Shown here piece by piece: positions 1 through 64,000 of a DNA stretch of 64,000 bases. A program made the translations under genes and the position numbers. How positions within the stretch are numbered: the stretch's first letter is position 1; each line of letters starts with the position of its first letter. The stretch spans positions 266,547 to 330,546 of the forward strand of contig OZ253546.1 in NCBI GenBank assembly GCA_965262585.1, given 5' to 3'. Source of the stretch: Candidatus Poriferihabitaceae bacterium. Its GTDB lineage: Bacteria > Pseudomonadota > Gammaproteobacteria > Arenicellales > Poriferihabitantaceae. The notes under the pieces were generated by a model, which did not search any database, was not told the origin of the DNA, and was given only the letters and a program-made list of their open reading frames with translations.

Positions 1-265
1 GTCGGCTATCGCCGGCATGTTGTACTGGATTCCCGTGTCCCTAACTCATCATTCCCGCTGTCGCGTGAATGACGAGATTGTGGTTTTTTTCGTAGGGACC
101 CATTGCGACTTGTCCTCATCCGCAAACGAGGAATATCAAAAGTGCGTCATTCCCGAACGATAGAAAAATAAGGCGCGCCAGCGACTATATTTTTCATCGT
201 ATCGGGAATCCAGAAGGCCAAATAAGGAGTCGGCTGTCGCCGCACATGTTTTACTGGATTCCCTG
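1..265. repeat. REP/NIME-like intergenic repeat cluster
   Basis: Direct reading. Two ~35-bp direct copies (1-34 and 229-263, gtcggctRtcgccg..catgttNtactggattccc). ATTCCCGC-N4-GCGNGAAT palindromic unit at 51-70. Imperfect hairpin with 22-nt arms (149-170 / 188-209), which recurs inverted at 42273-42333. Related units at 1295-1314, 42206-42224 and 63459-63474. Confidence 0.6.
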
Positions 266-266
266 A

Positions 267-1290
267 ATTCACAAACGAAGCGCAACACTCTGCTACGGTA
301 TTACCATGGGAAATCACTACAAACAGATCACCCTTGAAGAGCGCTGTGAAATGGCCTACTTACTCACCAAGGGACACTCACTCCGACAAATCGCGGCAGC
401 TCTGGATCGCGCGCCATCTACGGTGTCGCGAGAACTGAATCGCAATGGCTCTGCAACCAAGGGCTACGAGAAAGACTATGCCGACCTGAAAGCCCGGGCG
501 CGGCGATGGCAAGGCTCTATGCTGGACCGCGATGAGGTGCTGCGCGAGGAAGTTTTGGATTTGCTCAAACACGACTGGTCGCCCCAACAGGTGTCCGCCG
601 GACTTGCCCGAAAGCACCAGCGGCCAGTCATTTCCTACGAAACCATCTACCGCTTCGTCTATGCCCAAATTGCTCGTAAAAAAGAATATCCATGGCGCCA
701 TTATCTGCCCCAAGCCCGATCAAAACGAAGCCGCCGCCGGCACAAATTGAACGGCAAAGCACCCGCTATATCCCAACGCCGGCCACTCTCTGAGCGGCCA
801 GACACCGCCACCGACCGACAAACCCCCGGTCATTGGGAAGCCGACCTGATGCTGTTTAGCGCCTACGGTCAAGCCTTGCTGGTTGTCCAAGAACGGCACT
901 CCCGCCTGCTGCTCGCGGCGCGCCCTGCCGGCAAATCCGCGGCGCCCATCGCCGAACTTATCGGCGACCTGCTGGCACCGCTGCCACCCACATGGCGGCA
1001 AACCATTACCTTCGATAACGGCACTGAATTCGCCCGCCATTACCACCTCCATGCCCTCGGTATTGAGACCTTTTTCTGCGACATCAGAGCGCCCTGGCAA
1101 AAGGGCGGTGTTGAAAATTCCATCGGTCGCTTGCGCCGGAACTTGCCCCGAAAAACCGACCTGAAAACCCTCTCAGATGAGCACTTTACACGCATCATAC
1201 AAGCGCATAATAATACCCCCCGAAAGTGCCTCGGCTATCAAACTCCCGCCGAGGTTTTTAGAAACCATGTGTTGCGCTTCAAATGTGAAT
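267..1290 (+). mobile_element. IS30-family insertion sequence (ends approximate)
   Basis: Terminal inverted repeats attcacaaacgaagcgcaacac (267-288) and gtgttgcgcttcaaatgtgaat (1269-1290) are 19/22 complementary and bracket the transposase ORF. The ORF stop (1316) lies 26 nt past the right IR, so the right end is uncertain. Confidence 0.7.
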
Positions 1291-1316
1291 GTGCATTCCC
1301 GCTTTCGCGAGAATGA
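306..1316 (+). CDS. IS30-family DDE transposase
   Basis: 336 aa. N-terminal HTH (LRQIAAALDRAPSTVSRELNRN). IS30-type catalytic motifs TPGHWEADLM, TFDNGTEF and APWQKGGVENSIG. Confidence 0.85.
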   Translation: MGNHYKQITLEERCEMAYLLTKGHSLRQIAAALDRAPSTVSRELNRNGSATKGYEKDYADLKARARRWQGSMLDRDEVLREEVLDLLKHDWSPQQVSAGLARKHQRPVISYETIYRFVYAQIARKKEYPWRHYLPQARSKRSRRRHKLNGKAPAISQRRPLSERPDTATDRQTPGHWEADLMLFSAYGQALLVVQERHSRLLLAARPAGKSAAPIAELIGDLLAPLPPTWRQTITFDNGTEFARHYHLHALGIETFFCDIRAPWQKGGVENSIGRLRRNLPRKTDLKTLSDEHFTRIIQAHNNTPRKCLGYQTPAEVFRNHVLRFKCECAFPLSRE

Positions 1317-1327
1317 CGGCCCTACGC

Positions 1328-2014
1328 TTAAAACCATATTTCGCCTTTGAGCAAGATGGTGTGTTCATCCGCATCATCGCCCTCGCGGCGTTCGCCCAGC
1401 AGGGTTACCTCATAGCGAGTGCCCGACTTGCACTTCATTCCGACTCGGTAACTGTCTTGGGAGCCGAGGGTCATCTCTCCATACGGTGTCAATACCGCTT
1501 CCAAACCCCGCAACGATACGCCGTAGCCAATCTTTGCGTCCAAATACGCCCGGTAATCGGACCTGGCATCACCGTCAGCCGCATCGGATACGCCATGATC
1601 CCATAACGCTTGTAGGTCGCTGCCGCTTTCCCCATAGCCGGGGCTTAGGCCGAACGAAAATCCTTGCCCGTCCGTCCCCGGCAGCAATTTAACTTGACCG
1701 CTAATTCCCCATTTCTCATATTCGCCTTCACTGCCCAACAAAGTGCGCACGCGACCTTCCACGGTTACCCGTTTCGCCGGATTGCTGTAATGCAAACCAA
1801 CCCCCACCTCCATTCCGCCGCCGGTCTGGCCATCGCCGCCGTCATAGCGAACGCCAACCTCGAACGATGGCGAAAACACTCCGCCGCCCGCCAATTCGTG
1901 CCTTTGTTTGGCTTCCATCGACAACCGAACCCGGGTGACATCCACTTCCAGTTCCGTGAAGTTGGCGTTGCCATCGACCTCCAACTCAGCGCGCACTACC
2001 TCGCTTTTTAACAA
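1328..2014 (-). pseudogene. Truncated autotransporter beta-barrel fragment (C-terminal ~228 codons only)
   Basis: Nucleotides 1321-2010 match 50986-51675, the 3' end of the giant gene, with about 16 mismatches counted by eye in 690 bp. The ORF-track start is a TTG exactly at the homology breakpoint. No signal peptide or passenger is present. Confidence 0.85.
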
Positions 2015-2026
2015 CCCGGCGAGAGG

Positions 2027-2926
2027 TCAGGCGGTGGACAACACATCCGCCAGCACAGTGAGCAAACGTAGCGCCGTTCGCATCCCTGCACCGCCGACGT
2101 CCCGCTGTGGCGCACATTCCACCAGATTAGCACCCAGTAGGCGATGATTGGTAGCCAGCGAGATGATAATTTCCGTTACTTCATCCACTCCCGGCCCGCC
2201 GGGGGACGGCGATGGTACTGCAGGCATTTCCACTGGATTAATGCCGTCCATATCAAGCGTCAAATAAACATTTTCATCCGTGATATGCCTCAGCATGTCA
2301 TCAACACCCATTTTTTTCATCATCCGAGAAGTAATCAGCGTGCCGTAGTGGGAAGCGGCAGCAGCGTCGGCGGGCAACGCCGTACCCGAGCCCCGCAAAC
2401 CGATTTGTGTGATACCGTTAATACAAGGCATTTCCGCCGCACGTCGCATGACGCTTGAACGCCCCCACTTTTCATTGTGCCAGCGATCTTTCCAGTCGAG
2501 GTGGGCGTCTATTTGCACCACATGCACGCCACCGTCCAGCGCATCCAAGCCTTGCAAAGGCGGGATGGCAACCGAGTCATCGCCACCCACTATCAGCGGC
2601 CGCCCGCCGACGCTAACAATCTCCGCCACGCGCTGGGCCAAGTTATTCCGGTCCACCGTAGCATCGCCCAACAACGGAAACAGACCCAGGTCAATTGGCT
2701 GGTCGGCAAAAAGCTGGCGTTGCAAATCCACATCCCAACGACCGGGTTTAACCTCGGCACTGGCAAGCCGCAACGCTTCTGGCGCATCGGCACACAGGGT
2801 TGAAGCCTTTCCTGTCGGCGTCATGAACGGCACTGCAAGCAACGCCGCACGCGCGGTCTCCGGATTTTTGACAACGGGCAAGTTGAAGAAACCGCCCGCC
2901 GGCACCTGTTGTTTCATATTTGGCAT
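2027..2926 (-). CDS. Arginase-superfamily ureohydrolase (agmatinase/guanidino-acid hydrolase-like)
   Basis: Family motifs LIVGGDDSV (variant of GGDHS), VQIDAHLDW (DAHxD) and TLDMDGINP (DxD). Start taken at ATG 2926 (MPNMKQQ), 1 nt after the upstream stop; the ORF-track start 2959 overlaps the upstream gene. Confidence 0.75.
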   Translation of the reverse strand: MPNMKQQVPAGGFFNLPVVKNPETARAALLAVPFMTPTGKASTLCADAPEALRLASAEVKPGRWDVDLQRQLFADQPIDLGLFPLLGDATVDRNNLAQRVAEIVSVGGRPLIVGGDDSVAIPPLQGLDALDGGVHVVQIDAHLDWKDRWHNEKWGRSSVMRRAAEMPCINGITQIGLRGSGTALPADAAAASHYGTLITSRMMKKMGVDDMLRHITDENVYLTLDMDGINPVEMPAVPSPSPGGPGVDEVTEIIISLATNHRLLGANLVECAPQRDVGGAGMRTALRLLTVLADVLSTA

Positions 2927-2927
2927 G

Positions 2928-4271
2928 TCATGGGTGAAGGGAAGCCCGAGCAAAATCAAGCAGATTAACTTCCGCCGGTCCGGCGATGGATTCCGGCTTG
3001 CCCGCGTAACGAAGACACTCGTTTGCCTTGGCGATTAAGTCACTATCGGTCATCGGCTTGTCGGGCATACCATAACACTGACCACAAAAGCCGCTGACTT
3101 TGCGTCCGTCGGCGAGTACTAAGGTAACGCGTGCACTCTCAGGGAAGCGCTGCCGGTTTTCTTCCGAAGACAACTCCTCGTCGGTTTTGACGACAACCTC
3201 GTCCATCAGTGAACACAGGTGGGAATCATTAATGGCCTCAACGGACAAATCACCCAGCCGCACCCGGCCGTGCAAAACAGCGCAGGCGACGGCATAAGGC
3301 AAGCAAAACTGGCCCTGCTGGGGCGATGCGGGACGTGCGTAAGGCAGGCTGATAGCGACCAACTCCGGCACTTCAATCTCGATGTGACAAATGGCACCTT
3401 CATCGATGGCATGCTGCCGCATCAACAAGGAAGTTTGTTCGATTGCCGCCCCGGCGGCGGAACACACGGGCGACGTTTTAATGAATAGTCCCGGGTCAGT
3501 CAGTCGCCAGCGCGATCCAAGACTGTCCATCTGCGATAGTTCCACCGCACCGCCATTGAGCATGGAAAAAAATCCGGCCGCATGTTCAAAAGCGTTGCCT
3601 GCTGCAGTCAGGCCTGCCTCAGCGGCACGGGAAAAATCCACGGCGCGGGCGGCCGTATCGCCGGCCATAAAAGCTTTACCATCGAACCCGAACAAGCACT
3701 TTCCTCCACCGGCTGCGGCGGCAGCAAAACTGATGGCACTCGCGCTTTGTTCCGCATTCAACCCGCGCAATCTGCATGCGGCAGCCGTCGCACCGGCCAG
3801 ACCCAGGGTGGCTGTACTCCACCACCCGCGAAAATAATGGCGATGCGTACACATATCCGCCAGTGTATAAGCGATTTCTGAACCCGCCACAAATGCCTGC
3901 AACAGCGCCTCTTCATCCGCTCCGTTTTCTTCGGCAACCGCCAACGCCGCCGCAAAAACCACTGCCGATCCGTGCATAATTCCAGTGTAACTGGTGTCGT
4001 CAAAATCCCATACGTGCGCCGCCGTGCCATTAATCAGCGCCGCCTCGTGGGCCCCACCATTATCACCAAAACCAGCGATAGTGCATGGGCCTCCCCGCGC
4101 AAAGGCCCGCCCCAAAGCGACGACACGAGGATGCATACCACCGGCTGCCATAACGGCAGTGGTGTCAAATATCGCCCGTCGTGCCGCCCGCCGCACCGCC
4201 TCGGGAATCTCCGATAACGTCGTCGCCCAACCGGCAAAAACGTGCGCCGGAGAGCGTCCAGCCTCGGTCAT
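2928..4271 (-). CDS. MmgE/PrpD-family protein (2-methylcitrate dehydratase superfamily, substrate unknown)
   Basis: 447 aa, which is the family length. Contains AIFDTTAVMAAG and AAHVWDFDDTSY segments typical of MmgE/PrpD. ATGA overlap with the upstream ABC ATPase gene. Confidence 0.7.
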   Translation of the reverse strand: MTEAGRSPAHVFAGWATTLSEIPEAVRRAARRAIFDTTAVMAAGGMHPRVVALGRAFARGGPCTIAGFGDNGGAHEAALINGTAAHVWDFDDTSYTGIMHGSAVVFAAALAVAEENGADEEALLQAFVAGSEIAYTLADMCTHRHYFRGWWSTATLGLAGATAAACRLRGLNAEQSASAISFAAAAAGGGKCLFGFDGKAFMAGDTAARAVDFSRAAEAGLTAAGNAFEHAAGFFSMLNGGAVELSQMDSLGSRWRLTDPGLFIKTSPVCSAAGAAIEQTSLLMRQHAIDEGAICHIEIEVPELVAISLPYARPASPQQGQFCLPYAVACAVLHGRVRLGDLSVEAINDSHLCSLMDEVVVKTDEELSSEENRQRFPESARVTLVLADGRKVSGFCGQCYGMPDKPMTDSDLIAKANECLRYAGKPESIAGPAEVNLLDFARASLHP

Positions 4272-5020
4272 AAAATCTGACTCAAAAATTCACGGGTGCG
4301 CGGGTCTTTCGCACTGGTAAAAAATGTGGCAGGCGGCCCCTGCTCTACAATCAGGCCGTGGTCGGTGAAATAAATTCTGTCGGCAACCTCGCGTGCAAAT
4401 CCCATTTCATGGGTGACCAGGCAACAAGTCATACCTTCGGCGGCTAACTCCTTGATGGTCACCAATACTTCTTTAACCGTCTCCGGGTCCAACGCCGCGG
4501 TGACTTCGTCAAACAACATAATATCCGGCTCCATCGCCAGCGAACGCGCGATTGCCACGCGCTGTTGCTGTCCGCCCGACAGTTCGCCCGGATAACTGTC
4601 TTCTTTGCCCTCCAGCCGCACTTTTTGAATCAACGCGCGCGCCTGTCCCTCGACTTGCGCCTTGTCTTTTTTGAGCACCAGCATCGGCGCCATCATTACA
4701 TTTTCCAGCGCCGTTTTGTGCGGGAAAAGATTATATTGTTGAAACACCATGCCCACTTTTCTACGCAAGGCCAGTTTGTCCAGATTCGGCGAATGGACCT
4801 CGATGCCTTCCACCGTAATTGAACCTGACTGAATATCGCTGAGCGCATTGATGCAACGAATGAGAGTCGATTTACCAGAACCGGATGGGCCGATGATGCA
4901 CACCACCTCGCCCTTGTACACGTCCAGTGATACGCCTTTGAGTACCTCCAGGTTTCCAAAAGATTTGTGCACGTCCTGCAACGATAAAATTGGCATATCA
5001 ACAGTCCAGTTTTCGCTCAT
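4268..5020 (-). CDS. Polar amino-acid ABC transporter ATP-binding protein
   Basis: Walker A GPSGSGKST, signature LSGGQQQRVAIARSL, Walker B IMLFDEVTAALD. 250 aa, GlnQ/HisP-like. Confidence 0.9.
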   Translation of the reverse strand: MSENWTVDMPILSLQDVHKSFGNLEVLKGVSLDVYKGEVVCIIGPSGSGKSTLIRCINALSDIQSGSITVEGIEVHSPNLDKLALRRKVGMVFQQYNLFPHKTALENVMMAPMLVLKKDKAQVEGQARALIQKVRLEGKEDSYPGELSGGQQQRVAIARSLAMEPDIMLFDEVTAALDPETVKEVLVTIKELAAEGMTCCLVTHEMGFAREVADRIYFTDHGLIVEQGPPATFFTSAKDPRTREFLSQIL

Positions 5021-5030
5021 TGCTTACCCC

Positions 5031-5897
5031 TCATTCGTTGACGGCGTATTTTTTCTCCAAGCGCCTCGTCCATTCGGCGATCGGATAACTGTAGATGAAA
5101 AACCACGTCATCAGCCACAAATACATCGGGATTAAAAATTCGCTGCGACCTTCGGCGGCCAGCGCTCCCTGAGTCAACATCATGCCATCATTGACGCCCA
5201 GAATGGAGATGAGCGGCGTGGACATGGTAAGAATGGCGTACCAATTCATCCACGGGGGAATCATGCGCCTGATGCATTGCGGCAGAATGATCTCCCACAT
5301 CGTCTGGCGGCGTGAAAAGGCCAACGACTCGGCCGATTCCCACTGGCCCGTGGGAATCGACACGATCGCACCGCGCACGATCTCGGAAACATTGGCCATG
5401 ATCGGTAGGGACAAGGCAAAAGCCGCTTTGCTCCAACCCGGAATATCGTATTCTTCGCCGAACAACGTGGCGCGGAAAGGTAGCAGCAACATGAAATAAA
5501 ACAATAGCACCAGCCACGGCGAGTTACGAAATAACTGGGTGATACTCCAACAGACGCGACGCAACGCTGCCAGCCGGGAAACTTGCCCGATGCCCAACCA
5601 CAGCCCCAAAAAAGTTCCCATCGCCATGGACAGAAAACTGACGGCAATATTGAGTATAAATCCGCCGAACTCGCCGGGCGGGCCAAAAAACATCAGCGGC
5701 GTCCACTTGATTAACGTTTGCAAAGTGGTCTGTTCGGGGTTGCCCTGGAACTGTGCCCACGCTTCGTCCGCCGCGACCCATACAACCAGCATCACAACAA
5801 CAACCAGCCCCCCAACGCAAAGCCGCGAACCCACCGGCTGGCACTGCGGGACGGGGGCAGGCGTGGCGAGAACCGGCAGAACGGTGCGAGTATTCAT
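5031..5897 (-). CDS. Amino-acid ABC transporter permease (His/Glu/Gln/Arg/opine family)
   Basis: Multi-TM protein with EAA-type loop SAESLAFSRRQTMWEIILPQ. Start set at ATG 5897 (MNTRT), which forms an ATGA overlap with the upstream permease stop. The longer ORF-track form is probably an over-extension. Confidence 0.8.
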   Translation of the reverse strand: MNTRTVLPVLATPAPVPQCQPVGSRLCVGGLVVVVMLVVWVAADEAWAQFQGNPEQTTLQTLIKWTPLMFFGPPGEFGGFILNIAVSFLSMAMGTFLGLWLGIGQVSRLAALRRVCWSITQLFRNSPWLVLLFYFMLLLPFRATLFGEEYDIPGWSKAAFALSLPIMANVSEIVRGAIVSIPTGQWESAESLAFSRRQTMWEIILPQCIRRMIPPWMNWYAILTMSTPLISILGVNDGMMLTQGALAAEGRSEFLIPMYLWLMTWFFIYSYPIAEWTRRLEKKYAVNE

Positions 5898-6637
5898 GCG
5901 CCTGTCCCGAAGCCGGGGATGCGGGTGGTTTTTTCCCATCGGTGCATGAACCACACCAGTGCCCCAACAATCAGAAGATACACTGCCCACACCACGTTCA
6001 TCATTTCAAATACATTGTATTCGTCCGACCAAATTTGATTGGCTACGTACAATGTTTCCGGCACCGCAATGGCATACGCGACTGTGGTGGTTTTGACCAG
6101 GTTGATAAGATTGTTGTTGAGGGCTGGCAGACACACGCGGTAGGCAAGTGGCAACGTAACATAGCGGTAGATCTGCGCCCGTGTATAGCCCAGCGCCTCC
6201 GCTCCTTCAATGGTAGACTTGTGCACCGACTCCACGCCGGCGCGAAAAATTTCAATGTTGAAGGCACCGGCAAAAAACGACAACGATACCACCGCCCAGC
6301 CGTAGCTGGACAGCAATCCGCCACGTTCGCCGACCGCAACCGACAAAAAAGAATCGACGGCGAAATAAAAAAAGTACAGTTGAATAAGCGGCGGCGTATT
6401 ACGAAAGAACTGTACGTAGCCTCGCGTCACTCGACGCACCACGGACAACGGTGAAGCCTGCAACCACGCACCGACAACGCCGATAACAATTGACAGCACT
6501 ACGCACACCACGGACAGGTGGATAGTGGTCCAAATGCCGCTGACAAAACGCCCGCGATCCCACGAATCGTAGAAAACGGTTAGTTTGATGCCGTGCGCTT
6601 GGTACAGCCACTCAAACCATTGCCAGAACGCTTCCAT
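5894..6637 (-). CDS. Amino-acid ABC transporter permease (His/Glu/Gln/Arg/opine family)
   Basis: 247 aa. Loop GAEALGYTRAQIYRYVTLPLA and hydrophobic segments typical of family-3 ABC permeases. Confidence 0.85.
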   Translation of the reverse strand: MEAFWQWFEWLYQAHGIKLTVFYDSWDRGRFVSGIWTTIHLSVVCVVLSIVIGVVGAWLQASPLSVVRRVTRGYVQFFRNTPPLIQLYFFYFAVDSFLSVAVGERGGLLSSYGWAVVSLSFFAGAFNIEIFRAGVESVHKSTIEGAEALGYTRAQIYRYVTLPLAYRVCLPALNNNLINLVKTTTVAYAIAVPETLYVANQIWSDEYNVFEMMNVVWAVYLLIVGALVWFMHRWEKTTRIPGFGTGA

Positions 6638-6741
6638 CGCAATCGTTACTCCCTGCGCGGGCGTTTATCTTGTCTCAACAAACAACGCACACAAGCGGCG
6701 ATCAACGCCGCCCATGTGCGAATAGGTCGCCCGCCCTCCGG

Positions 6742-7617
6742 TTATTCACCGGGATCGTGTTTGGTGTCGCAGATTTTATCTCCCGCCAAACAGTTCTTGC
6801 GCATATCTTCGGGCCATTGCGTTTTGGGAATTCCCCATTTTTTCTCCAGAGCGATGATGGTGCCATCCTTGTGCCAGTCAATAATCGCCTCGGAGAGCAT
6901 CTGCCCGATGGGTTTGTGCAAGTCTTCCCGCCGAACCGCGGCACCCCAGGGCACGTCATCCACCACCGGCGTGGAGATGGAGTAATCTCTCCATTTGTCG
7001 GGGTTGTTGACCTTGCGTGGAACAAAAGCGGAATCATCGTACAGCCAACCGCCACAGCGCCCGTCTAGCAAAGCCGCCTCGACTTCCGGAACGCCTTTGA
7101 AAGCTACCATCTCGGCACCCCGCTTGATACCGTGCTCCTTGTTATACCAAGCACCCTGAATACCGCAGATTTTCTTGCCTTTGATAGAGTCCCAGCCGTC
7201 GATGCCGGAATCCTTGTAAGCAAAAATGGCAACGCCCGAAGAGTAATAATTCGGCTGCACAATTCCCACCACCTTACGGCGGTCGGGCTTGTCCGACATG
7301 GTGGCAATCATCAAGTCAATTTTACCCTGCTGCAAAAACTGCATACGGTTTGATGAAACGGTGACCACCAGTTCTACATCGATGGTCTTACCGGCTTTGT
7401 CGCCGATGCGCTTGGCTAAATCGCGCACCATGTCAATTTCCATGCCCACCACGCCGCCGGAAGCGTCCCGCATGCCCCATGGAGCGTAGTCGGCTTTGAC
7501 GCCGACAACAATTTTGCCTTTGGCAATGATGTCATCGAGGGTACCGGCCATGGCTGCCGGTGATAATGTGGCCGCCAGACAACCGGCGGCAATCAGAGTT
7601 GTCAGTTTTTTATACAT
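6742..7617 (-). CDS. Periplasmic substrate-binding protein (family 3, polar amino acid/opine type)
   Basis: Signal peptide MYKKLTTLIAAGCLAATLSPAAMAG from ATG 7617. Contains GKIVVGVKADYAPWG and IDLMIATMS segments typical of the family. Confidence 0.8.
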   Translation of the reverse strand: MYKKLTTLIAAGCLAATLSPAAMAGTLDDIIAKGKIVVGVKADYAPWGMRDASGGVVGMEIDMVRDLAKRIGDKAGKTIDVELVVTVSSNRMQFLQQGKIDLMIATMSDKPDRRKVVGIVQPNYYSSGVAIFAYKDSGIDGWDSIKGKKICGIQGAWYNKEHGIKRGAEMVAFKGVPEVEAALLDGRCGGWLYDDSAFVPRKVNNPDKWRDYSISTPVVDDVPWGAAVRREDLHKPIGQMLSEAIIDWHKDGTIIALEKKWGIPKTQWPEDMRKNCLAGDKICDTKHDPGE

Positions 7618-8614
7618 GATGTTTATCCTCGCTATGTTGGTCATGATTTTGTGAATGGTTGGGTGAGTGATTGAGTGAAAGCGACCGGTCGGTCCAGTAC
7701 TCACCGGTTTGGAAACTGTTTTTTTCCACCGCATCAATATGGTGGCGCACCGCCGCCGGGCTACGGCAGACTACCATCGCTATCAACGCTTCCAAAAAAA
7801 CAAGAGCAGGAACGTAGGATGGAAAAAACTGCGTGCTGTCGGTCGGCAAACAGATAACGTGGCGCGAAAACTCAGCCAGCGGCGAACCGCTGTCATCGGT
7901 AATGGATACGAGATCTGCTCCCGAGTCCTTAATTATGCGGGCGATATGCACGGAGTCGCGCGCATAAGGCGCATACCCGAGCAACAGCACTGTGTCATCG
8001 GTGGAGAGTTTGGTTAACACGCCGATAGCGTTGGTGCCAACCGTATGCCAGTTGTCAAAGGCAATGTCGGCCATATATTTCATGTGCGCCATAAGATGTG
8101 CGGAACCAAGACCGCCCGCCAGAAACACCCGCCGCGCACCGGCCAGACGGTCGGCAACGGCATCCAAAATATCCGGGGCAATTTCATTCAACATCACTTG
8201 AATGTTGTCGATGGATTCGATGCCGTAACGAATCACAAAGGACCCAGATTTGCCCGAAATGTTTTTATCCCGCAAAGCGGTCGCCTTTCGAGCAAAGGTA
8301 AGCTTGCGCGCACGCACGCCACTACGGCAAGCCTCTCGAAGCGCCTCATAATCGGCATAGCCGATGACTCGCGCCAGCCGTGAAAAATGTGAAGGTGCAA
8401 TGTCGTGCCATTGCGCCACGCGACGCAACGAATAATTTGCCACATCATCGGATTTATCACGTATCACCTCCGCCGCACGCCGTTGTTGCGGGCTCAGGCG
8501 GGAATGCAACTCGGCCAGCCTCGCATGCAAAAAGCCATGAACATCGGCATCGGTTCCCCGCCCATGCACGGGCGGCTCATCTCCTGTTGGTCGGGTTTGG
8601 TGTAAATGCGCCAT
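7610..8614 (-). CDS. MurR/RpiR-family transcriptional regulator (HTH + SIS domain)
   Basis: HTH_6-like LSPQQRRAAEVIRD...SLRRVAQWHDIAPSHFSRLARVIGYADYEAL, then a SIS-like RVFLAGGLGSAHLMAHM. First gene of the overlapped operon. Confidence 0.8.
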   Translation of the reverse strand: MAHLHQTRPTGDEPPVHGRGTDADVHGFLHARLAELHSRLSPQQRRAAEVIRDKSDDVANYSLRRVAQWHDIAPSHFSRLARVIGYADYEALREACRSGVRARKLTFARKATALRDKNISGKSGSFVIRYGIESIDNIQVMLNEIAPDILDAVADRLAGARRVFLAGGLGSAHLMAHMKYMADIAFDNWHTVGTNAIGVLTKLSTDDTVLLLGYAPYARDSVHIARIIKDSGADLVSITDDSGSPLAEFSRHVICLPTDSTQFFPSYVPALVFLEALIAMVVCRSPAAVRHHIDAVEKNSFQTGEYWTDRSLSLNHSPNHSQNHDQHSEDKHHV

Positions 8615-8697
8615 TTTTTATACTAATTCACCTCAAATGTTGCAAAGTGGCTAAAATCTACCATATACTCTTAAGTTATTCAACATCCAAGGCCCGT
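8615..8697. promoter_or_regulatory. AT-rich divergent promoter region between the rpiR-like operon and the DMGDH-like gene
   Basis: 83-bp AT-rich spacer between divergent start codons. No operator could be defined by eye. Confidence 0.35.
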
Positions 8698-11127
8698 ATG
8701 CAAAAAGCACGTATTATCGTCATTGGCGGCGGCATTATCGGCTGCTCCACTTTGTATCATCTGGCCCGAGCGGGATGCACAGACGTCATACTCATTGAAC
8801 GGGGCGAACTAACCTCCGGTGCGACCTGGCATGCCGCCGGCAATGTGCACAACCAAAATCCCATCCCCAACCTATCGGCCTTGCAAGCCTATTCCATGAA
8901 GCTTTATGACGGCTTATCAGCGGAAGTCGGGCAAGAAGTCGGCAGTCATATCGTGGGCGGGTTCTTTTTGGCACAAAGCCGTGCGCGCATGGATGAATTC
9001 AAGTTTCTGGCTGGCAAGTTCAAGGCGCTGGGGCTACCGTATGAACTGGCCTCTCCCGCGGACATTAAAGCTAAATTTCCACTGATTAACACCGATGGCA
9101 TTGTCGGCGGTGCCTGGGACCCGGACGAAGGTTACGTTGATCCTTATTCCGTCACTATGGGGTTGGCGGCCGCCGCACGGCAAAAGGGGGCAAAAATTGT
9201 CCGCAACACTCGCGTAACCGCAATTCGCCGACTACCCTCCGGATATTGGCAACTGAGCAGCGATCAGGACACTGAGTATGAATGCGAAATTGTGGTCAAC
9301 GCCGCCGGCTATTGGGGCAACGAAGTGGCGGGGATGGTCGGTGCCAAATTACCAATTATCAACATGGAACATCACTATCTGGTGACCGACGTCATACCCG
9401 AAATCGCCGCGTATGAGAGCGAACTGCCGCTCATCCGCGACGTGGATGCGCAGTGGTATCTGCGACAGGAGGGCAATGGGTTGCTGCTCGGAGCGTGGGA
9501 GAAAGACTGCCGCACCGCATGGGACGGCAAACCCGCGCCCTGGGATTTTGCCCAGGAATTGTTCCAGCCAGACCTGGAGCGGATGGAAGAACGGCTGACG
9601 GCAATTTATCACCGAGTACCGGCACTCAATACGGCGGGAATTAAACGCATTATCAATGGAGCGATCTCCTTTACTCCGGACGGACGCGGGCTTATCGGTC
9701 CCATGCCCGGGGTTCCCAATTTTTTTGTCGCCTGCGGTTTTTTGAGCGGCATCGCACAGGGTGGCGGCGTGGGGCTTGCCTTGTCGGAATGGATTCTGGA
9801 AGGCGAGACAGAAATGGACCTGTCGTTCATGGATGTGGCACGCTTTGGCGGCTGGAGCAATCGTGACTTTGCCGATGCGCGGGTACGGGACATATTCCCG
9901 CGGCGCTATGAGATTTTATATCCGCAGCTGGAACGCGATAGCGGGCGCTCGGTGCAAACCACACCAATATACGACCGCCTGCTGGAGAGCGGCGCCGTAA
10001 TGGGACAAGTGCATGGCTGGGAACGTCCACTGTGGTTTGCTCCCGGAGGCGTTGCCGCCCGGGATGTACCCTCTTTTTCGAAACCCAACTGGTGGGAGCA
10101 TGTCGGCCACGAAGCGCGTGCGGCACACACGACGACGGCGTTGTTCGAGATGTCTTCCTATTCCAAGTGGCGCGTTGAAGGGCCTGATGCGACGGCCTTT
10201 CTGAATCGTATTAACATCAGCCGCCTGCCACCGGTGGGCAGGATGGCGCTGGGATTGATGCTCAACAAACGCGGCGGTATTGTGGGCGATCTCATTGTCG
10301 CCTGCTTGGATGACAATGTCTTTTATCTTGTCGGTGCGACCTTGGCTGAAGATATTTACCAACGCTGGATGGAGCAACACAAAGGTAGGTTGAACGTGTC
10401 CATTCGCACAGTGACAGCAGACACCGCCGCGTTGGGGCTGGTCGGCCCGTCCTCACGCCGTCTGCTCTCCGATATCAGCGATGCGGATTGTTCCAATGAT
10501 GCCTTCCCGTTTATGAATTGGCGTAACATTGAAGTTGGGGGTGTGCGCTGTATGGCGATGCGCTTGTCGTACGCTGGTGAATTAGGCTGGGAATTACACT
10601 GTCCAATGCCCTCCCAGCCGGATTTATTTGCGGCACTGATGGCCGCAGGCGAACGCCATGGCTTGCGACTGGCGGGCAGCCGGGCACTGTCGCACTTGCG
10701 CCTGGAAAAAGGCTATCGCAGTTGGGGAGCCGATATTAATGTCGAAATCACTCCCATGGCGGCCGGGCTTGAGCGTTTTTGCCACCCCGAACTCCCCGAA
10801 AAGGCGCATACGCTCGGCCGCGAAATAGTGTTGCAGGAGCGCCAAACACCACCCAAAAAGTCACTGGCCACTTTGCTTTTTGAATCCCCCAACACCGCTG
10901 GCTGCTGGGGTTCGGAGCCGGTCTTGCACGGCGACACTTGCGTCGGCTATGTTACTTCCGGCGGCTATGGCTGGCGCACGAACACCCACATCGCCGTTGG
11001 CTGGCTACCCACCGACTTGTGTGTGGTGGGAACCGAATTGAATCTGGAAATTTTGGGCAATCGCTGCCGGGCTACGGTAGCATCCGACCCGGTCTACGAC
11101 CCGGAAAACACCGCCTTGCGGTCCTGA
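8698..11127 (+). CDS. Dimethylglycine/sarcosine dehydrogenase-like FAD oxidoreductase fused to a GcvT-type folate-binding domain
   Basis: Start at MQKARIIVIGGGIIGCS (dinucleotide fold). Covalent-flavin-type motif TSGATWHAAG. C-terminal aminomethyltransferase-like region (LSYAGELGWELHCP, LRLEKGYRSWG). ~809 aa, which is the family length. Confidence 0.8.
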   Translation: MQKARIIVIGGGIIGCSTLYHLARAGCTDVILIERGELTSGATWHAAGNVHNQNPIPNLSALQAYSMKLYDGLSAEVGQEVGSHIVGGFFLAQSRARMDEFKFLAGKFKALGLPYELASPADIKAKFPLINTDGIVGGAWDPDEGYVDPYSVTMGLAAAARQKGAKIVRNTRVTAIRRLPSGYWQLSSDQDTEYECEIVVNAAGYWGNEVAGMVGAKLPIINMEHHYLVTDVIPEIAAYESELPLIRDVDAQWYLRQEGNGLLLGAWEKDCRTAWDGKPAPWDFAQELFQPDLERMEERLTAIYHRVPALNTAGIKRIINGAISFTPDGRGLIGPMPGVPNFFVACGFLSGIAQGGGVGLALSEWILEGETEMDLSFMDVARFGGWSNRDFADARVRDIFPRRYEILYPQLERDSGRSVQTTPIYDRLLESGAVMGQVHGWERPLWFAPGGVAARDVPSFSKPNWWEHVGHEARAAHTTTALFEMSSYSKWRVEGPDATAFLNRINISRLPPVGRMALGLMLNKRGGIVGDLIVACLDDNVFYLVGATLAEDIYQRWMEQHKGRLNVSIRTVTADTAALGLVGPSSRRLLSDISDADCSNDAFPFMNWRNIEVGGVRCMAMRLSYAGELGWELHCPMPSQPDLFAALMAAGERHGLRLAGSRALSHLRLEKGYRSWGADINVEITPMAAGLERFCHPELPEKAHTLGREIVLQERQTPPKKSLATLLFESPNTAGCWGSEPVLHGDTCVGYVTSGGYGWRTNTHIAVGWLPTDLCVVGTELNLEILGNRCRATVASDPVYDPENTALRS

Positions 11128-11495
11128 ATCAGCGCGCTTGTAAAACTAATTTCAATCCAACCGCAAGCAACACCCACCCTCAAAAACAGCACCGCACCGG
11201 GCTGCTCCGATGATGTTTTCCGCAATTTCCCCGCCCGGCCGATGCGGTGCGGTGCGTTCCGCAGCCCGGGCGAGGCGCAATTCTTGCTATAATCGGCGGA
11301 TTATCCGCGATAATCCATTGACACGACCGGGTCGTGCAATCACAATACCGCGACTTTGCAACATCTTGTGTAGAAGCCGTTTTGAAACCAATCCGAATTA
11401 GCCGAGGGCGACTTGTGGAGCCTTTGGAAATTCTGTGAGTAGGATAAAGCGGTGCAACAAATTTCTGATATAATCTATTGATATTTATACGGTTT

Positions 11496-11572
11496 TGGGG
11501 TGTAGCCAAGTGGCCTAAGGCACCGGATTTTGATTCCGGCACTCGGAGGTTCGAATCCTCCCACCCCAGCCA
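11496..11572 (+). tRNA. tRNA-Gln (anticodon UUG)
   Basis: Manual cloverleaf: acceptor TGGGGTG/CACCCCA, anticodon stem CCGGA/TCCGG with loop TTTTGAT, T-arm GGAGG-TTCGAAT-CCTCC, encoded GCCA 3' end. Close to the E. coli tRNA-Gln pattern. Confidence 0.9.
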
Positions 11573-11615
11573 TTGCCCTGACCATTGCCCTGACCATTGC
11601 CATGAATTGCCATGA
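11570..11615 (+). repeat. 12-nt tandem repeat (ccattgccctga x2, ccattgccatga, attgccatga)
   Basis: Direct reading. The array starts inside the tRNA CCA end and finishes at the first ATG of the prs ORF. Confidence 0.85.
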
Positions 11616-12577
11616 GGAGAAGCGGCGTGTCCCCGGATAATTTGACGGTTTTTAGCGGTAATGCCAACCCGGAGTTGGCGAATGAGGTTGTGCAGTGCCT
11701 CGGTATCCCCCTGGGACGGGCACTGGTGGGCAGGTTTAGCGATGGCGAGGTCAACGTCGAAGTGATGGAAAATGTGCGCGGGCAGGATGTCTTCGTGATT
11801 CAGCCCACCTGCGCGCCGAGCAACGACAACCTTATGGAACTGCTGGTGATGCTGGATGCCATCAAGCGGTCGTCGGCGGGCCGCATCACCGCGGTGGTGC
11901 CGTATTTCGGCTACGCCCGGCAGGATCGCCGTCCGCGCACCGCACGGGTGGCGATTTCGGCGAAACTGGTGGCTTCCATGATTAGCATCGCCGGTGCCGA
12001 CCGGGTGTTGACCATCGACCTGCATGCCGACCAGATTCAGGGGTTTTTTGACATCCCTACTGACAATATCTACGCCTCGCCGGTGCTGATGAGTGAATTG
12101 TGGCGAAAACAGTTGCCCAACCCCCTCATCGTCTCTCCCGATGTAGGCGGCGTGGTGCGCGCCCGCGCCATGGCCAAGCAACTGGAAACCGAACTTGCTA
12201 TCATCGACAAACGCCGCCCGCGCACCAACGAAACCAAAGTGATGCACATCATCGGCGAGGTCGAGGGACGCTCGTGCATCCTGATTGACGATATGGTGGA
12301 CACCGCCAACACGCTGTGCGAAGCCGCCGCTGCATTAAAAAAGCAGGGGGCTGTCAAAGTGCTTGCCTGCTGTACTCACCCGGTGCTGTCCGGCGAGGCG
12401 GTCAAACGAATCACCGCATCAGAACTCGACGAGTTGCTGGTCACCAATTCCATTCCATTGAGCCCGGCGGCGCGCAAATGCGCGATGATCAAGCAGTCGA
12501 GCGTGGCTGAATTGCTTGCCGAATCCATGCGCCGCATCACCACCGGAGATTCCGTCAGCAGCCTTTTTGTTGATTAA
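11612..12577 (+). CDS. prs: Ribose-phosphate pyrophosphokinase
   Basis: Contains [41 protein letters not shown] and the PRPP loop [12 protein letters not shown]. The true start may be GTG 11627, which has an AGGAGA Shine-Dalgarno 6 nt upstream. Confidence 0.95.
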
Positions 12578-12602
12578 AGTAAAAAACCATGAGGACCGAA
12601 AA

Positions 12603-13301
12603 ATGAACGAACAATTCGAATTGATTGCCCGAACCCGCGCCCGCTCCGGCACTTCGCTGGTGCGCAAGTTGCGCCGCGAAGGCGATGTGCCTGCGGTACT
12701 GTATGGCGGCGGCAAGGAAAATATCAGCATCGCCATCAATCACGATGTGCTGTTTCACAGCCTCGAGAAAGAGGAATTCCATTCCGCCATCATCGTCATC
12801 AACACCGACGGCAACAAGGAACAGGCGATCCTGCGCGATGTTGTGCGCCATCCCTACAAGATCTCCATCCTGCACGCGGATTTCCAGCGCATTGACGACA
12901 CGAAGGTGCTGACCATGTCTCTGCCCATTCACTTCATCGGCGAAGAACTATGCCCCGGCGTGCGAAACTCCGGCGGCATCATCTCCCACATGATGACCGA
13001 GGTGGAGATTTCCTGCTTACCCAAAGACCTGCCGGAGTCGCTGGAACTCGATGTATCGACCCTCGACCTCAATGAATCGCTGCACCTTTCCGACATTAAA
13101 CTGCCCGAAGGCGTCAACATCACCACCCTGATGCACGACACAAACAACGAGCACGACCACGCCGCAGTCGCGGTGTTGCCGCCCAAGGTGGTCGCCAGCG
13201 AAGAAGAGGAAGCGGAAGACGCCGCAGCCGAGGCCGGCGAAGCGGAGGCGGAAGACACCGCCGAGGATGCGGACGGCGGTGCATCCGCCAAGAGCGACTG
13301 A
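12603..13301 (+). CDS. rplY: 50S ribosomal protein L25 / general stress protein Ctc
   Basis: N-terminus MNEQFELIARTRARSGTSLVRKLRREGDVPAVLYGG and a long acidic C-terminal tail. Conserved position between prs and pth. Confidence 0.9.
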   Translation: MNEQFELIARTRARSGTSLVRKLRREGDVPAVLYGGGKENISIAINHDVLFHSLEKEEFHSAIIVINTDGNKEQAILRDVVRHPYKISILHADFQRIDDTKVLTMSLPIHFIGEELCPGVRNSGGIISHMMTEVEISCLPKDLPESLELDVSTLDLNESLHLSDIKLPEGVNITTLMHDTNNEHDHAAVAVLPPKVVASEEEEAEDAAAEAGEAEAEDTAEDADGGASAKSD

Positions 13302-13325
13302 ACCGGCTGCGGTTTGTAAGGAACG

Positions 13326-13946
13326 ATGGCGGAATCGGGCATTGCCCTGATTGTCGGGCTTGGCAACCCCGGCAACCGCTACGCCGCCAACCGGCATAAC
13401 GCTGGCTTCCACTTCTTGGAACGCCTGCAGTTTTTGCGCGGCTTCCAACTCGCCAACGAAAAACGCTTCAAGGCCGAGGTCGGTGGAGTCGTCATAAACA
13501 GCAGCACGGTGCGCGTCATGGCTCCCGATACCCTGATGAATCTGAGCGGTCGGGCGGTGGCGCCTATGGCGGCCTTTTATCGCATCGCCCCGGAGCAGAT
13601 TCTGGTGGTTCACGATGAACTCGATCTTGCGCCGGGTTGCGCGCGCCTCAAGATGTCCGGCGGGCACGGTGGCCACAACGGCCTGCGCGACATTATCGCC
13701 GCTCTCGGCAGCCGGGATTTCCTGCGCTTGCGCATCGGCATCGGCCACCCCGGCCCGAACCGGGATGTCTCCGCTTATGTACTCAGCCGCCCCAACACCC
13801 ACGATAAAATGCTAATTGAACAAGCGATAGAACGCGCCCTCGAAGTCCTCGACGAGGTAGTCGCCGGAAACATCGACGCCGCCATGTCCAGATTGCACGG
13901 CAAATCACCCGATGATGCGCATCCCGGTGGTAACCGTGGGCTTTAA
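13326..13946 (+). CDS. pth: Peptidyl-tRNA hydrolase
   Basis: LIVGLGNPGNRYAANRHNAGF and HDELDL, with a conserved GGHNGLRDI segment. Confidence 0.95.
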   Translation: MAESGIALIVGLGNPGNRYAANRHNAGFHFLERLQFLRGFQLANEKRFKAEVGGVVINSSTVRVMAPDTLMNLSGRAVAPMAAFYRIAPEQILVVHDELDLAPGCARLKMSGGHGGHNGLRDIIAALGSRDFLRLRIGIGHPGPNRDVSAYVLSRPNTHDKMLIEQAIERALEVLDEVVAGNIDAAMSRLHGKSPDDAHPGGNRGL

Positions 13947-15066
13947 GTGCGGCATCGTCGGCTTGCCTAACGTCGGTAAATCGACGCTATTCAACGCGCT
14001 CACCCGCTCCCGGACCGCTGAGGCCGCCAACTACGCTTTTTGCACCATCGACCCCAACGTCGGCATGGTGGAAGTGCCGGACCCGCGACTCGCGCAACTG
14101 GCGGCGTTGGTCAAACCGCGCAAAGTCATCCCCGCCGCCATCGAGTTCGTTGACATCGCCGGGCTGGTGGCCGGAGCATCCAAAGGCGAAGGCTTGGGCA
14201 ACCGCTTCCTAGCCCACATCCGCGAAGTGGACGCCATCGTCCATGTGGTGCGCGCCTTTGAAGATAGCGCCGTCACCCATGTTCCCGGTGCCATCGACCC
14301 CGCCGCCGACATTGAAACCATCCATACCGAATTGCTGCTGGCGGATATGGAGACCGCGGAAAAAGCGGTGTTGCGCATGACCGGCCAATGCAAGGCCGGC
14401 GACAAGCAAGCCCGCTTGTTGCGGGATTTATTCACCGCCGTAAAAGCGCACCTAGACGGCGGCGAACCAGTGCGCACCATGACGCTGGACGAAAACCAGC
14501 AACTACACTTAAAGCCGCTCTGTTTCCTCACCGCCAAGCCGGTGGTGTACATCGCCAACGTCAACGAACAGGGCAACGAGAAGGTCGATGAACAAGTCGA
14601 CAAAAAAAATCGGCAAGGCAATCCCCGCTTGGCCGCCGTCGAAAAAATCGCCGCCGGGGAAAACGCTCCAGTGGTTGCCATCTGCGCCGCCATCGAACAG
14701 GAATTATCGGAACTCAGCGCGCACGAAGGGCTGCTGTTTCTCGAGGACATGGGATGGCGGGAAGCGGGACTCGACCGCCTAATCCGTGCCGGTTATTCGC
14801 TGCTCGGACTGCACACTTATTTCACCGCCGGTGTCACTGAAGTACGCGCCTGGACGGTGCCGATCGGCACTCGCGCCCCGGCCGCCGCCGGGGTTATTCA
14901 CAGCGACTTCGAAAAAGGATTTATCCGCGCCGAAACCATCGCTTTTGAGGACTACATTCACGGCAATGGCGAACAAGGTGCGAAGGAAGCGGGACGCCTG
15001 CGACTCGAGGGCAAGGACTATGTCGTCAGCGATGGAGACGTTATGCACTTTCGTTTTAATTTATAG
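13936..15066 (+). CDS. ychF: Redox-regulated ATPase YchF
   Basis: GFKCGIVGLPNVGKSTLFNAL P-loop and C-terminal DGDVMHFRFN. Start assumed at GTG 13936; the ORF track gives 13912. Confidence 0.9.
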   Translation: MGFKCGIVGLPNVGKSTLFNALTRSRTAEAANYAFCTIDPNVGMVEVPDPRLAQLAALVKPRKVIPAAIEFVDIAGLVAGASKGEGLGNRFLAHIREVDAIVHVVRAFEDSAVTHVPGAIDPAADIETIHTELLLADMETAEKAVLRMTGQCKAGDKQARLLRDLFTAVKAHLDGGEPVRTMTLDENQQLHLKPLCFLTAKPVVYIANVNEQGNEKVDEQVDKKNRQGNPRLAAVEKIAAGENAPVVAICAAIEQELSELSAHEGLLFLEDMGWREAGLDRLIRAGYSLLGLHTYFTAGVTEVRAWTVPIGTRAPAAAGVIHSDFEKGFIRAETIAFEDYIHGNGEQGAKEAGRLRLEGKDYVVSDGDVMHFRFNL

Positions 15067-15086
15067 GTTGCAACGGAAAGTTTGCC

Positions 15087-17237
15087 ATGCCGGATCGCCC
15101 TCAAGTCGCCGCCGCCATCCCGCTGACTTGCCAACAAATCGAACAGACGCTGGAAGAATGCCTCGACCCGGTACTGTCGAGCCGCCGCACCGCCGAGGAA
15201 CCGGCCCGTGGGCTTACCCCCCTGCCCCGCCAGCAACAAGAGTTTGTGCTGCACTGGACTGAAATCATCCAAAAGTCCAACTCGGAAATGGCCTATCAAT
15301 TCGCCAGCCATGCGCCGCGCGCGCTGGCGTTGATGGATATCGAAGGCGCGCGCTTGTGGTTGCTGCGGGCTATGGATATTTACGACCAGAAAGGACTGTA
15401 TCCCGGCAGTGCCGCGTTCGAAGGCATCGAAGAATTCGCACGGGAATACCGAATCAGTCATCGGTCGGTATCCATCGACGAAGTGCGCCCGGTGTTGGAG
15501 CGGTTCATCCGTGGGCTATCAGGCAGAGACCTCAAACTCGAAGTCGGCGAGCGCAGTTATACCGACACCCAAATCTTGTACTTGCCGGCGCGCATCAACC
15601 GCTTCGATGCGCGCGAAAAAAACTATCAACTGTATAAAGCCACCGCGGTTTATCTGTGGGCGCAATCGTGGTTCGGTACTTTCCGCCGCCCAACCCCCGA
15701 CTCGCCGCACCTCGTTCAACAAATTGCCGCTATAGCAAAACAACACGCCGACCAACACGGGCGCGCGCTTAAACTATTTAACCTACTCGAAACCGTGCGA
15801 CTGAGTGCCTGCATCCAGCGGGAATTTCCCGGCTTGTCCCGGGAAATGCTGGCACTTGATGCGACCCCGCCGATACACGATGCCACCTGGAAAAATTTCA
15901 CCGACCGATTGGAAACTCCCGATGCCACGGTGGCGGACACGCTGGAGGCCACCGCCACCCTGTATCCGTTGCAAATGCCGTGGCCGGATGCGTTGCTGTA
16001 TCAGGGCGATCTGGATCTTGAAGCCGCCCGGCTAACCGCCGATGCGCGTATCGAAACGGAGAAATCCAAATTACAACAAGCCCTCAGTGAATTGCTCGCC
16101 GCCAATGGCGAACAGGAACCCGGCGACAGTTCTTTTGAGATTGCTGAAAATGACGGCGAAACCGGTCCCGGCCGGGAAATTAAACTGGATGGCGAAGCAC
16201 TGACGATGCCGCCGGAAATTGCCGGAGCATTGGCTTCGTTGGCGCAAGATTTGGGGCAACTGCCGGAAGAATGGCTGACACCGGCCGGGGATGGCGCTTA
16301 TGACCCCACGGGCGAGGCACCCGGACAAACCGCCGAGGATGCAAGGAAAGGCGACGCTCAACAAGAAGGCACTTTCCTTTATGACGAATGGGATTTTCGC
16401 CGGCAAAATTATCGCAAGAACTGGTGCGTGTTGCGGGAACTGGCGGCGCATCCGGTATACGATGATTTCATCGAACAGACGCTGGCGAAGTACCTGCATC
16501 TGATTGCGGAAATCCGGCGGCACTTTGAAGCCTTGCGGGATGAAGACAAACTGCTCAAAGCGCAAAGCGGCGGCGATGACATCGATCTCGATGCGTTGGT
16601 GACCGCCTGCGCCGACGCCCGCACCGGGGTCGAGATGAGCGAACGACTTTTCACCCGCAAGAACAAGGTCGAACGCGACCTGGCGGTGATTTTCATGGTC
16701 GATGTCAGCGGCTCCACCAAAGGCTGGATCAACGATGCCGAACGGGAAAGCCTGGTGTTGTTGTGCGAAGCCCTCGAAGCGCTCGGCGATCAATACGCCA
16801 TCTACGGATTTTCCGGCATGACCCGCAACCGTTGCGAAATCTACCGAATAAAAACCTTCGACCAGCCCTATGACCGCGAAGTGCGCGCGCGCATCAGCGG
16901 GCTGCGCCCCCGAGACTATACGCGCATGGGCGTAACCATTCGCCACTTGAGTAAAATCCTCAATCAGGTTGAATCTCGCACGCGGATTCTGATTACGCTG
17001 TCAGACGGCAAGCCCGATGACTACGACGGCTACCGTGGTGAATACGGCATCGAAGACACCCGCCGCGCACTACTCGAAGCCCGCCACACCGGCATCCACC
17101 CGTTCTGCATAACCATCGACACCGAAGCATGCGACTACCTCCCGCATCTATACGGACACGCCAGTTATGTAGTCGTCGACGAAGTGCGCAAACTACCCCT
17201 CAAAGTCGCCGACATCTACCGCAAACTAACCACCTGA
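15087..17237 (+). CDS. CbbO/NorD-like protein with C-terminal von Willebrand A domain
   Basis: 716 aa. C-terminal VWA with MIDAS-type VIFMVDVSGSTKGW and ILITLSDGKPDD. The long helical N-terminal region resembles CbbO/NorD activase adaptors. No AAA+ partner lies in the window. Confidence 0.7.
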   Translation: MPDRPQVAAAIPLTCQQIEQTLEECLDPVLSSRRTAEEPARGLTPLPRQQQEFVLHWTEIIQKSNSEMAYQFASHAPRALALMDIEGARLWLLRAMDIYDQKGLYPGSAAFEGIEEFAREYRISHRSVSIDEVRPVLERFIRGLSGRDLKLEVGERSYTDTQILYLPARINRFDAREKNYQLYKATAVYLWAQSWFGTFRRPTPDSPHLVQQIAAIAKQHADQHGRALKLFNLLETVRLSACIQREFPGLSREMLALDATPPIHDATWKNFTDRLETPDATVADTLEATATLYPLQMPWPDALLYQGDLDLEAARLTADARIETEKSKLQQALSELLAANGEQEPGDSSFEIAENDGETGPGREIKLDGEALTMPPEIAGALASLAQDLGQLPEEWLTPAGDGAYDPTGEAPGQTAEDARKGDAQQEGTFLYDEWDFRRQNYRKNWCVLRELAAHPVYDDFIEQTLAKYLHLIAEIRRHFEALRDEDKLLKAQSGGDDIDLDALVTACADARTGVEMSERLFTRKNKVERDLAVIFMVDVSGSTKGWINDAERESLVLLCEALEALGDQYAIYGFSGMTRNRCEIYRIKTFDQPYDREVRARISGLRPRDYTRMGVTIRHLSKILNQVESRTRILITLSDGKPDDYDGYRGEYGIEDTRRALLEARHTGIHPFCITIDTEACDYLPHLYGHASYVVVDEVRKLPLKVADIYRKLTT

Positions 17238-17246
17238 AGCGCAGCC

Positions 17247-18443
17247 ATGGCCACCCCCCGCAAACTCGCGTTGACCGCCGCTGAATTGGTGCGCCTCAGG
17301 GGATACCGCCTGGGCCGGTTGCGGGAACAGATGAAAGCGGCGCAAGTGGCGTTGTGTGTAATCAACAATCCGGTAAACCTTCGCTACGCCGCAGACTTCC
17401 GCTGCTACCAGTTATTTCAGGCACACATACCCACCTCTTATTTGTTTGTTCCGGTGGAGGGGGCGTTGCTCATGCACGGCGCCGCCCATCACAACTTGCC
17501 GACCACCGTCGAGCACCGACCGGCCGACTTTGTGACCACCTTCGACGGCGGACCCGACCTCGCCGACAACAGCCGACTCCTGGCCGCCGGGGTCATAGAC
17601 TGCCTCAAGGAAAATCATCTCCACGAGCCCAACCCGCGAATCGCCGTGGAGCGTTTTCCGCCGCCGGTGCTGCAAGCGATTTCGCAAACCGGGGCGCGGG
17701 TGAGCGATGCGGAGAGTTTGCTGGAACAAGCGCGCGCGGTTAAATCATCTTTGGAAATAAAGTGCATGCGCCACGCCATCGCCGTGGCCGAACTCGCCAT
17801 CGCGCAAATGCTGGAGCACCTCGAAACGGGCGTCACCGAAAACCAATTATGGGCGGTGCTGCATCAAGTCAACATCGCCCACGGCGGCGACTGGATAGAC
17901 GGGCGCATGCTGTGCTCCGGTCGGCGTACCAATCCCTGGCTGCAAGAGGCCACGGATAAAGTCATCGAAGCCGGCGAACTGGTGGGGTTCGACACCGACT
18001 TGATCGGACCCGGGGGTTATTGCGCGGATATTTCCCGCACCGTACTATGCCGCCCCGCAACCGCCACCGACCGACAAAAATATGCATTCCGACACGCCTT
18101 CGACGAGGTGCATCACAATCTCGAACTACTCCGCCCAGGCATCACCTTCGCGGAACTCAGCGCGCGAGCGTTTTCGCGCAAACCAGAATTTATCGCGCAC
18201 CGCTACCCGTGCGTCATGCACGGAGTCGGAATGTGCGATGAATACCCAAAAATCTACTACCAAGAAGACTGGCCACGCCACGGCTACGACGGCGTTATCC
18301 GAGAAAACATGGTGCTATGCGTGGAAAGTTTCAGCGGCTCAGACCACGGCGGCGAAGGCGTAAAACTGGAACAAGTAGCGCGCATCACCGAAAACGGATA
18401 TGAACTGCTATCGCACTACCCGTTTGATGAATGCCTGCTGTAA
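17247..18443 (+). CDS. M24-family metallopeptidase-fold enzyme (Xaa-Pro peptidase/creatinase/ectoine-hydrolase-like)
   Basis: Pita-bread pattern FDTDLIGPGGYCADISRT, HGVGMCDEYP, VLCVESF and GVKLEQV, so the putative metal ligands are all present. A creatinase-type N-terminal domain is implied by the length (398 aa). Confidence 0.7.
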   Translation: MATPRKLALTAAELVRLRGYRLGRLREQMKAAQVALCVINNPVNLRYAADFRCYQLFQAHIPTSYLFVPVEGALLMHGAAHHNLPTTVEHRPADFVTTFDGGPDLADNSRLLAAGVIDCLKENHLHEPNPRIAVERFPPPVLQAISQTGARVSDAESLLEQARAVKSSLEIKCMRHAIAVAELAIAQMLEHLETGVTENQLWAVLHQVNIAHGGDWIDGRMLCSGRRTNPWLQEATDKVIEAGELVGFDTDLIGPGGYCADISRTVLCRPATATDRQKYAFRHAFDEVHHNLELLRPGITFAELSARAFSRKPEFIAHRYPCVMHGVGMCDEYPKIYYQEDWPRHGYDGVIRENMVLCVESFSGSDHGGEGVKLEQVARITENGYELLSHYPFDECLL

Positions 18444-18454
18444 TCGGCTCGCTT

Positions 18455-18496
18455 GCAACTCCACCGCTTCGGACAGGCATGGGGGGCTGTCCCTAC
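18455..18496 (+). repeat. Second REP family unit (gcaactccRccgcttYggacagg-loop-ctgtccctac hairpin)
   Basis: Matches the reverse complement of 50924-50963. Both copies sit between convergent genes and may act as bidirectional terminators. Confidence 0.6.
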
Positions 18497-18565
18497 GAGG
18501 GCGAGGGGGAACGGGAAAGTTGAATTTAACCCGAAGTGTAGTTGCGCCTTAACATCAATGGAACA

Positions 18566-18913
18566 TCAATGGGTGTGGTCTTTGCGGGACACATATACTC
18601 CGTCGTGCTGCTTTAGGAATAAGCGCGGGGCGTCGGGGTGGTTGACTGGTTTTCCGCTGTCATCGCGCATTAGGTTTTGTTCTGATACATAGGCGATATA
18701 ACTTTCGTCGATGTGTTCGGCTTCGGCCAATAGGTGGTAAAATGGCTGTTGGCGTTGCGGACGGATTTTTTCGGGGATGGACTGCAGCCATTCTTCGGTG
18801 CCGCTGAATTCGGAGTCGACATCGAAGACGATGCCCCGAAACGGATACACCCGATGGCGGACTATTTGGCCAATCTGATACTTGGCATTGAAAATCGCCG
18901 CGTTTTTCATCAT
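18566..18913 (-). CDS. hspQ: Heat-shock protein HspQ (YccV, hemimethylated-DNA-binding family)
   Basis: YQIGQIVRHRVYPFRGIVFDVDSEF and QPFYHLLAE match the HspQ pattern. Start chosen at MMKNAA (18913). Confidence 0.8.
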   Translation of the reverse strand: MMKNAAIFNAKYQIGQIVRHRVYPFRGIVFDVDSEFSGTEEWLQSIPEKIRPQRQQPFYHLLAEAEHIDESYIAYVSEQNLMRDDSGKPVNHPDAPRLFLKQHDGVYVSRKDHTH

Positions 18914-19062
18914 GCTTATTCGAATTGACGATATTTCCATACTATACACCTTTTGCGGTTTATTTTCCAGCGCCATCGGCGGTGCCCGGCGGTGTGGTAG
19001 GTTGTGATAATCGGCGATTCTCCCTTATACTTGCCCTGCTCGGCGCAACCCCTCCATCGTGA

Positions 19063-21072
19063 ATGAACCCAGACCCTAATCCAAGCCATAATCCGACACC
19101 ACAAGCGGACACTTTCCCCAAACTGCTGCTCAACAATGCCGCCCAACTGGCGGACAAAGCGGCCATGCGGGAGAAGAAATTCGGCATCTGGCAAATGTGG
19201 AATTGGGGGCAGATACAAGCGGAAATATTCGCCTTCGCCGCCGGGCTGGATGCGCTCGGCTTCGTGGCCGGCGACAAACTGGCGATCATTGGCCGCAACC
19301 GGCCACGGATGTATTGGGGCATGACTGCGGCGCAGTGTCTGCGTGGTATTCCGGTGCCGGTGTATCAAGATTCGGTGGTCGAGGAAATGAAATATGTGCT
19401 CGATCATGCGGAGATCAAGTATGTGCTGGCGGAAGATCAGGAGCAGGTGGATAAGGCGTTGGTCATTATTGGCAACGGAGGTGGCAACGGAGGTGGCAAC
19501 GAGACCGGCAACCCGCCGCACATCGAACAGATTATCTATGCCGACGGGCGCGGGCTGAAGGGCTACGACAAAACCCGACTCCACGACTTTGAGGAAGTGC
19601 AACGGCGGGGGCGGGAATTGCTGGCTGACAACCCAACTTTGCTGGATGCGCCCATTGCCGAGGCGAGTGGCGCCGACACCGCCATCATCTTGTACACCTC
19701 CGGCACCACCGGCCGTCCCAAAGGCGTGGTTCTCAGCAACGACAACATCATCCTCACCTCACGCAACAGCAGCGCGTGCGACCACCTTACCGCCGATGAG
19801 GAAACCTTGTCCTACCTGCCCATGGCGTGGGTCGGCGACAATATCTTTTCCTACGGACAGGCATCGGTTGCCGGATTTTGCATTAACTGCCCGGAAAGCG
19901 AGGCCACCATAGCCCAGGATTTGCGGGAAATCGGGCCGACCTATTATTTTGCCCCCCCGCGCATTTTCGAAAACCTGCTGACCAGCGTCATGATTCGTAT
20001 GGAAGACGCGGGACCTTTCAAGCAGCGCATGTTTCATTACTTCATGTCGGTGGCGCACAAGGTCGGCGGGCGCATTCTGAACGGCCAATCGGTGGCACCG
20101 GCCGATCGCTTTAAATACTGGCTCGGCAATCTGCTCATTTATGCCCCCCTCAAAAACACCATGGGCTTCAGCCGCATCCGCCTCGCCTACACCGCCGGCG
20201 AAGCCATCGGCCCGGAAATTTTTGACTTCTATCGCTCCCTCGGCATCAACATCAAGCAGTTATACGGACAGACCGAAGCCTCGGTGTTCGTGACCATGCA
20301 GCCGGACGGCGAAGTGTATGCCGACACCGTGGGAGTGCCGGCGCCGGAGGTGGAAGTTAAAATCACCGAAGACGGCGAAGTAATCTATCGCGGCCCCGGA
20401 GTGTTCCAGCATTATTTCAAGAACGAGGAAGCCACCGCAAAAACCAAAGACCGCGAAAACTGGGTGAAGACCGGGGACGCCGGTTACTTCGACGACCACG
20501 GACACCTGAAAATCATCGACCGCGCCGGGGATGTAGGCAAACTCAACGATGGCTCATTGTTCTCGCCCAAATATCTGGAGAATAAACTCAAGTTTTTTCC
20601 GCAGATTCAGGAGGCGGTAACCTTCGGAGACGGGCGGGATTATGTGGTCGCATTCATCAACATCGACCTCGATGCGGTGAGCAACTGGGCGGAACGCAAC
20701 AACCTTCCGTTTGCCAGTTATCAGGAACTGGCCGCTCATCCGGCGGTATACAAAATGATCCAAAGCAACATCGAAAAGGTCAATCAGGATTTGGCCACCG
20801 ACCGCCAACTGAGTGCTTCGCAGATCCGGCGGTTTTTGATTTTACACAAGGAACTGGACCCCGACGACGGCGAAATGACGCGCACCCGCAAAGTGCGCCG
20901 GGGACCCATATTTGAAAAATATGAAGCGTTGATTCATGCATTGTATTCCGACAAAACCCACTGCCACATCAACACCGAAGTAACCTTCGAGGATGGCCGC
21001 CGTGGTTCCATCGAAGCAGATCTTGGAATCTGCGAGCCCGAAACCTATCCGCCCCTGGCCCGGGCGGGATAA
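19063..21072 (+). CDS. AMP-dependent acyl-CoA synthetase (long-chain-fatty-acid-CoA-ligase-like)
   Basis: AMP-binding motif ILYTSGTTGRPKGVVLS, plus YGQTEA and GYFDDHGHLKIIDRAGD. 669 aa. Contains the in-frame GNGGGNGGGNETGN insert. Confidence 0.85.
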   Translation: MNPDPNPSHNPTPQADTFPKLLLNNAAQLADKAAMREKKFGIWQMWNWGQIQAEIFAFAAGLDALGFVAGDKLAIIGRNRPRMYWGMTAAQCLRGIPVPVYQDSVVEEMKYVLDHAEIKYVLAEDQEQVDKALVIIGNGGGNGGGNETGNPPHIEQIIYADGRGLKGYDKTRLHDFEEVQRRGRELLADNPTLLDAPIAEASGADTAIILYTSGTTGRPKGVVLSNDNIILTSRNSSACDHLTADEETLSYLPMAWVGDNIFSYGQASVAGFCINCPESEATIAQDLREIGPTYYFAPPRIFENLLTSVMIRMEDAGPFKQRMFHYFMSVAHKVGGRILNGQSVAPADRFKYWLGNLLIYAPLKNTMGFSRIRLAYTAGEAIGPEIFDFYRSLGINIKQLYGQTEASVFVTMQPDGEVYADTVGVPAPEVEVKITEDGEVIYRGPGVFQHYFKNEEATAKTKDRENWVKTGDAGYFDDHGHLKIIDRAGDVGKLNDGSLFSPKYLENKLKFFPQIQEAVTFGDGRDYVVAFINIDLDAVSNWAERNNLPFASYQELAAHPAVYKMIQSNIEKVNQDLATDRQLSASQIRRFLILHKELDPDDGEMTRTRKVRRGPIFEKYEALIHALYSDKTHCHINTEVTFEDGRRGSIEADLGICEPETYPPLARAG

Positions 21073-21092
21073 CCGCAACGGAGTATATTAAC

Positions 21093-21866
21093 ATGACGGA
21101 TGTGCTGCTTTCGGTGGACAACGTTTCGCTGTCATTCGGCGGGGTTGCCGCGCTCACCGACATCAGTTGCGACATTCGTGAGGGCGAGATCCGTGCTATC
21201 ATCGGCCCCAACGGCGCGGGCAAGTCGTCCATGCTTAATGTCATCAACGGTTTTTATCACCCCCAGAAAGGGGAAGTGTGGTTTCAGGGCAAGAAGCGAG
21301 GCCCGTTGAAACCGTTTCAGATCGCGCGTCAGGGCATCGCCCGGACTTTCCAGAACATCGCATTGTTCAAGGGCATGTCAACGCTGGACAACATCATGAC
21401 CGGCCGCATCACGCACATGCACGCCAACCTGTTCTGGCAGGCGGTGTGGGTGGGCAAGGCTGAACGGGAAGAGATCGAACACCGCGAAAAGGTCGAACAC
21501 ATCATTGACTTCCTCGAAATTCAATCGATCCGCAAGACCCCGGTGGGACGCCTGCCCTACGGATTGCAAAAGCGCGTTGAACTGGGGCGCGCGCTGGCGG
21601 CGGAATCCAAACTGCTGCTACTGGACGAGCCGATGGCGGGGATGAACCTTGAGGAGAAGGAAGATATGTGCCGCTTTGTCCTCGATGTGAACGATGAATT
21701 CGGCGCCACCATCGCCCTCATCGAACACGACATGGGCGTGGTCATGGACTTGGCCGACCGGGTGATGGTGCTGGATTACGGCCGCAAAATCGGCGACGGT
21801 GTGCCCAACGAAATCCGCAACGATCAGGCGGTGATCGACGCCTACCTCGGAGTCATCCATGAATAA
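21093..21866 (+). CDS. Branched-chain-type ABC transporter ATP-binding protein (LivG-like)
   Basis: Walker A GPNGAGKSS, signature LPYGLQKRVELGRAL, Walker B LLLLDEPMAGMN. Confidence 0.9.
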   Translation: MTDVLLSVDNVSLSFGGVAALTDISCDIREGEIRAIIGPNGAGKSSMLNVINGFYHPQKGEVWFQGKKRGPLKPFQIARQGIARTFQNIALFKGMSTLDNIMTGRITHMHANLFWQAVWVGKAEREEIEHREKVEHIIDFLEIQSIRKTPVGRLPYGLQKRVELGRALAAESKLLLLDEPMAGMNLEEKEDMCRFVLDVNDEFGATIALIEHDMGVVMDLADRVMVLDYGRKIGDGVPNEIRNDQAVIDAYLGVIHE

Positions 21867-21902
21867 CCGCGCACATTTTCCGACAGTCGGGCGACGTGCC
21901 TC

Positions 21903-22904
21903 ATGAACCCGCAATTCCTCAATACCATCGAAGTCATTGCCAACGGCTTGATGACCGGGGTGATGTATTCCCTGGTCGCTTTGGGATTTGTTTTGATTTT
22001 CAAGGCTTCGGGCATATTCAACTACGCACAAGGCGTCATGGCGTTATTCGCAGCCCTTACGCTGGTGGGATTTCAGACCGGCCAAGTGCCTTTCGCGCAC
22101 CTCATCAACGCCATTTTCGGCACCGAATACCACTACTGGTCGAGCGGCATGAATAATTTCCTCGCCATCGTTCTGGCGATACTGATGATGATTTTATTCG
22201 CCTGGCTGGTGGAGAAACTGGTGCTGCGGCGGTTGGTCAATCAACAACCCATCATCCTGTTCATGGCCACCATCGGCCTTGCGTTTTTCATGGAAGGGCT
22301 CGGCGATTTGATGTGGGGCGCCGACATCAAGGTGCTGGACATCGGCTTGCCTTCCGGCGGCTCGCTGTGGTGGGAAAGCGTAACCCGCACCTGGGTGGTG
22401 GAAGGCGCTGATTATTATGGTATGTATATCGACGTTCTCGATGTGTGGGCTTCCGGCATTGCCGTGATGCTGGTGATAGTGCTGACGCTGTTTTCCCAAT
22501 ATACCCGCACCGGGAGAGCGTTGCGGGCGGTGGCCGACGACCATCAAGCGGCCTTGAGCGTAGGCATTTCACTGCGCATCATCTGGGTTATCGTGTGGTC
22601 CATCGCCGGGGTGGTGGCGCTGGTCGCCGGCATTATGTGGGGCGCCAAATCCGGGGTGCAGTTTTCGCTTTCGCTGATCGCGCTCAAGGCATTACCGGTG
22701 TTGATTCTCGGCGGCTTCACCTCGATACCCGGTGCTATCATCGGCGGGTTGATCATCGGTGTCGGCGAAAAACTGTTTGAATTTTCCATCGGCCCGCTGA
22801 TTGGCGGCGCCACCGAAAACTGGTTTGCCTATGTATTGGCACTGGCCTTTTTAATGTTTCGCCCACAAGGTTTGTTCGGCGAAAAAATCATCGAGCGAGT
22901 TTGA
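21903..22904 (+). CDS. ABC transporter permease (LivH-like)
   Basis: 333-aa polytopic protein in operon position with the LivG/M/F-like genes. Confidence 0.8.
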   Translation: MNPQFLNTIEVIANGLMTGVMYSLVALGFVLIFKASGIFNYAQGVMALFAALTLVGFQTGQVPFAHLINAIFGTEYHYWSSGMNNFLAIVLAILMMILFAWLVEKLVLRRLVNQQPIILFMATIGLAFFMEGLGDLMWGADIKVLDIGLPSGGSLWWESVTRTWVVEGADYYGMYIDVLDVWASGIAVMLVIVLTLFSQYTRTGRALRAVADDHQAALSVGISLRIIWVIVWSIAGVVALVAGIMWGAKSGVQFSLSLIALKALPVLILGGFTSIPGAIIGGLIIGVGEKLFEFSIGPLIGGATENWFAYVLALAFLMFRPQGLFGEKIIERV

Positions 22905-22906
22905 CT

Positions 22907-23983
22907 ATGTTTTACCGAGAATCAGGAAACTTTAGAACCACCTACGCAAAAGACCAGCAGACCTTTCCGCTGAAAGTGGACCGCTGGACGGTGCTGGTGG
23001 TGGTGGCACTGGCGTTTTTCGTGGTGCCGTTGGTGATCAACGATTACTGGGAAAAATCCGTGCTGGTGCCGTTTCTGGTGTGGTCGATGGCAGCCATCGG
23101 CCTGAATATCCTGACCGGCTATTGCGGACAAGTAAGCCTCGGCACCGGCGGGTTTATGGCGGTGGGCGCCTACGCCTGCTATAAGTTAATGACCGCCTTC
23201 CCCGAATTGAACATGCTACTGGTGGTGATTATGTCCGGCGGCATCACCGCCGCAGTGGGCATAATCTTCGGCCTGCCGAGCCTTAAGATTAAAGGTTTCT
23301 ACCTCGCGGTGGCGACGCTGGCGGCGCAGTTTTTTCTGGTCTGGTTATTCAATAAAGTCCCGTGGTTTTACAACTACTCGGCCTCGGGCCAAATAACCGC
23401 GCCACAACGCACGATGTTCGGCGTTGCGGTTACCGGCGCCTCCGCCCCGCCGTGGGCGACCTACCTGTTCTGTCTGGTGGTGGTGTCGATCTTCGCGCTA
23501 ATCGCCCGCAACCTCACTCGCGGGCGCATTGGCCGCTCGTGGATGGCCATCCGCGATATGGACATCGCCGCGGAAATTATCGGCGTGTCGCCGCTGGCAG
23601 CCAAACTTTCGGCATTCGCCATCAGTTCATTTTATATCGGCGTCTCCGGGGCGATGTTCTTCTCGGTCTATCTGGGCGCCGCCGAAGGCACCGAAGTATT
23701 TGGCATTGATAAGTCGTTTTTAGTGCTGTTTATGATTATCATTGGCGGACTCGGCTCGGTCTTCGGGGCATTCATCGGTGCGGCCTTTCTGACCCTGCTA
23801 CCGGTATTGATGAAAAATTTAATGGTGGGCGGCCTCGGCTGGCCCACGGATCTGGCCGGGCATGCCATCTTTGTGGCGATTGGTGCGCTGATCATCTTTT
23901 TTCTTATCGTCGAACCCAACGGGCTTGCCCAGTTGTGGCGAATTGCGAAAGAGAAATTGAGACTTTGGCCGTTTCCACATTAA
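22907..23983 (+). CDS. ABC transporter permease (LivM-like)
   Basis: Polytopic protein containing GYCGQVSLGTGGFMAVGAY, typical of LivM. ATG 22907 is preferred over the ORF-track TTG 22901. Confidence 0.8.
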   Translation: MFYRESGNFRTTYAKDQQTFPLKVDRWTVLVVVALAFFVVPLVINDYWEKSVLVPFLVWSMAAIGLNILTGYCGQVSLGTGGFMAVGAYACYKLMTAFPELNMLLVVIMSGGITAAVGIIFGLPSLKIKGFYLAVATLAAQFFLVWLFNKVPWFYNYSASGQITAPQRTMFGVAVTGASAPPWATYLFCLVVVSIFALIARNLTRGRIGRSWMAIRDMDIAAEIIGVSPLAAKLSAFAISSFYIGVSGAMFFSVYLGAAEGTEVFGIDKSFLVLFMIIIGGLGSVFGAFIGAAFLTLLPVLMKNLMVGGLGWPTDLAGHAIFVAIGALIIFFLIVEPNGLAQLWRIAKEKLRLWPFPH

Positions 23984-24051
23984 AATCAAACCTAACGTTC
24001 AATCAGATATACAATCGCTATCAGCCTTACAACCCCTTGAGGAATTAAAAA

Positions 24052-25380
24052 ATGAAATCTACTGCTTCCAAACTAATCATCGCCGCTGTCGTAGTCGCGG
24101 TGGGCGTGGGAATTTATCTCACGCAAAAACCCGGCGGCGAAGAAGTCGCCGGCGATGCCGAACTGGTGTTTCCGTCCCTCAGTTACCGCACCGGCCCCTA
24201 CGCACCGAACGGCATTCCGTTTGCCGATGGTTACGCCGACTACTTCGCTTTGTTAAACGAGCGTGACGGCGGTATCGGCGGCGTGCCTATCAGGGTCATC
24301 GAGTGCGAGACCGGTTACAACACCGAAAAAGGTGTCGAATGCTACGAATCCACCAAGGGCGAAGGCGCGCTGGTCTATCAACCCCTGTCCACGGGCATCA
24401 CCTACCAACTAATCCCCAAGGTCACGGCGGACGACATACCGATGCACTCCATGGGATACGGCCGCACTTCCGCCGCCAACGGCAAAGTGTTCAGCCACAT
24501 CTTCAACTATCCCGGCACTTACTGGGATGCGGCTTCCATCATCATCAAGCACATCAACGAACAGGAAGGCGGCAACCTGAGCGACAAGAAAATCGCGCTG
24601 ATATATCACAACTCCGCCTACGGCAAAGAGCCGATCCGCACCCTTGAAAAACTGGCGGAAAAACACGGCTATGCGTTGTCCCTGCTGCCGGTTGACCATC
24701 CCGGTCAGGAGCAGAAATCGCAATGGCTGCAGATTCGCCGGGAGCGCCCCGACTATGTACTGATGTGGGGCTGGGGCGTGATGAATCAGGTCGCCATCAA
24801 GGAAGCGACCAACATTCGCTATCCGATGGACCGCTTTATCGGCGTGTGGTGGTCGGCCTCTGAAAACGATGTGCTGCCCGCCGGAGAAGGCGCGAACGGC
24901 TACAAAGCCGTCGCCTTCCACGGCGTGGGGAACGATTTCCCCATTTACGACGACCTCAAAAAATATGTCGTAGACACGGGCAATGCCGCCGGTGACGGTT
25001 CTAATCTTGGCACGGTGCTGTACAACCGTGGCATGTATGCGGCCATCCTCGCCGCCGAAGCGGCGGCCACCGCCCAGAAGATCCACAACACCAAAAACAT
25101 CACTTCGGGGCAGATGCGAGACGGCATGGAAGCACTCAAAATCGATCAAGCCCGCATGGCCGCTCTGGGCGTGCCTGACTTCGGCCCCGAAATCAATGTG
25201 ACCTGCGCCAATCACGGTGGCCCCGGGTTGGGCGCAATTCAGCAGTGGGATGCCAAACTCAAATCCTGGTCGCTGATCACCGATTTCACCGGCGCCGACC
25301 GTTCTATCGTCGATCCGTTGATCGCCGAAGACTCCAAAGCATACGCCGAGGAAAACTCCATCACTCCGCGGGATTGCTAA
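24052..25380 (+). CDS. Type I periplasmic substrate-binding protein (LivK/amide-urea-aromatic-acid family)
   Basis: N-terminal anchor/signal KLIIAAVVVAVGVGIYL. 442 aa. Lies between the permease and ATPase genes of a Liv-type system. Confidence 0.75.
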   Translation: MKSTASKLIIAAVVVAVGVGIYLTQKPGGEEVAGDAELVFPSLSYRTGPYAPNGIPFADGYADYFALLNERDGGIGGVPIRVIECETGYNTEKGVECYESTKGEGALVYQPLSTGITYQLIPKVTADDIPMHSMGYGRTSAANGKVFSHIFNYPGTYWDAASIIIKHINEQEGGNLSDKKIALIYHNSAYGKEPIRTLEKLAEKHGYALSLLPVDHPGQEQKSQWLQIRRERPDYVLMWGWGVMNQVAIKEATNIRYPMDRFIGVWWSASENDVLPAGEGANGYKAVAFHGVGNDFPIYDDLKKYVVDTGNAAGDGSNLGTVLYNRGMYAAILAAEAAATAQKIHNTKNITSGQMRDGMEALKIDQARMAALGVPDFGPEINVTCANHGGPGLGAIQQWDAKLKSWSLITDFTGADRSIVDPLIAEDSKAYAEENSITPRDC

Positions 25381-25398
25381 CCTTTCAAACGCCCACTA

Positions 25399-25433
25399 GC
25401 GGGAGAGCAGCCCAACCCGAGCCGCTCTCCCGC
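25399..25433 (+). promoter_or_regulatory. Perfect 10-bp stem-loop inside the operon (gcgggagagc-N15-gctctcccgc)
   Basis: Direct reading. It sits 19 nt after the binding-protein stop and 12 nt before the next start, with no T-tract. Confidence 0.5.
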
Positions 25434-25444
25434 ATTCCGCTGTC

Positions 25445-26260
25445 ATGACCACCAACGACAACATCGTCCTCAGCGTAAAAAACATCGAGGTGATTTACGA
25501 TCACGTCATCCTCGTGCTTAAAGGCGTTTCGCTGGACGTGCCCGAAGGTGGAATCGTTGCGCTGGTGGGGGCCAACGGCGCCGGCAAGACCACCACTATC
25601 AAGTCGATCTCCAACCTCCTCGGCACCGAACGGGGCGAGGTGACCAAAGGCTCCATCGAATTTCGCGGCGAACGGGTTGAGCGGCTGACCCCCACGGAAC
25701 TGGTGCGCCGGGGCGTGGTGCAAGTAATGGAAGGGCGTCATTGCTTTGAACACCTGACCGTGGAAGAAAACCTGCTGACCGGCGCCTACACCCGCAAACA
25801 AAATCGCGCCGTCATCGCCCGGGATCTCGAACTCGTATACGGTTATTTCCCGCGCCTCAAGGAACGCCGCAAGAGTCAGGCGGGCTACACTTCCGGCGGC
25901 GAACAACAGATGATTGCGGTGGGACGCGCGCTGATGGCCAAGCCGAAGGTCATCCTGCTGGACGAGCCTTCCATGGGGCTGGCGCCGCAACTGGTACAAG
26001 AAATTTTTGACATCGTCAAAGCACTCAACCACCACGAAGGCGTCACCTTTCTGTTGGCCGAACAAAACACCACCATGGCACTGCGCTACGCCACCTACGG
26101 ATATATCCTTGAAAACGGCCGGGTGGTGATGGACGGAGACGCCAAAACCCTTGCCGAAAATGAAGATGTCAAAGAATTTTATCTGGGCGTGAGCGGCGAG
26201 CATCGGCGAAGTTTCAGGGACGTCAAACAATACCGGCGGCGCAAACGCTGGCTTGCCTGA
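25445..26260 (+). CDS. Branched-chain-type ABC transporter ATP-binding protein (LivF-like)
   Basis: Walker A GANGAGKTT, signature TSGGEQQMIAVGRAL, Walker B ILLDEPSMGLAP. Confidence 0.9.
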   Translation: MTTNDNIVLSVKNIEVIYDHVILVLKGVSLDVPEGGIVALVGANGAGKTTTIKSISNLLGTERGEVTKGSIEFRGERVERLTPTELVRRGVVQVMEGRHCFEHLTVEENLLTGAYTRKQNRAVIARDLELVYGYFPRLKERRKSQAGYTSGGEQQMIAVGRALMAKPKVILLDEPSMGLAPQLVQEIFDIVKALNHHEGVTFLLAEQNTTMALRYATYGYILENGRVVMDGDAKTLAENEDVKEFYLGVSGEHRRSFRDVKQYRRRKRWLA

Positions 26261-26300
26261 AATTTAACCCGGCACCTGCCCGGCATCCAACCCGGCATCC

Positions 26301-27557
26301 ATGACGCCGGGAATAATCACCATGCACGAACCCTACGACCAGATGGAAACCCGCGACCCGGCGGTGCGACAGAGCGAACTCATTAGCCGAGTCGCCGAGT
26401 TGGTGGGACATGCCATAAAAAACTCCCCCGCCTACGGGGGAATACTGGCCGGCATCAACGCCGAAGACCTCACCTCCACCGAAGCCATCGCCGCCCTGCC
26501 CGTAACGCGCAAATCCGACCTCGCGCAACGACAAAAAGCGCAGCCGCCATTCGGCCAACTCGCGGCGTATCCCGAAGGACAACTGAAATACCTATTCGCC
26601 TCCCCCGGCCCGATCTACGAACCGGCGACCTTCCGCGAAAATTACTGGCGTTTCGCACGCGCTTTGTACGCCGCCGGTTTTCGTTATGGCGACTTGGTGC
26701 AAAATTGTTTTTCCTATCACCTGACGCCGGCCGGAATGATGTGCGATTCCGGTTGCCACGCGCTTGGTTGTTCGGTCATCCCCGCCGGAGTCGGCAACAC
26801 CGAGTTGCAAGTTGCGACCATGCAAGACCTGCGACCCAACGCCTACATCGGTACGCCATCTTTTCTCAAAATCATCCTCGACAAAGCCGAGCAGATGAAT
26901 GCCGACGTTTCCAGTGTGCGCAAGGCGTTAGTGTCCGGTGAAGCGTTGCCGCCTTCGACCCGTCGACACCTCACAGAACGCGGCATCGCCACGCTGCAAG
27001 CCTACGCCACCGCCGACCTCGGTTTAATCGCCTATGAATCCATCGCCGACCACGGCTTGATTATCGATGAAGAGGTATACCTCGAAATCGTACGCCCCGG
27101 CAGCGGCGAGCCGGTCGCGGATTTTGAGGTCGGCGAAGTCGTGGTGACCGCATTCAATCCCGACTATCCGCTGATCCGTTTTGCCACCGGCGACCTGTCG
27201 GCGATTATGCCCGGCCTCAGCGAATGCGGCCGCACCAACCGCCGCATCCGAGGCTGGATGGGACGCGCCGACCAGACCGCCAAAGTGCGGGGAATGTTCA
27301 TTCACCCGTCACAAATCCACCAACTGATCAAACGCCACCCACAAATCACCCGCGCGCGACTGGTGATCGACTGGATAGACGAAAGCGACCACCTAACCCT
27401 AAAATGCGAAACCCACAACCCCGACCCATCGCTACCAACAACCATCGCCAACAGCATCCGCGACTTATGCAAAGTACGCGGCGAAGTCAAACTAGTAAAA
27501 CCCGGCAGCCTCCCCAATGACGGCATCATTATCGATGACATCCGCAAGTATGAATAG
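26301..27557 (+). CDS. Phenylacetate-CoA-ligase-family (PaaK / F390-synthetase-like) adenylating enzyme
   Basis: ~418 aa. PaaK-like layout (YDQMETRD N-terminus, GTPSFL, SGEALP, RFATGDL, GRADQTAKVRGMFIHP). Confidence 0.7.
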   Translation: MTPGIITMHEPYDQMETRDPAVRQSELISRVAELVGHAIKNSPAYGGILAGINAEDLTSTEAIAALPVTRKSDLAQRQKAQPPFGQLAAYPEGQLKYLFASPGPIYEPATFRENYWRFARALYAAGFRYGDLVQNCFSYHLTPAGMMCDSGCHALGCSVIPAGVGNTELQVATMQDLRPNAYIGTPSFLKIILDKAEQMNADVSSVRKALVSGEALPPSTRRHLTERGIATLQAYATADLGLIAYESIADHGLIIDEEVYLEIVRPGSGEPVADFEVGEVVVTAFNPDYPLIRFATGDLSAIMPGLSECGRTNRRIRGWMGRADQTAKVRGMFIHPSQIHQLIKRHPQITRARLVIDWIDESDHLTLKCETHNPDPSLPTTIANSIRDLCKVRGEVKLVKPGSLPNDGIIIDDIRKYE

Positions 27558-27566
27558 CCGAGTGCG

Positions 27567-28724
27567 ATGTGTGCTTCCGCATCTGCCCGCACCGCCACAC
27601 CGCAACAAAATCCAGTGAACTCGTTCTCCGGTGGCAGTCAGCGAGACGGCCTCCTCACTGGTTTGAAGGTGCTGGACTTGTCGCAGTTCATTCCGGGGCC
27701 TTATGCCACTCGCCTGCTGTCCGATCAGGGCGCGGAGGTGATCAAGGTGGAACCACCCCGTGGTGATCCAATGCGGTCGTTGCTGTATGCCGGAAAGAAC
27801 GCGCTGTCGCCTGTTTATCAGGCACTCAATCGAGGCAAACGAATCGTGTGTCTGGACTTGAAATCAGATGGCGACAAAAGAAAATTTACCGACCTTGCGC
27901 AAAGTGCCGATGTTGTGCTGGAGTCTTTTCGCCCCGGCGTGATGACGCGGTTGGGACTGGACTGGCCGGCTCTCATGATCGACAATCCGGCGTTGATCTA
28001 TTGTTCGTTATCCGGCTACGGCCAACGCGGCTGTTACCGTGAAAAAGTCGGTCACGACATCAATTATTGCGCCGCCGCTGGTTTATACAGCCCGGAGCAG
28101 TGGCAAGGAAAGCCCGCGTTCGCCTTCCCCCCAACTGCTGACCACGCCGGCGCAATGCTCGCGGCCAACACCATCCTGTCCGCGCTCTATGCGCGCACCC
28201 GTGATGGCCGCGGGCGCTATCTCGACGTCAGTATCTACGAATCCGTTCTCGCCTTTCGCTACTTGAGTAATATCAGCGCCGCCGATATGGACATTGGGCA
28301 TGTTGATTTTCTCGGTGGCAATGCGGCCTGTTACAACATCTACACAACCGCCGACCACCGCTTCATCACCTTGGGCGCGGTGGAGTCAAAATTCTGGCGG
28401 GCATTTTGCGATGCCATGGACGAGCGCAACTGGCGCGACCGACAACATGATTCGTTCCCGCAACGAGCATTAATCGCGGAAGTTCAACAGCGCTTCGGTG
28501 AGCAACCGCTGATGCACTGGGATGCGCTGTTAGGCGGAGTCGAGTGCTGCTATGAACCAGTGCCGAAGGACCACCGGGTACTGCAGCATCCACAAACCGT
28601 GGACCGTCAACTGACGGTGGAAAACGACATCCGTTATCCCGCATGGATAGACGGCCACCCGGCGGCGGCTCCGAAACCCCTTGAACTCATCGATTCAATC
28701 GCGCCCGGCTGGCTAAATTCGTGA
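27567..28724 (+). CDS. Family III CoA-transferase (CaiB/BaiF / alpha-methylacyl-CoA racemase-like)
   Basis: LKVLDLSQFIPGPYATRLLSDQGAEVIKVEPPRGDP N-terminal signature. ~385 aa. Confidence 0.8.
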   Translation: MCASASARTATPQQNPVNSFSGGSQRDGLLTGLKVLDLSQFIPGPYATRLLSDQGAEVIKVEPPRGDPMRSLLYAGKNALSPVYQALNRGKRIVCLDLKSDGDKRKFTDLAQSADVVLESFRPGVMTRLGLDWPALMIDNPALIYCSLSGYGQRGCYREKVGHDINYCAAAGLYSPEQWQGKPAFAFPPTADHAGAMLAANTILSALYARTRDGRGRYLDVSIYESVLAFRYLSNISAADMDIGHVDFLGGNAACYNIYTTADHRFITLGAVESKFWRAFCDAMDERNWRDRQHDSFPQRALIAEVQQRFGEQPLMHWDALLGGVECCYEPVPKDHRVLQHPQTVDRQLTVENDIRYPAWIDGHPAAAPKPLELIDSIAPGWLNS

Positions 28725-28749
28725 CCGTGCCGGGGGTTGATTGGTCGTA

Positions 28750-29337
28750 TCAGTCTTCACTCTCCGCCGCTTCGCTACCTTTGGCGTTGTCGCCGCCCGT
28801 ATAAAATTTTGGCCATTCCAGTTTGACTATTGGGCTGTCGCTGGATAGGGAATAGCATTGGTCGATGATGCGGGGGCGTTGGCGGGTTGATTTTTTTTCG
28901 GCGCGGGTTTCGAGGGCGAGGTGCATGGTTTGATAGGCGGTGGTGGATAGCGGGCCGAGCAATTCAAACAAGTGGGTGCAACTTTCGCGGCGACCGATGC
29001 GCTCTCTGGCTTGCCGTAGCCAGCCACTGCCGATTTTCAGGCCCTCGAGTTTTTTCATCACAGCGCGTGCGCCGCTGCACATTTTGAATGGCGCGTAATC
29101 CATGTTGGCGTGCACTTCGATGATATTCATATCGAGGTCGAGGGTCAGCCGCAGTTGCATCAGGTGCACCGGTTCGCCGGCGGCGACTTCGCCACGGTCG
29201 CGGTTTTGATACGAATAGGTTTTGGTGTCCGATAATTCACCTTCGATATCCCATAAACCGTCTTCGCGCCGGAAACCCCGGCAGTTGATTTGTCGATGGT
29301 GTAATTTTTCGCGTGTCGCGGGTTCAGGCAATGCCAT
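28750..29337 (-). CDS. DUF2889-like protein (function unknown)
   Basis: Pattern RGFRREDGLWDIEGELSDTK ... CTHLFELLGPLSTTAYQT recalls DUF2889 from memory. ATG 29337 overlaps the HMG-CoA lyase stop by 14 nt. Confidence 0.5.
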   Translation of the reverse strand: MALPEPATREKLHHRQINCRGFRREDGLWDIEGELSDTKTYSYQNRDRGEVAAGEPVHLMQLRLTLDLDMNIIEVHANMDYAPFKMCSGARAVMKKLEGLKIGSGWLRQARERIGRRESCTHLFELLGPLSTTAYQTMHLALETRAEKKSTRQRPRIIDQCYSLSSDSPIVKLEWPKFYTGGDNAKGSEAAESED

Positions 29338-30241
29338 GATTTTCGCTCCGGTTGGATAACGCCACGGCGGCTTTGGAATAATTGCCGCGACCAAGTTGTG
29401 CGCAGATATAATTTCCCGCGCGCATTAGTTTATCGATATCGACGCCGCTGTAAATACCCATTCCGTCGAGCATATACACCACGTCCTCGGTTGCAACATT
29501 GCCGGACGCACCGGCGGCGTACGGGCAGCCGCCGAGGCCCGCGATTGCGCTGTCGACGACGCGCACGCCGAGTTGCAATACCGCATAAAGGTTAGCCAAC
29601 GCCTGTCCGTAGGTGTCGTGAAAATGCGCCGCCAGTTGTTGCACGGGAATATCAGCGGCGACTCGCTCGATCATTGCCGTGGCTTTGCCCGGCGTGCCGA
29701 CTCCGATGGTGTCGCCGAGCGAAATTTCATAGCAGCCGAGGTCGTACAATAACCGCGCCACTCGCGCAACTTCGCTCGACCACACTTCGCCCTGATACGG
29801 GCAGCCAAGCACGCACGAAACATACCCGCGAACTTTGACACCGGCGGACAATGCGCGTTCGACCACTGCGGTAAAGCGTTCGATACTTTCGTCGATCCCG
29901 CAGTTGATGTTTTTGTAACTGAAGGCTTCCGATGCGGCGGCGAACACGGCAATCTCCACGGCGCCGGATTCGAGCGCATCGTCGAGCCCGCGCAGGTTAG
30001 GCACGAGCACCGGATAACTCACTCCGTCGACCCGCTTGAGCGACTTCATCACTTCGCCGCTGCACGCCATCTGCGGCACTCGTTTGGGCGACACAAAACT
30101 GCCGACTTCGATTGACTTCAATCCGGCTTCGCCGAGCAGTTGGATGAATTCGACTCGCGTTTCAACCGGCAGCGCGCGCGATTCGTTCTGCAGCCCGTCT
30201 CGCGGTCCGACCTCGACGATGGTGACCTTCGACGGCAGCAT
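29324..30241 (-). CDS. liuE: Hydroxymethylglutaryl-CoA lyase
   Basis: MLPSKVTIVEVGPRDGLQNE start and AAHFHDTYGQALAN metal motif. ATGA overlap with the MCC alpha stop. The ORF-track N-terminal extension is rejected. Confidence 0.9.
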   Translation of the reverse strand: MLPSKVTIVEVGPRDGLQNESRALPVETRVEFIQLLGEAGLKSIEVGSFVSPKRVPQMACSGEVMKSLKRVDGVSYPVLVPNLRGLDDALESGAVEIAVFAAASEAFSYKNINCGIDESIERFTAVVERALSAGVKVRGYVSCVLGCPYQGEVWSSEVARVARLLYDLGCYEISLGDTIGVGTPGKATAMIERVAADIPVQQLAAHFHDTYGQALANLYAVLQLGVRVVDSAIAGLGGCPYAAGASGNVATEDVVYMLDGMGIYSGVDIDKLMRAGNYICAQLGRGNYSKAAVALSNRSENHGIA

Positions 30242-32265
30242 CAGTTTTCCGACTCTTCCAGCGTAAGCAGTTGATCGCCTTCGCGCACTTGATCGCCAGC
30301 GTGAAAAAACAACCGAGTTATTATGCCATCGTACGGCGCGCTGATGGTGTGCTCCATTTTCATCGCTTCGAGCGTCAACAACGCCATGCCGCGTGTAACC
30401 CGCTGGTTTTCGCGAACCTCGACCGCGATTACAGTGCCCGGCATCGGCGCGACCAGTCGCTCGTTTCCGGCTACTTGCGCGCCATCCGCGCACCGGGTGT
30501 CGACCGGCGATAAAGTGATTCGCTGCCCGCTGATGTTTATATGGATGGTGTCGTCGACCTTGTCCACCGTGACCGTGCGCACTTGCGCGCCCCATTCAAA
30601 TTGAAAATGCGCGGCATCCAACGGCGTCAATCGCACCGGTAGCCATTCGCCTTCGAATAAACCGAGTTGCCGTCCCTGTTCAACCCGCACGATGTATTCG
30701 ATTTCGCCCTCCCCGGCGGCGAACCGGCAACTCCCCTCGAATGGCAAGTTAAGTAGCCACGGCACTGGCGCTGCCCACGGTGAGCAAGGGTCGCCGCTGT
30801 TTTTTACTTGCATCGTTGATGGCGGTGGCGATTGACCGGCGGCGTCCGTAATCATTCCGAGTTCAAATAAAGTTGCGATTGCCAAACACGCTTCCGATGG
30901 GTTGCCGTGGTCGGCAAACAAAGCATCGCGATTACGCGCAATCAATTCGGTATCGAGCACCGCGTTGGTGAAATCATCCAGTTCGGTCAAGGCGTGTAGA
31001 AAATCGAGGTTGGTGGCCACCCCGGCGATTTCGAATTCGGCGAGCGCATCGCGCAACCGCCGCCGTGCCGACTCCCGGTCTTCGCCGCGCACGATTAATT
31101 TTGCGATCATCGGATCATACCAAGGAAGAATTTGGTCGCCCTGTCGGACGCCGGAATCGATGCGCAATTCGGCGCATTCCGGCGGCGGTCGATAGACCGC
31201 GAGCGTGCCGGTGGCGGGCAGAAAATCGTTGTGCGGATTTTCCGCGTAAATCCTCGCTTCGATCGCATGACCGTCGATACGCACATCCTGCTGACCGCAT
31301 GGCAACGGCGCGCCCGCGGCCACTAATAATTGCCACTCGACCAGATCCTGCCCGGTGATCATCTCGGTAACCGGATGTTCAACCTGCAACCGCGTGTTCA
31401 TTTCCATGAAATAAAACTGCTCGTCCGCCGCCAGCAGAAACTCCACCGTGCCGGCGCCGACATAGCCGATCGACTGCGCCGCGCTGATTGCCGTGGCCGC
31501 CATCTCTTGACGAAGGCGTTCGCCGAGGCCCGGTGCCGGTGCTTCCTCGATTACTTTTTGATGGCGACGCTGAATCGAACAATCGCGCTCGAACAGGTGA
31601 ATGGTATGGCCGTGCTGGTCGGCAAAAATTTGAACTTCAACATGCCGGGCGGTGGGCAGATATTTTTCTATGAGTACTCGCTCGTCACCGAAAGACGCGG
31701 CAGACTCGCGTTTGGCAGACGCCAACGCCGTAGCAAACTCATCGCTCCGCTCAACCACGCGCATACCCTTGCCGCCACCGCCACAAACCGCTTTAATCAG
31801 AAGTGGATAACCGCTTTCATCCGCCGCCGCCTGCAATGTTTGCAGCGATTGATCTTCACCATGATAGCCTGCCACCACCGGCACCCCGGCTGCGCGCATG
31901 ATTTCTTTGGCGCGGCTTTTGCTACCCATTGCGCGGATTGCGTCCGCCGGTGGTCCGATGAACACGATGTCGTGGTGTGCGCATGCCTCGGCGAACTCCG
32001 AACTTTCAGAAAGAAATCCGTAGCCCGGATGAATCGCTTCGGCACCGGCTTTGCGCGCCGCATCGATGATTCGAGATGCGCACAAGTAACTTTCCTCGGC
32101 GGCCGCCGCGCCAATCAGAAACCCTTCGTCGCACTGCGCGACATGCCCGGCGTAGCGATCCGCTTCGGAATAAACGGCCACCGTTGCAATCCCCATTCGC
32201 TTGGCGGTGCGCGCGATTCGACAGGCTATTTCGCCACGGTTGGCGATGAGGATTTTGTTGAACAT
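30241..32265 (-). CDS. liuD: 3-methylcrotonyl-CoA carboxylase alpha subunit (biotin carboxylase + BCCP)
   Basis: MFNKILIANRGEIACR start, ATP-grasp core, and C-terminal biotinylation motif LEAMKMEH. Confidence 0.9.
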   Translation of the reverse strand: MFNKILIANRGEIACRIARTAKRMGIATVAVYSEADRYAGHVAQCDEGFLIGAAAAEESYLCASRIIDAARKAGAEAIHPGYGFLSESSEFAEACAHHDIVFIGPPADAIRAMGSKSRAKEIMRAAGVPVVAGYHGEDQSLQTLQAAADESGYPLLIKAVCGGGGKGMRVVERSDEFATALASAKRESAASFGDERVLIEKYLPTARHVEVQIFADQHGHTIHLFERDCSIQRRHQKVIEEAPAPGLGERLRQEMAATAISAAQSIGYVGAGTVEFLLAADEQFYFMEMNTRLQVEHPVTEMITGQDLVEWQLLVAAGAPLPCGQQDVRIDGHAIEARIYAENPHNDFLPATGTLAVYRPPPECAELRIDSGVRQGDQILPWYDPMIAKLIVRGEDRESARRRLRDALAEFEIAGVATNLDFLHALTELDDFTNAVLDTELIARNRDALFADHGNPSEACLAIATLFELGMITDAAGQSPPPSTMQVKNSGDPCSPWAAPVPWLLNLPFEGSCRFAAGEGEIEYIVRVEQGRQLGLFEGEWLPVRLTPLDAAHFQFEWGAQVRTVTVDKVDDTIHINISGQRITLSPVDTRCADGAQVAGNERLVAPMPGTVIAVEVRENQRVTRGMALLTLEAMKMEHTISAPYDGIITRLFFHAGDQVREGDQLLTLEESEN

Positions 32266-32298
32266 AGATTGAATGGGTTGCCGACTGCGGCCAACCAA

Positions 32299-33906
32299 CT
32301 ACATCCGAAATACGCCGAATTGGGTCGGCTCGATGGGCGCATTAAGCGCGGCGGATATTCCCAATGCCAGTACCTTGCGGGTATCGATTGGGTCGATGAT
32401 GCCGTCGTCCCACAACCGCGCGCTGGCGTAATACGGATTGCCTTGACGTTCGTATTGTTCGCGGATCGTTTGATTGAATTTTTGTTTTTCCGCTTCGTCC
32501 CATAGTTCCCCGGATGCCGCCAGGGAATCCGACTTGACGCGGGTTAATACGCTCGCCGCTTGCTCGCCTCCCATTACCGAAACCCGCGCGTTTGGCCACA
32601 TCCATAAAAATCGTCCACCGTAAGCGCGACCACACATGGCGTAATTGCCCGCGCCAAAACTGCCGCCGACCACCACCGTGAACTTTGGAACTTTCGCGCA
32701 CGCCACCGCGTTCACCATTTTAGCGCCGTCTTTGGCAATACCGCCGGCCTCGGCTTTTTTTCCGACCATAAAGCCGGTGATGTTTTGCAAAAATATCAAC
32801 GGCACGCCACGCTGTGCGCATAACTCGATAAAGTGCGCGCCCTTGAGCGCCGACTCCGAAAACAGGATGCCGTTGTTGGCGACGATGCCGACCGGATACC
32901 CGTGCAGGTGCGCGAATCCGCATACCAGAGTCGCGCCGTATAATTGCTTGAATTGATCGAATTCGCTGCCATCCGTCAGGCGGGCGATCAGTTGGCAAAT
33001 GTCGAACGGCTTGCGCGAATCCTGCGGCACTATGCCGCGAAGTTGTTCGGCGGGATAAAGCGGTTCGACCGGCGGCTTCAATTTCAATTCGACTTTTTTA
33101 TTGCGGTTGAGGTTGGCGACGATGCGGCGCGCCAATCCCAAGGCGTCGGCGTCGTTTTCGGCGTAGTGGTCGACGACGCCCGAAGTGCGCGCGTGCAAAT
33201 CAGCACCACCCAACTCCTCGGCGCTGACCTGTTCGCCGGTGGCGGCGGCCACCAACGGCGGGCCACCGAGAAAAATCGTGCCTTGTTTCTTGACGATGAT
33301 GCTCTCGTCCGACATCGCCGGCACATACGCACCGCCGGCGGTGCACGAACCCATCACCACCGCAATCTGCGCGATGCCGGCGGCGGACAAATTGGCTTGA
33401 TTATAAAAAATCCGCCCAAAGTGATCGCGGTCAGGAAACACCTCATCTTGGCACGGCAAATAGGCGCCGCCGGAGTCGACCAAATAGATACACGGTAGGT
33501 GGTTTTGCGCGGCGATTTCTTGAGCGCGCAAATGTTTTTTGACCGTCAACGGATAGTATGCGCCGCCCTTGACGGTGGCATCATTGGCGATGATCACGCA
33601 TTCCTGCCCGGCGACCACTCCAATGCCGCAAATCAACCCGGCGGCAGGCACCTCGCTTTCATACACTTGATACGCCGCCAACTGCGACAACTCCAAAAAC
33701 GGCGTCGCCGGATCAAGCAAACGACGAACCCGCTCCCGAGGAAGAAGTTTGCCACGAGCAAGATGTTTCTCCCGCGCCCGTTCACCCCCACCCAGCGCAA
33801 TACCCGCAACCCGCTCACGCAACTCGTCACACAGCCGCTCCATCCATTGACGATTGGCAATGAAAGATTCGTCTTTCGGATTAACGTTGTTTTCTATGAC
33901 GGACAT
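32299..33906 (-). CDS. liuB: 3-methylcrotonyl-CoA carboxylase beta subunit (carboxyltransferase)
   Basis: 535 aa. Carboxyltransferase pattern ([28 protein letters not shown]). Lies adjacent to the alpha subunit. Confidence 0.9.
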
Positions 33907-33993
33907 ATTTGGTTTTTAATTCGACGGAACAACAAGGTTAAATTGACAGAGCGATAACGCAGTAATCCAACAGTTTTGCGGCATGCCTAAGCA

Positions 33994-34785
33994 CTACTCT
34001 CGGATGTCGTGCCGAACGGGGAAAGGAATTTCCCCCCACCCCTTCGCATTTTCGTTTTCGGGATAATCCATCATGATACTTACAAAGACGGGAACCAGAA
34101 TTTCAAGAATTTCGATGCCGTTTTCAACTTGGCTATTATTAATCGGATCTAAATTGAAATCACCATGCCGGGTAGCACCGCCATGCATAAGTTGATTGCG
34201 CAGTACATACAGGCGGTCAAAAACTATTTCCAATATGTAGGATATTTTGTGTGGTTCGATTTGTTTATCGGTTGCCACCAATTTCAGTGCTATCTGCTGG
34301 CGTTCCTCTTCAAACCTTTTGCACTCTTGCGATTTTTTCCATTGTTTCAGATCAAACTTTTTATTTTTGAGATTCTTAATATACATCCAAAATCCTGCAA
34401 AAACATAGCGATTGTCGGTTAGGTACTGAATTGCTTTGTTGAATTTAGAAATCTTAAAAGAATCGCCTATTTGTTCAGGGTCAAGGCGCGATAAACTTGA
34501 TAGGTATTTGCCAAAAGTGTCCCTCTCATAAGGTCGTTTACTGTCGACGCACCGGTCATTAGCATAGGCAGAATTAAACGCTATCCACAGCAAGATAAAT
34601 TTAACATCCGGGCTCTTTTCTAATTCCGCCCTACCAAATCCGCTTATGGCTCGACGAATACGACGTTTCACTGGGTCATACTCATCACGGCCACCAAGTA
34701 GATTCTCAAATTGATCTTTCAGATCAGCGTATGTAGGGACTTTTTTCTTCATATAACTTTTTCTATGGTAGGTCTTTATGGACAT
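33994..34785 (-). CDS. Low-GC orphan protein with HEPN-like R-x4-H motif
   Basis: 263 aa. LYVLRNQLMHGGATRHG (R-N-Q-L-M-H, nt 34183-34200) fits the HEPN Rx4-6H signature. Predicted all-helical. G+C counted as 17/60 at 34321-34380 versus 42/60 at 35221-35280 in the neighbouring gene. Confidence 0.5.
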   Translation of the reverse strand: MSIKTYHRKSYMKKKVPTYADLKDQFENLLGGRDEYDPVKRRIRRAISGFGRAELEKSPDVKFILLWIAFNSAYANDRCVDSKRPYERDTFGKYLSSLSRLDPEQIGDSFKISKFNKAIQYLTDNRYVFAGFWMYIKNLKNKKFDLKQWKKSQECKRFEEERQQIALKLVATDKQIEPHKISYILEIVFDRLYVLRNQLMHGGATRHGDFNLDPINNSQVENGIEILEILVPVFVSIMMDYPENENAKGWGEIPFPVRHDIRE

Positions 34786-34856
34786 AATCGAATTACGCTA
34801 TCGCTAATTCGCTCAACTGGCTGTCGCTTCGCCAACCTACTCTACACTGTTCTTAA

Positions 34857-36056
34857 TCAAATCACCTCAACCGCCATCGCAACCGCCTCGCCGCCGCCGA
34901 TACAAAGCGATGCCAATCCTCGTTTGCCGTTGTTACGTTTCAACGCCGACAATAAGGTTGCCACAAGCCGTGCGCCGGAGGCGCCGACTGGGTGACCGAG
35001 GGCGCAGGCGCCGCCGTGGATGTTTACTTTTTCGTGGGGCAGGTTGAATTCTTTCATCGCCGCCATCGTGACCACCGCGAAGGCTTCGTTGATTTCATAC
35101 AGATCCACATCATCGGTATTCCAGCCGATGCGTTCCAGCAGGCCGCCGATTGCGCCGATCGGTGCGGTGGTGAACCACGCCGGGTCCTGGGCGTGGGAAC
35201 TATGGCCGACTATGCGCGCCAGCGGCGTGCAACCACGGCGTTCGGCTTCGGACAACGGCATCAGCACCAGTGCGGCGCCGCCATCGGAGATCGAACTCGA
35301 GTTGGCCGGGGTTACCGTGCCGTCCTTGCGGAAGGCGGGTTTCAGGTGCGGGACTTTGGCCGGGTCGGCAAGGCCGGGTTGTTCGTCTTCGACCACGGTG
35401 TGTTCAACGCCGCGCCGGTCTTTGAAAACCACCGGTGCGATTTCTTCCGCGAACCAGCCTTCGGCGATGGCGCGGTTGGCGCGGGCTAGAGATTCGAGCG
35501 CGAAAGCGTCCTGATGTTCGCGGCTGAAGTGATATTTACCGGCGCAGTCTTCGGCGAAATCTCCCATCAGGCGGCCGTCATAATGAATGTCTTCCAAGCC
35601 GTCGAGAAACATATGATCGCTGAGTCGTGCGTGGCCGAGGCGCAGGCCGCCCCGTGCACCGGTGAGTAAATACGGCGCGTTGCTCATGCTCTCCATGCCG
35701 CCGGCCACCATCACCGTAGCGGAACCGGCGCGGATCGCATCGTGTGCATACATCGCCGCTTTCAATCCCGACCCGCACATCTTGTTGATTGTGGTGGTGC
35801 CTGCGGATACCGGCACCCCGCCACCCATCGCCGCTTGACGCGCCGGGGCATTGCCGAGTCCGGCGGGCAGCACGCAGCCCATCACTACTTCATCGACATC
35901 CTCGCCTTTGAGCGCGCACCGTTTAAGCGCATCGGCGATGGCCACCGCGCCGAGTTGCGTGGCACTGCGCGGCTGCAATGCACCGAGGAAGCCGCCAATC
36001 GGTGTGCGGGCGGCGGCGACGATGACCACCGGGTCTTTGGGTTGGTTGTTCGACAT
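34857..36056 (-). CDS. Acetyl-CoA C-acetyltransferase (thiolase II)
   Basis: Active-site Cys segment INKMCGSGLKA, and C-terminal NIHGGACALGHPVGASG and CIGGGEAVAM. Confidence 0.9.
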   Translation of the reverse strand: MSNNQPKDPVVIVAAARTPIGGFLGALQPRSATQLGAVAIADALKRCALKGEDVDEVVMGCVLPAGLGNAPARQAAMGGGVPVSAGTTTINKMCGSGLKAAMYAHDAIRAGSATVMVAGGMESMSNAPYLLTGARGGLRLGHARLSDHMFLDGLEDIHYDGRLMGDFAEDCAGKYHFSREHQDAFALESLARANRAIAEGWFAEEIAPVVFKDRRGVEHTVVEDEQPGLADPAKVPHLKPAFRKDGTVTPANSSSISDGGAALVLMPLSEAERRGCTPLARIVGHSSHAQDPAWFTTAPIGAIGGLLERIGWNTDDVDLYEINEAFAVVTMAAMKEFNLPHEKVNIHGGACALGHPVGASGARLVATLLSALKRNNGKRGLASLCIGGGEAVAMAVEVI

Positions 36057-36131
36057 GGAAAGTGCCTCGTGAATAAATAATGTCTATAGTGATGGCCGCC
36101 GGAGTTTTGCGTGGCTTGTGCATGCAAAGCG

Positions 36132-37295
36132 TTATGCGGTTTCGTTAAAAATTTCCCGGCCAATCAGCATTCGGCGAATTTCCGAAGTGCCGGCGCCGAT
36201 TTCGTACAACTTGGCGTCGCGCAACAGGCGACCGGCGGGAAAATCGTTGGTGTAGCCGTTGCCGCCAAGAATCTGAATGGTGTCCAGTGCCATGGCGGTC
36301 GCTTTCTCGGCGCTGTATAAAATTGCACCGGCGGCATCTTTGCGCACGGCGCGTTGATTGTCGCCGCCCGTGTCGCCAATAGTATCGCAGACTCGCCCCA
36401 CCGCATAGACATAGGCGCAGCAGGCGTTCAGGGTTGTATACAGGTCTGCCACCTTGCCCTGAATCAACTGAAATTCACCGATGGCGCGGCCAAATTGTTC
36501 GCGTTCGTGCAGGTAGGGAATCACCGTATCCATGCATGCGCGCATGATGCCGAGCGGGCCACCAGCGAGCACCGCGCGTTCATAATCGAGGCCGCTCATG
36601 AGTACTTCGACGCCGTGGTTGACCTCGCCGAGGATGTTTTCTTCGGGCACTTCGACATCCTTGAAAATCAACTCCGAAGTATTGGAGCCGCGCATACCGA
36701 GTTTGTCCAGTTTGCGCCCGCGCCCGACTCCGCTTTCCACGACAAACGCAGTGATGCCGCGGGACCCCGCATCGGGATCGGTTTTAGCATAAACCACCAT
36801 AACATCCGCATCCGGCCCGTTGGTAATCCACATCTTGCTGCCGTTCAGCAGATAACCGCCATCGGACTTTTGCGCGCGCAGGCGCATGCTGACCACGTCG
36901 GAACCGGAGCCGGATTCGGACATCGCCAATGCGCCGATGTGTTCGCCGCTGACCAACGCCGGCAGGTATTTTCGTTTCTGCGCTTCGTTTCCGTTTCGAC
37001 AAATCTGGTTGACGCACAGATTGGAGTGGGCGCCGTAACTGAGGCCCACCGATGCCGAAGCGCGGCTGATTTCTTCCATGGCGATGATGTGCGCCAGATA
37101 ACCCATGTCGGCGCCGCCATAGTCCATAGGTACGGTAATTCCCAGCACCCCCAACTGCCCCAGTTTCGGCCACAACTGATTGGGAAACTCGTTGCTCCGA
37201 TCAATTTCGGCGGCAAGCGGCGCAATCTCAGAGTCCGCAAACGTTTTCACCGTATCCCGAAGCAACTCGACGGTCTCGTCAAAAGCAAAATTCAT
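36132..37295 (-). CDS. liuA: Isovaleryl-CoA dehydrogenase
   Basis: Acyl-CoA dehydrogenase motifs ([31 protein letters not shown]). Sits in a leucine-catabolic context. Start at [12 protein letters not shown] (37295). Confidence 0.85.
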
Positions 37296-37393
37296 GGTAC
37301 ACGCCCGTTTGAACCCGGAAACAAAAAAGGAGTGAAACGACAAACGCAACCTTACCTTCCGTTCAAGTAAACGTCAACATTCCCTGTTTATCA

Positions 37394-38119
37394 TTATCCC
37401 CCCAACAAATCTTTTTTTGCTTGATTCAAGTGCGCGGTCATCGCTCGCACTGCGCCCGCCATGTCTCGGCGCAAGATCAGGCGCAGGAGTTCGGTGTGTT
37501 GTTGGTTGTAGATGGTTATTTTTTGCGCAGAAAGAATGTTGTTTTTTCGTTCGCTCCATTGACTGTGGGCGCGGATGTCATTGATGCGTTGGTACATCCA
37601 GACGAGCAGCGGATTTTGCGAGCAATGTGCCAGCGTCAGGTGAAAGGCTTCGTCGGCGGTGGAAAACGCATTCGGGTCGGTGTTGCTCGACACCACATGT
37701 TCCAGCGCTTTTTTAAGTTTTATCAGATCGCGATGATTGGCGTTGGTCACCACCAACTTGACCACATGCGGTTCGATGGCCAAGCGGGTTTCAATCAAAT
37801 CCAGCGGGCTGGTCCCTTCGGCGATGTCTTCTTGATCGAACTGGTTGTTGTAAGTAACGAAGGTTCCGCTACCAAACTTTCGCCGCACCAGTTTGGCTTG
37901 CTCCAACCGCATCAAGGCGGCGCGAACGGTTCCGCGGGCGGCGGAAAACTGGGTTGCCAGATAACGCTCTGACGGCAGGCGTTCGTTAAAATGATAATCG
38001 CCGTTGACGATGGCTGCGCGCAGGCGGCTAAAAACGCCCGAAGAACCGCGTGGGGTCGGCGGCGGCTGGTGGTTGGCGGGAGGCTCCATATACTTTGCAG
38101 TGGCGGGCAGTTGGTTCAT
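37394..38119 (-). CDS. GntR-family regulator with FadR-type C-terminal (FCD) domain
   Basis: Winged HTH ERYLATQFSAARGTVRAALMRLEQAKLVRRKFGSGTFV followed by a helical FCD-like domain. Confidence 0.8.
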   Translation of the reverse strand: MNQLPATAKYMEPPANHQPPPTPRGSSGVFSRLRAAIVNGDYHFNERLPSERYLATQFSAARGTVRAALMRLEQAKLVRRKFGSGTFVTYNNQFDQEDIAEGTSPLDLIETRLAIEPHVVKLVVTNANHRDLIKLKKALEHVVSSNTDPNAFSTADEAFHLTLAHCSQNPLLVWMYQRINDIRAHSQWSERKNNILSAQKITIYNQQHTELLRLILRRDMAGAVRAMTAHLNQAKKDLLGG

Positions 38120-38302
38120 GTGTGGTCCAATAAGGTATTATATTCCCATAGGATGAACTATTGCAAACCAGCGACTAATGGTGCTTTAATAGATAATTCT
38201 AGGATGGTTTCGCCAGAACTGCCGAATTACACGGGCAATACCAATATCGCACCAAAGCCCACGGCGAGCCCTTCTTAACCCCCTTTATCGGAGGACTGCA
38301 AG
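38120..38302. promoter_or_regulatory. AT-rich divergent control region between the GntR/liu and gmaS operons
   Basis: 183-bp AT-rich spacer. A GGAGGA Shine-Dalgarno lies 7 nt before ATG 38303. No operator could be defined by eye. Confidence 0.35.
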
Positions 38303-39862
38303 ATGGCCAAACAAAAGAGTGCTAATAAACGTACTGCGCGCAAAACTGCACCAAACACCACTACAAAACGCAGCACTTCCCGTGCGCAAACCTCGACCGA
38401 CCTTGAACGCCATGTCAACGCACCCGGACGTGCGGCGTTAGTCAAACAAGTCAGGGAAAAAATCGATCAACTCGGCGTCACTTATATCTATTTTCAATTC
38501 GTCTCGATCACCGGCCGCATCGTCGGCAAGGGCATTCCGGCGGATCACTGGGAACGCGTATCCGAAAAAGGTTTTCAGTTGGTCTACGGCTCCACCGCCA
38601 ACCTGTTCATCGACCGCCACGGCGATTACATCGGCTACGGCCCGGAAGCGTCCGAATTGGTGGGCATCGCCGACCCGGAGACATTCGTGCAACTGCCGTG
38701 GGACAAACGAATCGCGCGCGTGTTCTGCACCTGCTTTCGCAATCGTGAAGAACGGGTCAATCCCGGCGGCCACCTGACCTCGGATTGTCGCGGCAATCTG
38801 CGTCTGGTCCACGATGCGTTCAGCAAAAAACACAAAATGCATCTGCGCATGGGCACCGAGCCGGAAATGATGTGGTTAAAACTCGACGAGAATCGCGAAC
38901 TCAAAGGCGGCGTGACCAAACCCAACTGTTATCACATCGACCAATTCGAAGAATTGCGTCCGGCGTTTATGCAAGTGATCGAATACGCGCAGGCCATGGG
39001 CTTCGACATGATCCAAGGCGATCACGAAGACGCACCCGGCCAACTCGAGTTGAACTGGATGTTCGACTCGGTTATGCGAAATTCCGACCGACTGACTACC
39101 TATCGTCAAATCTGCGCGCAAGTTGCCAGAGAAAAGGGCTTGCACGCATGCTTTATGTCAAAGCCATTTATGAATGTATCGGCTTCCGGATGCCACCATA
39201 ACATGTCATTGTGGTCGGGCGGCAAGGACACGGTCAACAACCTCAGCCACAAAAACCTGCCCGGCATGGAAGACGTGTTTTCTTATCTGCAAGGCGGCAA
39301 CAACCACTTCATGCCGGACCCGAAGATCAATAAAGTAAAACCGGGGCCGGTCGGGCTGAACTCGATCGGTGGCGTGATCGAACACCTCAAAGCACTGACT
39401 TCCATCGGCTCATCAACGGTCAATTCCTACCGCAGATTGTGGGATACCGGTTTTTGGGCGCCGGTGTTCGCCGATTGGGGTTTTCAGAATCGCACTTGCG
39501 CGTTGCGCGTGTCGGCGCCGGGAAGATTCGAATACCGCTCGGTGGATTCGATGGTCAACCCGTATCTGATGGGCGCCGGTTTGCTGATGGCTTTTGACGA
39601 TGGCATATCCCGCAACCTCGACCCGGGCGAACCGGAAGAACGCAACATTTATGACGCCATGGAAGCCGGTAAACAAGTGACCAAACTGCCGATGAACCTC
39701 GGCGAAGCACTGGCGGAATTAGAAAAAGACGATGTGATTCGCGCCGCCATGCCGGGCGATATGTACCGCGTGTACCATCATTACAAAAACGACGAGTGGG
39801 AAAAATTCAATCACACCGTCACCAACTGGGACCTCGATCAATACCTCGATTGCCTGCCCTGA
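38303..39862 (+). CDS. gmaS: Glutamine-synthetase-family enzyme, probable gamma-glutamylmethylamide synthetase
   Basis: GS catalytic core (GDHEDAPGQLELNW, SASGCHHNMSLW, NSYRRL). Lies next to mgsABC. Carries a ~45-aa Lys/Arg/Thr-rich N-terminal extension. Confidence 0.75.
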   Translation: MAKQKSANKRTARKTAPNTTTKRSTSRAQTSTDLERHVNAPGRAALVKQVREKIDQLGVTYIYFQFVSITGRIVGKGIPADHWERVSEKGFQLVYGSTANLFIDRHGDYIGYGPEASELVGIADPETFVQLPWDKRIARVFCTCFRNREERVNPGGHLTSDCRGNLRLVHDAFSKKHKMHLRMGTEPEMMWLKLDENRELKGGVTKPNCYHIDQFEELRPAFMQVIEYAQAMGFDMIQGDHEDAPGQLELNWMFDSVMRNSDRLTTYRQICAQVAREKGLHACFMSKPFMNVSASGCHHNMSLWSGGKDTVNNLSHKNLPGMEDVFSYLQGGNNHFMPDPKINKVKPGPVGLNSIGGVIEHLKALTSIGSSTVNSYRRLWDTGFWAPVFADWGFQNRTCALRVSAPGRFEYRSVDSMVNPYLMGAGLLMAFDDGISRNLDPGEPEERNIYDAMEAGKQVTKLPMNLGEALAELEKDDVIRAAMPGDMYRVYHHYKNDEWEKFNHTVTNWDLDQYLDCLP

Positions 39863-39905
39863 CGCTGCAACCGCTCCCACGCTAACCTATCAAGAGGAAA
39901 ACATT

Positions 39906-40841
39906 ATGTGCGGTATCGCCGGGCTTATTCATCGCGGCACAACTTCGGACATCGGAACCGAGATGACCGCGATGTTGCAATCGCTCAAACATCGTGGCCC
40001 CGATTCGACCGGGTTCGCATTATATGGCAACCCCGAAGACAATCAGCACATAATGCGCTTCAAGGTCGCCGAGCAGGAAGACATGAACAAGGGCTTCGAG
40101 ATTCACGACCGCGTGGTCGAGCGTCGGGAGATCGTTGACCGACGTCTCGAAAAACTCGGCGCGAAGATAATCGCCAAAGATCAGGCGACCGAATATGCGC
40201 ATCGCTATACCTTCACCTATGACGGCGACCTGCGACACTTGGCGGAAGCCATCGAAGATGTGGACAACACGGAAATTCTATCCATCGGCCACGCGCTCGA
40301 GTTGATCAAAGACCTCGGCGACGCCGCCACGGTTGCCGCACAATACGAATTGCCGGGCTTCGTCGGCACCCACGCCATCGGCCACACCCGCATGGCGACC
40401 GAGTCGGATGTCGATATCCGTTCGGCGCATCCGTATTGGGCGTATCCGTTCAACGATGTGTCGGTGGTGCACAACGGCCAACTGACCAATTACTGGACTT
40501 TTCGCCGCGAAATGGAACGCCATAACCATCGCTTCGTGTCGAACTGCGATTCGGAACTAATCGCGGTTTATATCGCCAACCGCATCGACCGTGGCGACGA
40601 TCTGGAGGCGGCGATGCTACGTTCGGTGGATGAATTGGACGGCGTGTTCACCTATCTGGTGGCAACTTCAGACCAACTCGGCATGGCCAAGGATGTGATG
40701 GCGGCCAAACCGATGGTGTTATACGAAAGCGATGAATTCATCGGCCTCGCCTCCGAGGAAGTGGCAATCCGCAGCATCTTCCCGAATGAAATTGAAACAT
40801 GGGATCCATATGAAGGCGAGGTAAAAGTATGGCGCGCATAG
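39906..40841 (+). CDS. mgsA: N-methylglutamate synthase subunit A (class II Ntn glutamine-amidotransferase-like)
   Basis: MCGIAG N-terminal nucleophile and HTRMATES motif. 311 aa. GltB amidotransferase-domain homologue. Confidence 0.8.
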   Translation: MCGIAGLIHRGTTSDIGTEMTAMLQSLKHRGPDSTGFALYGNPEDNQHIMRFKVAEQEDMNKGFEIHDRVVERREIVDRRLEKLGAKIIAKDQATEYAHRYTFTYDGDLRHLAEAIEDVDNTEILSIGHALELIKDLGDAATVAAQYELPGFVGTHAIGHTRMATESDVDIRSAHPYWAYPFNDVSVVHNGQLTNYWTFRREMERHNHRFVSNCDSELIAVYIANRIDRGDDLEAAMLRSVDELDGVFTYLVATSDQLGMAKDVMAAKPMVLYESDEFIGLASEEVAIRSIFPNEIETWDPYEGEVKVWRA

Positions 40842-41698
40842 AAACCAAATCCGAAGTTGATTCCAAAGGCGGGCATAAATCCCACGACATGGGGTTGCAC
40901 GCCGAGCAGTTAAGCGGTCGCGCACAGCAGGTTTTTTTCAACGCCGCCGAGGAAGAAAACTTCACCTATCCGTGGTCGTTCACGGTGGATTTTGACGAGA
41001 AGGCCGAATTTGATGCGGTGGATATGGAGACCAACGCAATCAACCTCAAAATCCGCGAATTGATGCAACACGGAGTCGGCACGATCACGGTCAAAAATCC
41101 GCGCGCGCGCCACGGCGTCGGCGTGGGGATTCTCAATCGCCTCAACCTCAACTTTCAAGGTAGCCTCGGCTACTTCGGTTGCGGCTTGTCAGACGGCCCG
41201 AACATTCGCATCAGTGGCCGAGTCGGTTGGTCGTGCGCCGAAAACATGATGGCCGGTGTAATCGTGATTGACAAAAACGCCGGCTCAACTTTCGGCGCGG
41301 CGATACGCGGCGGCGATCTGGTATGCCGTGGCAACGTCGGCTCGCGCACCGGCATCGACCAAAAAGGCGGCACCATCCTGGTCGGCGGAAAAACCGGCGC
41401 GTTTTCCGGTTTCATGATGCAACGAGGCCGCATGATAATCTGCGGCGACGCCGGCAAAAACCTCGGCGACTCGATGTACGACGGTTGCATCTACGTCGGC
41501 GGCGAAGTCGCAAGCCTCGGCGTCGATTGCGTCCCGGCGGAGATGAGTGAAACCGAAGTGAAATGGCTCACCGAAAAATTGTCGATGTATGACTTTGCTC
41601 CGGCGTGTGGCGTGGAAAATATGAAAAAATTCACTTCAGGGAAACAGTTGTGGAATTATGATAATTTGGAACCGAGTGAGAAGAAGTTGGTTTTGTAA
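40829..41698 (+). CDS. mgsB: N-methylglutamate synthase subunit B (GXGXG-motif GltB C-terminal-domain-like)
   Basis: Repeated beta-helix Gly motifs (GSLGYFGCGLSDG, GNVGSRTG, GKTGAFSGFMM, GDAGKNLGDSMYDG). A GAGGT Shine-Dalgarno lies before ATG 40829; start 40889 is also possible. Confidence 0.75.
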   Translation: MARIETKSEVDSKGGHKSHDMGLHAEQLSGRAQQVFFNAAEEENFTYPWSFTVDFDEKAEFDAVDMETNAINLKIRELMQHGVGTITVKNPRARHGVGVGILNRLNLNFQGSLGYFGCGLSDGPNIRISGRVGWSCAENMMAGVIVIDKNAGSTFGAAIRGGDLVCRGNVGSRTGIDQKGGTILVGGKTGAFSGFMMQRGRMIICGDAGKNLGDSMYDGCIYVGGEVASLGVDCVPAEMSETEVKWLTEKLSMYDFAPACGVENMKKFTSGKQLWNYDNLEPSEKKLVL

Positions 41699-41759
41699 GT
41701 TAACTACTTGTAGATGCCCTTTCCCCTTTCCTTTATCAAACCATTGAGGTGAGTTACTC

Positions 41760-42110
41760 ATGCCTATTATTAATGATACTAAAAGCAAAATCAGACTTCC
41801 CAAAATAGACCAATCACAAAAACAAAAAATCTATGATTTTCTGCAGGGCGCGGTGTATTGCTGGTGTAAAAATCGAAAAGATGAAGATTTTTATTGTCGC
41901 GATTTAGTCGGTGGCGATAACAAAGATTGGAACGGCACTCCGCTTCTAGCAATTTATGAGTATCGCTGTAGTCTAAAGAGCGATGACCCAGAAGACTCGG
42001 CAGGCAAAGATGCCGGCTGGTTTCTTAAGCAAGTACTACGAAACGACAGCAGAAAATTTCAATCCGCTGACGGCGGTCACGCCAAATGCTACAAATGGAT
42101 TGATAGTTAA
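41760..42110 (+). CDS. Low-GC orphan protein, 116 aa, no recognisable family
   Basis: A good Shine-Dalgarno (GAGGTGA) lies 7 nt upstream. Cys/Trp-rich (CWCKNRKDEDFYCRD). G+C 23/60 at 41821-41880. A 6-bp hairpin (42119-42140) follows. Confidence 0.5.
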   Translation: MPIINDTKSKIRLPKIDQSQKQKIYDFLQGAVYCWCKNRKDEDFYCRDLVGGDNKDWNGTPLLAIYEYRCSLKSDDPEDSAGKDAGWFLKQVLRNDSRKFQSADGGHAKCYKWIDS

Positions 42111-42197
42111 ATCAATCGGGGACGGACTTGCTCCCGTCCTTACTAATATTCTTACTCAGGCCACCCAACATGACTACCACCCGAAACCACAACCACT

Positions 42198-42340
42198 ACG
42201 CCGTCATCCCGCGCAAGCGGGAATCCAGTCATCATGGATGGCACGATTTAGTTTCGTGTATTCGCTTTCTGGATTCCCGATACGATGAAAAATATGGTCG
42301 CTGACGCTCCCTATTTTTCTATCGTTCGGGAATGACGGCG
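42198..42340 (-). repeat. REP composite (dRS3-like atcccgcgcaagcgggaat at 42206-42224 plus hairpin 42273-42333), inverted copy of the element at 149-209
   Basis: Direct comparison: the reverse complement of 42273-42340 aligns with 145-225. Confidence 0.7.
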
Positions 42341-42380
42341 GTAGTTTTACCGACTTCCTTTTTTCACCAACGGAATAACC

Positions 42381-43718
42381 ATGACCACCACCCGTGACCC
42401 CAACCGCCTCGGCGACAGTTTCGTCTTCCCGCCGCATGTCATCGACGACATCCACATCAAGTCGGAACTTGGACGCTACCGTATGCGTGGGTTTTCCCTG
42501 TTTAAGAAAATTCCGAGTTGGGACGACCTGACTTTTCTACCGGGCACATTGACGCGCTTCGTCATCGAAGGCTACCGCGAGAAATGCCTGACCGAAACCG
42601 TCATCGGGCCGAAAGCCAAGCGTCCGTTGGTGTTGGATATTCCGGTTTATGTGACCGGCATGAGTTTCGGCGCGCTCTCGTACGAAGCCAAGACCGCATT
42701 GGCGCGTGGCGCGACCATGGCCGGCACCGCCACCTGCTCGGGCGAAGGCGGCATGCTCCCCGATGAGCGGCGTTATTCGGAGAAATGGTTATACCAGTGC
42801 ATCCAGTCCAGATACGGCTTCAACCCGAATCATTTGCGCTTGGCGGATGCCGTCGAGTTTTTCATCGGGCAAGGTTGCAAGGTCGGCCTCGGCGGGCATT
42901 TGATGGGGCAGAAGGTCACCGATCAGGTGGCCGAGATGCGCTCCCTGCCGGCTGGCATCGACCAACGTTCACCGGCGCGCCACCCGGACTGGCTCGGCCC
43001 CGACGACCTCGCGTTGAAAATCGATGAAATCCGCGAAGCGACCAATGGCGAAGTGCCTATTCAGTTGAAACTCGGCGCCGCGCGCGTTTATGACGATGTG
43101 CGCATGGCCGCCAAGACCGGGCCGGATTCGATCTACATGGACGGCATGGAAGGCGGCACCGGCGCCGGCCCGCATCTGGCCACCGAAGAAACCGGCGTGC
43201 CCGGCATCGCCGCCATCCGACAGGCGCGTCAGGCACTCGACGATGTCGGCAAGAGCGGCGAGATTTCGCTGGTATACGCCGGCGGCATCCGCAACGGCGG
43301 CGATGTCGCCAAGGCGCTCGCACTCGGCGCAGATGCGGTCGCCATCGGGCATTCGGTGATGATGGCTTTGAACTGCAACAAGAACATCCCGGAATCTGAT
43401 TTCCCCAACGAAATCGGGGTCGAAGCCGGGCATTGTTATCACTGCCACACCGGCCGCTGTCCGGTCGGCATCGCCACCCAAGACCCGCAACTGCGCGCGC
43501 GCCTGAATCCAGACGAAGCCGCCGTGCGAGTGTATAACTTCCTGCATACGCTGACCATCGAATGCCAGATGTTGGCGCGCGCTTGCGGAAAAACCAATGT
43601 GCATTCCCTCGAACCCGAAGACCTTGCGGCACTCACTATGGAAGCCTCGGCGATGGCGCAAGTGCCACTCGCGGGCACCCAGCATACCGTCGGCCAACCG
43701 CAGATGAAGCGATTTTAG
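42381..43718 (+). CDS. mgsC: N-methylglutamate synthase subunit C (FMN-binding glutamate-synthase-domain protein)
   Basis: GltB FMN-domain motifs (MSFGALS, CSGEGGM, MDGMEGGTGAGP, YAGGIRNGGDVAKALALGADAV). 445 aa. Confidence 0.8.
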   Translation: MTTTRDPNRLGDSFVFPPHVIDDIHIKSELGRYRMRGFSLFKKIPSWDDLTFLPGTLTRFVIEGYREKCLTETVIGPKAKRPLVLDIPVYVTGMSFGALSYEAKTALARGATMAGTATCSGEGGMLPDERRYSEKWLYQCIQSRYGFNPNHLRLADAVEFFIGQGCKVGLGGHLMGQKVTDQVAEMRSLPAGIDQRSPARHPDWLGPDDLALKIDEIREATNGEVPIQLKLGAARVYDDVRMAAKTGPDSIYMDGMEGGTGAGPHLATEETGVPGIAAIRQARQALDDVGKSGEISLVYAGGIRNGGDVAKALALGADAVAIGHSVMMALNCNKNIPESDFPNEIGVEAGHCYHCHTGRCPVGIATQDPQLRARLNPDEAAVRVYNFLHTLTIECQMLARACGKTNVHSLEPEDLAALTMEASAMAQVPLAGTQHTVGQPQMKRF

Positions 43719-43727
43719 GAGACCAAC

Positions 43728-44132
43728 ATGAACAAGACCGCCGAGACGAGCAACACCAATATCGATAAATTCATCGACTCCGATGGCCTCGACAGCAGCC
43801 GCGAACAGGAAATCGGCCAACACATCGGCTATCGCTACGATGTCAATCTAGTGCCGGACCTGGCGCGCTGTCCGCCTTTTCTGAAAAAATATATGGCGAT
43901 GATGGGGTGGACAGACCTCAACTGGCTCGAGGATGTACACATGGGCTACGAAGAAGGCCAACCGGCGGTATTCGACCGCAACATCAACGCCTGGGTGCGC
44001 GTGCCGGCGGACTTAAAACTCCCCGACAACCAACAAGACCGCGACATGATCGCACGAGAATTATTAATCAAGTTTCAGATGTCCGAATCCCATCCGATGG
44101 TGGAATTGATGAATGCGTATCGGAAGTTTTGA
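43728..44132 (+). CDS. Hypothetical 134-aa protein translationally coupled to mgsC
   Basis: An AGGAGA Shine-Dalgarno lies 6 nt before the ATG, which is 9 nt after the mgsC stop. Intermediate G+C (32/60 at 43741-43800, 27/60 at 44041-44100). No motif recognised. Confidence 0.55.
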   Translation: MNKTAETSNTNIDKFIDSDGLDSSREQEIGQHIGYRYDVNLVPDLARCPPFLKKYMAMMGWTDLNWLEDVHMGYEEGQPAVFDRNINAWVRVPADLKLPDNQQDRDMIARELLIKFQMSESHPMVELMNAYRKF

Positions 44133-44155
44133 TTCCGTGGCGATTAGAGGTAAGG

Positions 44156-44161
44156 TATAAT
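44156..44161 (+). promoter_or_regulatory. Possible -10 box (TATAAT) giving a near-leaderless methyltransferase transcript
   Basis: A perfect TATAAT ends 10 nt before ATG 44172, and no Shine-Dalgarno lies between them. Confidence 0.3.
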
Positions 44162-44171
44162 TCCGCGCACT

Positions 44172-45035
44172 ATGAAAGCACACTATTCCACGATTGGAGC
44201 CAGGGTTTACGCGGGAGATATTGTTGAAACATTAAACTCATTCCCGGACGAATGTGTCGATCTAATTTTTGCCGATCCCCCTTATAACTTATCCAACGGC
44301 GGGTTCACCTGTCACGCTGGAAAACGAGTTAGTGTAAACAAAGGGAAATGGGATAAAAGTAACGGCTTTGATGCGGATTTTGATTTTCACTGGAACTGGA
44401 TTGAAGCGTGTCGGCGTGTCCTGAAACCAAACGGATCGTTGTGGATTTCCGGGACATATCACTCGGTTTATATTTGCGGATATGCGCTACAGAAACAGGG
44501 CTGGCATTTTGTAAATGATATTTGTTGGTTTAAACCAAACGCGGCGCCGAATCTTGCCTGCCGAATGTTTACCGCAAGCCATGAAACGTTATTGTGGGTA
44601 CGAAAAAGCAAAAAATCTAAGCATTACTTTGATTATCCGACTGTCCGAGATCGCCATTGGGAGAATGACTTTATTAAAAAACCAAACAAACAAATGCGAA
44701 GCGTTTGGGCAATAGGTACGCCTAAACCACAAGAGAAAACTCACGGCAAGCACCCCGCCCAAAAACCAGAAGCATTACTGGAAAGAATCATATTGGCATG
44801 CAGCAAGAAAAACGATATTGTTCTCGATCCGTTTTGCGGTAGTGCAACTACCGGAGTAGTCGCTCTTCGCCATGACCGTCGGTTTGTCGGCATTGATTCG
44901 GAAATTGATTATCTGAATACGATGGCAATACCTAGAATTAAAGCCAGTAAGCACGATCATCCTTGGCCCAAAGCGGCTAAATCCAGAAAATTTACCGTAC
45001 AACAACAAAAGGCAGGATATGCACTGTTGCCGTAA
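44172..45035 (+). CDS. Beta-class N6-adenine DNA methyltransferase, DpnA / M.DpnIIB-like (probable GATC specificity)
   Basis: Motif IV IFADPPYNLSNGG precedes motif I LDPFCGSATTGVVA, which is the beta-class order. Extended similarity to DpnA as I remember it (KGKWDK, LKPNGSLWISG, PNAAPNLACRMFTASHETLLW, GKHPAQKPEALLERIILA). Confidence 0.8.
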   Translation: MKAHYSTIGARVYAGDIVETLNSFPDECVDLIFADPPYNLSNGGFTCHAGKRVSVNKGKWDKSNGFDADFDFHWNWIEACRRVLKPNGSLWISGTYHSVYICGYALQKQGWHFVNDICWFKPNAAPNLACRMFTASHETLLWVRKSKKSKHYFDYPTVRDRHWENDFIKKPNKQMRSVWAIGTPKPQEKTHGKHPAQKPEALLERIILACSKKNDIVLDPFCGSATTGVVALRHDRRFVGIDSEIDYLNTMAIPRIKASKHDHPWPKAAKSRKFTVQQQKAGYALLP

Positions 45036-45046
45036 TTTGAAAAATC

Positions 45047-45673
45047 ATGGATAAAAAAGAAGCAATCACCCGACTTTTAGAGATAAAAGGCAGAAACTTA
45101 CATGAATTAGCGGAAGAATATGAAGTGACTGTGGCCACCCCACGTGGAACTCAAAATAAGGGATGGGCCGGTCATGTATGCGAGCGCCACCTTGGTTTAG
45201 CACTTAACTCATCGCGAAGTCCCAATATGGGATCGTGGGAACTGAAAAGCACATCGCTAAAATATTTGGAAAGCGGAAAACTTTCCGTCAAAGAAACGAT
45301 GGCTATAACTATGATTGACCCTGTAGAGGTACGCCAAACGGAATTTGAACAAAGTCATATGCTAGCGAAACTCAATAAGGCCGTGGTCGTTGTACGAACA
45401 GTTGGAGAAAATTTCCGAGACCCAAGTTTTGTTCATTCTGTCATTGAAATCGAACTTGATGATGACCTATATGCAGCGGTAAAGGCGGACTACGATTTAG
45501 TGCGAAATATCCTGATCAAAGATCCGGAAAATGGATTCAGTAATCTAACCGGAAAAATGGGGTATTACATACAACCACGAACAAAAGGAGTCGGGCATGG
45601 AAGCATATCCAGAGCATTTTACGCTCGACCGAGATTTTTGAGGCTATTCTTGTCTTTAGACTCGAGTGTGTGA
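45047..45673 (+). CDS. MutH/Sau3AI-family endonuclease (probable GATC-specific restriction or nicking enzyme)
   Basis: Collinear by eye with E. coli MutH: LHELAEEY..NKGWAGHVCERHLG..GSWELKS..KLNKAVVVV..GYYIQPRTKG..RAFYARPRF. Confidence 0.7.
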   Translation: MDKKEAITRLLEIKGRNLHELAEEYEVTVATPRGTQNKGWAGHVCERHLGLALNSSRSPNMGSWELKSTSLKYLESGKLSVKETMAITMIDPVEVRQTEFEQSHMLAKLNKAVVVVRTVGENFRDPSFVHSVIEIELDDDLYAAVKADYDLVRNILIKDPENGFSNLTGKMGYYIQPRTKGVGHGSISRAFYARPRFLRLFLSLDSSV

Positions 45674-45706
45674 TTAAACGCCTTCACTAGTACGTTGATA
45701 CCACCG

Positions 45707-46972
45707 ATGACCCACTATTCCGCCTGGAGCGTATTCAAAAACGGCCTCACCGGGCAGCGGGGCTGGCAGCGGATGTGGCGGGAGCCGGAGCCGAAGGGTG
45801 GTTATGATGTGGTCATTATCGGTGCCGGGTTGCACGGGTTGGCGACGGCTTATTATCTGGCGAAGAATCACGGCGTGCGGAACATCGCGGTGCTGGAAAA
45901 AGGGTGGCTGGGCGGCGGCAATGCCGGGCGCAATACCACCATCATCCGCTCAAACTACATGATGCCGGGCAACCGGCAGTTCTACGAGCATTCGCTGAAG
46001 TTGTGGGAGCAGTTAAGTCACGACCTGAACTACAACGTAATGTTCAGCCAGCGCGCGCACCTCTCGTTGTTGCACAGCCCGGCGGCGCGGGATGCGGCGG
46101 CGCGCCGGTATAACACCATGCGCTTGAGCGAATCTGACGGCGAATTGTGGGGACTGGATAAGTTGAAACGCAAAGTGCCGCACTTGAACTACGACACCGC
46201 CAGATTTCCCATCATCGGCGCGGCGGTGCAACGGCGCGCCGGTACCGCCCGCCACGATGCGGTGGCATGGGGCTACGCGCGCGCCGCCGACCAACTGGGG
46301 GTGGACATCATTCAGAATTGTGAAGTCACCGCAGTAACGCGAGACGGCGGACGGGTGATCTCGGTTGAAACCACTCGCGGCGTCATCAACGCCAAAAAAA
46401 TCGGCTTTGCGGTGGCCGGCAACACTTCGCGCTTGTGGGCAATGGCCGGGCTCGGGCGACTGCCCATCGAAACCCACTTGTTGCAGGCATTCGTATCCGA
46501 GCCGTTGAAACCGCTGCTCGATCAAGTCGTGGTGTTCGGCGTCGGCGGCGCGCATTTTTACATCTCGCAATCTGACAAGGGCGGGATGGTATTCGGCGGC
46601 GACCTCGACTGGTATAAATCCTACGCCCAGCGGGGCAACCTACCGGCGGTTCAGGATGTCGCCGAATGCGCCACATCAATTCTGCCGTGCCTTGCCCGCG
46701 TGCGGCTGCTGCGCCATTGGGCCGGGGTGATGGATATGACCATGGACGGCGCGGCATTCATCTGCAAAACGCCTCTGGAAAATCTTTATCTCAACGGCGG
46801 CTGGAACTACGGCGGCTTCAAGGCAAGCCCGGCCTCGGGCTGGTATTTTGCCGACCTCATCGCCAACGATCGCCCGGCAAAAGTCATCGCCGGATTCGAC
46901 TTGAAGCGCTTCGAGCGTGGTGTGATTATCGACGAACGGGGCGCCGGCCCCGACCCGAAACTGCACGGCTGA
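45707..46972 (+). CDS. mgdA: N-methylglutamate dehydrogenase subunit A (sarcosine oxidase beta-like flavoprotein)
   Basis: MTHYSAWSVFKNGL start and YDVVIIGAGLHGLATAYYLAKNHG FAD fold. ATG 45707 is preferred over the ORF-track TTG 45695. Confidence 0.8.
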   Translation: MTHYSAWSVFKNGLTGQRGWQRMWREPEPKGGYDVVIIGAGLHGLATAYYLAKNHGVRNIAVLEKGWLGGGNAGRNTTIIRSNYMMPGNRQFYEHSLKLWEQLSHDLNYNVMFSQRAHLSLLHSPAARDAAARRYNTMRLSESDGELWGLDKLKRKVPHLNYDTARFPIIGAAVQRRAGTARHDAVAWGYARAADQLGVDIIQNCEVTAVTRDGGRVISVETTRGVINAKKIGFAVAGNTSRLWAMAGLGRLPIETHLLQAFVSEPLKPLLDQVVVFGVGGAHFYISQSDKGGMVFGGDLDWYKSYAQRGNLPAVQDVAECATSILPCLARVRLLRHWAGVMDMTMDGAAFICKTPLENLYLNGGWNYGGFKASPASGWYFADLIANDRPAKVIAGFDLKRFERGVIIDERGAGPDPKLHG

Positions 46973-46991
46973 TCCGCGACCCACACGACTA

Positions 46992-47288
46992 ATGATCCGC
47001 ATCCCCTGCCCATTCTGTGGCGAACGCGACCACAGCGAATTCGCCTACGGCGGCGATGGCGCTATTGAATACCCGCCCCTCGACGCCCCGGCGGAAGCCT
47101 GGCACGAGGCGGTATTTTTGCGGGAAAACATTCGCGGGGTGCAACTGGAAACCTGGCATCACATCAGCGGCTGTCGCATGTGGCTGGTGGTGGAACGCGA
47201 CACCATGACCCACGAAATCCACGCCGTGCGTCCGGCACACGATGGCATTCGGTTGGCGTTGAAAAACCACCCGGTCAGCGAGCCATGA
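46992..47288 (+). CDS. mgdB: N-methylglutamate dehydrogenase subunit B (sarcosine oxidase delta-like)
   Basis: 98 aa. MIRIPCPFCGERDHSEFAYGG zinc-ribbon-type start typical of SoxD. Confidence 0.8.
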   Translation: MIRIPCPFCGERDHSEFAYGGDGAIEYPPLDAPAEAWHEAVFLRENIRGVQLETWHHISGCRMWLVVERDTMTHEIHAVRPAHDGIRLALKNHPVSEP

Positions 47289-50200
47289 CTTCCCGGCGGC
47301 TACCCGATGGCGGGCGCATCGACCGCGCCACCACCCTGCCCTTCACCTGGAATGGCCGCAAGTTGAACGGCCATCCCGGCGACACTCTGGCTTCCGCATT
47401 GCTTGCCAACGGCGTGCAACTGGTGGGCCGCAGTTTCAAGTATCACCGCCCACGCGGCATTCAGTCCGCCGGAGTCGAAGAATCCGGCGCCCTGATCACC
47501 GTCGGAGTCGGCGCGCGCCGCGATCCGAACGTCAAAGCCACGGTACAAGAACTGCATGCGGGATTGGTGGCGTGCGGTCAAAACGCCGTGCCGAACTTGC
47601 GTTTTGATGTGGGCGCGATCAACAACCTGTTTGGCAGATTCTTGTCCGCCGGTTTTTACTACAAGACCTTCATGGGCCCGCGCCTAGACCCGCGCAGGAA
47701 ATGGGGCGGCACGGCGTGGTGGATGCAATGCGAAAAAATTATCCGCCGCGCCGCCGGGCTGGGGCACGCATCCCGACAGCCGGATCCGGATTCATACGAA
47801 CACGGTCATGACTTTTGCGATGTGCTGGTGGTGGGCGCCGGCCCCGCCGGTTTGTCGGCGGCGACGGCGGCGGCAAGTGCCGGGCTGGATGTGCTGCTGG
47901 TGGATCAAGAACCGGAATTTGGCGGCGATCTTCTCAGTCAGCCGCCTACCCAATCCCGCGCCAAACTCGCGCAACTGCTGGCTGATGCGCATTCGGCGGG
48001 GGTTCGCAGCATGACCAGAACCACCGCGTTTGGTCTGTACGATTGCGGCGTCTCCGGGCTTCTTGAGCGCGTTACTGATCATTTGCCCGAGCATTTGACC
48101 GAGCCCGATCCGTGCTTGCCCCGCCAGCGATTTTGGACGGTGCGCGCACGCTATACCATCATCGCCACCGGCGCCCTGGAGCGACACTTCGCCTTCGGCA
48201 ACAACGACCGCCCCGGGGTGATGACGGTGGCCGCCGCACGAACTTATTTGAACCGCTATGGCGTGTTACCCGGCGAACGCATCGTGATGGCCACCAACAA
48301 CGATTCCACCTATCCGGTAGCGGCGGAACTGGCGGACGCCGGTGCCGGGGTTACTTTGCTCGATGCGCGGGCTGCAGTCGGAGACGAACTGCAACGCATG
48401 GCGGACGACCACGGCGTGGCGTTGCATAAAGCCCACGCGCCGCTGAAAGTCATCGGTGGCAAGGGTGTTAAGGCGTTGGAACTGGCGGTGGACGATGGCC
48501 ATGGCTGGAAGCCTCGAGGCAATGAACGGTGCGATCTGGTACTGGTGTCGGGCGGCTGGTCGCCAACCATTCATCTTTGTTCCCACCGCGGCTCGAAGCC
48601 GGTATGGAATGCGCAACTGGCCTGCTTTGTGGCGGCAAAGACCGATGAACCGATACTAGTCGCGGGTTCGGCGGCGGGCATCTGGAACGGCGATGACTGC
48701 GCGGCCTCCGGCACAGCCACCGGGATGGCGGCGGCACAAGCCCTCGGCCATGCCGCAGATAAAGATGTCGCCGGCAAAGATACCACCGCCATTGAATCCG
48801 GCGGCTGGCAAACTCCGCTTCGACCATTGTACGAAATTCGAGTGCCCGGCAAAAAATTGAAATCCTTCGTCGACTTTCAGAACGATGTTACCGCCGACGA
48901 CGTGCGCCTGGCACACCGCGAAGGGTTTGCCTCGGTGGAACATCTCAAACGCTACACCACCCTCGGCATGTCCACGGACGGCGGCAAGGTGGGTAATGTC
49001 ATCGGCCTCGCGCTCATGGCCGAAGCCCTGGGCCGTACAATCCCGCAAGTCGGAAGCACCGTATTCAGGCCGCCCTACACGCCGGTTTCGCTGGGCGCAT
49101 TGCGGGGCCGCAGCGTCGACCAACATTTCCGCCCGCTACGCCGCACCCCGATGCACCAATGGAACCTCGACCACGGCGCGGTCATGACCATGGCCGGGCT
49201 GTGGCATCGCCCGTGGTATTTCCCCCGAACCACCACTCAAACCCTCGCCGAGGCTTATGTGCGCGAAGCCGCCGCCGTGCGAGAGACGGTCGGGCTTTGC
49301 GATGTTACCTCCCTCGGCAAGATCGCCATCCAGGGACCGGACGCCACCCAATTCCTCGACCGCATCTACACCAACCCGTTCGCCAAACTGGCGGTCGGCA
49401 AAGCGCGCTACGGCATTATGTTGCGCGATGACGGCGTGGTCATGGACGACGGCACCACCTGGCGTCTGTCGGCAACCGAATACTTCATGACCACCACCAC
49501 CGCGCATGCCGCCAAAGTGATGGCGTGGCTTGAGGAATTGCTGCAAACCCGCTGGCCTACGCTCAGGGTGCAAGTGACTTCGGTGTCCGACCAATGGGCC
49601 GGATGCGCGGTGGCGGGGCCCAAATCCCGCGCCGTTCTGGACGCTTGCGTGGCGCATTCCGGGAGCGTGTCCGATGATGCGCTGCCGTTCATGGGCGTGG
49701 TCGAGATTCCCCTCAAAGGCGACATCCCGTGTCGCATCGCGCGCATCAGTTTTTCCGGTGAAATGGCATTCGAGGTCTATGTGCCATCCGATTACGCCAC
49801 CGCAATGATGGACTTGTTATGGGCTGAAGCGGAAGCGTCGGGCGGCTGCCTGTATGGTCTCGAAGCACTGGGTGCCCTGCGCATCGAAAAAGGCCATGTT
49901 ACCGGCGCGGAACTGGACGGGCGGGTAACCATTGACGACGCCGGGCTGGGCAAAATGGCCTCCCCCAACAAATCGTTCATCGGCAGCGCGTTGCGCAAGC
50001 GACCCGAACTGTTGCGAGACGACCGCCCGCAACTGGTCGGCATCAAACCGAAGAATCAGGGCGATCGATTTAACGCCGGGGCGATCCTCTGCCAACCAGA
50101 AAATATACCCGGCCTCGGCGACGGCTGGATTAGCGCAGTCACCCATTCCCCGGCGCTCGGACATTGGATCGGCATCGGGTTTATCGCAGGCGGGGCTGAA

Positions 50201-50314
50201 GTCTGGCAAGGCAAAGCGGTAGTCGCCGCCGACCCGGTGCGCGCCGGAAATACCGAAGTTGAAATCGTCTCACCCCATCAATTCGACCCGAGCGGGGAGC
50301 GGATGCGTGGCTGA
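47285..50314 (+). CDS. mgdC: N-methylglutamate dehydrogenase subunit C (sarcosine oxidase alpha-like, with GcvT-type folate domain)
   Basis: Start MTSRRLPDGGRI forms an ATGA overlap with mgdB. CDVLVVGAGPAGLSAA dinucleotide fold. C-terminal aminomethyltransferase-like region (ISFSGEMAFEVYVP, LRIEKGH). Confidence 0.8.
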   Translation: MTSRRLPDGGRIDRATTLPFTWNGRKLNGHPGDTLASALLANGVQLVGRSFKYHRPRGIQSAGVEESGALITVGVGARRDPNVKATVQELHAGLVACGQNAVPNLRFDVGAINNLFGRFLSAGFYYKTFMGPRLDPRRKWGGTAWWMQCEKIIRRAAGLGHASRQPDPDSYEHGHDFCDVLVVGAGPAGLSAATAAASAGLDVLLVDQEPEFGGDLLSQPPTQSRAKLAQLLADAHSAGVRSMTRTTAFGLYDCGVSGLLERVTDHLPEHLTEPDPCLPRQRFWTVRARYTIIATGALERHFAFGNNDRPGVMTVAAARTYLNRYGVLPGERIVMATNNDSTYPVAAELADAGAGVTLLDARAAVGDELQRMADDHGVALHKAHAPLKVIGGKGVKALELAVDDGHGWKPRGNERCDLVLVSGGWSPTIHLCSHRGSKPVWNAQLACFVAAKTDEPILVAGSAAGIWNGDDCAASGTATGMAAAQALGHAADKDVAGKDTTAIESGGWQTPLRPLYEIRVPGKKLKSFVDFQNDVTADDVRLAHREGFASVEHLKRYTTLGMSTDGGKVGNVIGLALMAEALGRTIPQVGSTVFRPPYTPVSLGALRGRSVDQHFRPLRRTPMHQWNLDHGAVMTMAGLWHRPWYFPRTTTQTLAEAYVREAAAVRETVGLCDVTSLGKIAIQGPDATQFLDRIYTNPFAKLAVGKARYGIMLRDDGVVMDDGTTWRLSATEYFMTTTTAHAAKVMAWLEELLQTRWPTLRVQVTSVSDQWAGCAVAGPKSRAVLDACVAHSGSVSDDALPFMGVVEIPLKGDIPCRIARISFSGEMAFEVYVPSDYATAMMDLLWAEAEASGGCLYGLEALGALRIEKGHVTGAELDGRVTIDDAGLGKMASPNKSFIGSALRKRPELLRDDRPQLVGIKPKNQGDRFNAGAILCQPENIPGLGDGWISAVTHSPALGHWIGIGFIAGGAEVWQGKAVVAADPVRAGNTEVEIVSPHQFDPSGERMRG

Positions 50315-50867
50315 TCGAATCTCCGCACTGCATGGACACTACGCCCACGGCACAACCGGCCCGGCGGATGCGGCCGGGATTGTGTTGCGCGAAATCACCG
50401 ACCTTGTCCTCCATCAAATCGCCGCATGGCCCGACACCCTGACGCAAGTTGGGAAACAAGCCGCGCAGGCGGCGAACGTACCGTCGGCACCCGGACCCGG
50501 CGCAGCCGCCGTATCCGCAACCGGCGCACTGCTTCGCATCGAACCATTAAAGTGGTGGATGATCGGCGGGAAAGCCCCGCAACTTAATCCCGAACAAGGA
50601 ACGACCCTGGATCTTTCCCACTCACGCACGCATTTGCGAATTAGCGGCGCACAAGCCGCCAAACTGCTCAACCGCCATCTCCCCCTCGACCTGCGCCCGG
50701 CATCGTTTCCAGTCGGCACCGTAGCATCAAGCGCGCTACACCATGTCGGCGTAACCCTGTGGCATTCACAGCACGGCCACGAGTTATTCATTCCACGCGG
50801 ATTTTCTTTGTCAATTTGGCAAGTATTACTCGAAAGCGCAGCGCAGTTTGGCGTTGAAATCCCTTGA
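50307..50867 (+). CDS. mgdD: N-methylglutamate dehydrogenase subunit D (sarcosine oxidase gamma-like)
   Basis: ~186 aa in the SoxG position. GTG 50307 overlaps the mgdC stop. The ORF-track start 50259 lies inside mgdC. Confidence 0.65.
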   Translation: MADRISALHGHYAHGTTGPADAAGIVLREITDLVLHQIAAWPDTLTQVGKQAAQAANVPSAPGPGAAAVSATGALLRIEPLKWWMIGGKAPQLNPEQGTTLDLSHSRTHLRISGAQAAKLLNRHLPLDLRPASFPVGTVASSALHHVGVTLWHSQHGHELFIPRGFSLSIWQVLLESAAQFGVEIP

Positions 50868-50923
50868 AAGTCACCGCTCACCCGGAAAGCGCCTCCTTCT
50901 CGTCCACCGCATAAAGGGAGCAG

Positions 50924-50963
50924 GTAGGGACAGGGCGAGACCTGTCCAAAGCGGCGGAGTTGC
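50924..50963 (-). repeat. Second REP family unit (inverted copy of 18455-18496)
   Basis: Reverse complement gcaactccgccgctttggacaggtctcgccctgtccctac. Sits between convergent mgdD and the giant gene. Confidence 0.6.
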
Positions 50964-50985
50964 TCCTTAATTTATACTCGTATTG

Positions 50986-51675
50986 CCTACGCTTAAAACC
51001 GTATTTCGCCTTTGAGCAAGATGGTGTGTTCATCCGCGCCGTCGCCCTCGCGGCGTTCGCCCAGCAGGGTTACCTCATAGCGAGTGCCCGACTTGCACTT
51101 CATTCCGACTCGGTAACTGTCTTGGGAACCGAGGGTCATCTCTCCATACGGTGTCAATACCGCTTCCAAACCCCGCAACGATACGCCGTAGCCAATCTTT
51201 GCGTCCAAATACGCCCGGTAATCGGCCGTGGCATCACCGCCAGCCGCATCGGATACGCCATGATCCCATAACGCTTGTAGGTCGCTGCCGCTTTCCCCAT
51301 AGCCGGGGCTTAGGCCGAACGAAAATCCTTGCCCGTCCGCCCCCGGCAGCAATTTAACTTGACCGCTAATTCCCCATTTCTCATATTCGCCGTCATTGTC
51401 CAACAAAGTGCGCACGCGACCTTCCACGGTTACCCGTTTCGCCGGATTGCTGTAATGCAAACCAACCCCCACCTCCATTCCGCCGCCGGTCTGGCCATCG
51501 CCGCCGTCATAGCGAACGCCAACCTCCAACGATGGCGAAAACACTCCGCCGCCCGCCAATTCGTGCTTTCGTTTGGCTTCCATCGACAACCGAACCCGGG
51601 TGACATCCACTTCCAGTTCCGTGAAGTTGGCGTTGCCATCGACCACCAACTCAGCGCGCACTACCTCGCTTTTTA
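50986..51675 (-). repeat. 690-bp segment duplicated at 1321-2010 (3' end of the autotransporter gene)
   Basis: Constant offset of 49,665 nt. About 16 mismatches counted by eye. Same orientation. Confidence 0.9.
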
Positions 51676-54600
51676 CGCGAACTTCGGTCGTTCCCCTTTG
51701 CCACACCCGGCCGCTGCCGCCAATGCTGAGCGTGCGCAGGCTGAAGTCGCTCGAACGCGCCGCCGGCCCGGCCTCGGTAATCTCTAAATCGCCTTCGCCA
51801 TAGCCAACGGTCGCCCATACATCGACCACTCCACCGCTCCAGCCAAAATACGGATGCACTCCGGTCAAGTCGATTTTATATTCGCCTTCGTCAAGTCTAC
51901 CGGCGTTGTATTCGTAGTCTAGATCTCCCCGCAACCACGATACCGCCACGCCCGCCAACATATCTGCATGCACACGCGCATCAAAACCGATGTGAACACC
52001 GGACAACTCGCCATCCCAATCCAAGCCACCACTATCACCGGACAAATCTCGATACGCGCCGTCTCCCCATAAAACCGACGAAGACTCGGCCGCCGCACCG
52101 GCATTCAGCGGCAACACAAAGTCAGAGTCGCCCAACAGGTCTTTCAGGGCGTGCGTACCGTTCGCCATCGGCTCACCGTGGGCCATCAAGACGCCGGATA
52201 AACTGCGCTGCCCGCCAATGGTAACGCCCGCCGCCTGCCCTGACTGATTAGCCAGATTGGCTTGTTCGATGCGCCGCTTAATCGGACTGACCGTGCGATC
52301 CGCCAAAGCGCGCGTGACTTCCGGCAGGATCATCTCGTTCCGGGCGGCGGACAGATCATCGGCGGTGGCGATGGCGATGACCGTGATGATAAAGGTCACC
52401 GAATCCGTGCTGTTGCCATCCGTGGCGGTGTAGGTCGATTCGATTCTGCCCACTGTGGTCGGCGTGCCTGATAGGACGCGGCCAGTGTCGTCAAAGTTCA
52501 AACCGTCCGGCAGCGGTGTCAGCGTATAAGTCACGGTGCCGGTGCCGCCGGTTGCCTCGGGCATGGTCAGGGGCGTAATTTCCGTGTCCACAGTATAGGT
52601 CTGATTGCCCGGCGCATTCAGTGCCACTCCCGCCACTATGCTGGGATCGCTTACCGTCACATCCGCAGATATGATGACGACAAAGGCGGCGATGGCCATG
52701 CTGCCGTTTTCATCCATGGCGGTGTAGGTGAGTTCGGTTTCGCCCTCTGCGTTCGGCGTGCCGGACAGAACACGGGGGTCTGCGATAAAAGTCAGACCGG
52801 TCGGCAGTGGTGCCAATGTATAGGTCACCGTGCCGGTGCCGCCGGAGGCCATAGGCAAGGCCAAATTCGTAATCGCCATGTCCGTTGTGTAGGTTTGATT
52901 GCCCGGAGCGCTCAACGCCAACCCATTCGCCACGGTGATAGTAAAGGTAGCCATAGCGGTACTGCTGTTGGTATCCATTGCGGTGTAGGTTGCTGTAACC
53001 GTTTCCATTGTGGTCGGTGTGCCGGACAGAACACGGGTGGTTGCGATAAAAGTCAGACCGTTCGGCAGTGGTGCCAATGTATAGGTCACTGTGCCGGTGC
53101 CGCCGGTGGCCATAGGCAAGGCTAAATTCGTAATCGCCGTGTTCATTGTGTAGGTTTGATTGCCCGGGGCGTTCAACGCCAACCCATTCGCCACAGTGAT
53201 AGTAAAGGTATCCATAGCGGTACTGCCGTTGGTATCCATTGCGGTGTAGATTACTGTAACCGTTTCCATTGTGGTCGGTGTGCCGGACAGAACACGGGTG
53301 CCTGCGGTAAAAGTCAGACCGTTCGGCAGTGGTGCCAATGTATAGGTCACCGTGCCGGTGCCGCCAGAGGCCATAGGCAAGGCCAAGTCCGTAATCGCCG
53401 TGTTCATTGTGTAGGTTTGATTGCCCGGGGCGTTCAACGCCAACCTATTCGCCACGGTGATAGTAAAGGTAGCCATAGCGGTACTGCCGTTGGTATCCAT
53501 TGCGGTGTAGGTTGCTGTAATCGTCTGCATGGTGGTCGGTGTGCCGGACAGAACACGGGTGGTTGCGTTAAAGTTTAGACCGTCCGGCAGCGGTGTCAGC
53601 GTATAGGTCACCGTGCCGGTGCCGCCGGAGGCCATAGGCAAGGCCAAATTTGTAATCGCCGTGTTCATTGTGTAGGTTTGATTGCCCGGAGCGTTCAACG
53701 CCAACCTATTCGCCACGGTGATAGTAAAGGTATCCATAGCGGTACTGCCGTTGGTATCCATTGCGGTGTAGGTTGCTGTAACCGTTTCCATTGTGGTCGG
53801 TGTGCCGGACAGAACACGGGTGGTTGCGATAAAAGTCAGACCGTTCGGCAGTGGTGCCAATGTATAGGTCACTGTGCCGGTGCCGCCGGAGGCCATAGGC
53901 AAGGCCAAATTCGTAATCGCCATGTCCGTTGTGTAGGTTTGATTGCCCGGAGCGTTCAACGCCAACCCATTCGCCACGGTGATAGTAAAGGTATCCATAG
54001 CGGTACTGCCGTTGGTATCCATTGCGGTGTAGATTGCTGTAACCGTTTCCATTGTGGTCGGTGTGCCGGACAGAACACGGGTGCCTACGGTAAAAGTCAG
54101 ACCGTTCGGCAGTGGTGCCAATGTATAGGTCACCGTGCCGGTGCCGCCAGAGGCTATAGGCAAAGCCAAATTCGTAATCGCCGTGTTCATTGTGTAGGTT
54201 TGATTGCCCGGAGCGTTCAACGCCAAGCCATTCGCCACGGTGATAGTAAAGGTCGCCGATTGGCTGGCACCATTGCTATCCGTTGCGGTGTAAGTTGCTG
54301 TAACCGTCTGCATTGCGTTCGGCGTGCCGGACAGAACACGGCTATCCGCATCAAAAGTCAAACCGTTCGGCAACGACGCCAGCATATAAGTCAGCGGAGA
54401 AGTGCCGCCGGTTGCCGGGGCCAAGGGCAAGGCCGTAATCGCGGTGTTCATCGTGTAGGTTTGATTGTTCGGGGCGTTCAGCACCAACCCATTCGCCACG
54501 GTTATGATAAAGGTTGCCGTGGCGATACTGTTGTTGTTATCCGTTGCCGTATAGGTTGCGGTAATCGTCTGCATGGTGGTCGGTGTGCCAGACAGAACAC

Positions 54601-57600
54601 GGGTGCCTGCGTTAAAGTTTAGACCGGTCGGTAGCGGCATCAGTGTATAAGTCAGCGGAGTAGTGCCGCCGGTGGCCATATCCAAGGTCAAGTCCGTAAT
54701 CGCCGTGTCCATTGTGTAGGTTTGATTGCTTGGGGCATTCAACGCCAACCCATTCGCCACGGTGATGGTAAAGGTTGCCGTGGCGATGCTGTTGTTGTTA
54801 TCCATTGCGGTGTAGGTTGCGGTAATCGTCTGCATGGTGGTCGGTGTGCCAGACAGAACCCGAGTGCTTGCGTTAAAGTTTAGACCGGTCGGCAGCGGCA
54901 TTAGCGTATAGGTCAATGGAGTAGTGCCGCCGGTTGCCTCAGGCAAGGTCAAGTCCGTAATCGTGGCATCCATGGTATAGGTTTGATCGCCCGGCGCCGT
55001 GACCGCCACTCCCGCCGCCACGGTGACGGTAAAGGTTGCCGTGGCGATGCTGTTGTTGTTATCCGTTGCGGTATAGGTTGCGGTAATCGTCTGCATGGTG
55101 GTCGGTGTGCCGGACAGAACACGGGTGTCTGCGTTAAAGTTTAGACCGGTCGGTAGCGGCATCAGTGTATAAGTCAGCGGTGTGGTGCCGCCGGTTGCCG
55201 GGTCTAATGTCAAGTCCGTAATTGCCGTGTCCATTGTGTAGGTTTGATTGCTTGGGGCGTTCAGCACCAACCCATTCGCCACGGTTATGGTAAAGGTTGC
55301 CGTGGCGATGCTGTTGTTGTTATCCGTTGCGGTATAGGTTGCGGTAATCGTCTGCATGGTGGTCGGTGTGCCAGACAGAACCCGAGTGCTTGCGTTAAAG
55401 TTTAGACCGGTCGGTAGCGGCATCAGCGTATAAGTCAGCGGCGTGGTGCCGCCGGTGGCCATATCCAAGGTCAAGTCCGTAATCGCCGTGTCCATCGTGT
55501 AGGTTTGATTGCTTGGGGCGTTCAGTGCCAGTCCATTCGCCACGGTTATGGTAAAGGTTGCCGTGGCGATGCTGTTGTTGTTATCCGTTGCGGTATAGGT
55601 TGCGGTAATCGTCTGCATGGTGGTCGGTGTGCCGGACAAGACACGGGTGCTTGCGTTAAAGTTTAGACCGGTCGGTAGCGGCATCAGCGTATAAGTCAAC
55701 GGAGTAGTGCCGCCGGTTGCCTCAGGCAAAATCAAGTCCGTAATCGCGGTGTTCATTGTGTAGGTTTGATCGTCCGGCGCAGTTACCGCCACTCTCGCCG
55801 CCACGGTGATGGTAAAGGTTGCCGTGGCGATGCTGTTGTTGTTATCCGTTGCCGTATAGGTTGCGGTAATCGTCTGCATGGTGGTCGGTGTGCCAGACAA
55901 GACACGGGTGGTTGCGTTAAAGTTTAGACCGGTCGGTAGCGGCGACAGCGTATAGGTCAACGGAGTGGTGCCGCCGGTTGCCTCAGGCAAAATCAAGTCC
56001 GTAATTGCGGTGTTCATTGTGTAGGTTTGATCGACCGGTGCAGTTACCGCTACTCTCGCCGCCACGGTGATGGTAAAGGTGTCCGTAGCGATACTGTTGT
56101 TGTTATCCGTTGCGGTATAGGTTGCGGTAATCGTCTGCATGGTGGTCGGTGTGCCGGACAGAACCCGAGTGCTTGCGTTAAAGTTTAGACCGGTCGGTAG
56201 CGGCGACAGCGTATAGGTCAGGGGAGTAGTGCCGCCGGTGGCCGGGTCTAATGTCAAGTCCGTAATCGCCGTGTTCATTGTGTAGGTTTGATTGCTTGGG
56301 GCGTTCAGTGCCAGTCCATTCGCCACGGTTATGGTAAAGGTTGCCGATTGACTCGCGCTATTGTTATCTGTGACGGTGTAGGTTGGCATAACCTCTTGCA
56401 TTGCAGTCGGCGTGCCGGACAGAACCCGAGTGCTTGCGTTAAAGTTTAGACCGGTCGGTAGCGGTATCAGCGTATAAGTCAGCGGAGTAGTGCCGCCGGT
56501 TGCCTCAGGCAAGGTCAAGTCCGTAATTGCCGTGTCCATTGTGTAGGTTTGATTGCTTGGGGTATTCAACGCCAGTCCATTCGCCACGGTTATGGTAAAG
56601 GTCGCCGATTGGCTGGCACCATTGTCATCCGTGACGGTGTAGATTGGCATAACCTCTTCCATTGCAGTCGGCGTGCCGGACAAGGTACGGGTGCTTGCGT
56701 TAAAGTTTAGACCGGTCGGTAGCGGCATCAGCGTATAAGTCAACGGAGTGGTGCCGCCGGTTGCCTCAGGCAAGGGCAAGTCCGTAATCGCAGTGTCCAT
56801 TGTGTAGGTTTGATTGCTTGGGGCGTTCAGTGCCAACCCATTCGCCACGGTTATGGTAAAGGTTGCCGATTGACTCGCGCCATTGTTATCTGTGACGGTG
56901 TAGATTGGCATAACCTCTTCCATTGCAGTCGGCGTGCCGGACAAGGTACGGGTGCCTGCGTTAAAGTTTAGACCGGTCGGTAGCGGCATCAGCGTATAGG
57001 TCAATGGCGTGGTGCCGCCGGTTGCCTCAGGCAAACTCAAGTCCGTAATTGCGGTGTCCATTGTGTAGGTCTGATTGCTTGGGGCGTTCAGTGCCAACCC
57101 ATTCGCCACGGTTATGGTAAAGGTTGCCGATTGACTCGCGCCATTGTTATCTGTGACGGTGTAGATTGGCATAACCTCTTCCATTGCAGTCGGCGTGCCA
57201 GACAAGGTACGGGTGCTTGCGGTAAAAGTTAGACCGTCCGGCAGCGGCATCAGCGTATAAGTCAGCGGCGTAGTGCCGCCGGTTGCCTCAGGCAAACTCA
57301 AGTCCGTAATTGCGGTGTCCATTGTGTAGGTTTGATTGCTTGGGGCATTCAACGCCAGTCCATTCGCCACGGTTATGGTAAAGGTTGCCGATTGACTCGC
57401 GCCATTGTTATCTGTGACGGTGTAGGTTGGCATAACCTCTTGCGTTGTAGTCGGCGTGCCAGACAAGGTACGGGTGCTTGCGGTAAAAGTTAGACCGTCC
57501 GGCAGCGGCATCAGCGTATAAGTCAGCGGCGTAGTGCCGCCGGTTGCCTCAGGCAAACTCAAGTCCGTAATCGCCGTGTCCATTGTGTAGGTTTGATTGC

Positions 57601-60600
57601 TTGGGGCGTTCAGTGCCAACCCATTCGCCACGGTTATGGTAAAGGTTGCCGATTGACTCGCGCTATTGTTATCTGTGACGGTGTAGATTGGCATAACCTC
57701 TTCCATTGCAGTCGGCGTGCCAGACAAGGTACGGGTGCTTGCGGTAAAAGTTAGACCGTCCGGCAGCGGTGTCAGCGTATAAGTCAGCGGCGTGGTGCCG
57801 CCGGTTGCCTCAGGCAAACTCAAGTCCGTAATTGCGGTGTCCATTGTGTAGGTTTGATTGCTTGGGGCGTTCAGTGCCAACCCATTCGCCACGGTTATGG
57901 TAAAGGTTGCCGATTGACTCGCGCTATTGTTATCTGTGACGGTGTAGATTGGCATAACCTCTTCCATTGCAGTCGGCGTGCCGGACAAGGTACGGGTGCT
58001 TGCGGTAAAAGTTAGACCGGTCGGTAGCGGCATCAGTGTATAGGTCAATGGAGTAGTGCCGCCGGTTGCCTCAGGCAAACTCAAGTCCGTAATTGCCGTG
58101 TCCATTGTGTAGGTCTGATTGCTTGGGGCGTTCAGTGCCAACCCATCCGCCACGGTTATGGTAAAGGTTGCCGATTGACTGGCACCATTGTTATCTGTGG
58201 CGGTGTAGATTGCTTCAACCGTTTCCATTGCAATCGGCGTACCGGATAGAACACGGCTGTCCACATCAAAATCCAAACCGTCCGGCAGTGGCATCAGCAT
58301 ATAAGTCAGGTCACCGGTGCCGCCGGTGGCCGGGTCTAAGGTCAAGTCCGTAATCGCCGTATCGATGGTGTAGGTTTGATCACCCGGCACAGTGACCTCC
58401 ACCCCCGCCGCCACAGTGACGGTAAAGGTATCCATAGCGATACTACCGTTGTCATCCGTGGCGGTGTAGGTCAAGGTAACCGGTTGCGCTGTTGCGGTGG
58501 TCGGCGTGCCGGAGAGGGTGCGGTTATTGGCGTCAAAGTTTAGACCGGGCACGGCGGTTGCCAACGCCGTGCTACTCGGCCCGGTCAGGGTATAGGTCGC
58601 GGTGCCGGTGCCGCCGGTGGCCTCTGGCAGGGTCAAGTCCGTAATCGCCGTGTCGGTGGTGTAGGTCTGATTATCCGGCGCCGTGATCTCCACGGCGTCT
58701 TCCACGGTGATGGCGACCGTATCCGATGCCGACACCGTAAATTCGGTGGTAATCTTCAGTTCGAACTCCAACTCCAACATCGTACCCGCCGCCACCCCAC
58801 CCGGCGCAGTGAAAGTCGCACGGGCGGTATCCGCATTTTCCAAATCCACCGTCGGCGTGCCACCGGTCTGCCGCCAAGAATATATCAGCGGCGTGGCTGA
58901 TATTGGGTCAATGTGACCGATGCTCTCTTCGCCATTCAGGGTAACGGTCGCGCCCTCTGCCACGGTTTGCGGATCGCCGGCCTCGGCCATCGGTTGGGAG
59001 ACCACCAGGATAATTACCGCTGCCGTTACCGATTCGTTACCGGCTGCGTCCGTGACTTCCAGCACCACATCAAGTCTGTGGGAGGCGCCCGTATCCGGCA
59101 ATTCCTGCGTCACAAGCGTCACCACAGCGCTCGTTCGGACGCCAGTCAAGATGTTCGAGTCGTCGAACACCACCCATCGATAGGTCAGCCCTTGACCTAA
59201 GGGGTCCACACTGCTGCTACTATCTAGAGTGACGGTTTCGCCTTCCAGAAAGACAGCCGTGAGGGGAGTGGGAAGAGTGGGTGGTCGGTTCCCCGGTATG
59301 ATAGCGTGGGGAGTCGACACTTCAATCACGGCAACCGGGTCGTCATTCGATAAAACGAGTATCGCGAAACCGGAAAGTAGCGTCTTCGGCCGCGATTCCC
59401 CGCCCAGTTCATCCCGCACCACCAGCGAAACGATCAGATCAGTCGCAGTCCCAACTGGCACATTCGGCGCGACAAAGGTCGGGCGAACCGGATCCGTCAG
59501 GTCGAGGGTGACATCCACATCTACCCGCACACGCGAACCTCTTTCCTCAGCACCAAGATAGCTCCAGATATAGGTCAAATTACCGTCATCACCATCCGGG
59601 TCTGAACTGCCGCTACCGTCCAGAGTGACGGTGTCGCCTGACATAACCGTTGCCGGCCAGATGAAGGTGGCGATCGGCAAATGATTCATCGGCGTGATCG
59701 TGCCCGTGGCGATGGGGTCGGTCAAAATGATTCCGGCTGGCAAAGCAGCAACGGTGGACAGCGTCACCGTGAAATCTTCGTCTCTCTCGACATGCCTATC
59801 CGTGAGGCTCGTCACGATAATCTCCGTTTCCGTACTTCCCGCCGGAATGGTCAAGGCGCGGTTCGTCACCGCCGTATAGTCTCTGCCCGCCGTCGCCGTG
59901 CCGTCGCTCGTAGACCAAGTCAGCCCTATATCGACCGCAGATGCTTTCGTCAACCGTATCGCGAAAATAAAGTCATCCCCTTCTGTTCCCGTCGCATCAT
60001 CAATGGTCATGGTCGCCGTGTCGTTCTCTTCGATGGTGCCCGTGGCTATGGGGTCGGTAAAAGTGACTCCGCTCGGCAAAGCAGTGGTAACCGACAGCGT
60101 CACCGTGAAATTCTCGTCTTCCTCGACCAGCGTATCTTCGCGGCTCGTCACGATAATCGCCGCTGACCTATCGCCCGCCGGAATGGTCAGGGCAACATCG
60201 GTCGCCGGCCTGTAGTCGGCGTTCGCCGTCGCCGTGTCGTCGCTCGTAGACCAAGTCAGTCCTATATCTACCGCCGCTGCTTGCGTCAACTGTATCGCGA
60301 AAACTAAGTCACCCCCTTCCGTTATTGCTGCATCATCAATCGTCATGGTCGCCGTGTCGTCATTCTCGATGACGCCCGTGGCTGTGGTGTTGTTGACGGT
60401 CACGATTGGTCCCGAACCCATTATGGGCAACACTTCCACCGTGAAGGACTCGTCTTCCTCGACCCGCGCATCATCGATGCTCATCACCGTTATCGCCGCT
60501 GCCGTCTCGCCCGCGGGAATCGTCAAGATACGGTTCGTCACTGCTGTGTAGTCATCGTCCGCCGGCGTTGCCGTCGCTTCAAGCGTCGACCAATTGAGCA

Positions 60601-63154
60601 TCACATCGGCGGCGACCGCCCGCTCCAGCGATACCGCAAAAGAAAGCGCGTCACCTTCCACCGCCCTCGCATCGGCGATGCTCACCACCGCCTCATCGTT
60701 GTCTTCGATGGTGCCTATTGCCGTGTCATCTCCCAAAAACACCCTGGCCGGCAAAGTGCCGGCCGCCGACAGCATCACCGTGAAATCCTCGTCGCCCTCA
60801 ACCAGCGTATCCTCCGTGCTCATGACCGTTACCGTCGCTCCCGTAGCACCCGAGGGAATCGTCAAGACAGAGTTCACCGCCGTATAGTCATCGCCCGCCG
60901 TCGCCGAGCGGTCTGCGGTCGCCACATTGAACGCCAAATCCCCAAGTGCCTGCTGACTCAGTGATACCGCGAAAGAAAGGGTGCCACCTTCCATCACCGC
61001 CGCATCGGCGATTGCCACTCTCATCCCATCGTTATCCTCGATGGTGCCCGTGGCAGTGGCAGTGGAGTCAATACTCAGCGCGCCGTCGAAGTCATCCGGC
61101 AGGGTCAGCGTCACCACAAAAGATTCGTCCCTCTCAAACAAATTATCTTCGATGCTTGGCACCGTGATTGCCGCTGTCGTCATGCCGGCGGGGATCATGA
61201 TCGAACCACTTGCTCCTTGGTAATCTTCGCCCTCCCGCACCTCTGCGTTGGAAGGCTCGATGCTCCAATCCACCTGCACAGCCTCAGCCACCTGCTGGCT
61301 CATGGTGATTGGGAAGACCAGATCCGTCCCCTCTTGCGCCGAGACATCGAAAATATGTATGACCGCCGAATCATCATTCAGGATGCGGCCAGTGGCTTGG
61401 ATCATGTTCATCGCACCGCCCGCGAATGAAACTGCGGCGGGCAAATCATCGATGGTGGAGAAGGTGAGCGTAAAAGTTTCGTCTCGTTCGACTACGTTGT
61501 CCTCACGGCCGGGCACGGTGATAAAATAGCCCGTCGCACCAAACGGGAACCGGTCCTCACCTATGGTAGAACGGTAGTCCATTCCCGCTACCACGGTCGT
61601 GGCGTTTGCCATCGCCGTGCCATCTGCGGTAGACCATCCGAGTCGCGCCTCATACCCATTAGCGACCAGATAGGGGTGAAAGTTTACAAAGAATATTACA
61701 TCATCACCCTCATCCGCCTCCACCTCATCGATACTCACGAGTACACTAATAGGCTCATTATCCAGAATGGCTGCGCGGGTGAGGCGGGTGAAATTGACTC
61801 CGGCCGGTAGCGGGTCGGTAGCGACTTCGGATAATTCCAGCGTAAAGAACGCGATGCGTTTGAGTATATCGTCATCGATTGTGTTCACCGTAAACGAGGC
61901 TTGTGTTTGAAACGGAGGGAATACCAAAACACCGGAGTCGCCCCTGTAGTCCACCCCGTCAACCGCCGTGAAGTTGGCTGCCCCTGTCCTTCTTGCAAAT
62001 TCCCGCAACGCGGGAGTCGCTGTCGATCCTTCCAGCGTCCTCCAGTTGAAACTCAACTCCGCGGGGAACGCCCGATCGAGGGTCGCTATAAAAGTGAATT
62101 GCTCGCCTTCACGCACAATACTGCTGCTGCTATCGATAGATAAATGTGCCGTCGGCGAATCATCCAGCACGGCGATGGTCACCTCGTCGGTAGAATTGCT
62201 GTTGCCCAAGTCGGTCACCGTTAGCCTGAAGGTCAACATCTCCAAGTTCGCTGCGGACCGACTCGGCGCGATAAAGGTCGGGGTGGCGGAGCGTTCATCA
62301 GTCAGCGACACAGACGTCCCGCCGATTTGCTCCCAGCGATAACTCAAAACATCTCCAATATCGGCATCTCTACTGCCGCGGCCATCGAGCATGACGGACA
62401 CGCCTTCGACGACAGTTTGATCGGCATCGGCATTGGCAACCGGCGTCGTCAGGTTAGGTATGGAGATGGCCACAGAAGTATTGGTATTGCCAACGCTGTT
62501 TACTGCCCAGACTTGATAACTATATTCGACGTTGGGGGACGAAATATCTGTGTCGGTGTAGGTAAATACCCGTGTACCCAAAATGGCAATGATGGATTGC
62601 TGTATAAAATTTGTAGTTGAATCCCTGCGAAACACCCAGTAACTACCGGTAGTGGTGAAATACAAATCCCCAGCGACTAAGGGTCGCTGCCAGTTCAGGG
62701 TCACCGCTCTGCTCCCCGCATTGTAAGAAGCACGGAGATCTCGCACCATGCTCGGTGCCACAGAAGGGCCGGCACTTATCTGAAACACATCAGACGGCGG
62801 GCCGATTGCATCGCCGTTGTATAGCCTAGCTTGGAAGTAATTGGGGCCGTTGCCGTCTAATGGAATAGTAAAAAATCCTTGCGCACCGGGAGGGTTTGCT
62901 ATGGAGAAAGCGCGAAATTCGCCATCGCCGACCCGATGTTCGTAGTGCAAGGAAGTACCGAGCGGGATGGAGATGCCCAGCGTATCGTGAGATACCTTAA
63001 CGCGCCCATCGTCGAGTACGGCCGCATCGAAGTAGGGCACTTTCGGCAGCACAATCGGTTGTGTTTGCGTCTCGGCTTCAGATGACCACCCAGCGAGCAG
63101 GCCAAGGGGCAGCAACAACACAAGGAAACTTCGGTGAAAGAACAGCCTGCACAT
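50993..63154 (-). CDS. Giant (~4,053 aa) type Va autotransporter-like adhesin with FN3-, PKD-, Calx-beta- and He_PIG/dystroglycan-type Ig-like modules
   Basis: Signal-like MCRLFFHRSFLVLLLPLGLLAG from ATG 63154; the ORF-track start 63166 is a TTG. 7 Calx-beta-like units (DY..G.L.IPAG...I.V...D...E.DE.F.V.L). 24 repeats with the LP.GL.F...R.LSGTPT motif. C-terminal beta-barrel-like ~300 aa ending LLKGEIRF. Confidence 0.85.
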   Translation of the reverse strand: MCRLFFHRSFLVLLLPLGLLAGWSSEAETQTQPIVLPKVPYFDAAVLDDGRVKVSHDTLGISIPLGTSLHYEHRVGDGEFRAFSIANPPGAQGFFTIPLDGNGPNYFQARLYNGDAIGPPSDVFQISAGPSVAPSMVRDLRASYNAGSRAVTLNWQRPLVAGDLYFTTTGSYWVFRRDSTTNFIQQSIIAILGTRVFTYTDTDISSPNVEYSYQVWAVNSVGNTNTSVAISIPNLTTPVANADADQTVVEGVSVMLDGRGSRDADIGDVLSYRWEQIGGTSVSLTDERSATPTFIAPSRSAANLEMLTFRLTVTDLGNSNSTDEVTIAVLDDSPTAHLSIDSSSSIVREGEQFTFIATLDRAFPAELSFNWRTLEGSTATPALREFARRTGAANFTAVDGVDYRGDSGVLVFPPFQTQASFTVNTIDDDILKRIAFFTLELSEVATDPLPAGVNFTRLTRAAILDNEPISVLVSIDEVEADEGDDVIFFVNFHPYLVANGYEARLGWSTADGTAMANATTVVAGMDYRSTIGEDRFPFGATGYFITVPGREDNVVERDETFTLTFSTIDDLPAAVSFAGGAMNMIQATGRILNDDSAVIHIFDVSAQEGTDLVFPITMSQQVAEAVQVDWSIEPSNAEVREGEDYQGASGSIMIPAGMTTAAITVPSIEDNLFERDESFVVTLTLPDDFDGALSIDSTATATGTIEDNDGMRVAIADAAVMEGGTLSFAVSLSQQALGDLAFNVATADRSATAGDDYTAVNSVLTIPSGATGATVTVMSTEDTLVEGDEDFTVMLSAAGTLPARVFLGDDTAIGTIEDNDEAVVSIADARAVEGDALSFAVSLERAVAADVMLNWSTLEATATPADDDYTAVTNRILTIPAGETAAAITVMSIDDARVEEDESFTVEVLPIMGSGPIVTVNNTTATGVIENDDTATMTIDDAAITEGGDLVFAIQLTQAAAVDIGLTWSTSDDTATANADYRPATDVALTIPAGDRSAAIIVTSREDTLVEEDENFTVTLSVTTALPSGVTFTDPIATGTIEENDTATMTIDDATGTEGDDFIFAIRLTKASAVDIGLTWSTSDGTATAGRDYTAVTNRALTIPAGSTETEIIVTSLTDRHVERDEDFTVTLSTVAALPAGIILTDPIATGTITPMNHLPIATFIWPATVMSGDTVTLDGSGSSDPDGDDGNLTYIWSYLGAEERGSRVRVDVDVTLDLTDPVRPTFVAPNVPVGTATDLIVSLVVRDELGGESRPKTLLSGFAILVLSNDDPVAVIEVSTPHAIIPGNRPPTLPTPLTAVFLEGETVTLDSSSSVDPLGQGLTYRWVVFDDSNILTGVRTSAVVTLVTQELPDTGASHRLDVVLEVTDAAGNESVTAAVIILVVSQPMAEAGDPQTVAEGATVTLNGEESIGHIDPISATPLIYSWRQTGGTPTVDLENADTARATFTAPGGVAAGTMLELEFELKITTEFTVSASDTVAITVEDAVEITAPDNQTYTTDTAITDLTLPEATGGTGTATYTLTGPSSTALATAVPGLNFDANNRTLSGTPTTATAQPVTLTYTATDDNGSIAMDTFTVTVAAGVEVTVPGDQTYTIDTAITDLTLDPATGGTGDLTYMLMPLPDGLDFDVDSRVLSGTPIAMETVEAIYTATDNNGASQSATFTITVADGLALNAPSNQTYTMDTAITDLSLPEATGGTTPLTYTLMPLPTGLTFTASTRTLSGTPTAMEEVMPIYTVTDNNSASQSATFTITVANGLALNAPSNQTYTMDTAITDLSLPEATGGTTPLTYTLTPLPDGLTFTASTRTLSGTPTAMEEVMPIYTVTDNNSASQSATFTITVANGLALNAPSNQTYTMDTAITDLSLPEATGGTTPLTYTLMPLPDGLTFTASTRTLSGTPTTTQEVMPTYTVTDNNGASQSATFTITVANGLALNAPSNQTYTMDTAITDLSLPEATGGTTPLTYTLMPLPDGLTFTASTRTLSGTPTAMEEVMPIYTVTDNNGASQSATFTITVANGLALNAPSNQTYTMDTAITDLSLPEATGGTTPLTYTLMPLPTGLNFNAGTRTLSGTPTAMEEVMPIYTVTDNNGASQSATFTITVANGLALNAPSNQTYTMDTAITDLPLPEATGGTTPLTYTLMPLPTGLNFNASTRTLSGTPTAMEEVMPIYTVTDDNGASQSATFTITVANGLALNTPSNQTYTMDTAITDLTLPEATGGTTPLTYTLIPLPTGLNFNASTRVLSGTPTAMQEVMPTYTVTDNNSASQSATFTITVANGLALNAPSNQTYTMNTAITDLTLDPATGGTTPLTYTLSPLPTGLNFNASTRVLSGTPTTMQTITATYTATDNNNSIATDTFTITVAARVAVTAPVDQTYTMNTAITDLILPEATGGTTPLTYTLSPLPTGLNFNATTRVLSGTPTTMQTITATYTATDNNNSIATATFTITVAARVAVTAPDDQTYTMNTAITDLILPEATGGTTPLTYTLMPLPTGLNFNASTRVLSGTPTTMQTITATYTATDNNNSIATATFTITVANGLALNAPSNQTYTMDTAITDLTLDMATGGTTPLTYTLMPLPTGLNFNASTRVLSGTPTTMQTITATYTATDNNNSIATATFTITVANGLVLNAPSNQTYTMDTAITDLTLDPATGGTTPLTYTLMPLPTGLNFNADTRVLSGTPTTMQTITATYTATDNNNSIATATFTVTVAAGVAVTAPGDQTYTMDATITDLTLPEATGGTTPLTYTLMPLPTGLNFNASTRVLSGTPTTMQTITATYTAMDNNNSIATATFTITVANGLALNAPSNQTYTMDTAITDLTLDMATGGTTPLTYTLMPLPTGLNFNAGTRVLSGTPTTMQTITATYTATDNNNSIATATFIITVANGLVLNAPNNQTYTMNTAITALPLAPATGGTSPLTYMLASLPNGLTFDADSRVLSGTPNAMQTVTATYTATDSNGASQSATFTITVANGLALNAPGNQTYTMNTAITNLALPIASGGTGTVTYTLAPLPNGLTFTVGTRVLSGTPTTMETVTAIYTAMDTNGSTAMDTFTITVANGLALNAPGNQTYTTDMAITNLALPMASGGTGTVTYTLAPLPNGLTFIATTRVLSGTPTTMETVTATYTAMDTNGSTAMDTFTITVANRLALNAPGNQTYTMNTAITNLALPMASGGTGTVTYTLTPLPDGLNFNATTRVLSGTPTTMQTITATYTAMDTNGSTAMATFTITVANRLALNAPGNQTYTMNTAITDLALPMASGGTGTVTYTLAPLPNGLTFTAGTRVLSGTPTTMETVTVIYTAMDTNGSTAMDTFTITVANGLALNAPGNQTYTMNTAITNLALPMATGGTGTVTYTLAPLPNGLTFIATTRVLSGTPTTMETVTATYTAMDTNSSTAMATFTITVANGLALSAPGNQTYTTDMAITNLALPMASGGTGTVTYTLAPLPTGLTFIADPRVLSGTPNAEGETELTYTAMDENGSMAIAAFVVIISADVTVSDPSIVAGVALNAPGNQTYTVDTEITPLTMPEATGGTGTVTYTLTPLPDGLNFDDTGRVLSGTPTTVGRIESTYTATDGNSTDSVTFIITVIAIATADDLSAARNEMILPEVTRALADRTVSPIKRRIEQANLANQSGQAAGVTIGGQRSLSGVLMAHGEPMANGTHALKDLLGDSDFVLPLNAGAAAESSSVLWGDGAYRDLSGDSGGLDWDGELSGVHIGFDARVHADMLAGVAVSWLRGDLDYEYNAGRLDEGEYKIDLTGVHPYFGWSGGVVDVWATVGYGEGDLEITEAGPAARSSDFSLRTLSIGGSGRVWQRGTTEVRVKSEVVRAELVVDGNANFTELEVDVTRVRLSMEAKRKHELAGGGVFSPSLEVGVRYDGGDGQTGGGMEVGVGLHYSNPAKRVTVEGRVRTLLDNDGEYEKWGISGQVKLLPGADGQGFSFGLSPGYGESGSDLQALWDHGVSDAAGGDATADYRAYLDAKIGYGVSLRGLEAVLTPYGEMTLGSQDSYRVGMKCKSGTRYEVTLLGERREGDGADEHTILLKGEIRF
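52380..58690 (-). repeat. In-frame tandem array, 24 units of mostly 261 nt (87 aa)
   Basis: The landmark aggtttgatt recurs at 52891, 53152, 53413, 53674, 53935, 54196, 54457, 54718, 54979 and 55240, spaced exactly 261 nt. Some neighbouring units are identical at protein level. Confidence 0.9.
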
Positions 63155-63458
63155 TATCCGCCCCAATTCAAATTGTGTGTGGGGGGGCTATGTGCGCGGC
63201 ATGAGAAGCAACCTTTTCAATCGAATCAATGTTAGATTCAAGAGCAATTAATCGGGCAATACCCGGCACATGCTTTTCATGAAAAGCCAATAAAATCTGT
63301 GTGGCTAAATGCTTCATATAATGCACCCCAAAACAGGATTAGGGTACTTATAACACATTCACCGCCCAAAAAAGTTCAACTTCCCCCCAATTCCCTACGG
63401 GTTGCTGGTTATTGGCCGCCGTAATGCTCACATTTCCCGCCGCATCCCGCCCCCTCGT

Positions 63459-63474
63459 CATTCCCGCGCAAGAA
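63459..63474. repeat. Degenerate ATTCCCGCG...GAAT REP unit
   Basis: attcccgcgcaagaat, related to the units at 51-70, 1295-1314 and 42206-42224. Confidence 0.5.
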
Positions 63475-63595
63475 TGCAATAAGTCGTAGCGCATACACTG
63501 CGGGTAATTCTGTGTAATAATGCCCGCCGCCGGCATCCGGCGTAAAACAACCCCGCACAACACCCCTTTCTTTTATTTTTTGGAGACCATCACCA

Positions 63596-64000
63596 ATGCA
63601 AACAAAACTTACCAAGATTGCCCTGACGGGTGCTTTTTTCGGCATCACCCTGGCAGCGGGATCCGTATCCGCCGAGGAAGTGACCGTGGCCTCCTGGGGC
63701 GGTTCCTATCAGGAAGCACAGAGCAAGGCACTGTTCCAGCCGGTGTCGGCGGCGACCGGCATCACCATCAACGAAGAAACCTGGAAAGGAGTCGGACAAC
63801 TGCGCACCAAAGTGAAAGCCGGTGCAGTGCCGTGGGACATTATCAGCACCGGTGCCGGTGGCGGTGCGCGGGCATGCGTGGAAGAACTACTCATCCCGCT
63901 GGACTACAACATCATTGATGTTTCCGCCTTCGTGCCCGGCTCCTATCTGCCGTGCTGTGTCGGTTCCGACATCTTCGCCACCGTTGCCGCCTGGAACACC
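63596..64000 (+). CDS. ABC transporter periplasmic binding protein, PotD/PotF (polyamine)-like, 5' partial (runs off the window)
   Basis: Not in the ORF track because no stop falls in the window. ATG 63596 follows a GGAGA Shine-Dalgarno. Translates as MQTKLTKIALTGAFFGITLAAGSVSA (signal peptide) EEVTVASWGGSYQEAQ..., a family-1 SBP pattern. Confidence 0.7.
   Translation, partial: MQTKLTKIALTGAFFGITLAAGSVSAEEVTVASWGGSYQEAQSKALFQPVSAATGITINEETWKGVGQLRTKVKAGAVPWDIISTGAGGGARACVEELLIPLDYNIIDVSAFVPGSYLPCCVGSDIFATVAAWNT

Follow-up and report, generated by a model that had tools for sequence, protein, structure and literature searches.

Described systems closest to the locus

Several described systems share parts with a gene cluster that lies in a 64,000-nt stretch of DNA (the window, meaning the whole stretch analyzed) from Candidatus Poriferihabitaceae bacterium (GCA_965262585.1 OZ253546.1:266547-330546). 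The Agrobacterium occ and noc systems, for catabolism of octopine and nopaline, consist of a PAAT-type importer, the OoxAB or NoxAB oxidase, an arginase, and an ornithine cyclodeaminase. The cluster resembles them in combining a PAAT importer with a flavin-dependent amine oxidase and an enzyme of the arginase fold. However, its hydrolase is not an arginase, its regulator belongs to the RpiR family, and its oxidase is of the DMGDH type with a folate domain. The oxidase is not of the OoxAB/NoxAB type. The analogy to Agrobacterium opine catabolism drawn in the initial annotation is weak. No ornithine cyclodeaminase was found among the Pfam families of the eight proteins at 2027-11127.

SoxBDAG, DMGDH, and N-methylglutamate dehydrogenase (MgdABCD) share their enzyme architecture with the cluster, along with the predicted FAD-dependent oxidation of an N-methyl amine and the transfer of the C1 unit to tetrahydrofolate (THF). 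To our knowledge, every characterized DAO-GcvT fusion or heterotetrameric Sox enzyme is an N-demethylase. The cluster differs from the sarcosine, dimethylglycine, and MgdABCD systems in its PAAT-type importer, its RpiR regulator, and its epimerase, aspartase, or ureohydrolase partners, and shows no linkage to glycine-betaine or methylamine genes. Creatinase and sarcosine oxidase release urea and then remove an N-methyl group, an order of steps that a minimal version of the cluster would share. However, creatinase has the M24 fold rather than the arginase fold, and creatine has no stereocenter, while racemase or epimerase partners are a recurrent feature of the cluster. The guanidino-acid hydrolases GbuA and GpuA share the arginase fold and five of six metal ligands with the window enzyme, which differs from them in having Asp for the first His ligand and Arg for the proton-shuttle His. 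Amidinoaspartase (EC 3.5.3.14) is an orphan activity, and we know of no sequence for it.

Among solved structures, the closest to the PrpD-like protein of the window is the iminodisuccinate (IDS) epimerase of Agrobacterium tumefaciens BY6, which is paired with a C-N lyase. The proposed catalytic His and Tyr are kept, the substrate of the epimerase is an N-substituted aspartate, and its pathway includes an aspartase/fumarase-superfamily partner, as does the cluster at loci other than the window. However, the relationship is distant (1e-38), Trp stands in place of H150, the cluster partner belongs to the true aspartase subfamily and is not an IDS lyase, and the cluster adds a THF-dependent demethylase. 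IDS itself is a synthetic chelator. Likewise, the (S)-(R)-methylsuccinate isomerase (PMC12290011) is a two-base His/Tyr enzyme acting on a C2-substituted succinate, and its carboxylate-binding Lys residues are kept. Its own setting is itaconate/CoA-transferase clusters and a non-nitrogenous acid, whereas the window locus has an amino-acid importer and no CoA enzymes.

Organization of the locus

Gene families were assigned with Pfam and NCBIfam profiles. All eight genes were found at the positions and in the families given by the initial annotation (Table 1).

Table 1. Features of the cluster, with positions counted from the first nucleotide of the window
Feature	Position	Strand	Basis
Arginase family (ureohydrolase)	2027-2926	-	PF00491, 154 bits (153.9)
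MmgE/PrpD, N and C domains	2928-4271	-	PF03972 134.7 bits, PF19305 92.4 bits; cut-off 32.1
ABC transporter ATPase	4268-5020	-	PF00005
ABC permease 2	5031-5897	-	BPD_transp_1 and TIGR01726 above cut-off; start ATG 5897
ABC permease 1	5894-6637	-	BPD_transp_1 and TIGR01726 above cut-off
Hairpin, 15 bp, G+C-rich, then T-rich tail	6686-6720	-	Terminator-like scan
Periplasmic solute-binding protein (SBP), SBP_bac_3 (family 3, polar amino acid/opine class)	6742-7617	-	PF00497
RpiR/MurR-family regulator (HTH_6 + SIS)	7610-8614	-	SIS above cut-off, HTH_6 below
Conserved intergenic block, candidate shared operator	8635-8664	unspecified	Alignment of window and four relatives
DMGDH-like flavoprotein, DAO+FAO_M+GCV_T+GCV_T_C	8698-11127	+	Pfam; E = 2e-174 to rat DMGDH 4P9S

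The seven minus-strand genes, led by rpiR, had been described as a chain of 4- to 14-nt overlaps. They are indeed tightly packed, but only three junctions overlap: rpiR/SBP by 8 nt, and permease 1/permease 2 and ATPase/PrpD each by an ATGA. The other three are gaps of 104 nt (SBP to permease 1, containing the 15-bp hairpin), 10 nt (permease 2 to ATPase), and 1 nt (PrpD to ureohydrolase). The last gap is counted from the ureohydrolase start at ATG 2926, with which the homologues agree. The same gene order was found again at loci L074, L076, L081, L082, and L001, indicating that the arrangement is not due to chance. The seven-gene RpiR/importer/PrpD/ureohydrolase set is a real operon.

A conserved importer-demethylase core

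The conserved core of the cluster comprises this ABC importer and a THF-type amine demethylase, which is either SoxBDAG or DMGDH-like; RpiR usually belongs to it as well. This core is found again in roseobacters, SAR11-like plankton, and symbionts of sponges. In a synteny count of the PrpD subfamily, a demethylase was sought within 10 kb at 40 fully flanked genomic loci and was present at 29 (SoxBDAG at 22, DMGDH-like at 7). At 24 of the 40, an ABC ATPase with 73% or more identity to that of the window was present. An RpiR gene was found in 34 loci of the PrpD-subfamily survey. Other contexts account for about one in four PrpD-subfamily genes.

The importer has the make-up of a PAAT-type system, with SBP_bac_3, two HEQRo 3-TM-type permeases, and one ATPase. 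The permeases score 47.4 and 69 against TIGR01726 (His/Glu/Gln/Arg/opine permease; cut-off 42.2). The term opine-type used in the initial annotation is a family label only. Among solved SBPs, the closest are general binders of amino acids (E = 1e-18 or weaker). The SBP is 77-92% identical to those of L001, L074, L076, L081, and L082 and ~45% identical to the main PrpD/Sox-linked SBP clade, and the ATPase is ~80% identical to ATPases of SAR11-like and alphaproteobacterial clusters. The SAR11-like SBP nests within the PrpD/Sox-linked clade, and the SAR11-like DMGDH is 65% identical to the DMGDHs of the PrpD+aspartase operons L020 and L068. Together, these two relationships argue for the same substrate class across lineages.

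In the DMGDH-like protein, all four Pfam domains score above cut-off: DAO (231 bits), GCV_T (241 bits, profile positions 2-254 of 255), FAO_M, and GCV_T_C. The His of its TWHAAG motif aligns with the same motif in rat DMGDH and, going by the DMGDH literature, is presumably the covalent FAD attachment site. Judged from these domains, the product of 8698-11127 is a predicted THF-dependent N-demethylase with a folate-binding aminomethyltransferase domain. Its orthologues (77-88% identity) occupy the same divergent position in L074, L076, L081, and L082. The window, SAR11, and third DMGDH-like types are just 28-35% identical to one another; depending on the lineage, SoxBDAG or any of these three unrelated types stands next to the orthologous importer. 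The THF-linked amine oxidation proposed in the initial annotation, with a C1 unit passing to tetrahydrofolate, lies at the core of the system.

Accessory enzymes

Outside the lineage of the window, the PrpD-like protein is the usual accessory, often with an aspartase, and its gene directly follows soxG in most Sox-type loci. An aspartase-subfamily gene (NF008909, 550 bits against a cut-off of 510) is in the operon in 11 survey loci, a minority; in L020 it is located between PrpD and DMGDH. In the lineage of the window and in SAR11-like contigs, the usual accessory is the ureohydrolase, and SAR11-like contigs carry an aspartate-type racemase in the place of PrpD (2e-31 to 1JFL; passes TIGR00035). 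A minimal cluster without PrpD, DMGDH | RpiR-SBP-perm-perm-ATPase-ureohydrolase, was found in L076, L081, and L082, and only a PrpD remnant is left in L074. In none of the 24 other family genomes searched was PrpD found, and 3 of the 11 other genomes searched within the genus carried an ortholog of the ureohydrolase. Thus, PrpD and the ureohydrolase are alternative accessories and not the fixed partners that the initial annotation implied. Of the loci compared, the window and one close relative alone carry both PrpD and the ureohydrolase. These two accessory enzymes are normally separate around one core, and their union in the window is rare.

By its NCBIfam scores, the PrpD-like protein is not an equivalog of 2-methylcitrate dehydratase PrpD (NF042438, 25 bits against 950; TIGR02330, 21.8 against 458). 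Its closest solved structure is IDS epimerase 2HP0/2HP3 (1e-38, 410 aligned residues). H100 and Y146 align with H99 and Y145 of the epimerase, and both are invariant among 29 subfamily members, as are K199 and K265 in the subfamily. The position of IDS H150, which we take to be the conserved carboxylate-binding His represented by human CAD H159 and, by position, by P. aeruginosa His152, is a nearly invariant Trp (W151), leaving the full set of carboxylate residues incomplete. From the alignment, one carboxylate contact may differ. His152 of P. aeruginosa is listed as the conserved carboxylate-binding His, and a His together with a Tyr is the mark of the two isomerases of the family (PMC12290011). 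A catalytic role of the IDS-epimerase-type His and Tyr has been described (PMC7347537, PMC12290011), and all known MmgE/PrpD-family substrates are C2-substituted C4 1,4-dicarboxylates (PMC12290011). The predicted activity of the PrpD-like protein is that of a two-base epimerase/isomerase that needs no cofactor and works on a 2-substituted succinate skeleton.

The ureohydrolase scores below every NCBIfam equivalog cut-off, including agmatinase (101.7 against 174.3), arginase rocF (TIGR01229, 43 against 227.6 bits), and hutG (80.6 against 229). In alignments, the first metal motif has Asp for His (GGDDS rather than GGDHS), DAHLD and LDMDG are unchanged, and GRSS replaces the GHG proton-shuttle loop so that Arg takes the place of the shuttle His. 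In other words, the canonical binuclear-metal ligand set (GGDHS, DAHxD, DxD) is incomplete. The arginase score and the two changed catalytic residues rule out a true arginase. An AlphaFold model (pLDDT 90) matches D. radiodurans agmatinase 1WOG best (TM 0.81), and the protein is an arginase-fold member of an unusual GGDDS subfamily. Homologues at least 40% identical to it all adjoin this ABC system wherever the flank sufficed, and they are linked to two distant SBP clades. The genome of the window has no urease and no urea carboxylase.

Regulation

The RpiR protein scores above cut-off for SIS (51.9 bits) and at 21 bits for HTH_6 (cut-off 28.3), and is 77% identical to the regulator of L076. 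Sugar phosphates are the ligands usually sensed by RpiR/SIS regulators. The divergent pair DMGDH | RpiR-ABC-ureohydrolase is kept in four relatives (L074, L076, L081, and L082). Alignment of the window with these four revealed a conserved block, AAATGTTGCAAAG...TCTACCAT, in the 83-nt rpiR/DMGDH intergenic region. The block overlaps a promoter-like site with a consensus-level match (8640-8669, TTGCAA-18-TATACT), and a CAACAT half-site at 8681-8686 matches it. At the level of consensus, the block is a candidate shared operator. The conserved divergent layout and intergenic motif support co-regulation of the DMGDH-like gene with the operon, bearing out the treatment of the two as one unit in the initial annotation. 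The hairpin between SBP and permease 1 (-48.4 kcal/mol, z = -3.7) is probably an intra-operon attenuator or mRNA stabilizer.

Proposed function and alternatives

What does the cluster do? In the literature searched, no paper links a cluster of this kind to a substrate, in keeping with the initial view that the gene combination was not recognized as a described pathway. Tentatively, and with a little less than even confidence, we favor uptake and degradation of chiral compounds of the N-substituted aspartate type, in N-methyl and possibly N-amidino forms. The cluster is a modular catabolic island in which a PAAT-type importer is coupled to a folate-dependent flavin amine demethylase, with an RpiR-type regulator, encoded first in the operon, over both. 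The importer would take up a chiral, acidic N-substituted amino acid, for which N-methyl-D/L-aspartate is the best candidate. The DMGDH-like enzyme would strip the N-methyl group as 5,10-methylene-THF, yielding the free amino acid, and the His/Tyr pair of the PrpD-like protein would invert C2 of a 2-(substituted-amino)succinate, as in IDS epimerase, making both stereoisomers usable. In the least certain step, the GGDDS ureohydrolase would cut an amidino-type N-substituent off a guanidino variant, e.g. N-amidino-aspartate, and free urea that would be of no use to this genome.

The racemase, epimerase, and aspartase partners suggest that the skeleton is chiral and aspartate-like, and the aspartase of 11 operons supports aspartate as a product. 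The N-methylated guanidino amino acid of the initial annotation fits the minimal six-gene version (demethylase, importer, ureohydrolase) and is partly supported. Several observations count against the proposal. N-methyl-aspartate alone leaves the ureohydrolase no role, yet the ureohydrolase, not PrpD, is the constant partner in the lineage of the window. The Trp at the H150 position, the sugar-phosphate habit of RpiR/SIS regulators, the quarter of PrpD genes located elsewhere, the lack of urease and urea carboxylase in the genome, and the minority of loci with an aspartase also weigh against it.

Could the substrate instead be, as in the simplest form of the initial interpretation, a creatine-type N-methylated guanidino acid, from which the ureohydrolase frees urea to give an N-methyl amino acid that is demethylated to THF, with PrpD as a late passenger insertion? 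The three PrpD-free minimal clusters, the PrpD remnant in L074, the absence of PrpD from the 24 family genomes, and the constant position of the GGDDS clade (at least 40% identity) beside this ABC system agree with it, and seven Creatinase_N paralogues in the genome are in line with a guanidino-rich niche. It is nonetheless unlikely: creatine and sarcosine are achiral, yet the SAR11-like version has a racemase and the window an epimerase-type PrpD; orthologous SBP and DMGDH occur without any ureohydrolase in most lineages; the urea-using enzymes are absent; and the hydrolase is without two canonical catalytic His. Catabolism of opines or imino-diacids (such as octopine, alanopine, and strombine of marine invertebrates) is distinctly improbable. 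Here, the flavoenzyme would cleave a secondary amine, PrpD would epimerize the imino-diacid, and the ureohydrolase would degrade the freed arginine. IDS is itself an imino-diacid, the permeases belong to the His/Glu/Gln/Arg/opine family, and many cluster hosts are invertebrate-associated, going by record titles. However, the GCV_T folate domain is full-length and high-scoring, the characterized relatives of the oxidase known to us are all N-demethylating, the oxidase is not OoxAB-type, the hydrolase falls far under the arginase cut-off, no ornithine cyclodeaminase is among the Pfam families of the locus, and the aspartase partners are left unexplained.

Plain uptake and demethylation of sarcosine or assorted N-methyl amino acids, with PrpD and the ureohydrolase as unrelated neighbors brought in by operon shuffling, would account for accessory genes that differ by lineage and for the 468-bit match of the L004 Sox beta subunit to true sarcosine oxidase 2GAG_B. 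The position of PrpD directly after soxG, its ATGA overlap with the ATPase in the window, the ureohydrolase start adjoining or overlapping the stop codon of the ATPase gene in the SAR11-like and sponge-symbiont clusters, and the recruitment of the same two accessory families again and again render this very improbable. An Amadori-type or fructosyl-amino-acid-type conjugate of a sugar and an amino acid, sensed by the RpiR SIS domain and cleaved oxidatively by the flavoenzyme, appears extremely unlikely as the substrate. The RpiR/SIS regulator in 34 loci, a family for which sugar-phosphate binding is typical, would suit it, but Pfam revealed no kinase, deglycase, or sugar-processing gene at the locus, and neither the folate domain nor the heterotetrameric Sox is amadoriase-like.

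Distribution and significance

The importer-demethylase core is conserved over very different marine bacteria, among them SAR11-like Tara Oceans contigs, roseobacters, and symbionts of sponges and other invertebrates, and between these groups the ATPases share ~80% identity. A broader form of the N-substituted aspartate proposal is rather doubtful. It holds that an undescribed, widespread marine pathway for such compounds (N-methyl-D/L-aspartate, guanidinosuccinate) operates in SAR11-like plankton, roseobacters, and sponge symbionts, with the first amino-acid-epimerizing MmgE/PrpD enzyme and a new Asp-for-metal-His ureohydrolase class, possibly the missing amidinoaspartase gene. Identification of the substrate would put a name to a dissolved organic nitrogen compound linking animals or algae to bacteria and would give functions to two enzyme subfamilies, the PrpD-like protein and the GGDDS ureohydrolase. 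In the genome of the window, the cluster is an accessory island, found in only some species of the genus, and this patchy presence suggests that it may mark a host-specific nutrient.

Gene content and organization of the cluster

The cluster is a catabolic operon built from known enzyme families, and its interest lies in being widespread among marine bacteria. The eight genes listed in the initial annotation were borne out by the ORF listing and profile searches. The DMGDH-like protein matches rat dimethylglycine dehydrogenase (E = 2e-174) and retains the TWHAAG-motif His. The junctions of the operon had been described as overlapping; they are tight, but only three overlap (8 nt, ATGA, and ATGA) and the other three are gaps. 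Two of the gaps are short (10 nt and 1 nt). The third, between the solute-binding protein (SBP) and permease genes, spans 104 nt and contains, at 6686-6720, a strong G+C-rich hairpin of 15 bp followed by a T-rich tail (fold z = -3.7). A hairpin between SBP and permease genes is frequent in ABC operons, and this one probably acts as an attenuator or mRNA stabiliser, increasing the amount of SBP relative to permease.

Genes of the cluster, with the basis of each assignment
Feature	Position	Strand	Basis or remark
RpiR-type regulator	7610-8614	minus	profile searches
Family-3 solute-binding protein (SBP)	6742-7617	minus	profile searches
Permease, His/Glu/Gln/Arg/opine type	5894-6637	minus	profile searches
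Permease, His/Glu/Gln/Arg/opine type	5031-5897	minus	profile searches
ABC ATPase	4268-5020	minus	profile searches
MmgE/PrpD-family protein (PrpD-like)	2928-4271	minus	profile searches
Arginase-fold protein (ureohydrolase)	2027-2926	minus	profile searches
DAO+FAO_M+GCV_T+GCV_T_C protein (DMGDH-like)	8698-11127	plus	83 nt from rpiR

The divergent arrangement of the DMGDH-like and rpiR genes is conserved. Of five orthologous intergenic regions between them, four share a conserved 30-nt block (8635-8664, containing TGTTGCAA) with diverging flanks; the block overlaps a promoter-like site for the DMGDH-like gene. This pattern would agree with joint control of that gene and the rpiR operon.

Against the 3' end of the operon (window 1-2014) lie an orphan fragment of an autotransporter barrel and a transposase of the IS30 family (NF033563, 228 bits). 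This position is taken by speB-like agmatinase/accA/tilS in the relative L001 and by suf genes in two loci of the same lineage (L076 and L081). Because the flank of the window differs from all three, it has been rearranged.

Enzymes of uncharacterised subfamilies

None of the three enzymes of the cluster falls in a characterised subfamily. The PrpD-like protein scored 25 bits against a PrpD cut-off of 950 bits, and curated cut-offs together with gene context rule out a 2-methylcitrate dehydratase. Among solved structures, it lies closest to iminodisuccinate (IDS) epimerase and the B. subtilis 'IRG1' protein (1e-38). All characterised MmgE/PrpD substrates share a C2/C3-substituted C4 1,4-dicarboxylate backbone, and a two-base mechanism with His and Tyr serves the two isomerases of the family, IDS epimerase and methylsuccinate isomerase (PMC12290011). 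The residues named in IDS epimerase are H99 and Y145 (PMC7347537). H100 and Y146 of the PrpD-like protein align with them and, along with two Lys, are invariant within the subfamily; a Trp stands where IDS epimerase has H150.

Likewise, curated cut-offs rule out a true arginase, agmatinase, or formiminoglutamase, as the ureohydrolase scored under all three in the NCBIfam profile search. Its model has a generic ureohydrolase fold (pLDDT 90; TM 0.81 to 1WOG), and a fold search with this model returned generic ureohydrolase matches only, with no clue to specificity. The first metal motif is GGDDS instead of GGDHS and is invariant across the subfamily, and the proton-shuttle loop is GRSS instead of GHG. 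The Asp in place of the metal-motif His is D117, counting from ATG 2926. In the proton-shuttle loop of the active site, the exchange of His for Arg may favour an anionic substrate.

The genome that carries the window is a single 2.6-Mb contig (97.6% complete), in which neither a urease alpha subunit nor urea carboxylase was detected. Urea, if produced, would go unassimilated by this cell. The same genome has seven Creatinase_N/M24 paralogues, one of them in the window at ~17.3 kb, and an aspartase/fumarase-type gene elsewhere.

A constant core with changing accessory genes

A protein search returned hundreds of PrpD-like homologues at ~50–57% identity, mostly from marine Alpha- and Gammaproteobacteria. 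ORFs were called and clustered in 70 genomic loci, and the result was checked with tblastn. Isolates of Roseibium, Ruegeria, Pelagibius, and Pacificoceanicola are named in the record titles of these loci. The commonest synteny was a divergent rpiR followed by soxB soxD soxA soxG – PrpD – SBP – permease – permease – ATPase. Among the 40 main-group loci with full flanks, the heterotetrameric SoxBDAG was present in 22 and a DMGDH-like gene took its place in 7; in 24, the ATPase had ≥73% identity to that of the window. A gene of the aspartate ammonia-lyase subfamily then follows in 11 survey loci (NF008909, 550 bits vs a 510-bit cut-off). In a Thiolinea operon (L020), the order is PrpD–aspartase–DMGDH. 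An arginase-fold gene occurred in only three survey loci, all of the window's lineage.

The ureohydrolase clade is small. It consists of ~10 proteins, 63–84% identical and all from the window's lineage, and a further ~15 at 40–44% identity from pelagic samples. The standard cluster in the lineage has a DMGDH-like gene divergent from RpiR-SBP-permease-permease-ATPase-ureohydrolase and is without PrpD (L076, L081, and L082); L082 and the window have a prs/L25/pth/ychF flank in common. In a Candidatus Poriferihabitaceae MAG (L074) whose SBP is 92% identical to that of the window, PrpD is cut down to a remnant of ~52 codons between the ATPase and ureohydrolase genes (L074:9963-10160). The remnant is fused in frame upstream of an extended ureohydrolase ORF (9993-11063). 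Among species representatives, an ortholog of the hydrolase was found in 3 of 11 other genomes of the genus searched, and the PrpD-like gene in none of 24 other genomes of the family. PrpD and the ureohydrolase occur together, among the loci seen, only in the window and in L001, a relative at 82% identity.

In a metagenome scan, every hydrolase at least 40% identical and with flanking sequence adjoined an ATPase 80–91% identical. The 36 longer metagenome loci carrying GGDDS/GGDxS family members below 40% identity had no dominant partner and their neighbours were unrelated; within this wider family, only the clade at ≥40% identity is informative. Five pelagic contigs with low G+C and SAR11-like flanks (L075, L078, L079, L091, and L093) carry a compact version (L078:2521-9897), with DMGDH-like – Asp/Glu-family racemase divergent from SBP-permease-permease-ATPase-ureohydrolase; the SBP gene of L078 is at 5715-6554. 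An EamA exporter-like gene lies beside the DMGDH-like and racemase genes, and the whole is flanked by msrB and a dadA-like gene, beside mreBCD/pbp2/rodA. The racemase matches aspartate racemase 1JFL (2e-31); it passed an amino-acid-racemase subfamily model and narrowly missed the cysteate-racemase equivalog (174 vs 190 bits).

What do these versions share? The ATPases are ~80% identical in all of them. In the SBP tree, the SAR11-like SBPs branch within the main clade linked to PrpD/Sox (support 95/79) and are 67% identical to L004, and the window's lineage forms a separate long branch. The SAR11-type DMGDH shares 65% identity with the enzymes of two PrpD+aspartase operons (L020 and L068) and only ~31% with that of the window. 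From these comparisons, the constant pair is the importer and a THF-type demethylase. In the demethylase role stands either SoxBDAG or one of at least three DMGDH-like types, and the accessory genes around this core encode the ureohydrolase, an aspartase, and either PrpD or a racemase.

Candidate substrate

Three features converge on a chiral 2-(substituted-amino)succinate, in other words, an N-substituted aspartate: an epimerase-type PrpD, an aspartate-type racemase that replaces it in SAR11-like genomes, and a recurrent aspartase. The demethylase partner in turn points to N-methyl as the substituent. What, then, would the ureohydrolase do? Its best-fitting role, purely by inference, would be to act on an N-amidino (guanidino) variant of the N-substituted aspartate. 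It is also possible that one substrate carries an N-methyl group together with a guanidino group, as proposed in the initial annotation; the observation behind that proposal stands, and its interpretation is partly supported. Creatine as the sole substrate is kept as a rival only, because racemase and epimerase partners recur. A PDB search with the SBP returned only distant, generic amino-acid binders.

The cluster would work like sarcosine or N-methylglutamate oxidation, with a step resembling that of IDS epimerase joined on. The opine logic of Agrobacterium, to which the genes had been likened, holds in outline but not beyond it. Full-text literature searches on these enzymes and candidate compounds found no paper tying such a cluster to a substrate. 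An R. pomeroyi transcriptome preprint mentions mgd genes only, and PrpD and RpiR are absent from its text. A SAR11 nitrogen-limitation paper reports dadA and OccT, the latter possibly, though not demonstrably, the cluster importer.

Other arrangements among the surveyed loci

In a Pelagibius locus (L043:3675-6473), the DMGDH-like gene, divergent from RpiR-PrpD, is followed directly downstream by genes for a class-III aminotransferase, a beta-keto-acid cleavage enzyme (BKACE), and an acetyltransferase of the GNAT family. An aminotransferase gene also adjoins RpiR-PrpD in two Denitrobaculum loci (L008 and L029), in which a DMGDH-like gene was not detected; BKACE is present in L008 as well.

A third DMGDH-like type (~28% identical) is convergent with the PrpD-like gene in six loci titled 'MAG: bacterium' (L013, L025, L030, L032, L036, and L056, ~2000-14300), and two Nitrospinota loci (L018 and L041) share this arrangement in part. 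Upstream are genes for a fused TRAP DctM transporter, an FrsA-like esterase, a gamma-glutamyltranspeptidase, and a DCC1-like protein. These loci probably serve a different pathway, possibly with a different substrate, and were set aside.

In the group with PrpD at 40–44% (L054-L071), distant PrpD-like genes follow SoxBDAG. Alongside them, the clusters encode an amidohydrolase (463 aa), a CN-hydrolase, and a molybdenum enzyme of the xanthine-dehydrogenase type, a gene set that suggests the breakdown of an N-methylated heterocycle.

Follow-up and report, generated by a model that had tools for sequence, protein, structure and literature searches.

A strain-specific insertion in a leucine-catabolism operon carries a solitary gene for a predicted HEPN-superfamily protein, a possible stand-alone RNase of defense or toxin systems

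A leucine/isovalerate catabolism (liu) operon of an uncultured gammaproteobacterium harbors, in a single strain, a clean, strain-specific insertion of 907 bp that occupies the spacer separating two of its genes; the one gene on this insertion codes for a member of a large, uncharacterized family of stand-alone proteins that we assign to the HEPN superfamily. Our analysis leads us to favor, with slightly better than even confidence, the reading that this is a recent, promoter-less, single-gene cassette encoding a latent solo HEPN RNase of the kind represented by HepS, ApeA, and DARNA, with a role in defense or as a toxin. The locus lies in the window (i.e., the whole 64,000-nucleotide stretch analyzed here) and is organized as follows, in the order of transcription:

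34857..36056, minus strand: acetyl-CoA acetyltransferase (thiolase), the upstream operon gene (Pfam Thiolase_N and Thiolase_C)
34844..34856, minus strand: native spacer remnant after the thiolase stop codon, 13 nt (junction alignment)
33937..34843, minus strand: strain-specific insertion, 907 bp, GC 0.415, with one gene inside
34786..34843, minus strand: foreign 5' leader of the cassette, 58 nt (blastn boundary and folding)
33994..34785, minus strand: solo HEPN-family ORF, 263 aa, with an alternative start (M12) at 34752
33937..33993, minus strand: foreign 3' trailer of the cassette, 57 nt (blastn boundary and folding)
33907..33936, minus strand: native spacer remnant before the MCC-beta ATG, 30 nt (junction alignment)
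32299..33906, minus strand: methylcrotonyl-CoA carboxylase (MCC) beta subunit (carboxyltransferase), the downstream operon gene (Pfam Carboxyl_trans, E 9e-154)

The original prediction had singled out this region as an AT-rich block of about 950 bp with a single 263-aa ORF; the ORF was found as stated, and the underlying counts of 17/60 G+C at 34321-34380 versus 42/60 at 35221-35280 were reproduced exactly. The GC content of the block 33907-34856 is 0.411, whereas 950-bp windows taken over the whole stretch average 0.565 (sd 0.037); a comparably low GC is seen in 0.1% of these, all of which overlap this same block. The GC3 of the ORF is 0.417, versus 0.634-0.715 in the liu genes; measured against the 37 ORFs of at least 250 aa in the window (mean 0.658, sd 0.079), only two are outliers, namely the HEPN-like ORF and another at 44 kb that codes for a methyltransferase. 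The block is thus real, with the refinement that only the 907 bp at 33937-34843 are foreign, its outer 13 and 30 nt being native spacer.

These boundaries come from blastn comparisons with two relatives (L198 and L199), which are collinear with the window over more than 20 kb at 97-98% identity and whose alignments end at 33936 and restart at 34844. In both relatives the thiolase gene is followed directly by the MCC-beta gene, with no gene between them and a gap of 49 bp. Since such near-identical genomes have only 49 bp here, the 907 bp constitute a clean insertion, and since the flanks are 97-98% identical to those of the empty-site strains, the insertion is recent; the horizontal acquisition earlier read from composition is likewise borne out by the two empty sites. 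Five base pairs of the native spacer (ATCGA on the plus strand) were lost and replaced by the insert, and the retained 30 nt before MCC-beta differ from the relatives by two substitutions and a 1-nt deletion. Neither a target-site duplication nor terminal repeats were found at the insert, and no mobility gene lies within it. Two routes of entry were considered and rejected. The plus-strand start of the insert, GTTAAAT, prompted the idea of an integron gene cassette, which is defined by an attC site (an imperfect palindrome of the form RYYYAAC ... GTTRRRY) at the 3' end and by insertion at G/TT with no loss of target bases; the insert has no paired attC pattern, 5 bp of the target are deleted, and across 80 loci of the family 0-1 paired attC sites were found versus 0.4 expected. 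Nor is there support for homologous recombination with a divergent donor as the route, because identity in the flanks stays level (93-100% in each 250 bp) and does not fall near the junctions.

The genes around the two flanking ones code for isovaleryl-CoA dehydrogenase, MCC-alpha, HMG-CoA lyase, and a GntR/FCD regulator (Pfam assignments; each lies on the minus strand). In the 58-nt leader we detected no sigma-70-like promoter, so that expression of the HEPN-like ORF is presumptive, and no terminator-like hairpin was found in the 57-nt trailer; nothing significant emerged when the surroundings of the ORF were scanned for repeats and for sites resembling promoters or terminators, and a conserved upstream element of ~90 bp common to the close relatives L101-L103 does not occur in the window. 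Both spacers fold in a manner indistinguishable from shuffled sequence (z -1.41 for the 5' leader and +0.17 for the 3' trailer) and no Rfam family is found near the ORF; hence, neither an RNA antitoxin (type III or AbiF-like) nor an intrinsic terminator is supported. Given the shared strand, the short unstructured spacers, and the lack of promoter-like or terminator-like sites, co-transcription with the liu operon is plausible, and in this genome the gene would probably be transcribed by read-through from the liu promoter. The position inside the operon, on the same strand, with short spacers, no terminator, and the native 30 nt before MCC-beta preserved, could also be expected of a domesticated operon component, viz., an RNA-processing or regulatory factor for leucine catabolism that might, for example, process the polycistronic liu mRNA. 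We hold this to be extremely improbable: a scan of GTDB representatives (best MCC-beta identity 76%) found no homologue of the ORF in any of 80 liu operons of other species, the two 97-98% identical strains lack the cassette, its composition is foreign, and members of the family occur in unrelated contexts.

At the level of the protein, three regions can be recognized, all encoded on the minus strand:

34564..34662, minus strand: predicted core helices 1 and 2, residues 42-74 (AlphaFold model and alignment)
34255..34563, minus strand: helical insert of ~100 aa between core helices 2 and 3, residues 75-177 (model and alignment)
34177..34200, minus strand: predicted catalytic Rx4H motif, R196-N-Q-L-M-H201-G-G203, at the end of core helix 3 (read from the codons)

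The LRNQLMHGG stretch that had suggested a HEPN active site is present at residues 195-203. HEPN sequences are marked by an Rx4-6H motif whose arginine is usually followed by a polar residue (N, D or H); the corresponding RNQLMH of the window protein is conserved in an alignment (A2) of 127 family representatives that are at most 50% identical to each other, with R196 retained in 127/127, N197 in 122/127, Q198 in 126/127, H201 in 126/127, and G202 in 127/127. The arginine and histidine of the proposed active site are thereby conserved among divergent homologues. The family to which the window protein belongs by sequence comprises at least 2,359 sequences, which fall into at least 917 clusters at 50% identity, mostly from Proteobacteria and mostly 205-260 aa long, the nearest members being 43-44% identical to the window protein (E 2e-36). 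Pfam, NCBIfam, and PADLOC have no model for it, and our literature search found no experiment on any member. Four homologues are tandem duplications with an RN-type Rx4H motif in each half.

In single-sequence searches the window protein gave no meaningful match to Pfam, NCBIfam, PADLOC, PHROGs or the PDB. Among the 127 representatives, the recurrent Pfam matches, though sub-threshold, are exclusively to HEPN models, namely HEPN_RiboL-PSP (19/127 members, best E 1e-6), Apea, Cthe2314, and LA2681, and the recurrent PADLOC matches are only to CARF_HEPN and Csx1 (weak, best E 1e-4), no CARF domain being present in the family members. A profile-profile comparison (hhalign) of A2 with homologues of Thr1ApeA yielded a match at 91% probability (E 1e-6), or at 93% with the C-terminal domain only (E values spanning 1e-6 to 3e-7); this similarity is local rather than domain-wide, spanning 30 columns that cover catalytic helix 3 and the motif, and greedier and global settings did not extend it with confidence. 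An hmmsearch of the family profiles against the PDB recovered ApeA at E 0.05-0.08. As a positive control, Thr1ApeA-like plasmid proteins, whose identity was confirmed against PDB 9hxl, also have no match to Pfam HEPN_Apea. The plasmid-borne homologues of the window protein are labeled 'HEPN domain-containing protein' by PGAP.

The AlphaFold2 model of the window protein is confident and all-helical (pLDDT 84.5, pTM 0.84), with predicted helices at 38-55, 59-74, 178-200, and 215-240, the insert lying between the second and third, an order compatible with the four-helix up-down bundle of a HEPN core. R196 to H201 falls at the end of helix 178-200 and is followed by a loop (201-214) and helix 215-240, in accord with the described position of the HEPN motif, where core helix 3 ends and the loop to helix 4 begins (PMC3710099). 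Residues 42-74 contain the family-conserved R42, R45, W49 (G in the window protein), D60, W67, F70, N71, and Y74. The insert, with conserved N125, W133, and W149, is a candidate regulatory or sensor module; HEPN domains often carry inserts at this very position between core helices 2 and 3 (PMC3710099). The model bears out the helical character expected in the original prediction, but a fold match did not materialize: Foldseek searches with the model against the PDB and BFVD returned nothing significant (best E 0.78 and 0.23, TM scores at most 0.31) and hence provide no confirmation of a HEPN fold. The Foldseek result, together with the absence of a significant family match for the window protein alone, is what might be expected of an unrelated helical protein with an Rx4H motif arising by chance. 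This we judge very unlikely, as the motif is invariant or nearly so across the diversity of 917 clusters, the recurrent profile matches are exclusively to HEPN models, the ApeA comparison reaches 91-93%, the motif is correctly placed in the predicted secondary structure, and tandem-duplicated homologues exist. Conservation and placement of the motif, the profile and ApeA matches, and the PGAP naming support the original designation of the protein as HEPN-type, with an inferred three-dimensional HEPN fold.

The suspected link to defense was strengthened by the contexts of the relatives, which occur in a Mu-like prophage, immediately downstream of resolvases, and in integrase and toxin-antitoxin islands, as well as on 24 plasmids (15 conjugative), where they adjoin genes for WYL proteins, a RecB-like nuclease, DUF3883, and toxin-antitoxin systems. 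Many other members stand alone among housekeeping genes, and no member of the family was found in a set of 50,697 isolate phage genomes. The only recurrent neighbor is a BrxR-type WYL+WCX regulator, found adjacent in 16/82 family loci (~20%); it precedes the family gene in the same orientation 14 times, 12 times with a gap of at most 25 bp, and this regulator family co-localizes with phage defense systems (PMC9122601). No MNT partner was found among 136 neighboring ORFs of family members, NTP_transf_2 not being among the families listed for them with at least one match. Neither next to the ORF nor anywhere else does the window contain a gene for an MNT, another HEPN, a WYL, a resolvase or a DUF3883 protein, and WYL references gave no match by tblastn; the description of the gene as solitary, with neither an MNT nor a second HEPN partner, therefore holds throughout the window.

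Some associations could instead indicate a HEPN-fold protein that is not a defense nuclease, i.e., a counter-defense, plasmid-establishment or nucleotide-signal-degrading factor, or a ligand-binding regulator with a non-destructive Rx4H pocket. Several plasmid copies adjoin conjugation genes and a gene for an LPD7 polyvalent-protein domain, others are found beside ADP-ribosylglycohydrolases, and the conserved N-terminal R42/R45/W49/D60/N71/Y74 cluster is family-specific; moreover, some HEPN proteins degrade cyclic oligoadenylates, and depletion of such signals is possible for HEPN domains (DARNA paper). We nevertheless regard such a role as quite unlikely, since the RN-x3-H-G signature is the catalytic form also present in the ApeA tRNase, the BrxR-type WYL association and accessory positions in prophages are typical of defense effectors, and no CARF, cyclase or other signaling gene recurs near family members.

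Among known systems, several precedents bear on the preferred reading of a solo HEPN RNase. HepS, the 'HEPN Solo' defense element of the Salmonella Gifsy-1 prophage, is a latent autoinhibited oligomer that cleaves RNA upon a phage trigger (PMC13043305); like the window protein, it is a stand-alone HEPN protein (of less than 250 aa) with a single Rx4-6H motif and no conserved partner or inhibitor gene, and is an accessory gene on mobile elements. However, its motif is R100-H105 versus R196-H201 in the window protein, whose family has the ~100-aa insert and the conserved N-terminal R/R/W/D/N/Y cluster and is paired with a WYL regulator in ~20% of cases. Searches of the PDB with the family profiles A1 and A2, down to matches of E 10, did not recover HepS (PDB 9OIK and related entries), and HepS is not among the best 50 of 222 Foldseek matches, from a PDB copy that may not include it; we reject identity with HepS, and likewise with DARNA/PD-T7-3, for differing architecture and lack of similarity. 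ApeA (PDB 9hxl, 9hxd; bioRxiv 10.64898/2026.01.26.701840), a HEPN anticodon nuclease (tRNase) that acts as a single-gene abortive-infection system without an antitoxin, has the closest detectable relative of the catalytic helix (FxRLYxxRNxxxHGGxT). Nonetheless, ApeA proteins are 520-590 aa long (521-548 aa in the verified homologues), versus ~220-260 aa in the window family, form doughnut-shaped oligomers, and bear an N-terminal domain, ApeA-NTD1, of ~300 aa that is mostly beta (PMC3710099), as well as a ligand pocket; the window protein, at 263 aa, has no N-terminal beta domain, and neither does its family.

The HEPN-MNT (HepT/MntA, DUF86) type II/VII toxin-antitoxin systems also feature a small HEPN RNase toxin with an Rx4H motif on mobile elements, including a Tn3-family transposon (PMC7157771), but need an adjacent MNT nucleotidyltransferase antitoxin, which is absent from the window and was not found among the 136 neighboring ORFs; the family has no match to Pfam HEPN/DUF86. 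The BrxR/CapW defense operons, with which we group Cas13d with WYL1 as WYL-regulated comparisons, combine a wHTH-WYL-WCX regulator with a following effector, an arrangement mirrored in the 16/82 loci; in contrast, the window copy and ~80% of the family loci have no WYL gene, and the pairing is known from gene order. The RiboL-PSP-HEPN family (PF18735) is the most frequent Pfam match among members and covers the motif region, but most of these matches fall below the 28.4-bit cut-off, the window protein has none, and neither the endoribonuclease L-PSP fusion nor the ParB operon that define that family (PMC3710099) is seen here. The window protein also matches none of the HEPN systems in PADLOC (AbiD/F, AbiJ, AbiU2, AbiV, PD-T7-3/DARNA, RloC/PrrC, Cas13, and Csm6/Csx1). 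Given the precedents of HepS, ApeA, and DARNA, a solitary state is not unusual for HEPN defense proteins.

By analogy with characterized HEPN enzymes, we propose that the protein is most likely a metal-independent endoribonuclease, whose active site would form where two copies of R196-x4-H201 meet in a homodimer or higher oligomer, a dimer logic for which we count the tandem-duplicated homologues with a motif in each half. As there is no antitoxin, such a protein would have to stay latent by autoinhibition, possibly via the helical insert between core helices 2 and 3, until a trigger tied to infection or stress activated it. It would then serve in abortive-infection-type defense or as a toxin, as with HepS, ApeA, and DARNA; the family looks like a single-gene phage-defense or toxin module, i.e., an already known kind of system.

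Features of this particular copy also leave room for an unlikely alternative, namely a hitch-hiker that is neutral or in decay. It would be a selfish gene for a toxin or for stability, formerly linked to resolvase modules, prophages, and plasmids and now orphaned, that entered by illegitimate recombination and is attenuated or poorly expressed, with no current benefit to the host. The window protein alone carries W49G and R217N at near-invariant positions (W in 125/127 and R in 116/127 members), by which it could be attenuated or decaying, and it is a long-branch singleton, since none of its relatives in a collection of 5.8 billion clusters exceeds 44% identity. The cassette is without a promoter, mobility gene or repeats of its own, and just one of the related genomes has it, the sites in L198 and L199 being empty and P0001 being recorded on a single contig; its closest relatives adjoin resolvases, where Tn3-family transposons keep addiction modules (PMC7157771). 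Against this, the ORF is intact over 263 codons (the chance of its staying open at such composition is ~1e-8), the catalytic motif is complete and the majority of the remaining conserved positions are retained, AlphaFold gives a confident model, a recent insertion leaves little time for decay, and the two deviations may be lineage features.

A bolder version of the defense reading, which we consider unlikely, is that the family constitutes a new single-gene abortive-infection system, in which a solo HEPN RNase would carry a sensor insert of its own and optionally stand under a BrxR-type WYL repressor, and that the window captures a rare insertion tying effector expression to leucine/isovalerate catabolism. 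If the family is an active solo HEPN defense, it would be a widespread system missed by Pfam, NCBIfam, and PADLOC, to be added to defense-annotation tools, and its compact proteins of ~220 aa would allow the study of HEPN latency without an antitoxin; if the gene is inert, the cassette would be ordinary strain-variable accessory DNA. Near-isogenic genomes that either have or lack this 907-bp single-gene insertion in an operon constitute an unusually clean natural experiment, bearing on fitness cost, polarity on leucine catabolism, and the borrowing of a metabolic promoter by defense genes. A type II R-M system forms another low-GC cassette in this window that varies between strains.

The original prediction described a low-GC, solitary HEPN-like ORF wedged into the liu operon; our analysis confirms the observation and supports the interpretation. 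In transcription order on the minus strand, the genes around the HEPN-like ORF encode, by Pfam matches, a GntR/FCD regulator, isovaleryl-CoA dehydrogenase, and thiolase ahead of it, and MCC-beta, MCC-alpha, and HMG-CoA lyase after it. The 263-aa minus-strand ORF carries the motif LRNQLMHGG, as reported, at residues 195-203, and the reported G+C counts are exact (17/60 at 34321-34380; 42/60 at 35221-35280). The window's composition outliers resolve into these features:

33937-34843: foreign segment of 907 bp, GC 0.415, with a 58-nt leader, 792-nt ORF, and 57-nt trailer
33994-34785, minus strand: the HEPN-like ORF
44172-45035, plus strand: N6/N4 DNA methyltransferase (PADLOC MTase_II, E 3e-94)
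45047-45673, plus strand: MutH/Sau3AI-like endonuclease (PADLOC REase_II, E 1e-10)

The GC of the 950-bp block around the ORF (0.411) is the lowest of any same-size stretch in the window (mean 0.565, sd 0.037), and the GC3 of the ORF is 0.417 versus 0.634-0.715 for its operon neighbors; of the 37 ORFs in the window that reach 250 aa, the sole GC3 outliers are this one and the methyltransferase ORF at 44 kb. The operon has two further peculiarities of layout: the thiolase gene lies between those for isovaleryl-CoA dehydrogenase and MCC-beta, a slot holding thiolase and a second acyl-CoA dehydrogenase in several relatives, and MCC-alpha begins directly after MCC-beta (32298/32299), where many related operons (loci L009-L088) have a gap of ~800 bp, presumably the methylglutaconyl-CoA hydratase gene.

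In exact-sequence cluster look-ups, the neighboring proteins of the window have relatives of 90% identity or more encoded elsewhere on long ENA contigs, whereas the HEPN protein is a singleton. Two close-relative genomes, L198 (a 1.09-Mb contig) and L199 (a 2.64-Mb contig labelled circular), were obtained as contigs encoding an identical GlnA-like protein 3.5 kb away, and in both the site is empty, with a 49-bp spacer between thiolase and MCC-beta. In blastn comparisons the window is collinear with both at 97-98% identity across more than 20 kb, with no dip in flank identity near the junctions; the alignments stop at 33936 and restart at 34844, and these breaks define the foreign segment. The insert replaced 5 bp (ATCGA) of the native spacer, of which 13 nt 3' of the thiolase stop and 30 nt 5' of the MCC-beta ATG are retained. 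Thus, the insertion is recent and precise, and the empty sites together with the foreign GC and GC3 bear out the proposed horizontal acquisition. The retained 30 nt (33907-33936) differ from both empty-site relatives by two substitutions and a 1-nt deletion, a density above the 2-3% divergence of the flanks, which could be insertion scarring or just noise.

No target-site duplication, terminal inverted repeat, or mobility gene was found for the insert, and illegitimate recombination is our default reading of its arrival. An integron-cassette origin was considered, as the first plus-strand bases of the insert (33937-33943, GTTAAAT) exactly match the core-site consensus GTTRRRY at the junction; it was rejected, given the loss of target bases and the lack of an attC-like pair both within the insert and beside 80 family members. 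Since there is no attC partner and the motif occurs three times per strand inside the insert, the match is probably due to chance. In 80 liu operons of other species, native-GC DNA of 600-2,000 bp fills the thiolase-to-MCC-beta slot, which frequently holds a second acyl-CoA dehydrogenase, and none of the 80 operons carries a homolog of the HEPN protein.

A type II restriction-modification cassette makes up the second low-GC island (44131-45706, GC3 0.411), with a glutamate-synthase-like gene cluster on one side and sarcosine-oxidase-like genes on the other. L198 also has this cassette, but in L199 it is missing and ~1 kb of different sequence takes its place; therefore, both composition outliers of the window are strain-variable cassettes. 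Both lie between metabolic genes, the restriction-modification cassette being a confirmed defense system and the HEPN gene a putative one.

On its own, the window protein matches no Pfam, PADLOC, NCBIfam, or PHROGs model and no PDB chain. It nevertheless belongs to a family of 2,359 proteins at E <=1e-3 in a 90%-clustered collection (917 clusters at 50% identity), most of them 205-260 aa long, in which its closest relatives are merely 43-44% identical. Across 127 representatives with mutual identity of at most 50%, R45, W67, R196, and G202 are invariant; Q198, H201, N71, and W133 are each conserved in 126 and N197 in 122; and R42, W49, D60, Y74, N125, W149, and R191 are also nearly invariant. 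The R and H of the motif are hence conserved, as a HEPN assignment predicted. An AlphaFold2 model built with 33 homologs is confident (pLDDT 84.5, pTM 0.84) and, as foreseen, all-helical: helices 38-55 and 59-74 lead into a ~100-residue helical insert; the RNQLMH motif then closes helix 178-200, which a loop connects to a last helix (215-240). This placement agrees with a description of the superfamily in PMC3710099, which locates the motif at the end of core helix 3 and the start of the loop to helix 4.

Individual scans of the 127 members recurrently recovered only HEPN families in Pfam (HEPN_RiboL-PSP 19, best E 1e-6; HEPN_Apea 2; HEPN_Cthe2314 1; HEPN_LA2681 1) and the CARF_HEPN and Csx1 models in PADLOC; plasmid homologs are already named 'HEPN domain-containing protein' by PGAP. 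The best PDB match of the family profile at the motif is the antiviral Thr1ApeA (9hxl, E 0.05-0.08). With six plasmid-encoded homologs of Thr1ApeA (full-length match to 9hxl at E 6e-133), hhalign gave a probability of 91% (E 1e-6), or 93% when restricted to the C-terminal domain of ApeA, over 30 columns that take in helix 3 and FxRLYxxRNxxxHGGxT; the similarity to ApeA is confined to this catalytic helix. The profile evidence thus points to HEPN, while Foldseek of the model against PDB and BFVD found no significant structural neighbor. Taking motif conservation, its placement in the model, and the HEPN and ApeA matches together, the protein very probably belongs to the HEPN superfamily. Membership in ApeA, HepT/DUF86, HepS, DARNA, and RiboL-PSP was rejected, as the protein lacks their defining features. 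The Thr1ApeA homologs themselves (L112-L117; NZ_AP023336.1, NZ_CP109584.1, NZ_CP085174.1, NZ_CP012182.1, NZ_CP155790.1, NZ_CP013744.1) are annotated as 'integrase' or 'hypothetical protein' and have no Pfam match at E <=0.01, HEPN_Apea included, making this clade invisible to Pfam-based annotation.

Characterized HEPN enzymes cleave RNA without needing a metal, using two Rx4-6H motifs that come together at the interface of a dimer (PMC13043305; DARNA paper). By analogy, the window protein would be a metal-independent RNase with two Rx4H motifs acting jointly across a dimer; four tandemly duplicated family members (P0122, P0125, P0199, and P0236; 364-492 aa), both halves of which bear an RN-type Rx4H motif, support the idea of two domains working together. 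As an RNase without an antitoxin, it would therefore have to be latent, and the conserved helical insert (N125, W133, W149), like the R42/R45/W49/D60/N71/Y74 cluster near the N terminus, is a candidate for a role in autoinhibition or sensing. The gene indeed does not fit the HEPN-MNT pattern, but this is not unusual: solitary HEPN defense, likewise without a partner, is established for HepS, a tetramer in which a phage tail protein opens the occluded sites (PMC13043305), ApeA, activated by deoxydinucleotides (bioRxiv 10.64898/2026.01.26.701840), DARNA, activated by ssDNA (DARNA paper), and the lactococcal AbiD/F/J/U2/V proteins (listed in PMC3710099).

The cassette has the same orientation as the operon, and a scan from 33500 to 35300 revealed neither a sigma-70-like promoter nor an intrinsic terminator. 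Since the MCC and HMG-CoA lyase genes beyond it remain intact and presumably continue to depend on the operon promoter, read-through is the most economical reading, and the HEPN gene would then be co-transcribed with liu. The spacers on either side of the ORF fold no better than shuffled sequence. The window protein, a long-branch singleton, uniquely has W49 replaced by G (W in 125/127) and R217 by N (R in 116/127), its closest relatives keeping both. Judging from these substitutions, this copy may be attenuated, which would explain its tolerance inside an inducible operon.

Members of the closest subfamily consistently keep company with mobile elements: one is within a Mu-like prophage, flanked by repressor/SNase genes and Mom; two follow serine resolvase genes at a distance of ~80 bp, one of them adjoining a Tn3-type transposase fragment; another is in an integrase/HigB island; and one is amid PIN, GIY-YIG, and AAA_15/DUF4276 genes. 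Three loci, the Mu-like prophage and two resolvase modules, have in common, ahead of the HEPN gene, a conserved non-coding element of ~90 bp (L101:6900-7000, L102:6916-7000, L103:6920-7000), which is absent from the window and may be a promoter, operator, or res-like site travelling with the gene. The HEPN gene is also found on 24 mostly alphaproteobacterial plasmids (15 conjugative), near WYL regulators, TM0106 RecB-like nucleases, DUF3883, SbcCD-like genes, ParDE and HipA toxin-antitoxin genes, and IS elements, and on eight IMG/VR contigs; none was found in isolate phage genomes. HEPN genes in family loci generally have a GC 0.4-15 points below their flanks.

Across 82 additional loci, the only recurrent immediate neighbor is a WYL+WCX (BrxR/CapW-type) gene, present in 16 (~20%), upstream on the same strand in 14 of these and within 25 bp in 12 of the 14; any other Pfam family occurs at most four times, and MNT never. 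BrxR-family regulators co-localize with diverse defense systems (PMC9122601). This suggests that the family includes a two-gene operon variant coupling a wHTH-WYL-WCX regulator to HEPN; the window has no WYL homolog. Other family members stand alone among housekeeping genes. In the literature searched, we found no description of the family or of a WYL-HEPN pair of its type, which is absence of evidence only; modestly new are a large family without a curated model or experimental study, its facultative WYL partner, and the strain-polymorphic insertion, unusually clean, of a single gene into a core catabolic operon.

Some members show other architectures, with an N-terminal HTH_3 domain (P0088/P0128), an N-terminal unannotated domain of ~300 aa (P0153), or a transmembrane segment and SHOCT domain (P0243). 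On the sphingomonad plasmids L099 (NZ_CP102668.1) and L109 (NZ_CP098496.1), a gene for DUF3883, a predicted restriction-endonuclease-like domain, follows the HEPN gene by 3-5 bp, and in L099 an LPD7 gene, itself immediately behind the T4SS coupling-protein gene, precedes the HEPN gene; these may represent a separate HEPN-DUF3883 module on conjugative plasmids.

Follow-up and report, generated by a model that had tools for sequence, protein, structure and literature searches.

A giant Ig-like and Calx-beta repeat protein with an autotransporter-like C-terminal module suggests a new type V secretion variant

The window analysed here, a stretch of 64,000 nucleotides from a Candidatus Poriferihabitaceae bacterium, carries on its minus strand a single intact ORF at 50993..63166 (4,057 codons counted from a TTG; stop codon at 50993-50995), precisely where the original prediction had placed one reading frame of about 12.2 kb. 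Judging from the sequence, translation likely starts at the ATG at 63154 (codon 5 in this count), which lies just downstream of a GGGGCGG and would yield a product of 4,053 aa. The same ATG is the first codon of an exactly matching 4,053-aa entry of the protein collection (P0110, on a 2.60-Mb contig). As had been claimed beforehand, no T1SS, TpsB or dedicated Bam or Tam gene was found among the approximately 50 window ORFs scanned with Pfam, and no other POTRA gene was detected in the window either; the BAM and TAM genes of this organism are located outside the window.

The protein, all features of which are encoded on the minus strand, begins with a Sec-type signal peptide, MCRLFFHRSFLVLLLPLGLLAGWSSEA / ETQ (aa 5-31; 63074..63154), which can be read by eye from its basic n-region (R, H, R), a hydrophobic core of 12-14 residues and a small-residue SEA site; the N-termini of relatives are similar. 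It is followed by an N-terminal, distal tip that is devoid of any family match (aa 32-140; 62747..63073; Pfam at E <= 0.01) and by a weak FN3-like module (aa 141-234; 62465..62746; PF00041, E 0.002). A first PKD module (aa 246-333; 62168..62431) is recognized by PF22352 (K319L-like_PKD) as well as by a self-HMM, that is, a profile built from the protein's own repeats (aa 251-331). Seven Calx-beta modules then occupy aa ~342-1165 (59672..62143), with PF03160 matching in 7 stretches (E 1.7e-55) and the self-HMM in 7 domains (aa 380-1159); they display acidic ED(N/T)xxExDExF and (E/D)ND motifs, and the underlying DNA contains a 336-bp repeat at 59696-60527. Three PKD-like modules (aa 1173-1486; 58709..59650) are supported by self-HMM and by the Pfam families PF22352 and PF21027 (Sde0182_C), so that the self-HMM detects four such modules in the entire protein (aa 251-331, 1173-1264, 1305-1386, and 1401-1486), while the Pfam scan assigns K319L-like PKD to two stretches.

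The next section consists of 24 He_PIG Ig-like modules (aa 1495-3597; 52376..58684), found as 24 units by self-HMM and as 23 stretches by PF05345 (E 1e-189). They follow an 87-aa period and fall into three blocks with units that are 85-97 % identical within each block, and the last unit, which adjoins the linker, is divergent. At the DNA level, TRF describes a tandem array at 52753..58471 with a period of 261 bp, 21.9 copies, and 87 % match. The array leads into a conserved hydrophilic linker helix, RNEMILPEVTRALADRTVSPIKRRIEQANLANQ (aa 3609-3642; 52241..52342; a helix according to AlphaFold), a conserved spacer of about 55 aa between helix and barrel that is evident in alignments A2, A3, and A5 (aa 3643-3696; 52079..52240), and finally a C-terminal beta domain of about 360 aa (aa 3697-4057; 50996..52078), which is defined by a partial PF03797 match and 18 predicted amphipathic strands. 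By sequence, the Ig-like modules would total about 36. The order of parts given by the original prediction is thereby largely borne out, including the signal-like peptide, PKD-like modules before (one) and after (three) the Calx-beta block, seven Calx-beta modules, 24 He_PIG repeats, a helical linker, and the terminal sequence ...LLKGEIRF. The FN3-like module was found at the proposed place, but its score of 18.8 bits remains below the cut-off of 25.

The Pfam scan of the passenger returned beta-sandwich modules only, with no beta-helix family and no pertactin-, PATR-, or AIDA-type match. The passenger is furthermore strongly acidic and lacks cysteine, as the only two cysteines of the protein are located in the signal peptide (C6) and in the barrel (C4024); proteins of the relatives contain 0.14 % Cys. 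Giant size in combination with Calx-beta and Ig-like repeats is also the architecture of LapA/SiiE-type T1SS adhesins, and near-identical repeats of 261 bp are in principle prone to misassembly, so that the ORF might alternatively encode a T1SS substrate or represent an assembly chimera or pseudogene. We give next to no credence to either possibility. A T1SS substrate is at odds with the N-terminal signal peptide, the complete lack of the RTX motif GGxGxD, the C-terminal beta domain ending in F, and a window free of T1SS genes. In addition, an NCBIfam scan of the C-terminal 450 aa gave no match of any kind (including any T9SS-tail or T1SS-signal models in the library) and Pfam revealed no sorting domain, and thus the T1SS or T9SS signal that had been considered as a counter-possibility was not encountered. 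With regard to a chimera, an orthologue of 4,136 aa is encoded intact on an independent 1.94-Mb contig, surrounded by neighbouring genes that are identical in kind. Over the first ~1,500 aligned residues it is identical to the window protein at nearly all positions, and it contains 25 instead of 24 He_PIG units. The occurrence of this orthologue with the same neighbours in an independent assembly argues against a chimera, and the identity matrix of the He_PIG units contains no identical pair (maximum 98 %; longest exact shared stretch 140 bp).

The conserved C-terminal module spans about 450 aa, consisting of the helix (34 aa), the spacer (~55 aa), and the beta domain (~360 aa). The original prediction was hence right in assigning a beta domain to the C-terminus but set its size too low, at about 300 aa. 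The autotransporter family PF03797, which had been expected there, was indeed detected above the Pfam cut-off of 26 bits in a C-terminal construct (31.2 and 33.9 bits), although the match is weak and partial (construct aa 93-192, profile positions 2-112, corresponding to the initial ~100 aa of this domain at 51770-52069); it was not reported in the whole-protein scan at E <= 0.01. Among the relatives, 23 of 34 match PF03797 with a best E of 1.6e-14, and the matches reach profile positions 2-212. These positions map to the first 200 of the 360 beta-domain residues, so that about 160 residues remain opposite the final 43 positions of the profile. The extreme C-terminus retains GE(V/I)RF throughout the family, with the window protein ending in a beta-signal-like KGEIRF, and the linker helix follows the family consensus LNExILPEVxRA...RIxQA. 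In the spacer, which has no Pfam match (aa 3643-3696), the motifs GGQxxL...HGE and GSDFVLPLNA are kept in the three alignments mentioned above, and this segment may be regarded as a candidate plug. Sequence searches of the PDB with profiles A1 and A3 did not match any solved structure, even at E <= 10. An origin of the barrel from internal duplication was also considered and rejected after comparison of its thirds by hhalign (probabilities <= 9 %).

Structure prediction departed from the original expectation of a 12-strand barrel with a plugged helix, as two AlphaFold models instead gave 18 strands for the beta domain (counted from secondary structure only) and no solved barrel matches well. 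In model 1, the linker helix covers construct residues 2-35 with a pLDDT of ~90, in agreement with the conserved 34-aa helix preceding the barrel, and in both models the 55-aa spacer between this helix and strand 1 is made up of short helical and strand segments. The strands are arranged as one uninterrupted up-down meander with turns of 2-7 residues, except for two longer breaks, namely 12 residues that separate strand 8 from strand 9 and a disordered loop linking strand 13 to strand 14. According to standard barrel geometry, the calculated Calpha radius would be about 16.5 Å for ~18 strands as compared to 11 Å for 12. Based on these models, we predict the beta domain to be an autotransporter-like barrel that is larger than the canonical 12 strands.

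A rather unlikely but conceivable alternative would be a regular type Va autotransporter of 12 strands, in which only the passenger would be unusual and the six extra strands would correspond to extracellular or periplasmic hairpins or to over-prediction by AlphaFold. The PF03797 match is in line with this scenario, as is a Foldseek search with model 1, in which the solved type Va barrels of BrkA, NalP, AIDA-I, EspP, Hbp, and EstA ranked at the top (E 3e-6 to 6e-5); their TM scores normalised to the target, however, amount to just 0.46-0.61 for the solved 12-strand barrels. Over the final third of the domain, the pLDDT of model 1 drops into the range of 60-80, and a disordered loop occupies construct residues 349-375, yet the second model, computed for a 37 %-identical family member, likewise has 18 strands at a pLDDT of 82.8. 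Mean-field DCA, applied first to 137 and later to 278 sequences of the barrel (effective numbers of 78 and 149), recovered only some neighbouring hairpins, whereas the signal between strands 1 and 18 remained at background level, and the count of 18 derives from AlphaFold secondary structure. Conversely, dyad hydrophobicity, that is, alternation of a hydrophobic lipid face and a polar face, is present in all 18 predicted strands (278 homologues), and neither this pattern, nor the uninterrupted meander, nor the ~160 residues extending beyond the part collinear with PF03797 is readily explained by a 12-strand barrel.

The apparently larger, autotransporter-like barrel is part of an extensive family. 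At 50 % identity, the C-terminal module forms at least 5,655 clusters, with members bearing it at the extreme C-terminus of proteins of 430-7,796 aa. In a sample of 34 proteins, the listed passenger families are all of beta-sandwich or repeat types and include no beta-helix family. Consequently, what had been taken for an unusual hybrid turns out to be the common pairing of barrel and beta-sandwich passenger in a family of thousands of clusters. Passenger families of the protein and its relatives include He_PIG, PKD, cadherin-like, and Calx-beta modules, which are typical of extracellular proteins. The closest genomic relatives, obtained by a genome scan with a profile from 19 closer sequences, are all MAGs of uncultured bacteria from at least four phyla, some of which are named as sponge symbionts; the nearest ones include Ca. 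Spongiihabitans and Ca. Poriferihabitaceae MAGs. These genomes contain 15 or more copies each, and barrels from MAGs of different phyla are up to 95 % identical, as seen for copies assigned to Nitrospinales and Alphaproteobacteria, provided that the binning of these MAGs is correct. With its Ig/PKD/Calx-type repeats and relatives in MAGs with sponge-symbiont names, the window protein belongs with the eukaryote-like proteins of sponge symbionts, and its organism presumably lives in a sponge host. No accessory gene is conserved beside the family within 10 kb on either side of 74 relatives (19 MAGs). All-against-all BLAST of the 2,841 flank ORFs at these 74 loci found nothing common to more than 5 genomes except further family paralogues, and no conserved TpsB or POTRA gene was seen nearby, which fits self-contained export.

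Taken together, we consider it probable (roughly 70 %) that the product of this gene is a giant adhesin, anchored to the cell and exported in a type V-like manner through a larger variant translocator. The observations behind this reading are the domain order, the similarity to PF03797, the number of predicted strands, the absence of cysteine, the distribution of the family, and the intactness of the gene, from which we infer the export steps and an adhesive role as follows. The precursor would cross the inner membrane by Sec via its N-terminal signal peptide, and the cysteine-free, very acidic passenger would be kept unfolded in the periplasm. BAM would read the C-terminal beta-signal (...KGEIRF) and insert the ~360-aa beta domain, with 18 predicted strands rather than 12. 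The passenger could then leave as a hairpin, C-terminus first, and the He_PIG module adjacent to the linker would be the first to emerge and fold. Stepwise folding of the 24 He_PIG, three PKD-like, seven Calx-beta, PKD, and FN3-like modules might ratchet the chain outward, as suggested by the driving force demonstrated for inverse autotransporters with Ig-like passengers. In these proteins, tandem Ig-like domains are exported through the barrel by a hairpin and sequential folding provides the drive, so that the puzzle of how an Ig-like passenger is exported has a precedent in type Ve (PMC6555100). Helix and 55-aa spacer, both of them conserved, would stay behind in the lumen as a plug. The product would be a stalk of ~36 modules and roughly 100-150 nm, presumably rendered stiffer by Ca2+ in its Calx-beta part, with the tip at its end binding to host matrix, host cells, or other bacteria.

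Quite improbable in our view, although less so than a T1SS substrate or a chimera, is that the C-terminal barrel acts as a mere membrane anchor or pore, with the passenger being moved by TAM, by a T2SS (as for InvL), or by another partner, or facing the periplasm. In Foldseek searches with the second model, plugged TonB-dependent receptors score equal to autotransporter barrels, which would be compatible with a mere anchor or pore, and the translocation role of the barrel is itself deduced. Opposed to this are the absence of a kept partner gene in the flanks of the 74 relatives and of any secretion gene in the window, a cysteine-free passenger as would be anticipated if it had to pass a narrow pore, the order of helix and then barrel that equals the order in type Va, and the extracellular-type modules of the passengers listed above.

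Literature searches for He_PIG or Calx-beta in conjunction with autotransporters, or for 18-stranded autotransporters, yielded nothing relevant; prior art amounts to a single passing remark in a 2019 paper (PMC6474228), and the family is essentially unstudied. Beyond type V-like export of the individual protein, we tentatively raise the possibility, to which we assign clearly lower confidence, that the 450-aa module constitutes a distinct and previously undescribed type V subclass. Its ~18-strand translocator, with a helix-plus-spacer plug of its own, may have evolved together with passengers of the beta-sandwich type and might accommodate segments that are bulkier or partially folded. Being near-identical among the paralogues of one genome and apparently passed between phyla living in a common sponge host, the module could be a mobile cassette and serve as a general toolkit for host-like adhesion modules. 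The combination of a PF03797-related, apparently larger barrel with beta-sandwich passengers occurs in thousands of clusters, in proteins of up to ~7,800 aa, and in at least 15 copies per genome. It therefore offers a natural test of whether C-to-N export is possible without a beta-helix, whether barrel size co-varies with cargo type, and what function the extra conserved spacer has. For symbiosis biology, it supplies a specific, testable idea of how the giant eukaryote-like proteins characteristic of sponge symbionts are exported, and it shows that the anchor module is common to several phyla; in display technology, the module could scaffold Ig-like domains on cell surfaces.

Giant T1SS adhesins have no Sec signal, end in RTX repeats and a T1SS signal, and are encoded adjacent to ABC/MFP genes. 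The window protein resembles RTX adhesins of this type (LapA, SiiE) in its very long, acidic, and cysteine-free Ig-like and Calx-beta arrays, which probably bind Ca2+ and make adhesion the likely role; it differs from them by the presence of a Sec-type signal and the lack of RTX repeats and of ABC/MFP genes in the window. Unlike T9SS substrates, it has no C-terminal sorting domain (Pfam, NCBIfam), and unlike type Vb systems, it contains no TPS domain detectable by Pfam and is not accompanied by a separate TpsB gene in the window. A closer parallel is provided by Rubin-Blum et al. (2019), who described ORFs of up to 14.6 kb in methanotrophic sponge symbionts that encode cadherin-like and bacterial Ig-like domains, in some cases with autotransporter beta-domains, and that are near-identical between unrelated symbionts of one host (PMC6474228). 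Judged by this description, the family found here agrees with these ORFs both in make-up and in its similarity across lineages, but the 2019 study merely mentions the domain and does not analyze the translocator, its size, the extent of the family, or its copy number (PMC6474228).

Type Va autotransporters possess a 12-stranded barrel, whose pore measures about 10 x 12.5 Å, and mostly beta-helical passengers (PMC9289746, PMC6555100). With members such as NalP, EspP, BrkA, AIDA-I, Hbp, and EstA, the window protein shares a single chain with Sec signal, N-terminal passenger, helical linker, and C-terminal beta domain, along with the PF03797 match, an aromatic terminal beta-signal, and a cysteine-poor passenger. 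It deviates from them by ~18 predicted strands over ~360 aa, by the conserved 55-aa spacer between helix and barrel, and by a beta domain whose collinearity with PF03797 ends after the first 100-200 residues and from which solved barrels are not detected by sequence; moreover, its passenger is of the beta-sandwich type in place of the typical, albeit not obligatory, beta-helix. Inverse autotransporters of type Ve (intimin, invasin) have in common with it a string of Ig-like domains as passenger, but they combine an N-terminal 12-strand barrel, often together with a periplasmic LysM domain, with a C-terminal passenger, whereas the barrel is C-terminal here, export would proceed from C to N, and no intimin or invasin family match was obtained in the Pfam scan. 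For the exit of the passenger, type Ve is nonetheless the best functional analogy. In our judgement, the protein adds a new variant to the known forms of type V secretion.

The C-terminal module of the giant gene (linker helix, spacer, and beta domain) is shared by a large cross-phylum family in which an atypical translocator travels with beta-sandwich passengers, a more interesting result than the giant gene alone. The original prediction of a giant autotransporter with an Ig-like passenger was confirmed overall as an observation, and its interpretation was right in outline, apart from the translocator being atypical and the family large.

The open reading frame occupies 63166 to 50993 of the minus strand (4,057 codons counted from TTG), with translation likely starting at the ATG at 63154, which has GGGGCGG upstream; the exact 4,053-aa product from this ATG is present in the protein collection on a 2.60-Mb contig (P0110). 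Its N-terminus, MCRLFFHRSFLVLLLPLGLLAGWSSEA/ETQ, appears to comprise all three regions of a Sec signal peptide, and no Pfam family matched mature residues 1–110. The predicted module content was borne out by Pfam and self-built HMMs, with 24 He_PIG units at aa 1495–3597 (23 stretches in Pfam, E 1e-189), seven Calx-beta units at aa 380–1159 (seven stretches in Pfam, E 2e-55), and four PKD-like units, one N-terminal and three C-terminal of the Calx block (in Pfam, two K319L-like stretches and Sde0182_C), whereas the proposed FN3-like module gave a match at aa 141–234 that stayed below threshold (18.8 bits, E 0.002). Acidic motifs, ED(N/T)xxExDExF and (E/D)ND, are repeated across the seven Calx-beta modules and are similar to the clusters that bind Ca2+ in this type of domain; they suggest a stalk that may be stiffened by calcium in sea water. 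The DNA of the He_PIG block forms a tandem array with a 261-bp period (52753–58471, 21.9 copies, 87 % match). A strong GC skew of +0.15 to +0.17 with negative AT skew at 54000–58000 overlaps exactly with this array and is read as a codon-composition effect of the minus-strand Thr/Ala/Gly-rich repeats, not as a replication signal.

Such repeats raise the possibility of an assembly chimera. P0110 shares a 90 % cluster with its orthologue P0111 (4,136 aa), encoded on a 1.94-Mb contig of a different assembly with matching flanks, namely an ABC transporter on one side and sarcosine-oxidase-like genes, a MutH-like gene, and a methylase on the other. Both proteins are 89 % identical across 3,603 aligned residues and nearly identical over the first ~1,500, P0111 has 25 He_PIG units as compared to 24, and no two He_PIG units in the window are identical (maximum 98 %, longest exact shared stretch 140 bp). 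The orthologue with the same neighbors, the differing unit number, and the non-identical repeats therefore point to real copy-number variation and render a chimera very unlikely, upholding a single intact reading frame.

The proposed autotransporter barrel found support in Pfam, as PF03797 (Autotransporter beta-domain) matched the last 450 aa alone with 31.2 bits (cut-off 26), but only residues 93–192 of this construct were covered (profile positions 2–101); a 185-aa sub-fragment scored 33.9 bits (positions 2–112). The last 260 aa matched no Pfam family, PF03797 was not reported in the Pfam scan of the whole protein, and searching PDB chains with the module profile gave no hit by sequence even at E ≤ 10. 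A T9SS substrate was rejected, since the NCBIfam scan of the C-terminal 450 aa returned no match.

An AlphaFold2 model of the module (66-sequence alignment; mean pLDDT 79.6, pTM 0.75, pLDDT > 90 across most of residues 100–300) consists of a 34-residue helix, a 55-residue segment of short helices and strands, and 18 beta-strands that form one continuous up-and-down meander. The 12-strand barrel originally expected was thus not recovered, as 18 strands were also predicted for a 37 %-identical family member (pLDDT 82.8). Across 278 homologues, all 18 strands show alternating hydrophobic and polar faces (2.1–5.4 hydropathy units, the helix averaging 0.9). Foldseek against the PDB placed the barrels of BrkA, NalP, AIDA-I, EspP, Hbp, and EstA on top for the first model (E 3e-6 to 6e-5), with a target-normalized TM of only 0.44–0.61, and for the second model returned TonB-dependent receptors mixed with autotransporter barrels, every TM being < 0.52. 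In relatives with a longer PF03797 match, the initial ~200 of the ~360 barrel residues cover profile positions 2–212 out of 255, so that ~160 residues remain for a stretch that comprises two strands in classical barrels. The beta domain is accordingly a PF03797-related translocator with about six extra strands by predicted count, and the models argue that the translocator of the family is probably enlarged. Assuming standard barrel geometry and this predicted count, the Calpha radius would grow from ~11 Å (n = 12, S = 14) to ~16.5 Å (n = 18, S = 20); speculatively, the extra conserved spacer could be explained by a wider channel that needs a larger plug. The giant protein ends in ...LLKGEIRF, and its family has GE(V/I)RF as a conserved C-terminal end, which fits a BAM beta-signal.

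A word-indexed search with the module yielded 76 proteins (identity up to 53 %), many annotated with PF03797 plus He_PIG, Calx-beta, or PKD. Some are pieces of frameshift-split genes, which explains why many database homologues are short and lack a signal peptide. For example, a relative in a Ca. Binatia MAG (locus L001, 7560–12355) with signal peptide, He_PIG, and barrel is split by a frameshift within the repeats into ORFs of 786 and 788 aa; a DDE transposase lies immediately upstream. When 1.84 billion cluster representatives were searched exhaustively by HMMER with the module profile, 9,385 matched at E ≤ 1e-3, 5,655 of them even at E ≤ 1e-30, so that the "unusual hybrid" of the original prediction is instead one member of a large family with beta-sandwich passengers. 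The best 150 matches (two of them N-terminally truncated entries) span essentially the whole 457-position profile, lie at or ≤ ~50 residues from the C-terminus, and reside in proteins of 430 to 7,796 aa. Among 34 diverse members, PF03797 was matched in 23, and the passenger families included He_PIG (16), Big_9 (12), PKD (9), cadherin types (4–6), FN3 (6), HYR (6), Calx-beta (5), and Ig_2 (2); PF03797 aside, the 25 most frequent families listed are beta-sandwich or repeat families, with no beta-helix family among them.

Scanning a single genome for each species gave 236 relatives, the best 74 loci being spread over 19 MAGs of Gammaproteobacteria (Ca. Spongiihabitans, Ca. Poriferihabitaceae, and other Arenicellales), Alphaproteobacteria (including Thermohalobaculum), Nitrospinales, Nitrospirales, and Ca. 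Binatia, of which only some bear sponge-derived names, the records of the remainder being silent on habitat. Barrel-bearing ORFs at these 74 loci range from ~400 to > 3,800 aa (21 extend beyond the 10-kb flank), and two MAGs hold 15 loci apiece. In the Thermohalobaculum MAG, the barrels of fifteen paralogues (loci L005–L018, L061, L063) are 97–100 % identical with passengers of 1,059 to > 3,780 aa, a pattern suggestive of gene conversion or of a barrel cassette shuffled very recently. Barrels are also alike across lineages (95 % identity between L027 of a Nitrospinales MAG and L035 of an Alphaproteobacteria MAG, 80 % for Gammaproteobacteria/Alphaproteobacteria, and 75 % for Binatia/Gammaproteobacteria), reflecting either recent horizontal transfer or binning error. 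At 17 of the 74 loci, the 10-kb flank contains further barrel-bearing giant genes in the same orientation, which form tandem arrays of the family (e. g., L046, L047, L054, L067); besides the module family itself, no neighbor gene family recurs in the flanks.

The other window ORFs scanned all serve metabolism or housekeeping (prs, rplY, pth, ychF, amino-acid ABC transporters, leucine catabolism), and the noted absence of T1SS, TpsB, Bam, or Tam genes was upheld among them. A two-partner system was rejected, as no TpsB gene was found among these ORFs; a T1SS adhesin was likewise rejected, as the giant protein contains no GGxGxD motif and the same ORFs include no T1SS gene. On the plus strand, a GS-like gene, class-II amidotransferase, GXGXG protein, and glutamate-synthase-like (GltB-like) gene (38303–43718) precede the genes of four sarcosine-oxidase-like subunits (beta, delta at 46992–47288, alpha, gamma; 45695–50867), the soxG-like gene being convergent with the giant gene. 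We take both clusters to be the N-methylglutamate pathway layout for methylamine use (gmaS, mgsABC, mgdABCD), not a true sarcosine oxidase. They are separated by a low-GC island (44172–45673, plus strand; 0.463 vs. ~0.57) encoding an N6/N4 DNA methylase together with a MutH/Sau3AI-like endonuclease; the two probably form a restriction-modification pair that was acquired. On the orthologous contig (L076), the MutH-like gene and the beginning of the methylase gene occupy the same position. A 716-aa ORF (15087–17237, plus strand) between ychF and a creatinase/M24-like peptidase gene has only a sub-threshold VWA_2 match (23.6 bits) and 716-aa counterparts in three other assemblies within the same 90 %-identity cluster. 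YchF shares 72 % identity with its counterpart in a Poriferihabitaceae MAG and 66 % with the Ca. Spongiihabitans protein, the other named relatives being "Gammaproteobacteria bacterium" MAGs. The organism is therefore placed among uncultured gammaproteobacteria, presumably with a sponge host.

The composition of the giant protein fits export through a pore: its only cysteines are C6 (signal peptide) and C4024 (barrel), with none in the ~3,570-aa passenger, D+E amount to 418 vs. 143 K+R, and threonine accounts for 17.8 %; relatives contain 0.14 % Cys (over 166,000 and 240,000 residues). Given the observed architecture, partial translocator homology, predicted strand count, lack of cysteine and partner genes, and family pattern, we propose that the precursor would be exported by Sec and its passenger kept unfolded in the periplasm, the beta domain being inserted by BAM via the terminal beta-signal. 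The passenger would then exit as a hairpin from C to N, the divergent last He_PIG unit first, with beta-sandwich modules folding outside one after another and blocking back-sliding, and helix and spacer would afterwards plug the lumen. Inverse autotransporters export Ig-like passengers by a hairpin with sequential folding (PMC6555100), and therefore offer a precedent for how such a passenger exits, which had appeared puzzling.

In the literature, no earlier mention of the module family was found beyond one sentence of Rubin-Blum et al. (2019), which notes autotransporter beta-domains in some of the giant eukaryote-like proteins encoded by sponge methanotroph symbionts, nor was any published work found that analyzes the translocator, the size of this domain, or how far the family extends; the same study described such proteins as near-identical between unrelated co-resident symbionts (PMC6474228). 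PGAP names some members "autotransporter domain-containing protein". With classical (type Va) autotransporters, the giant protein has its gene plan and its relationship to PF03797 in common, but it differs in its passenger and, by prediction only, in not having 12 strands. Functionally, its closest likeness would be an inverse autotransporter of reversed polarity.
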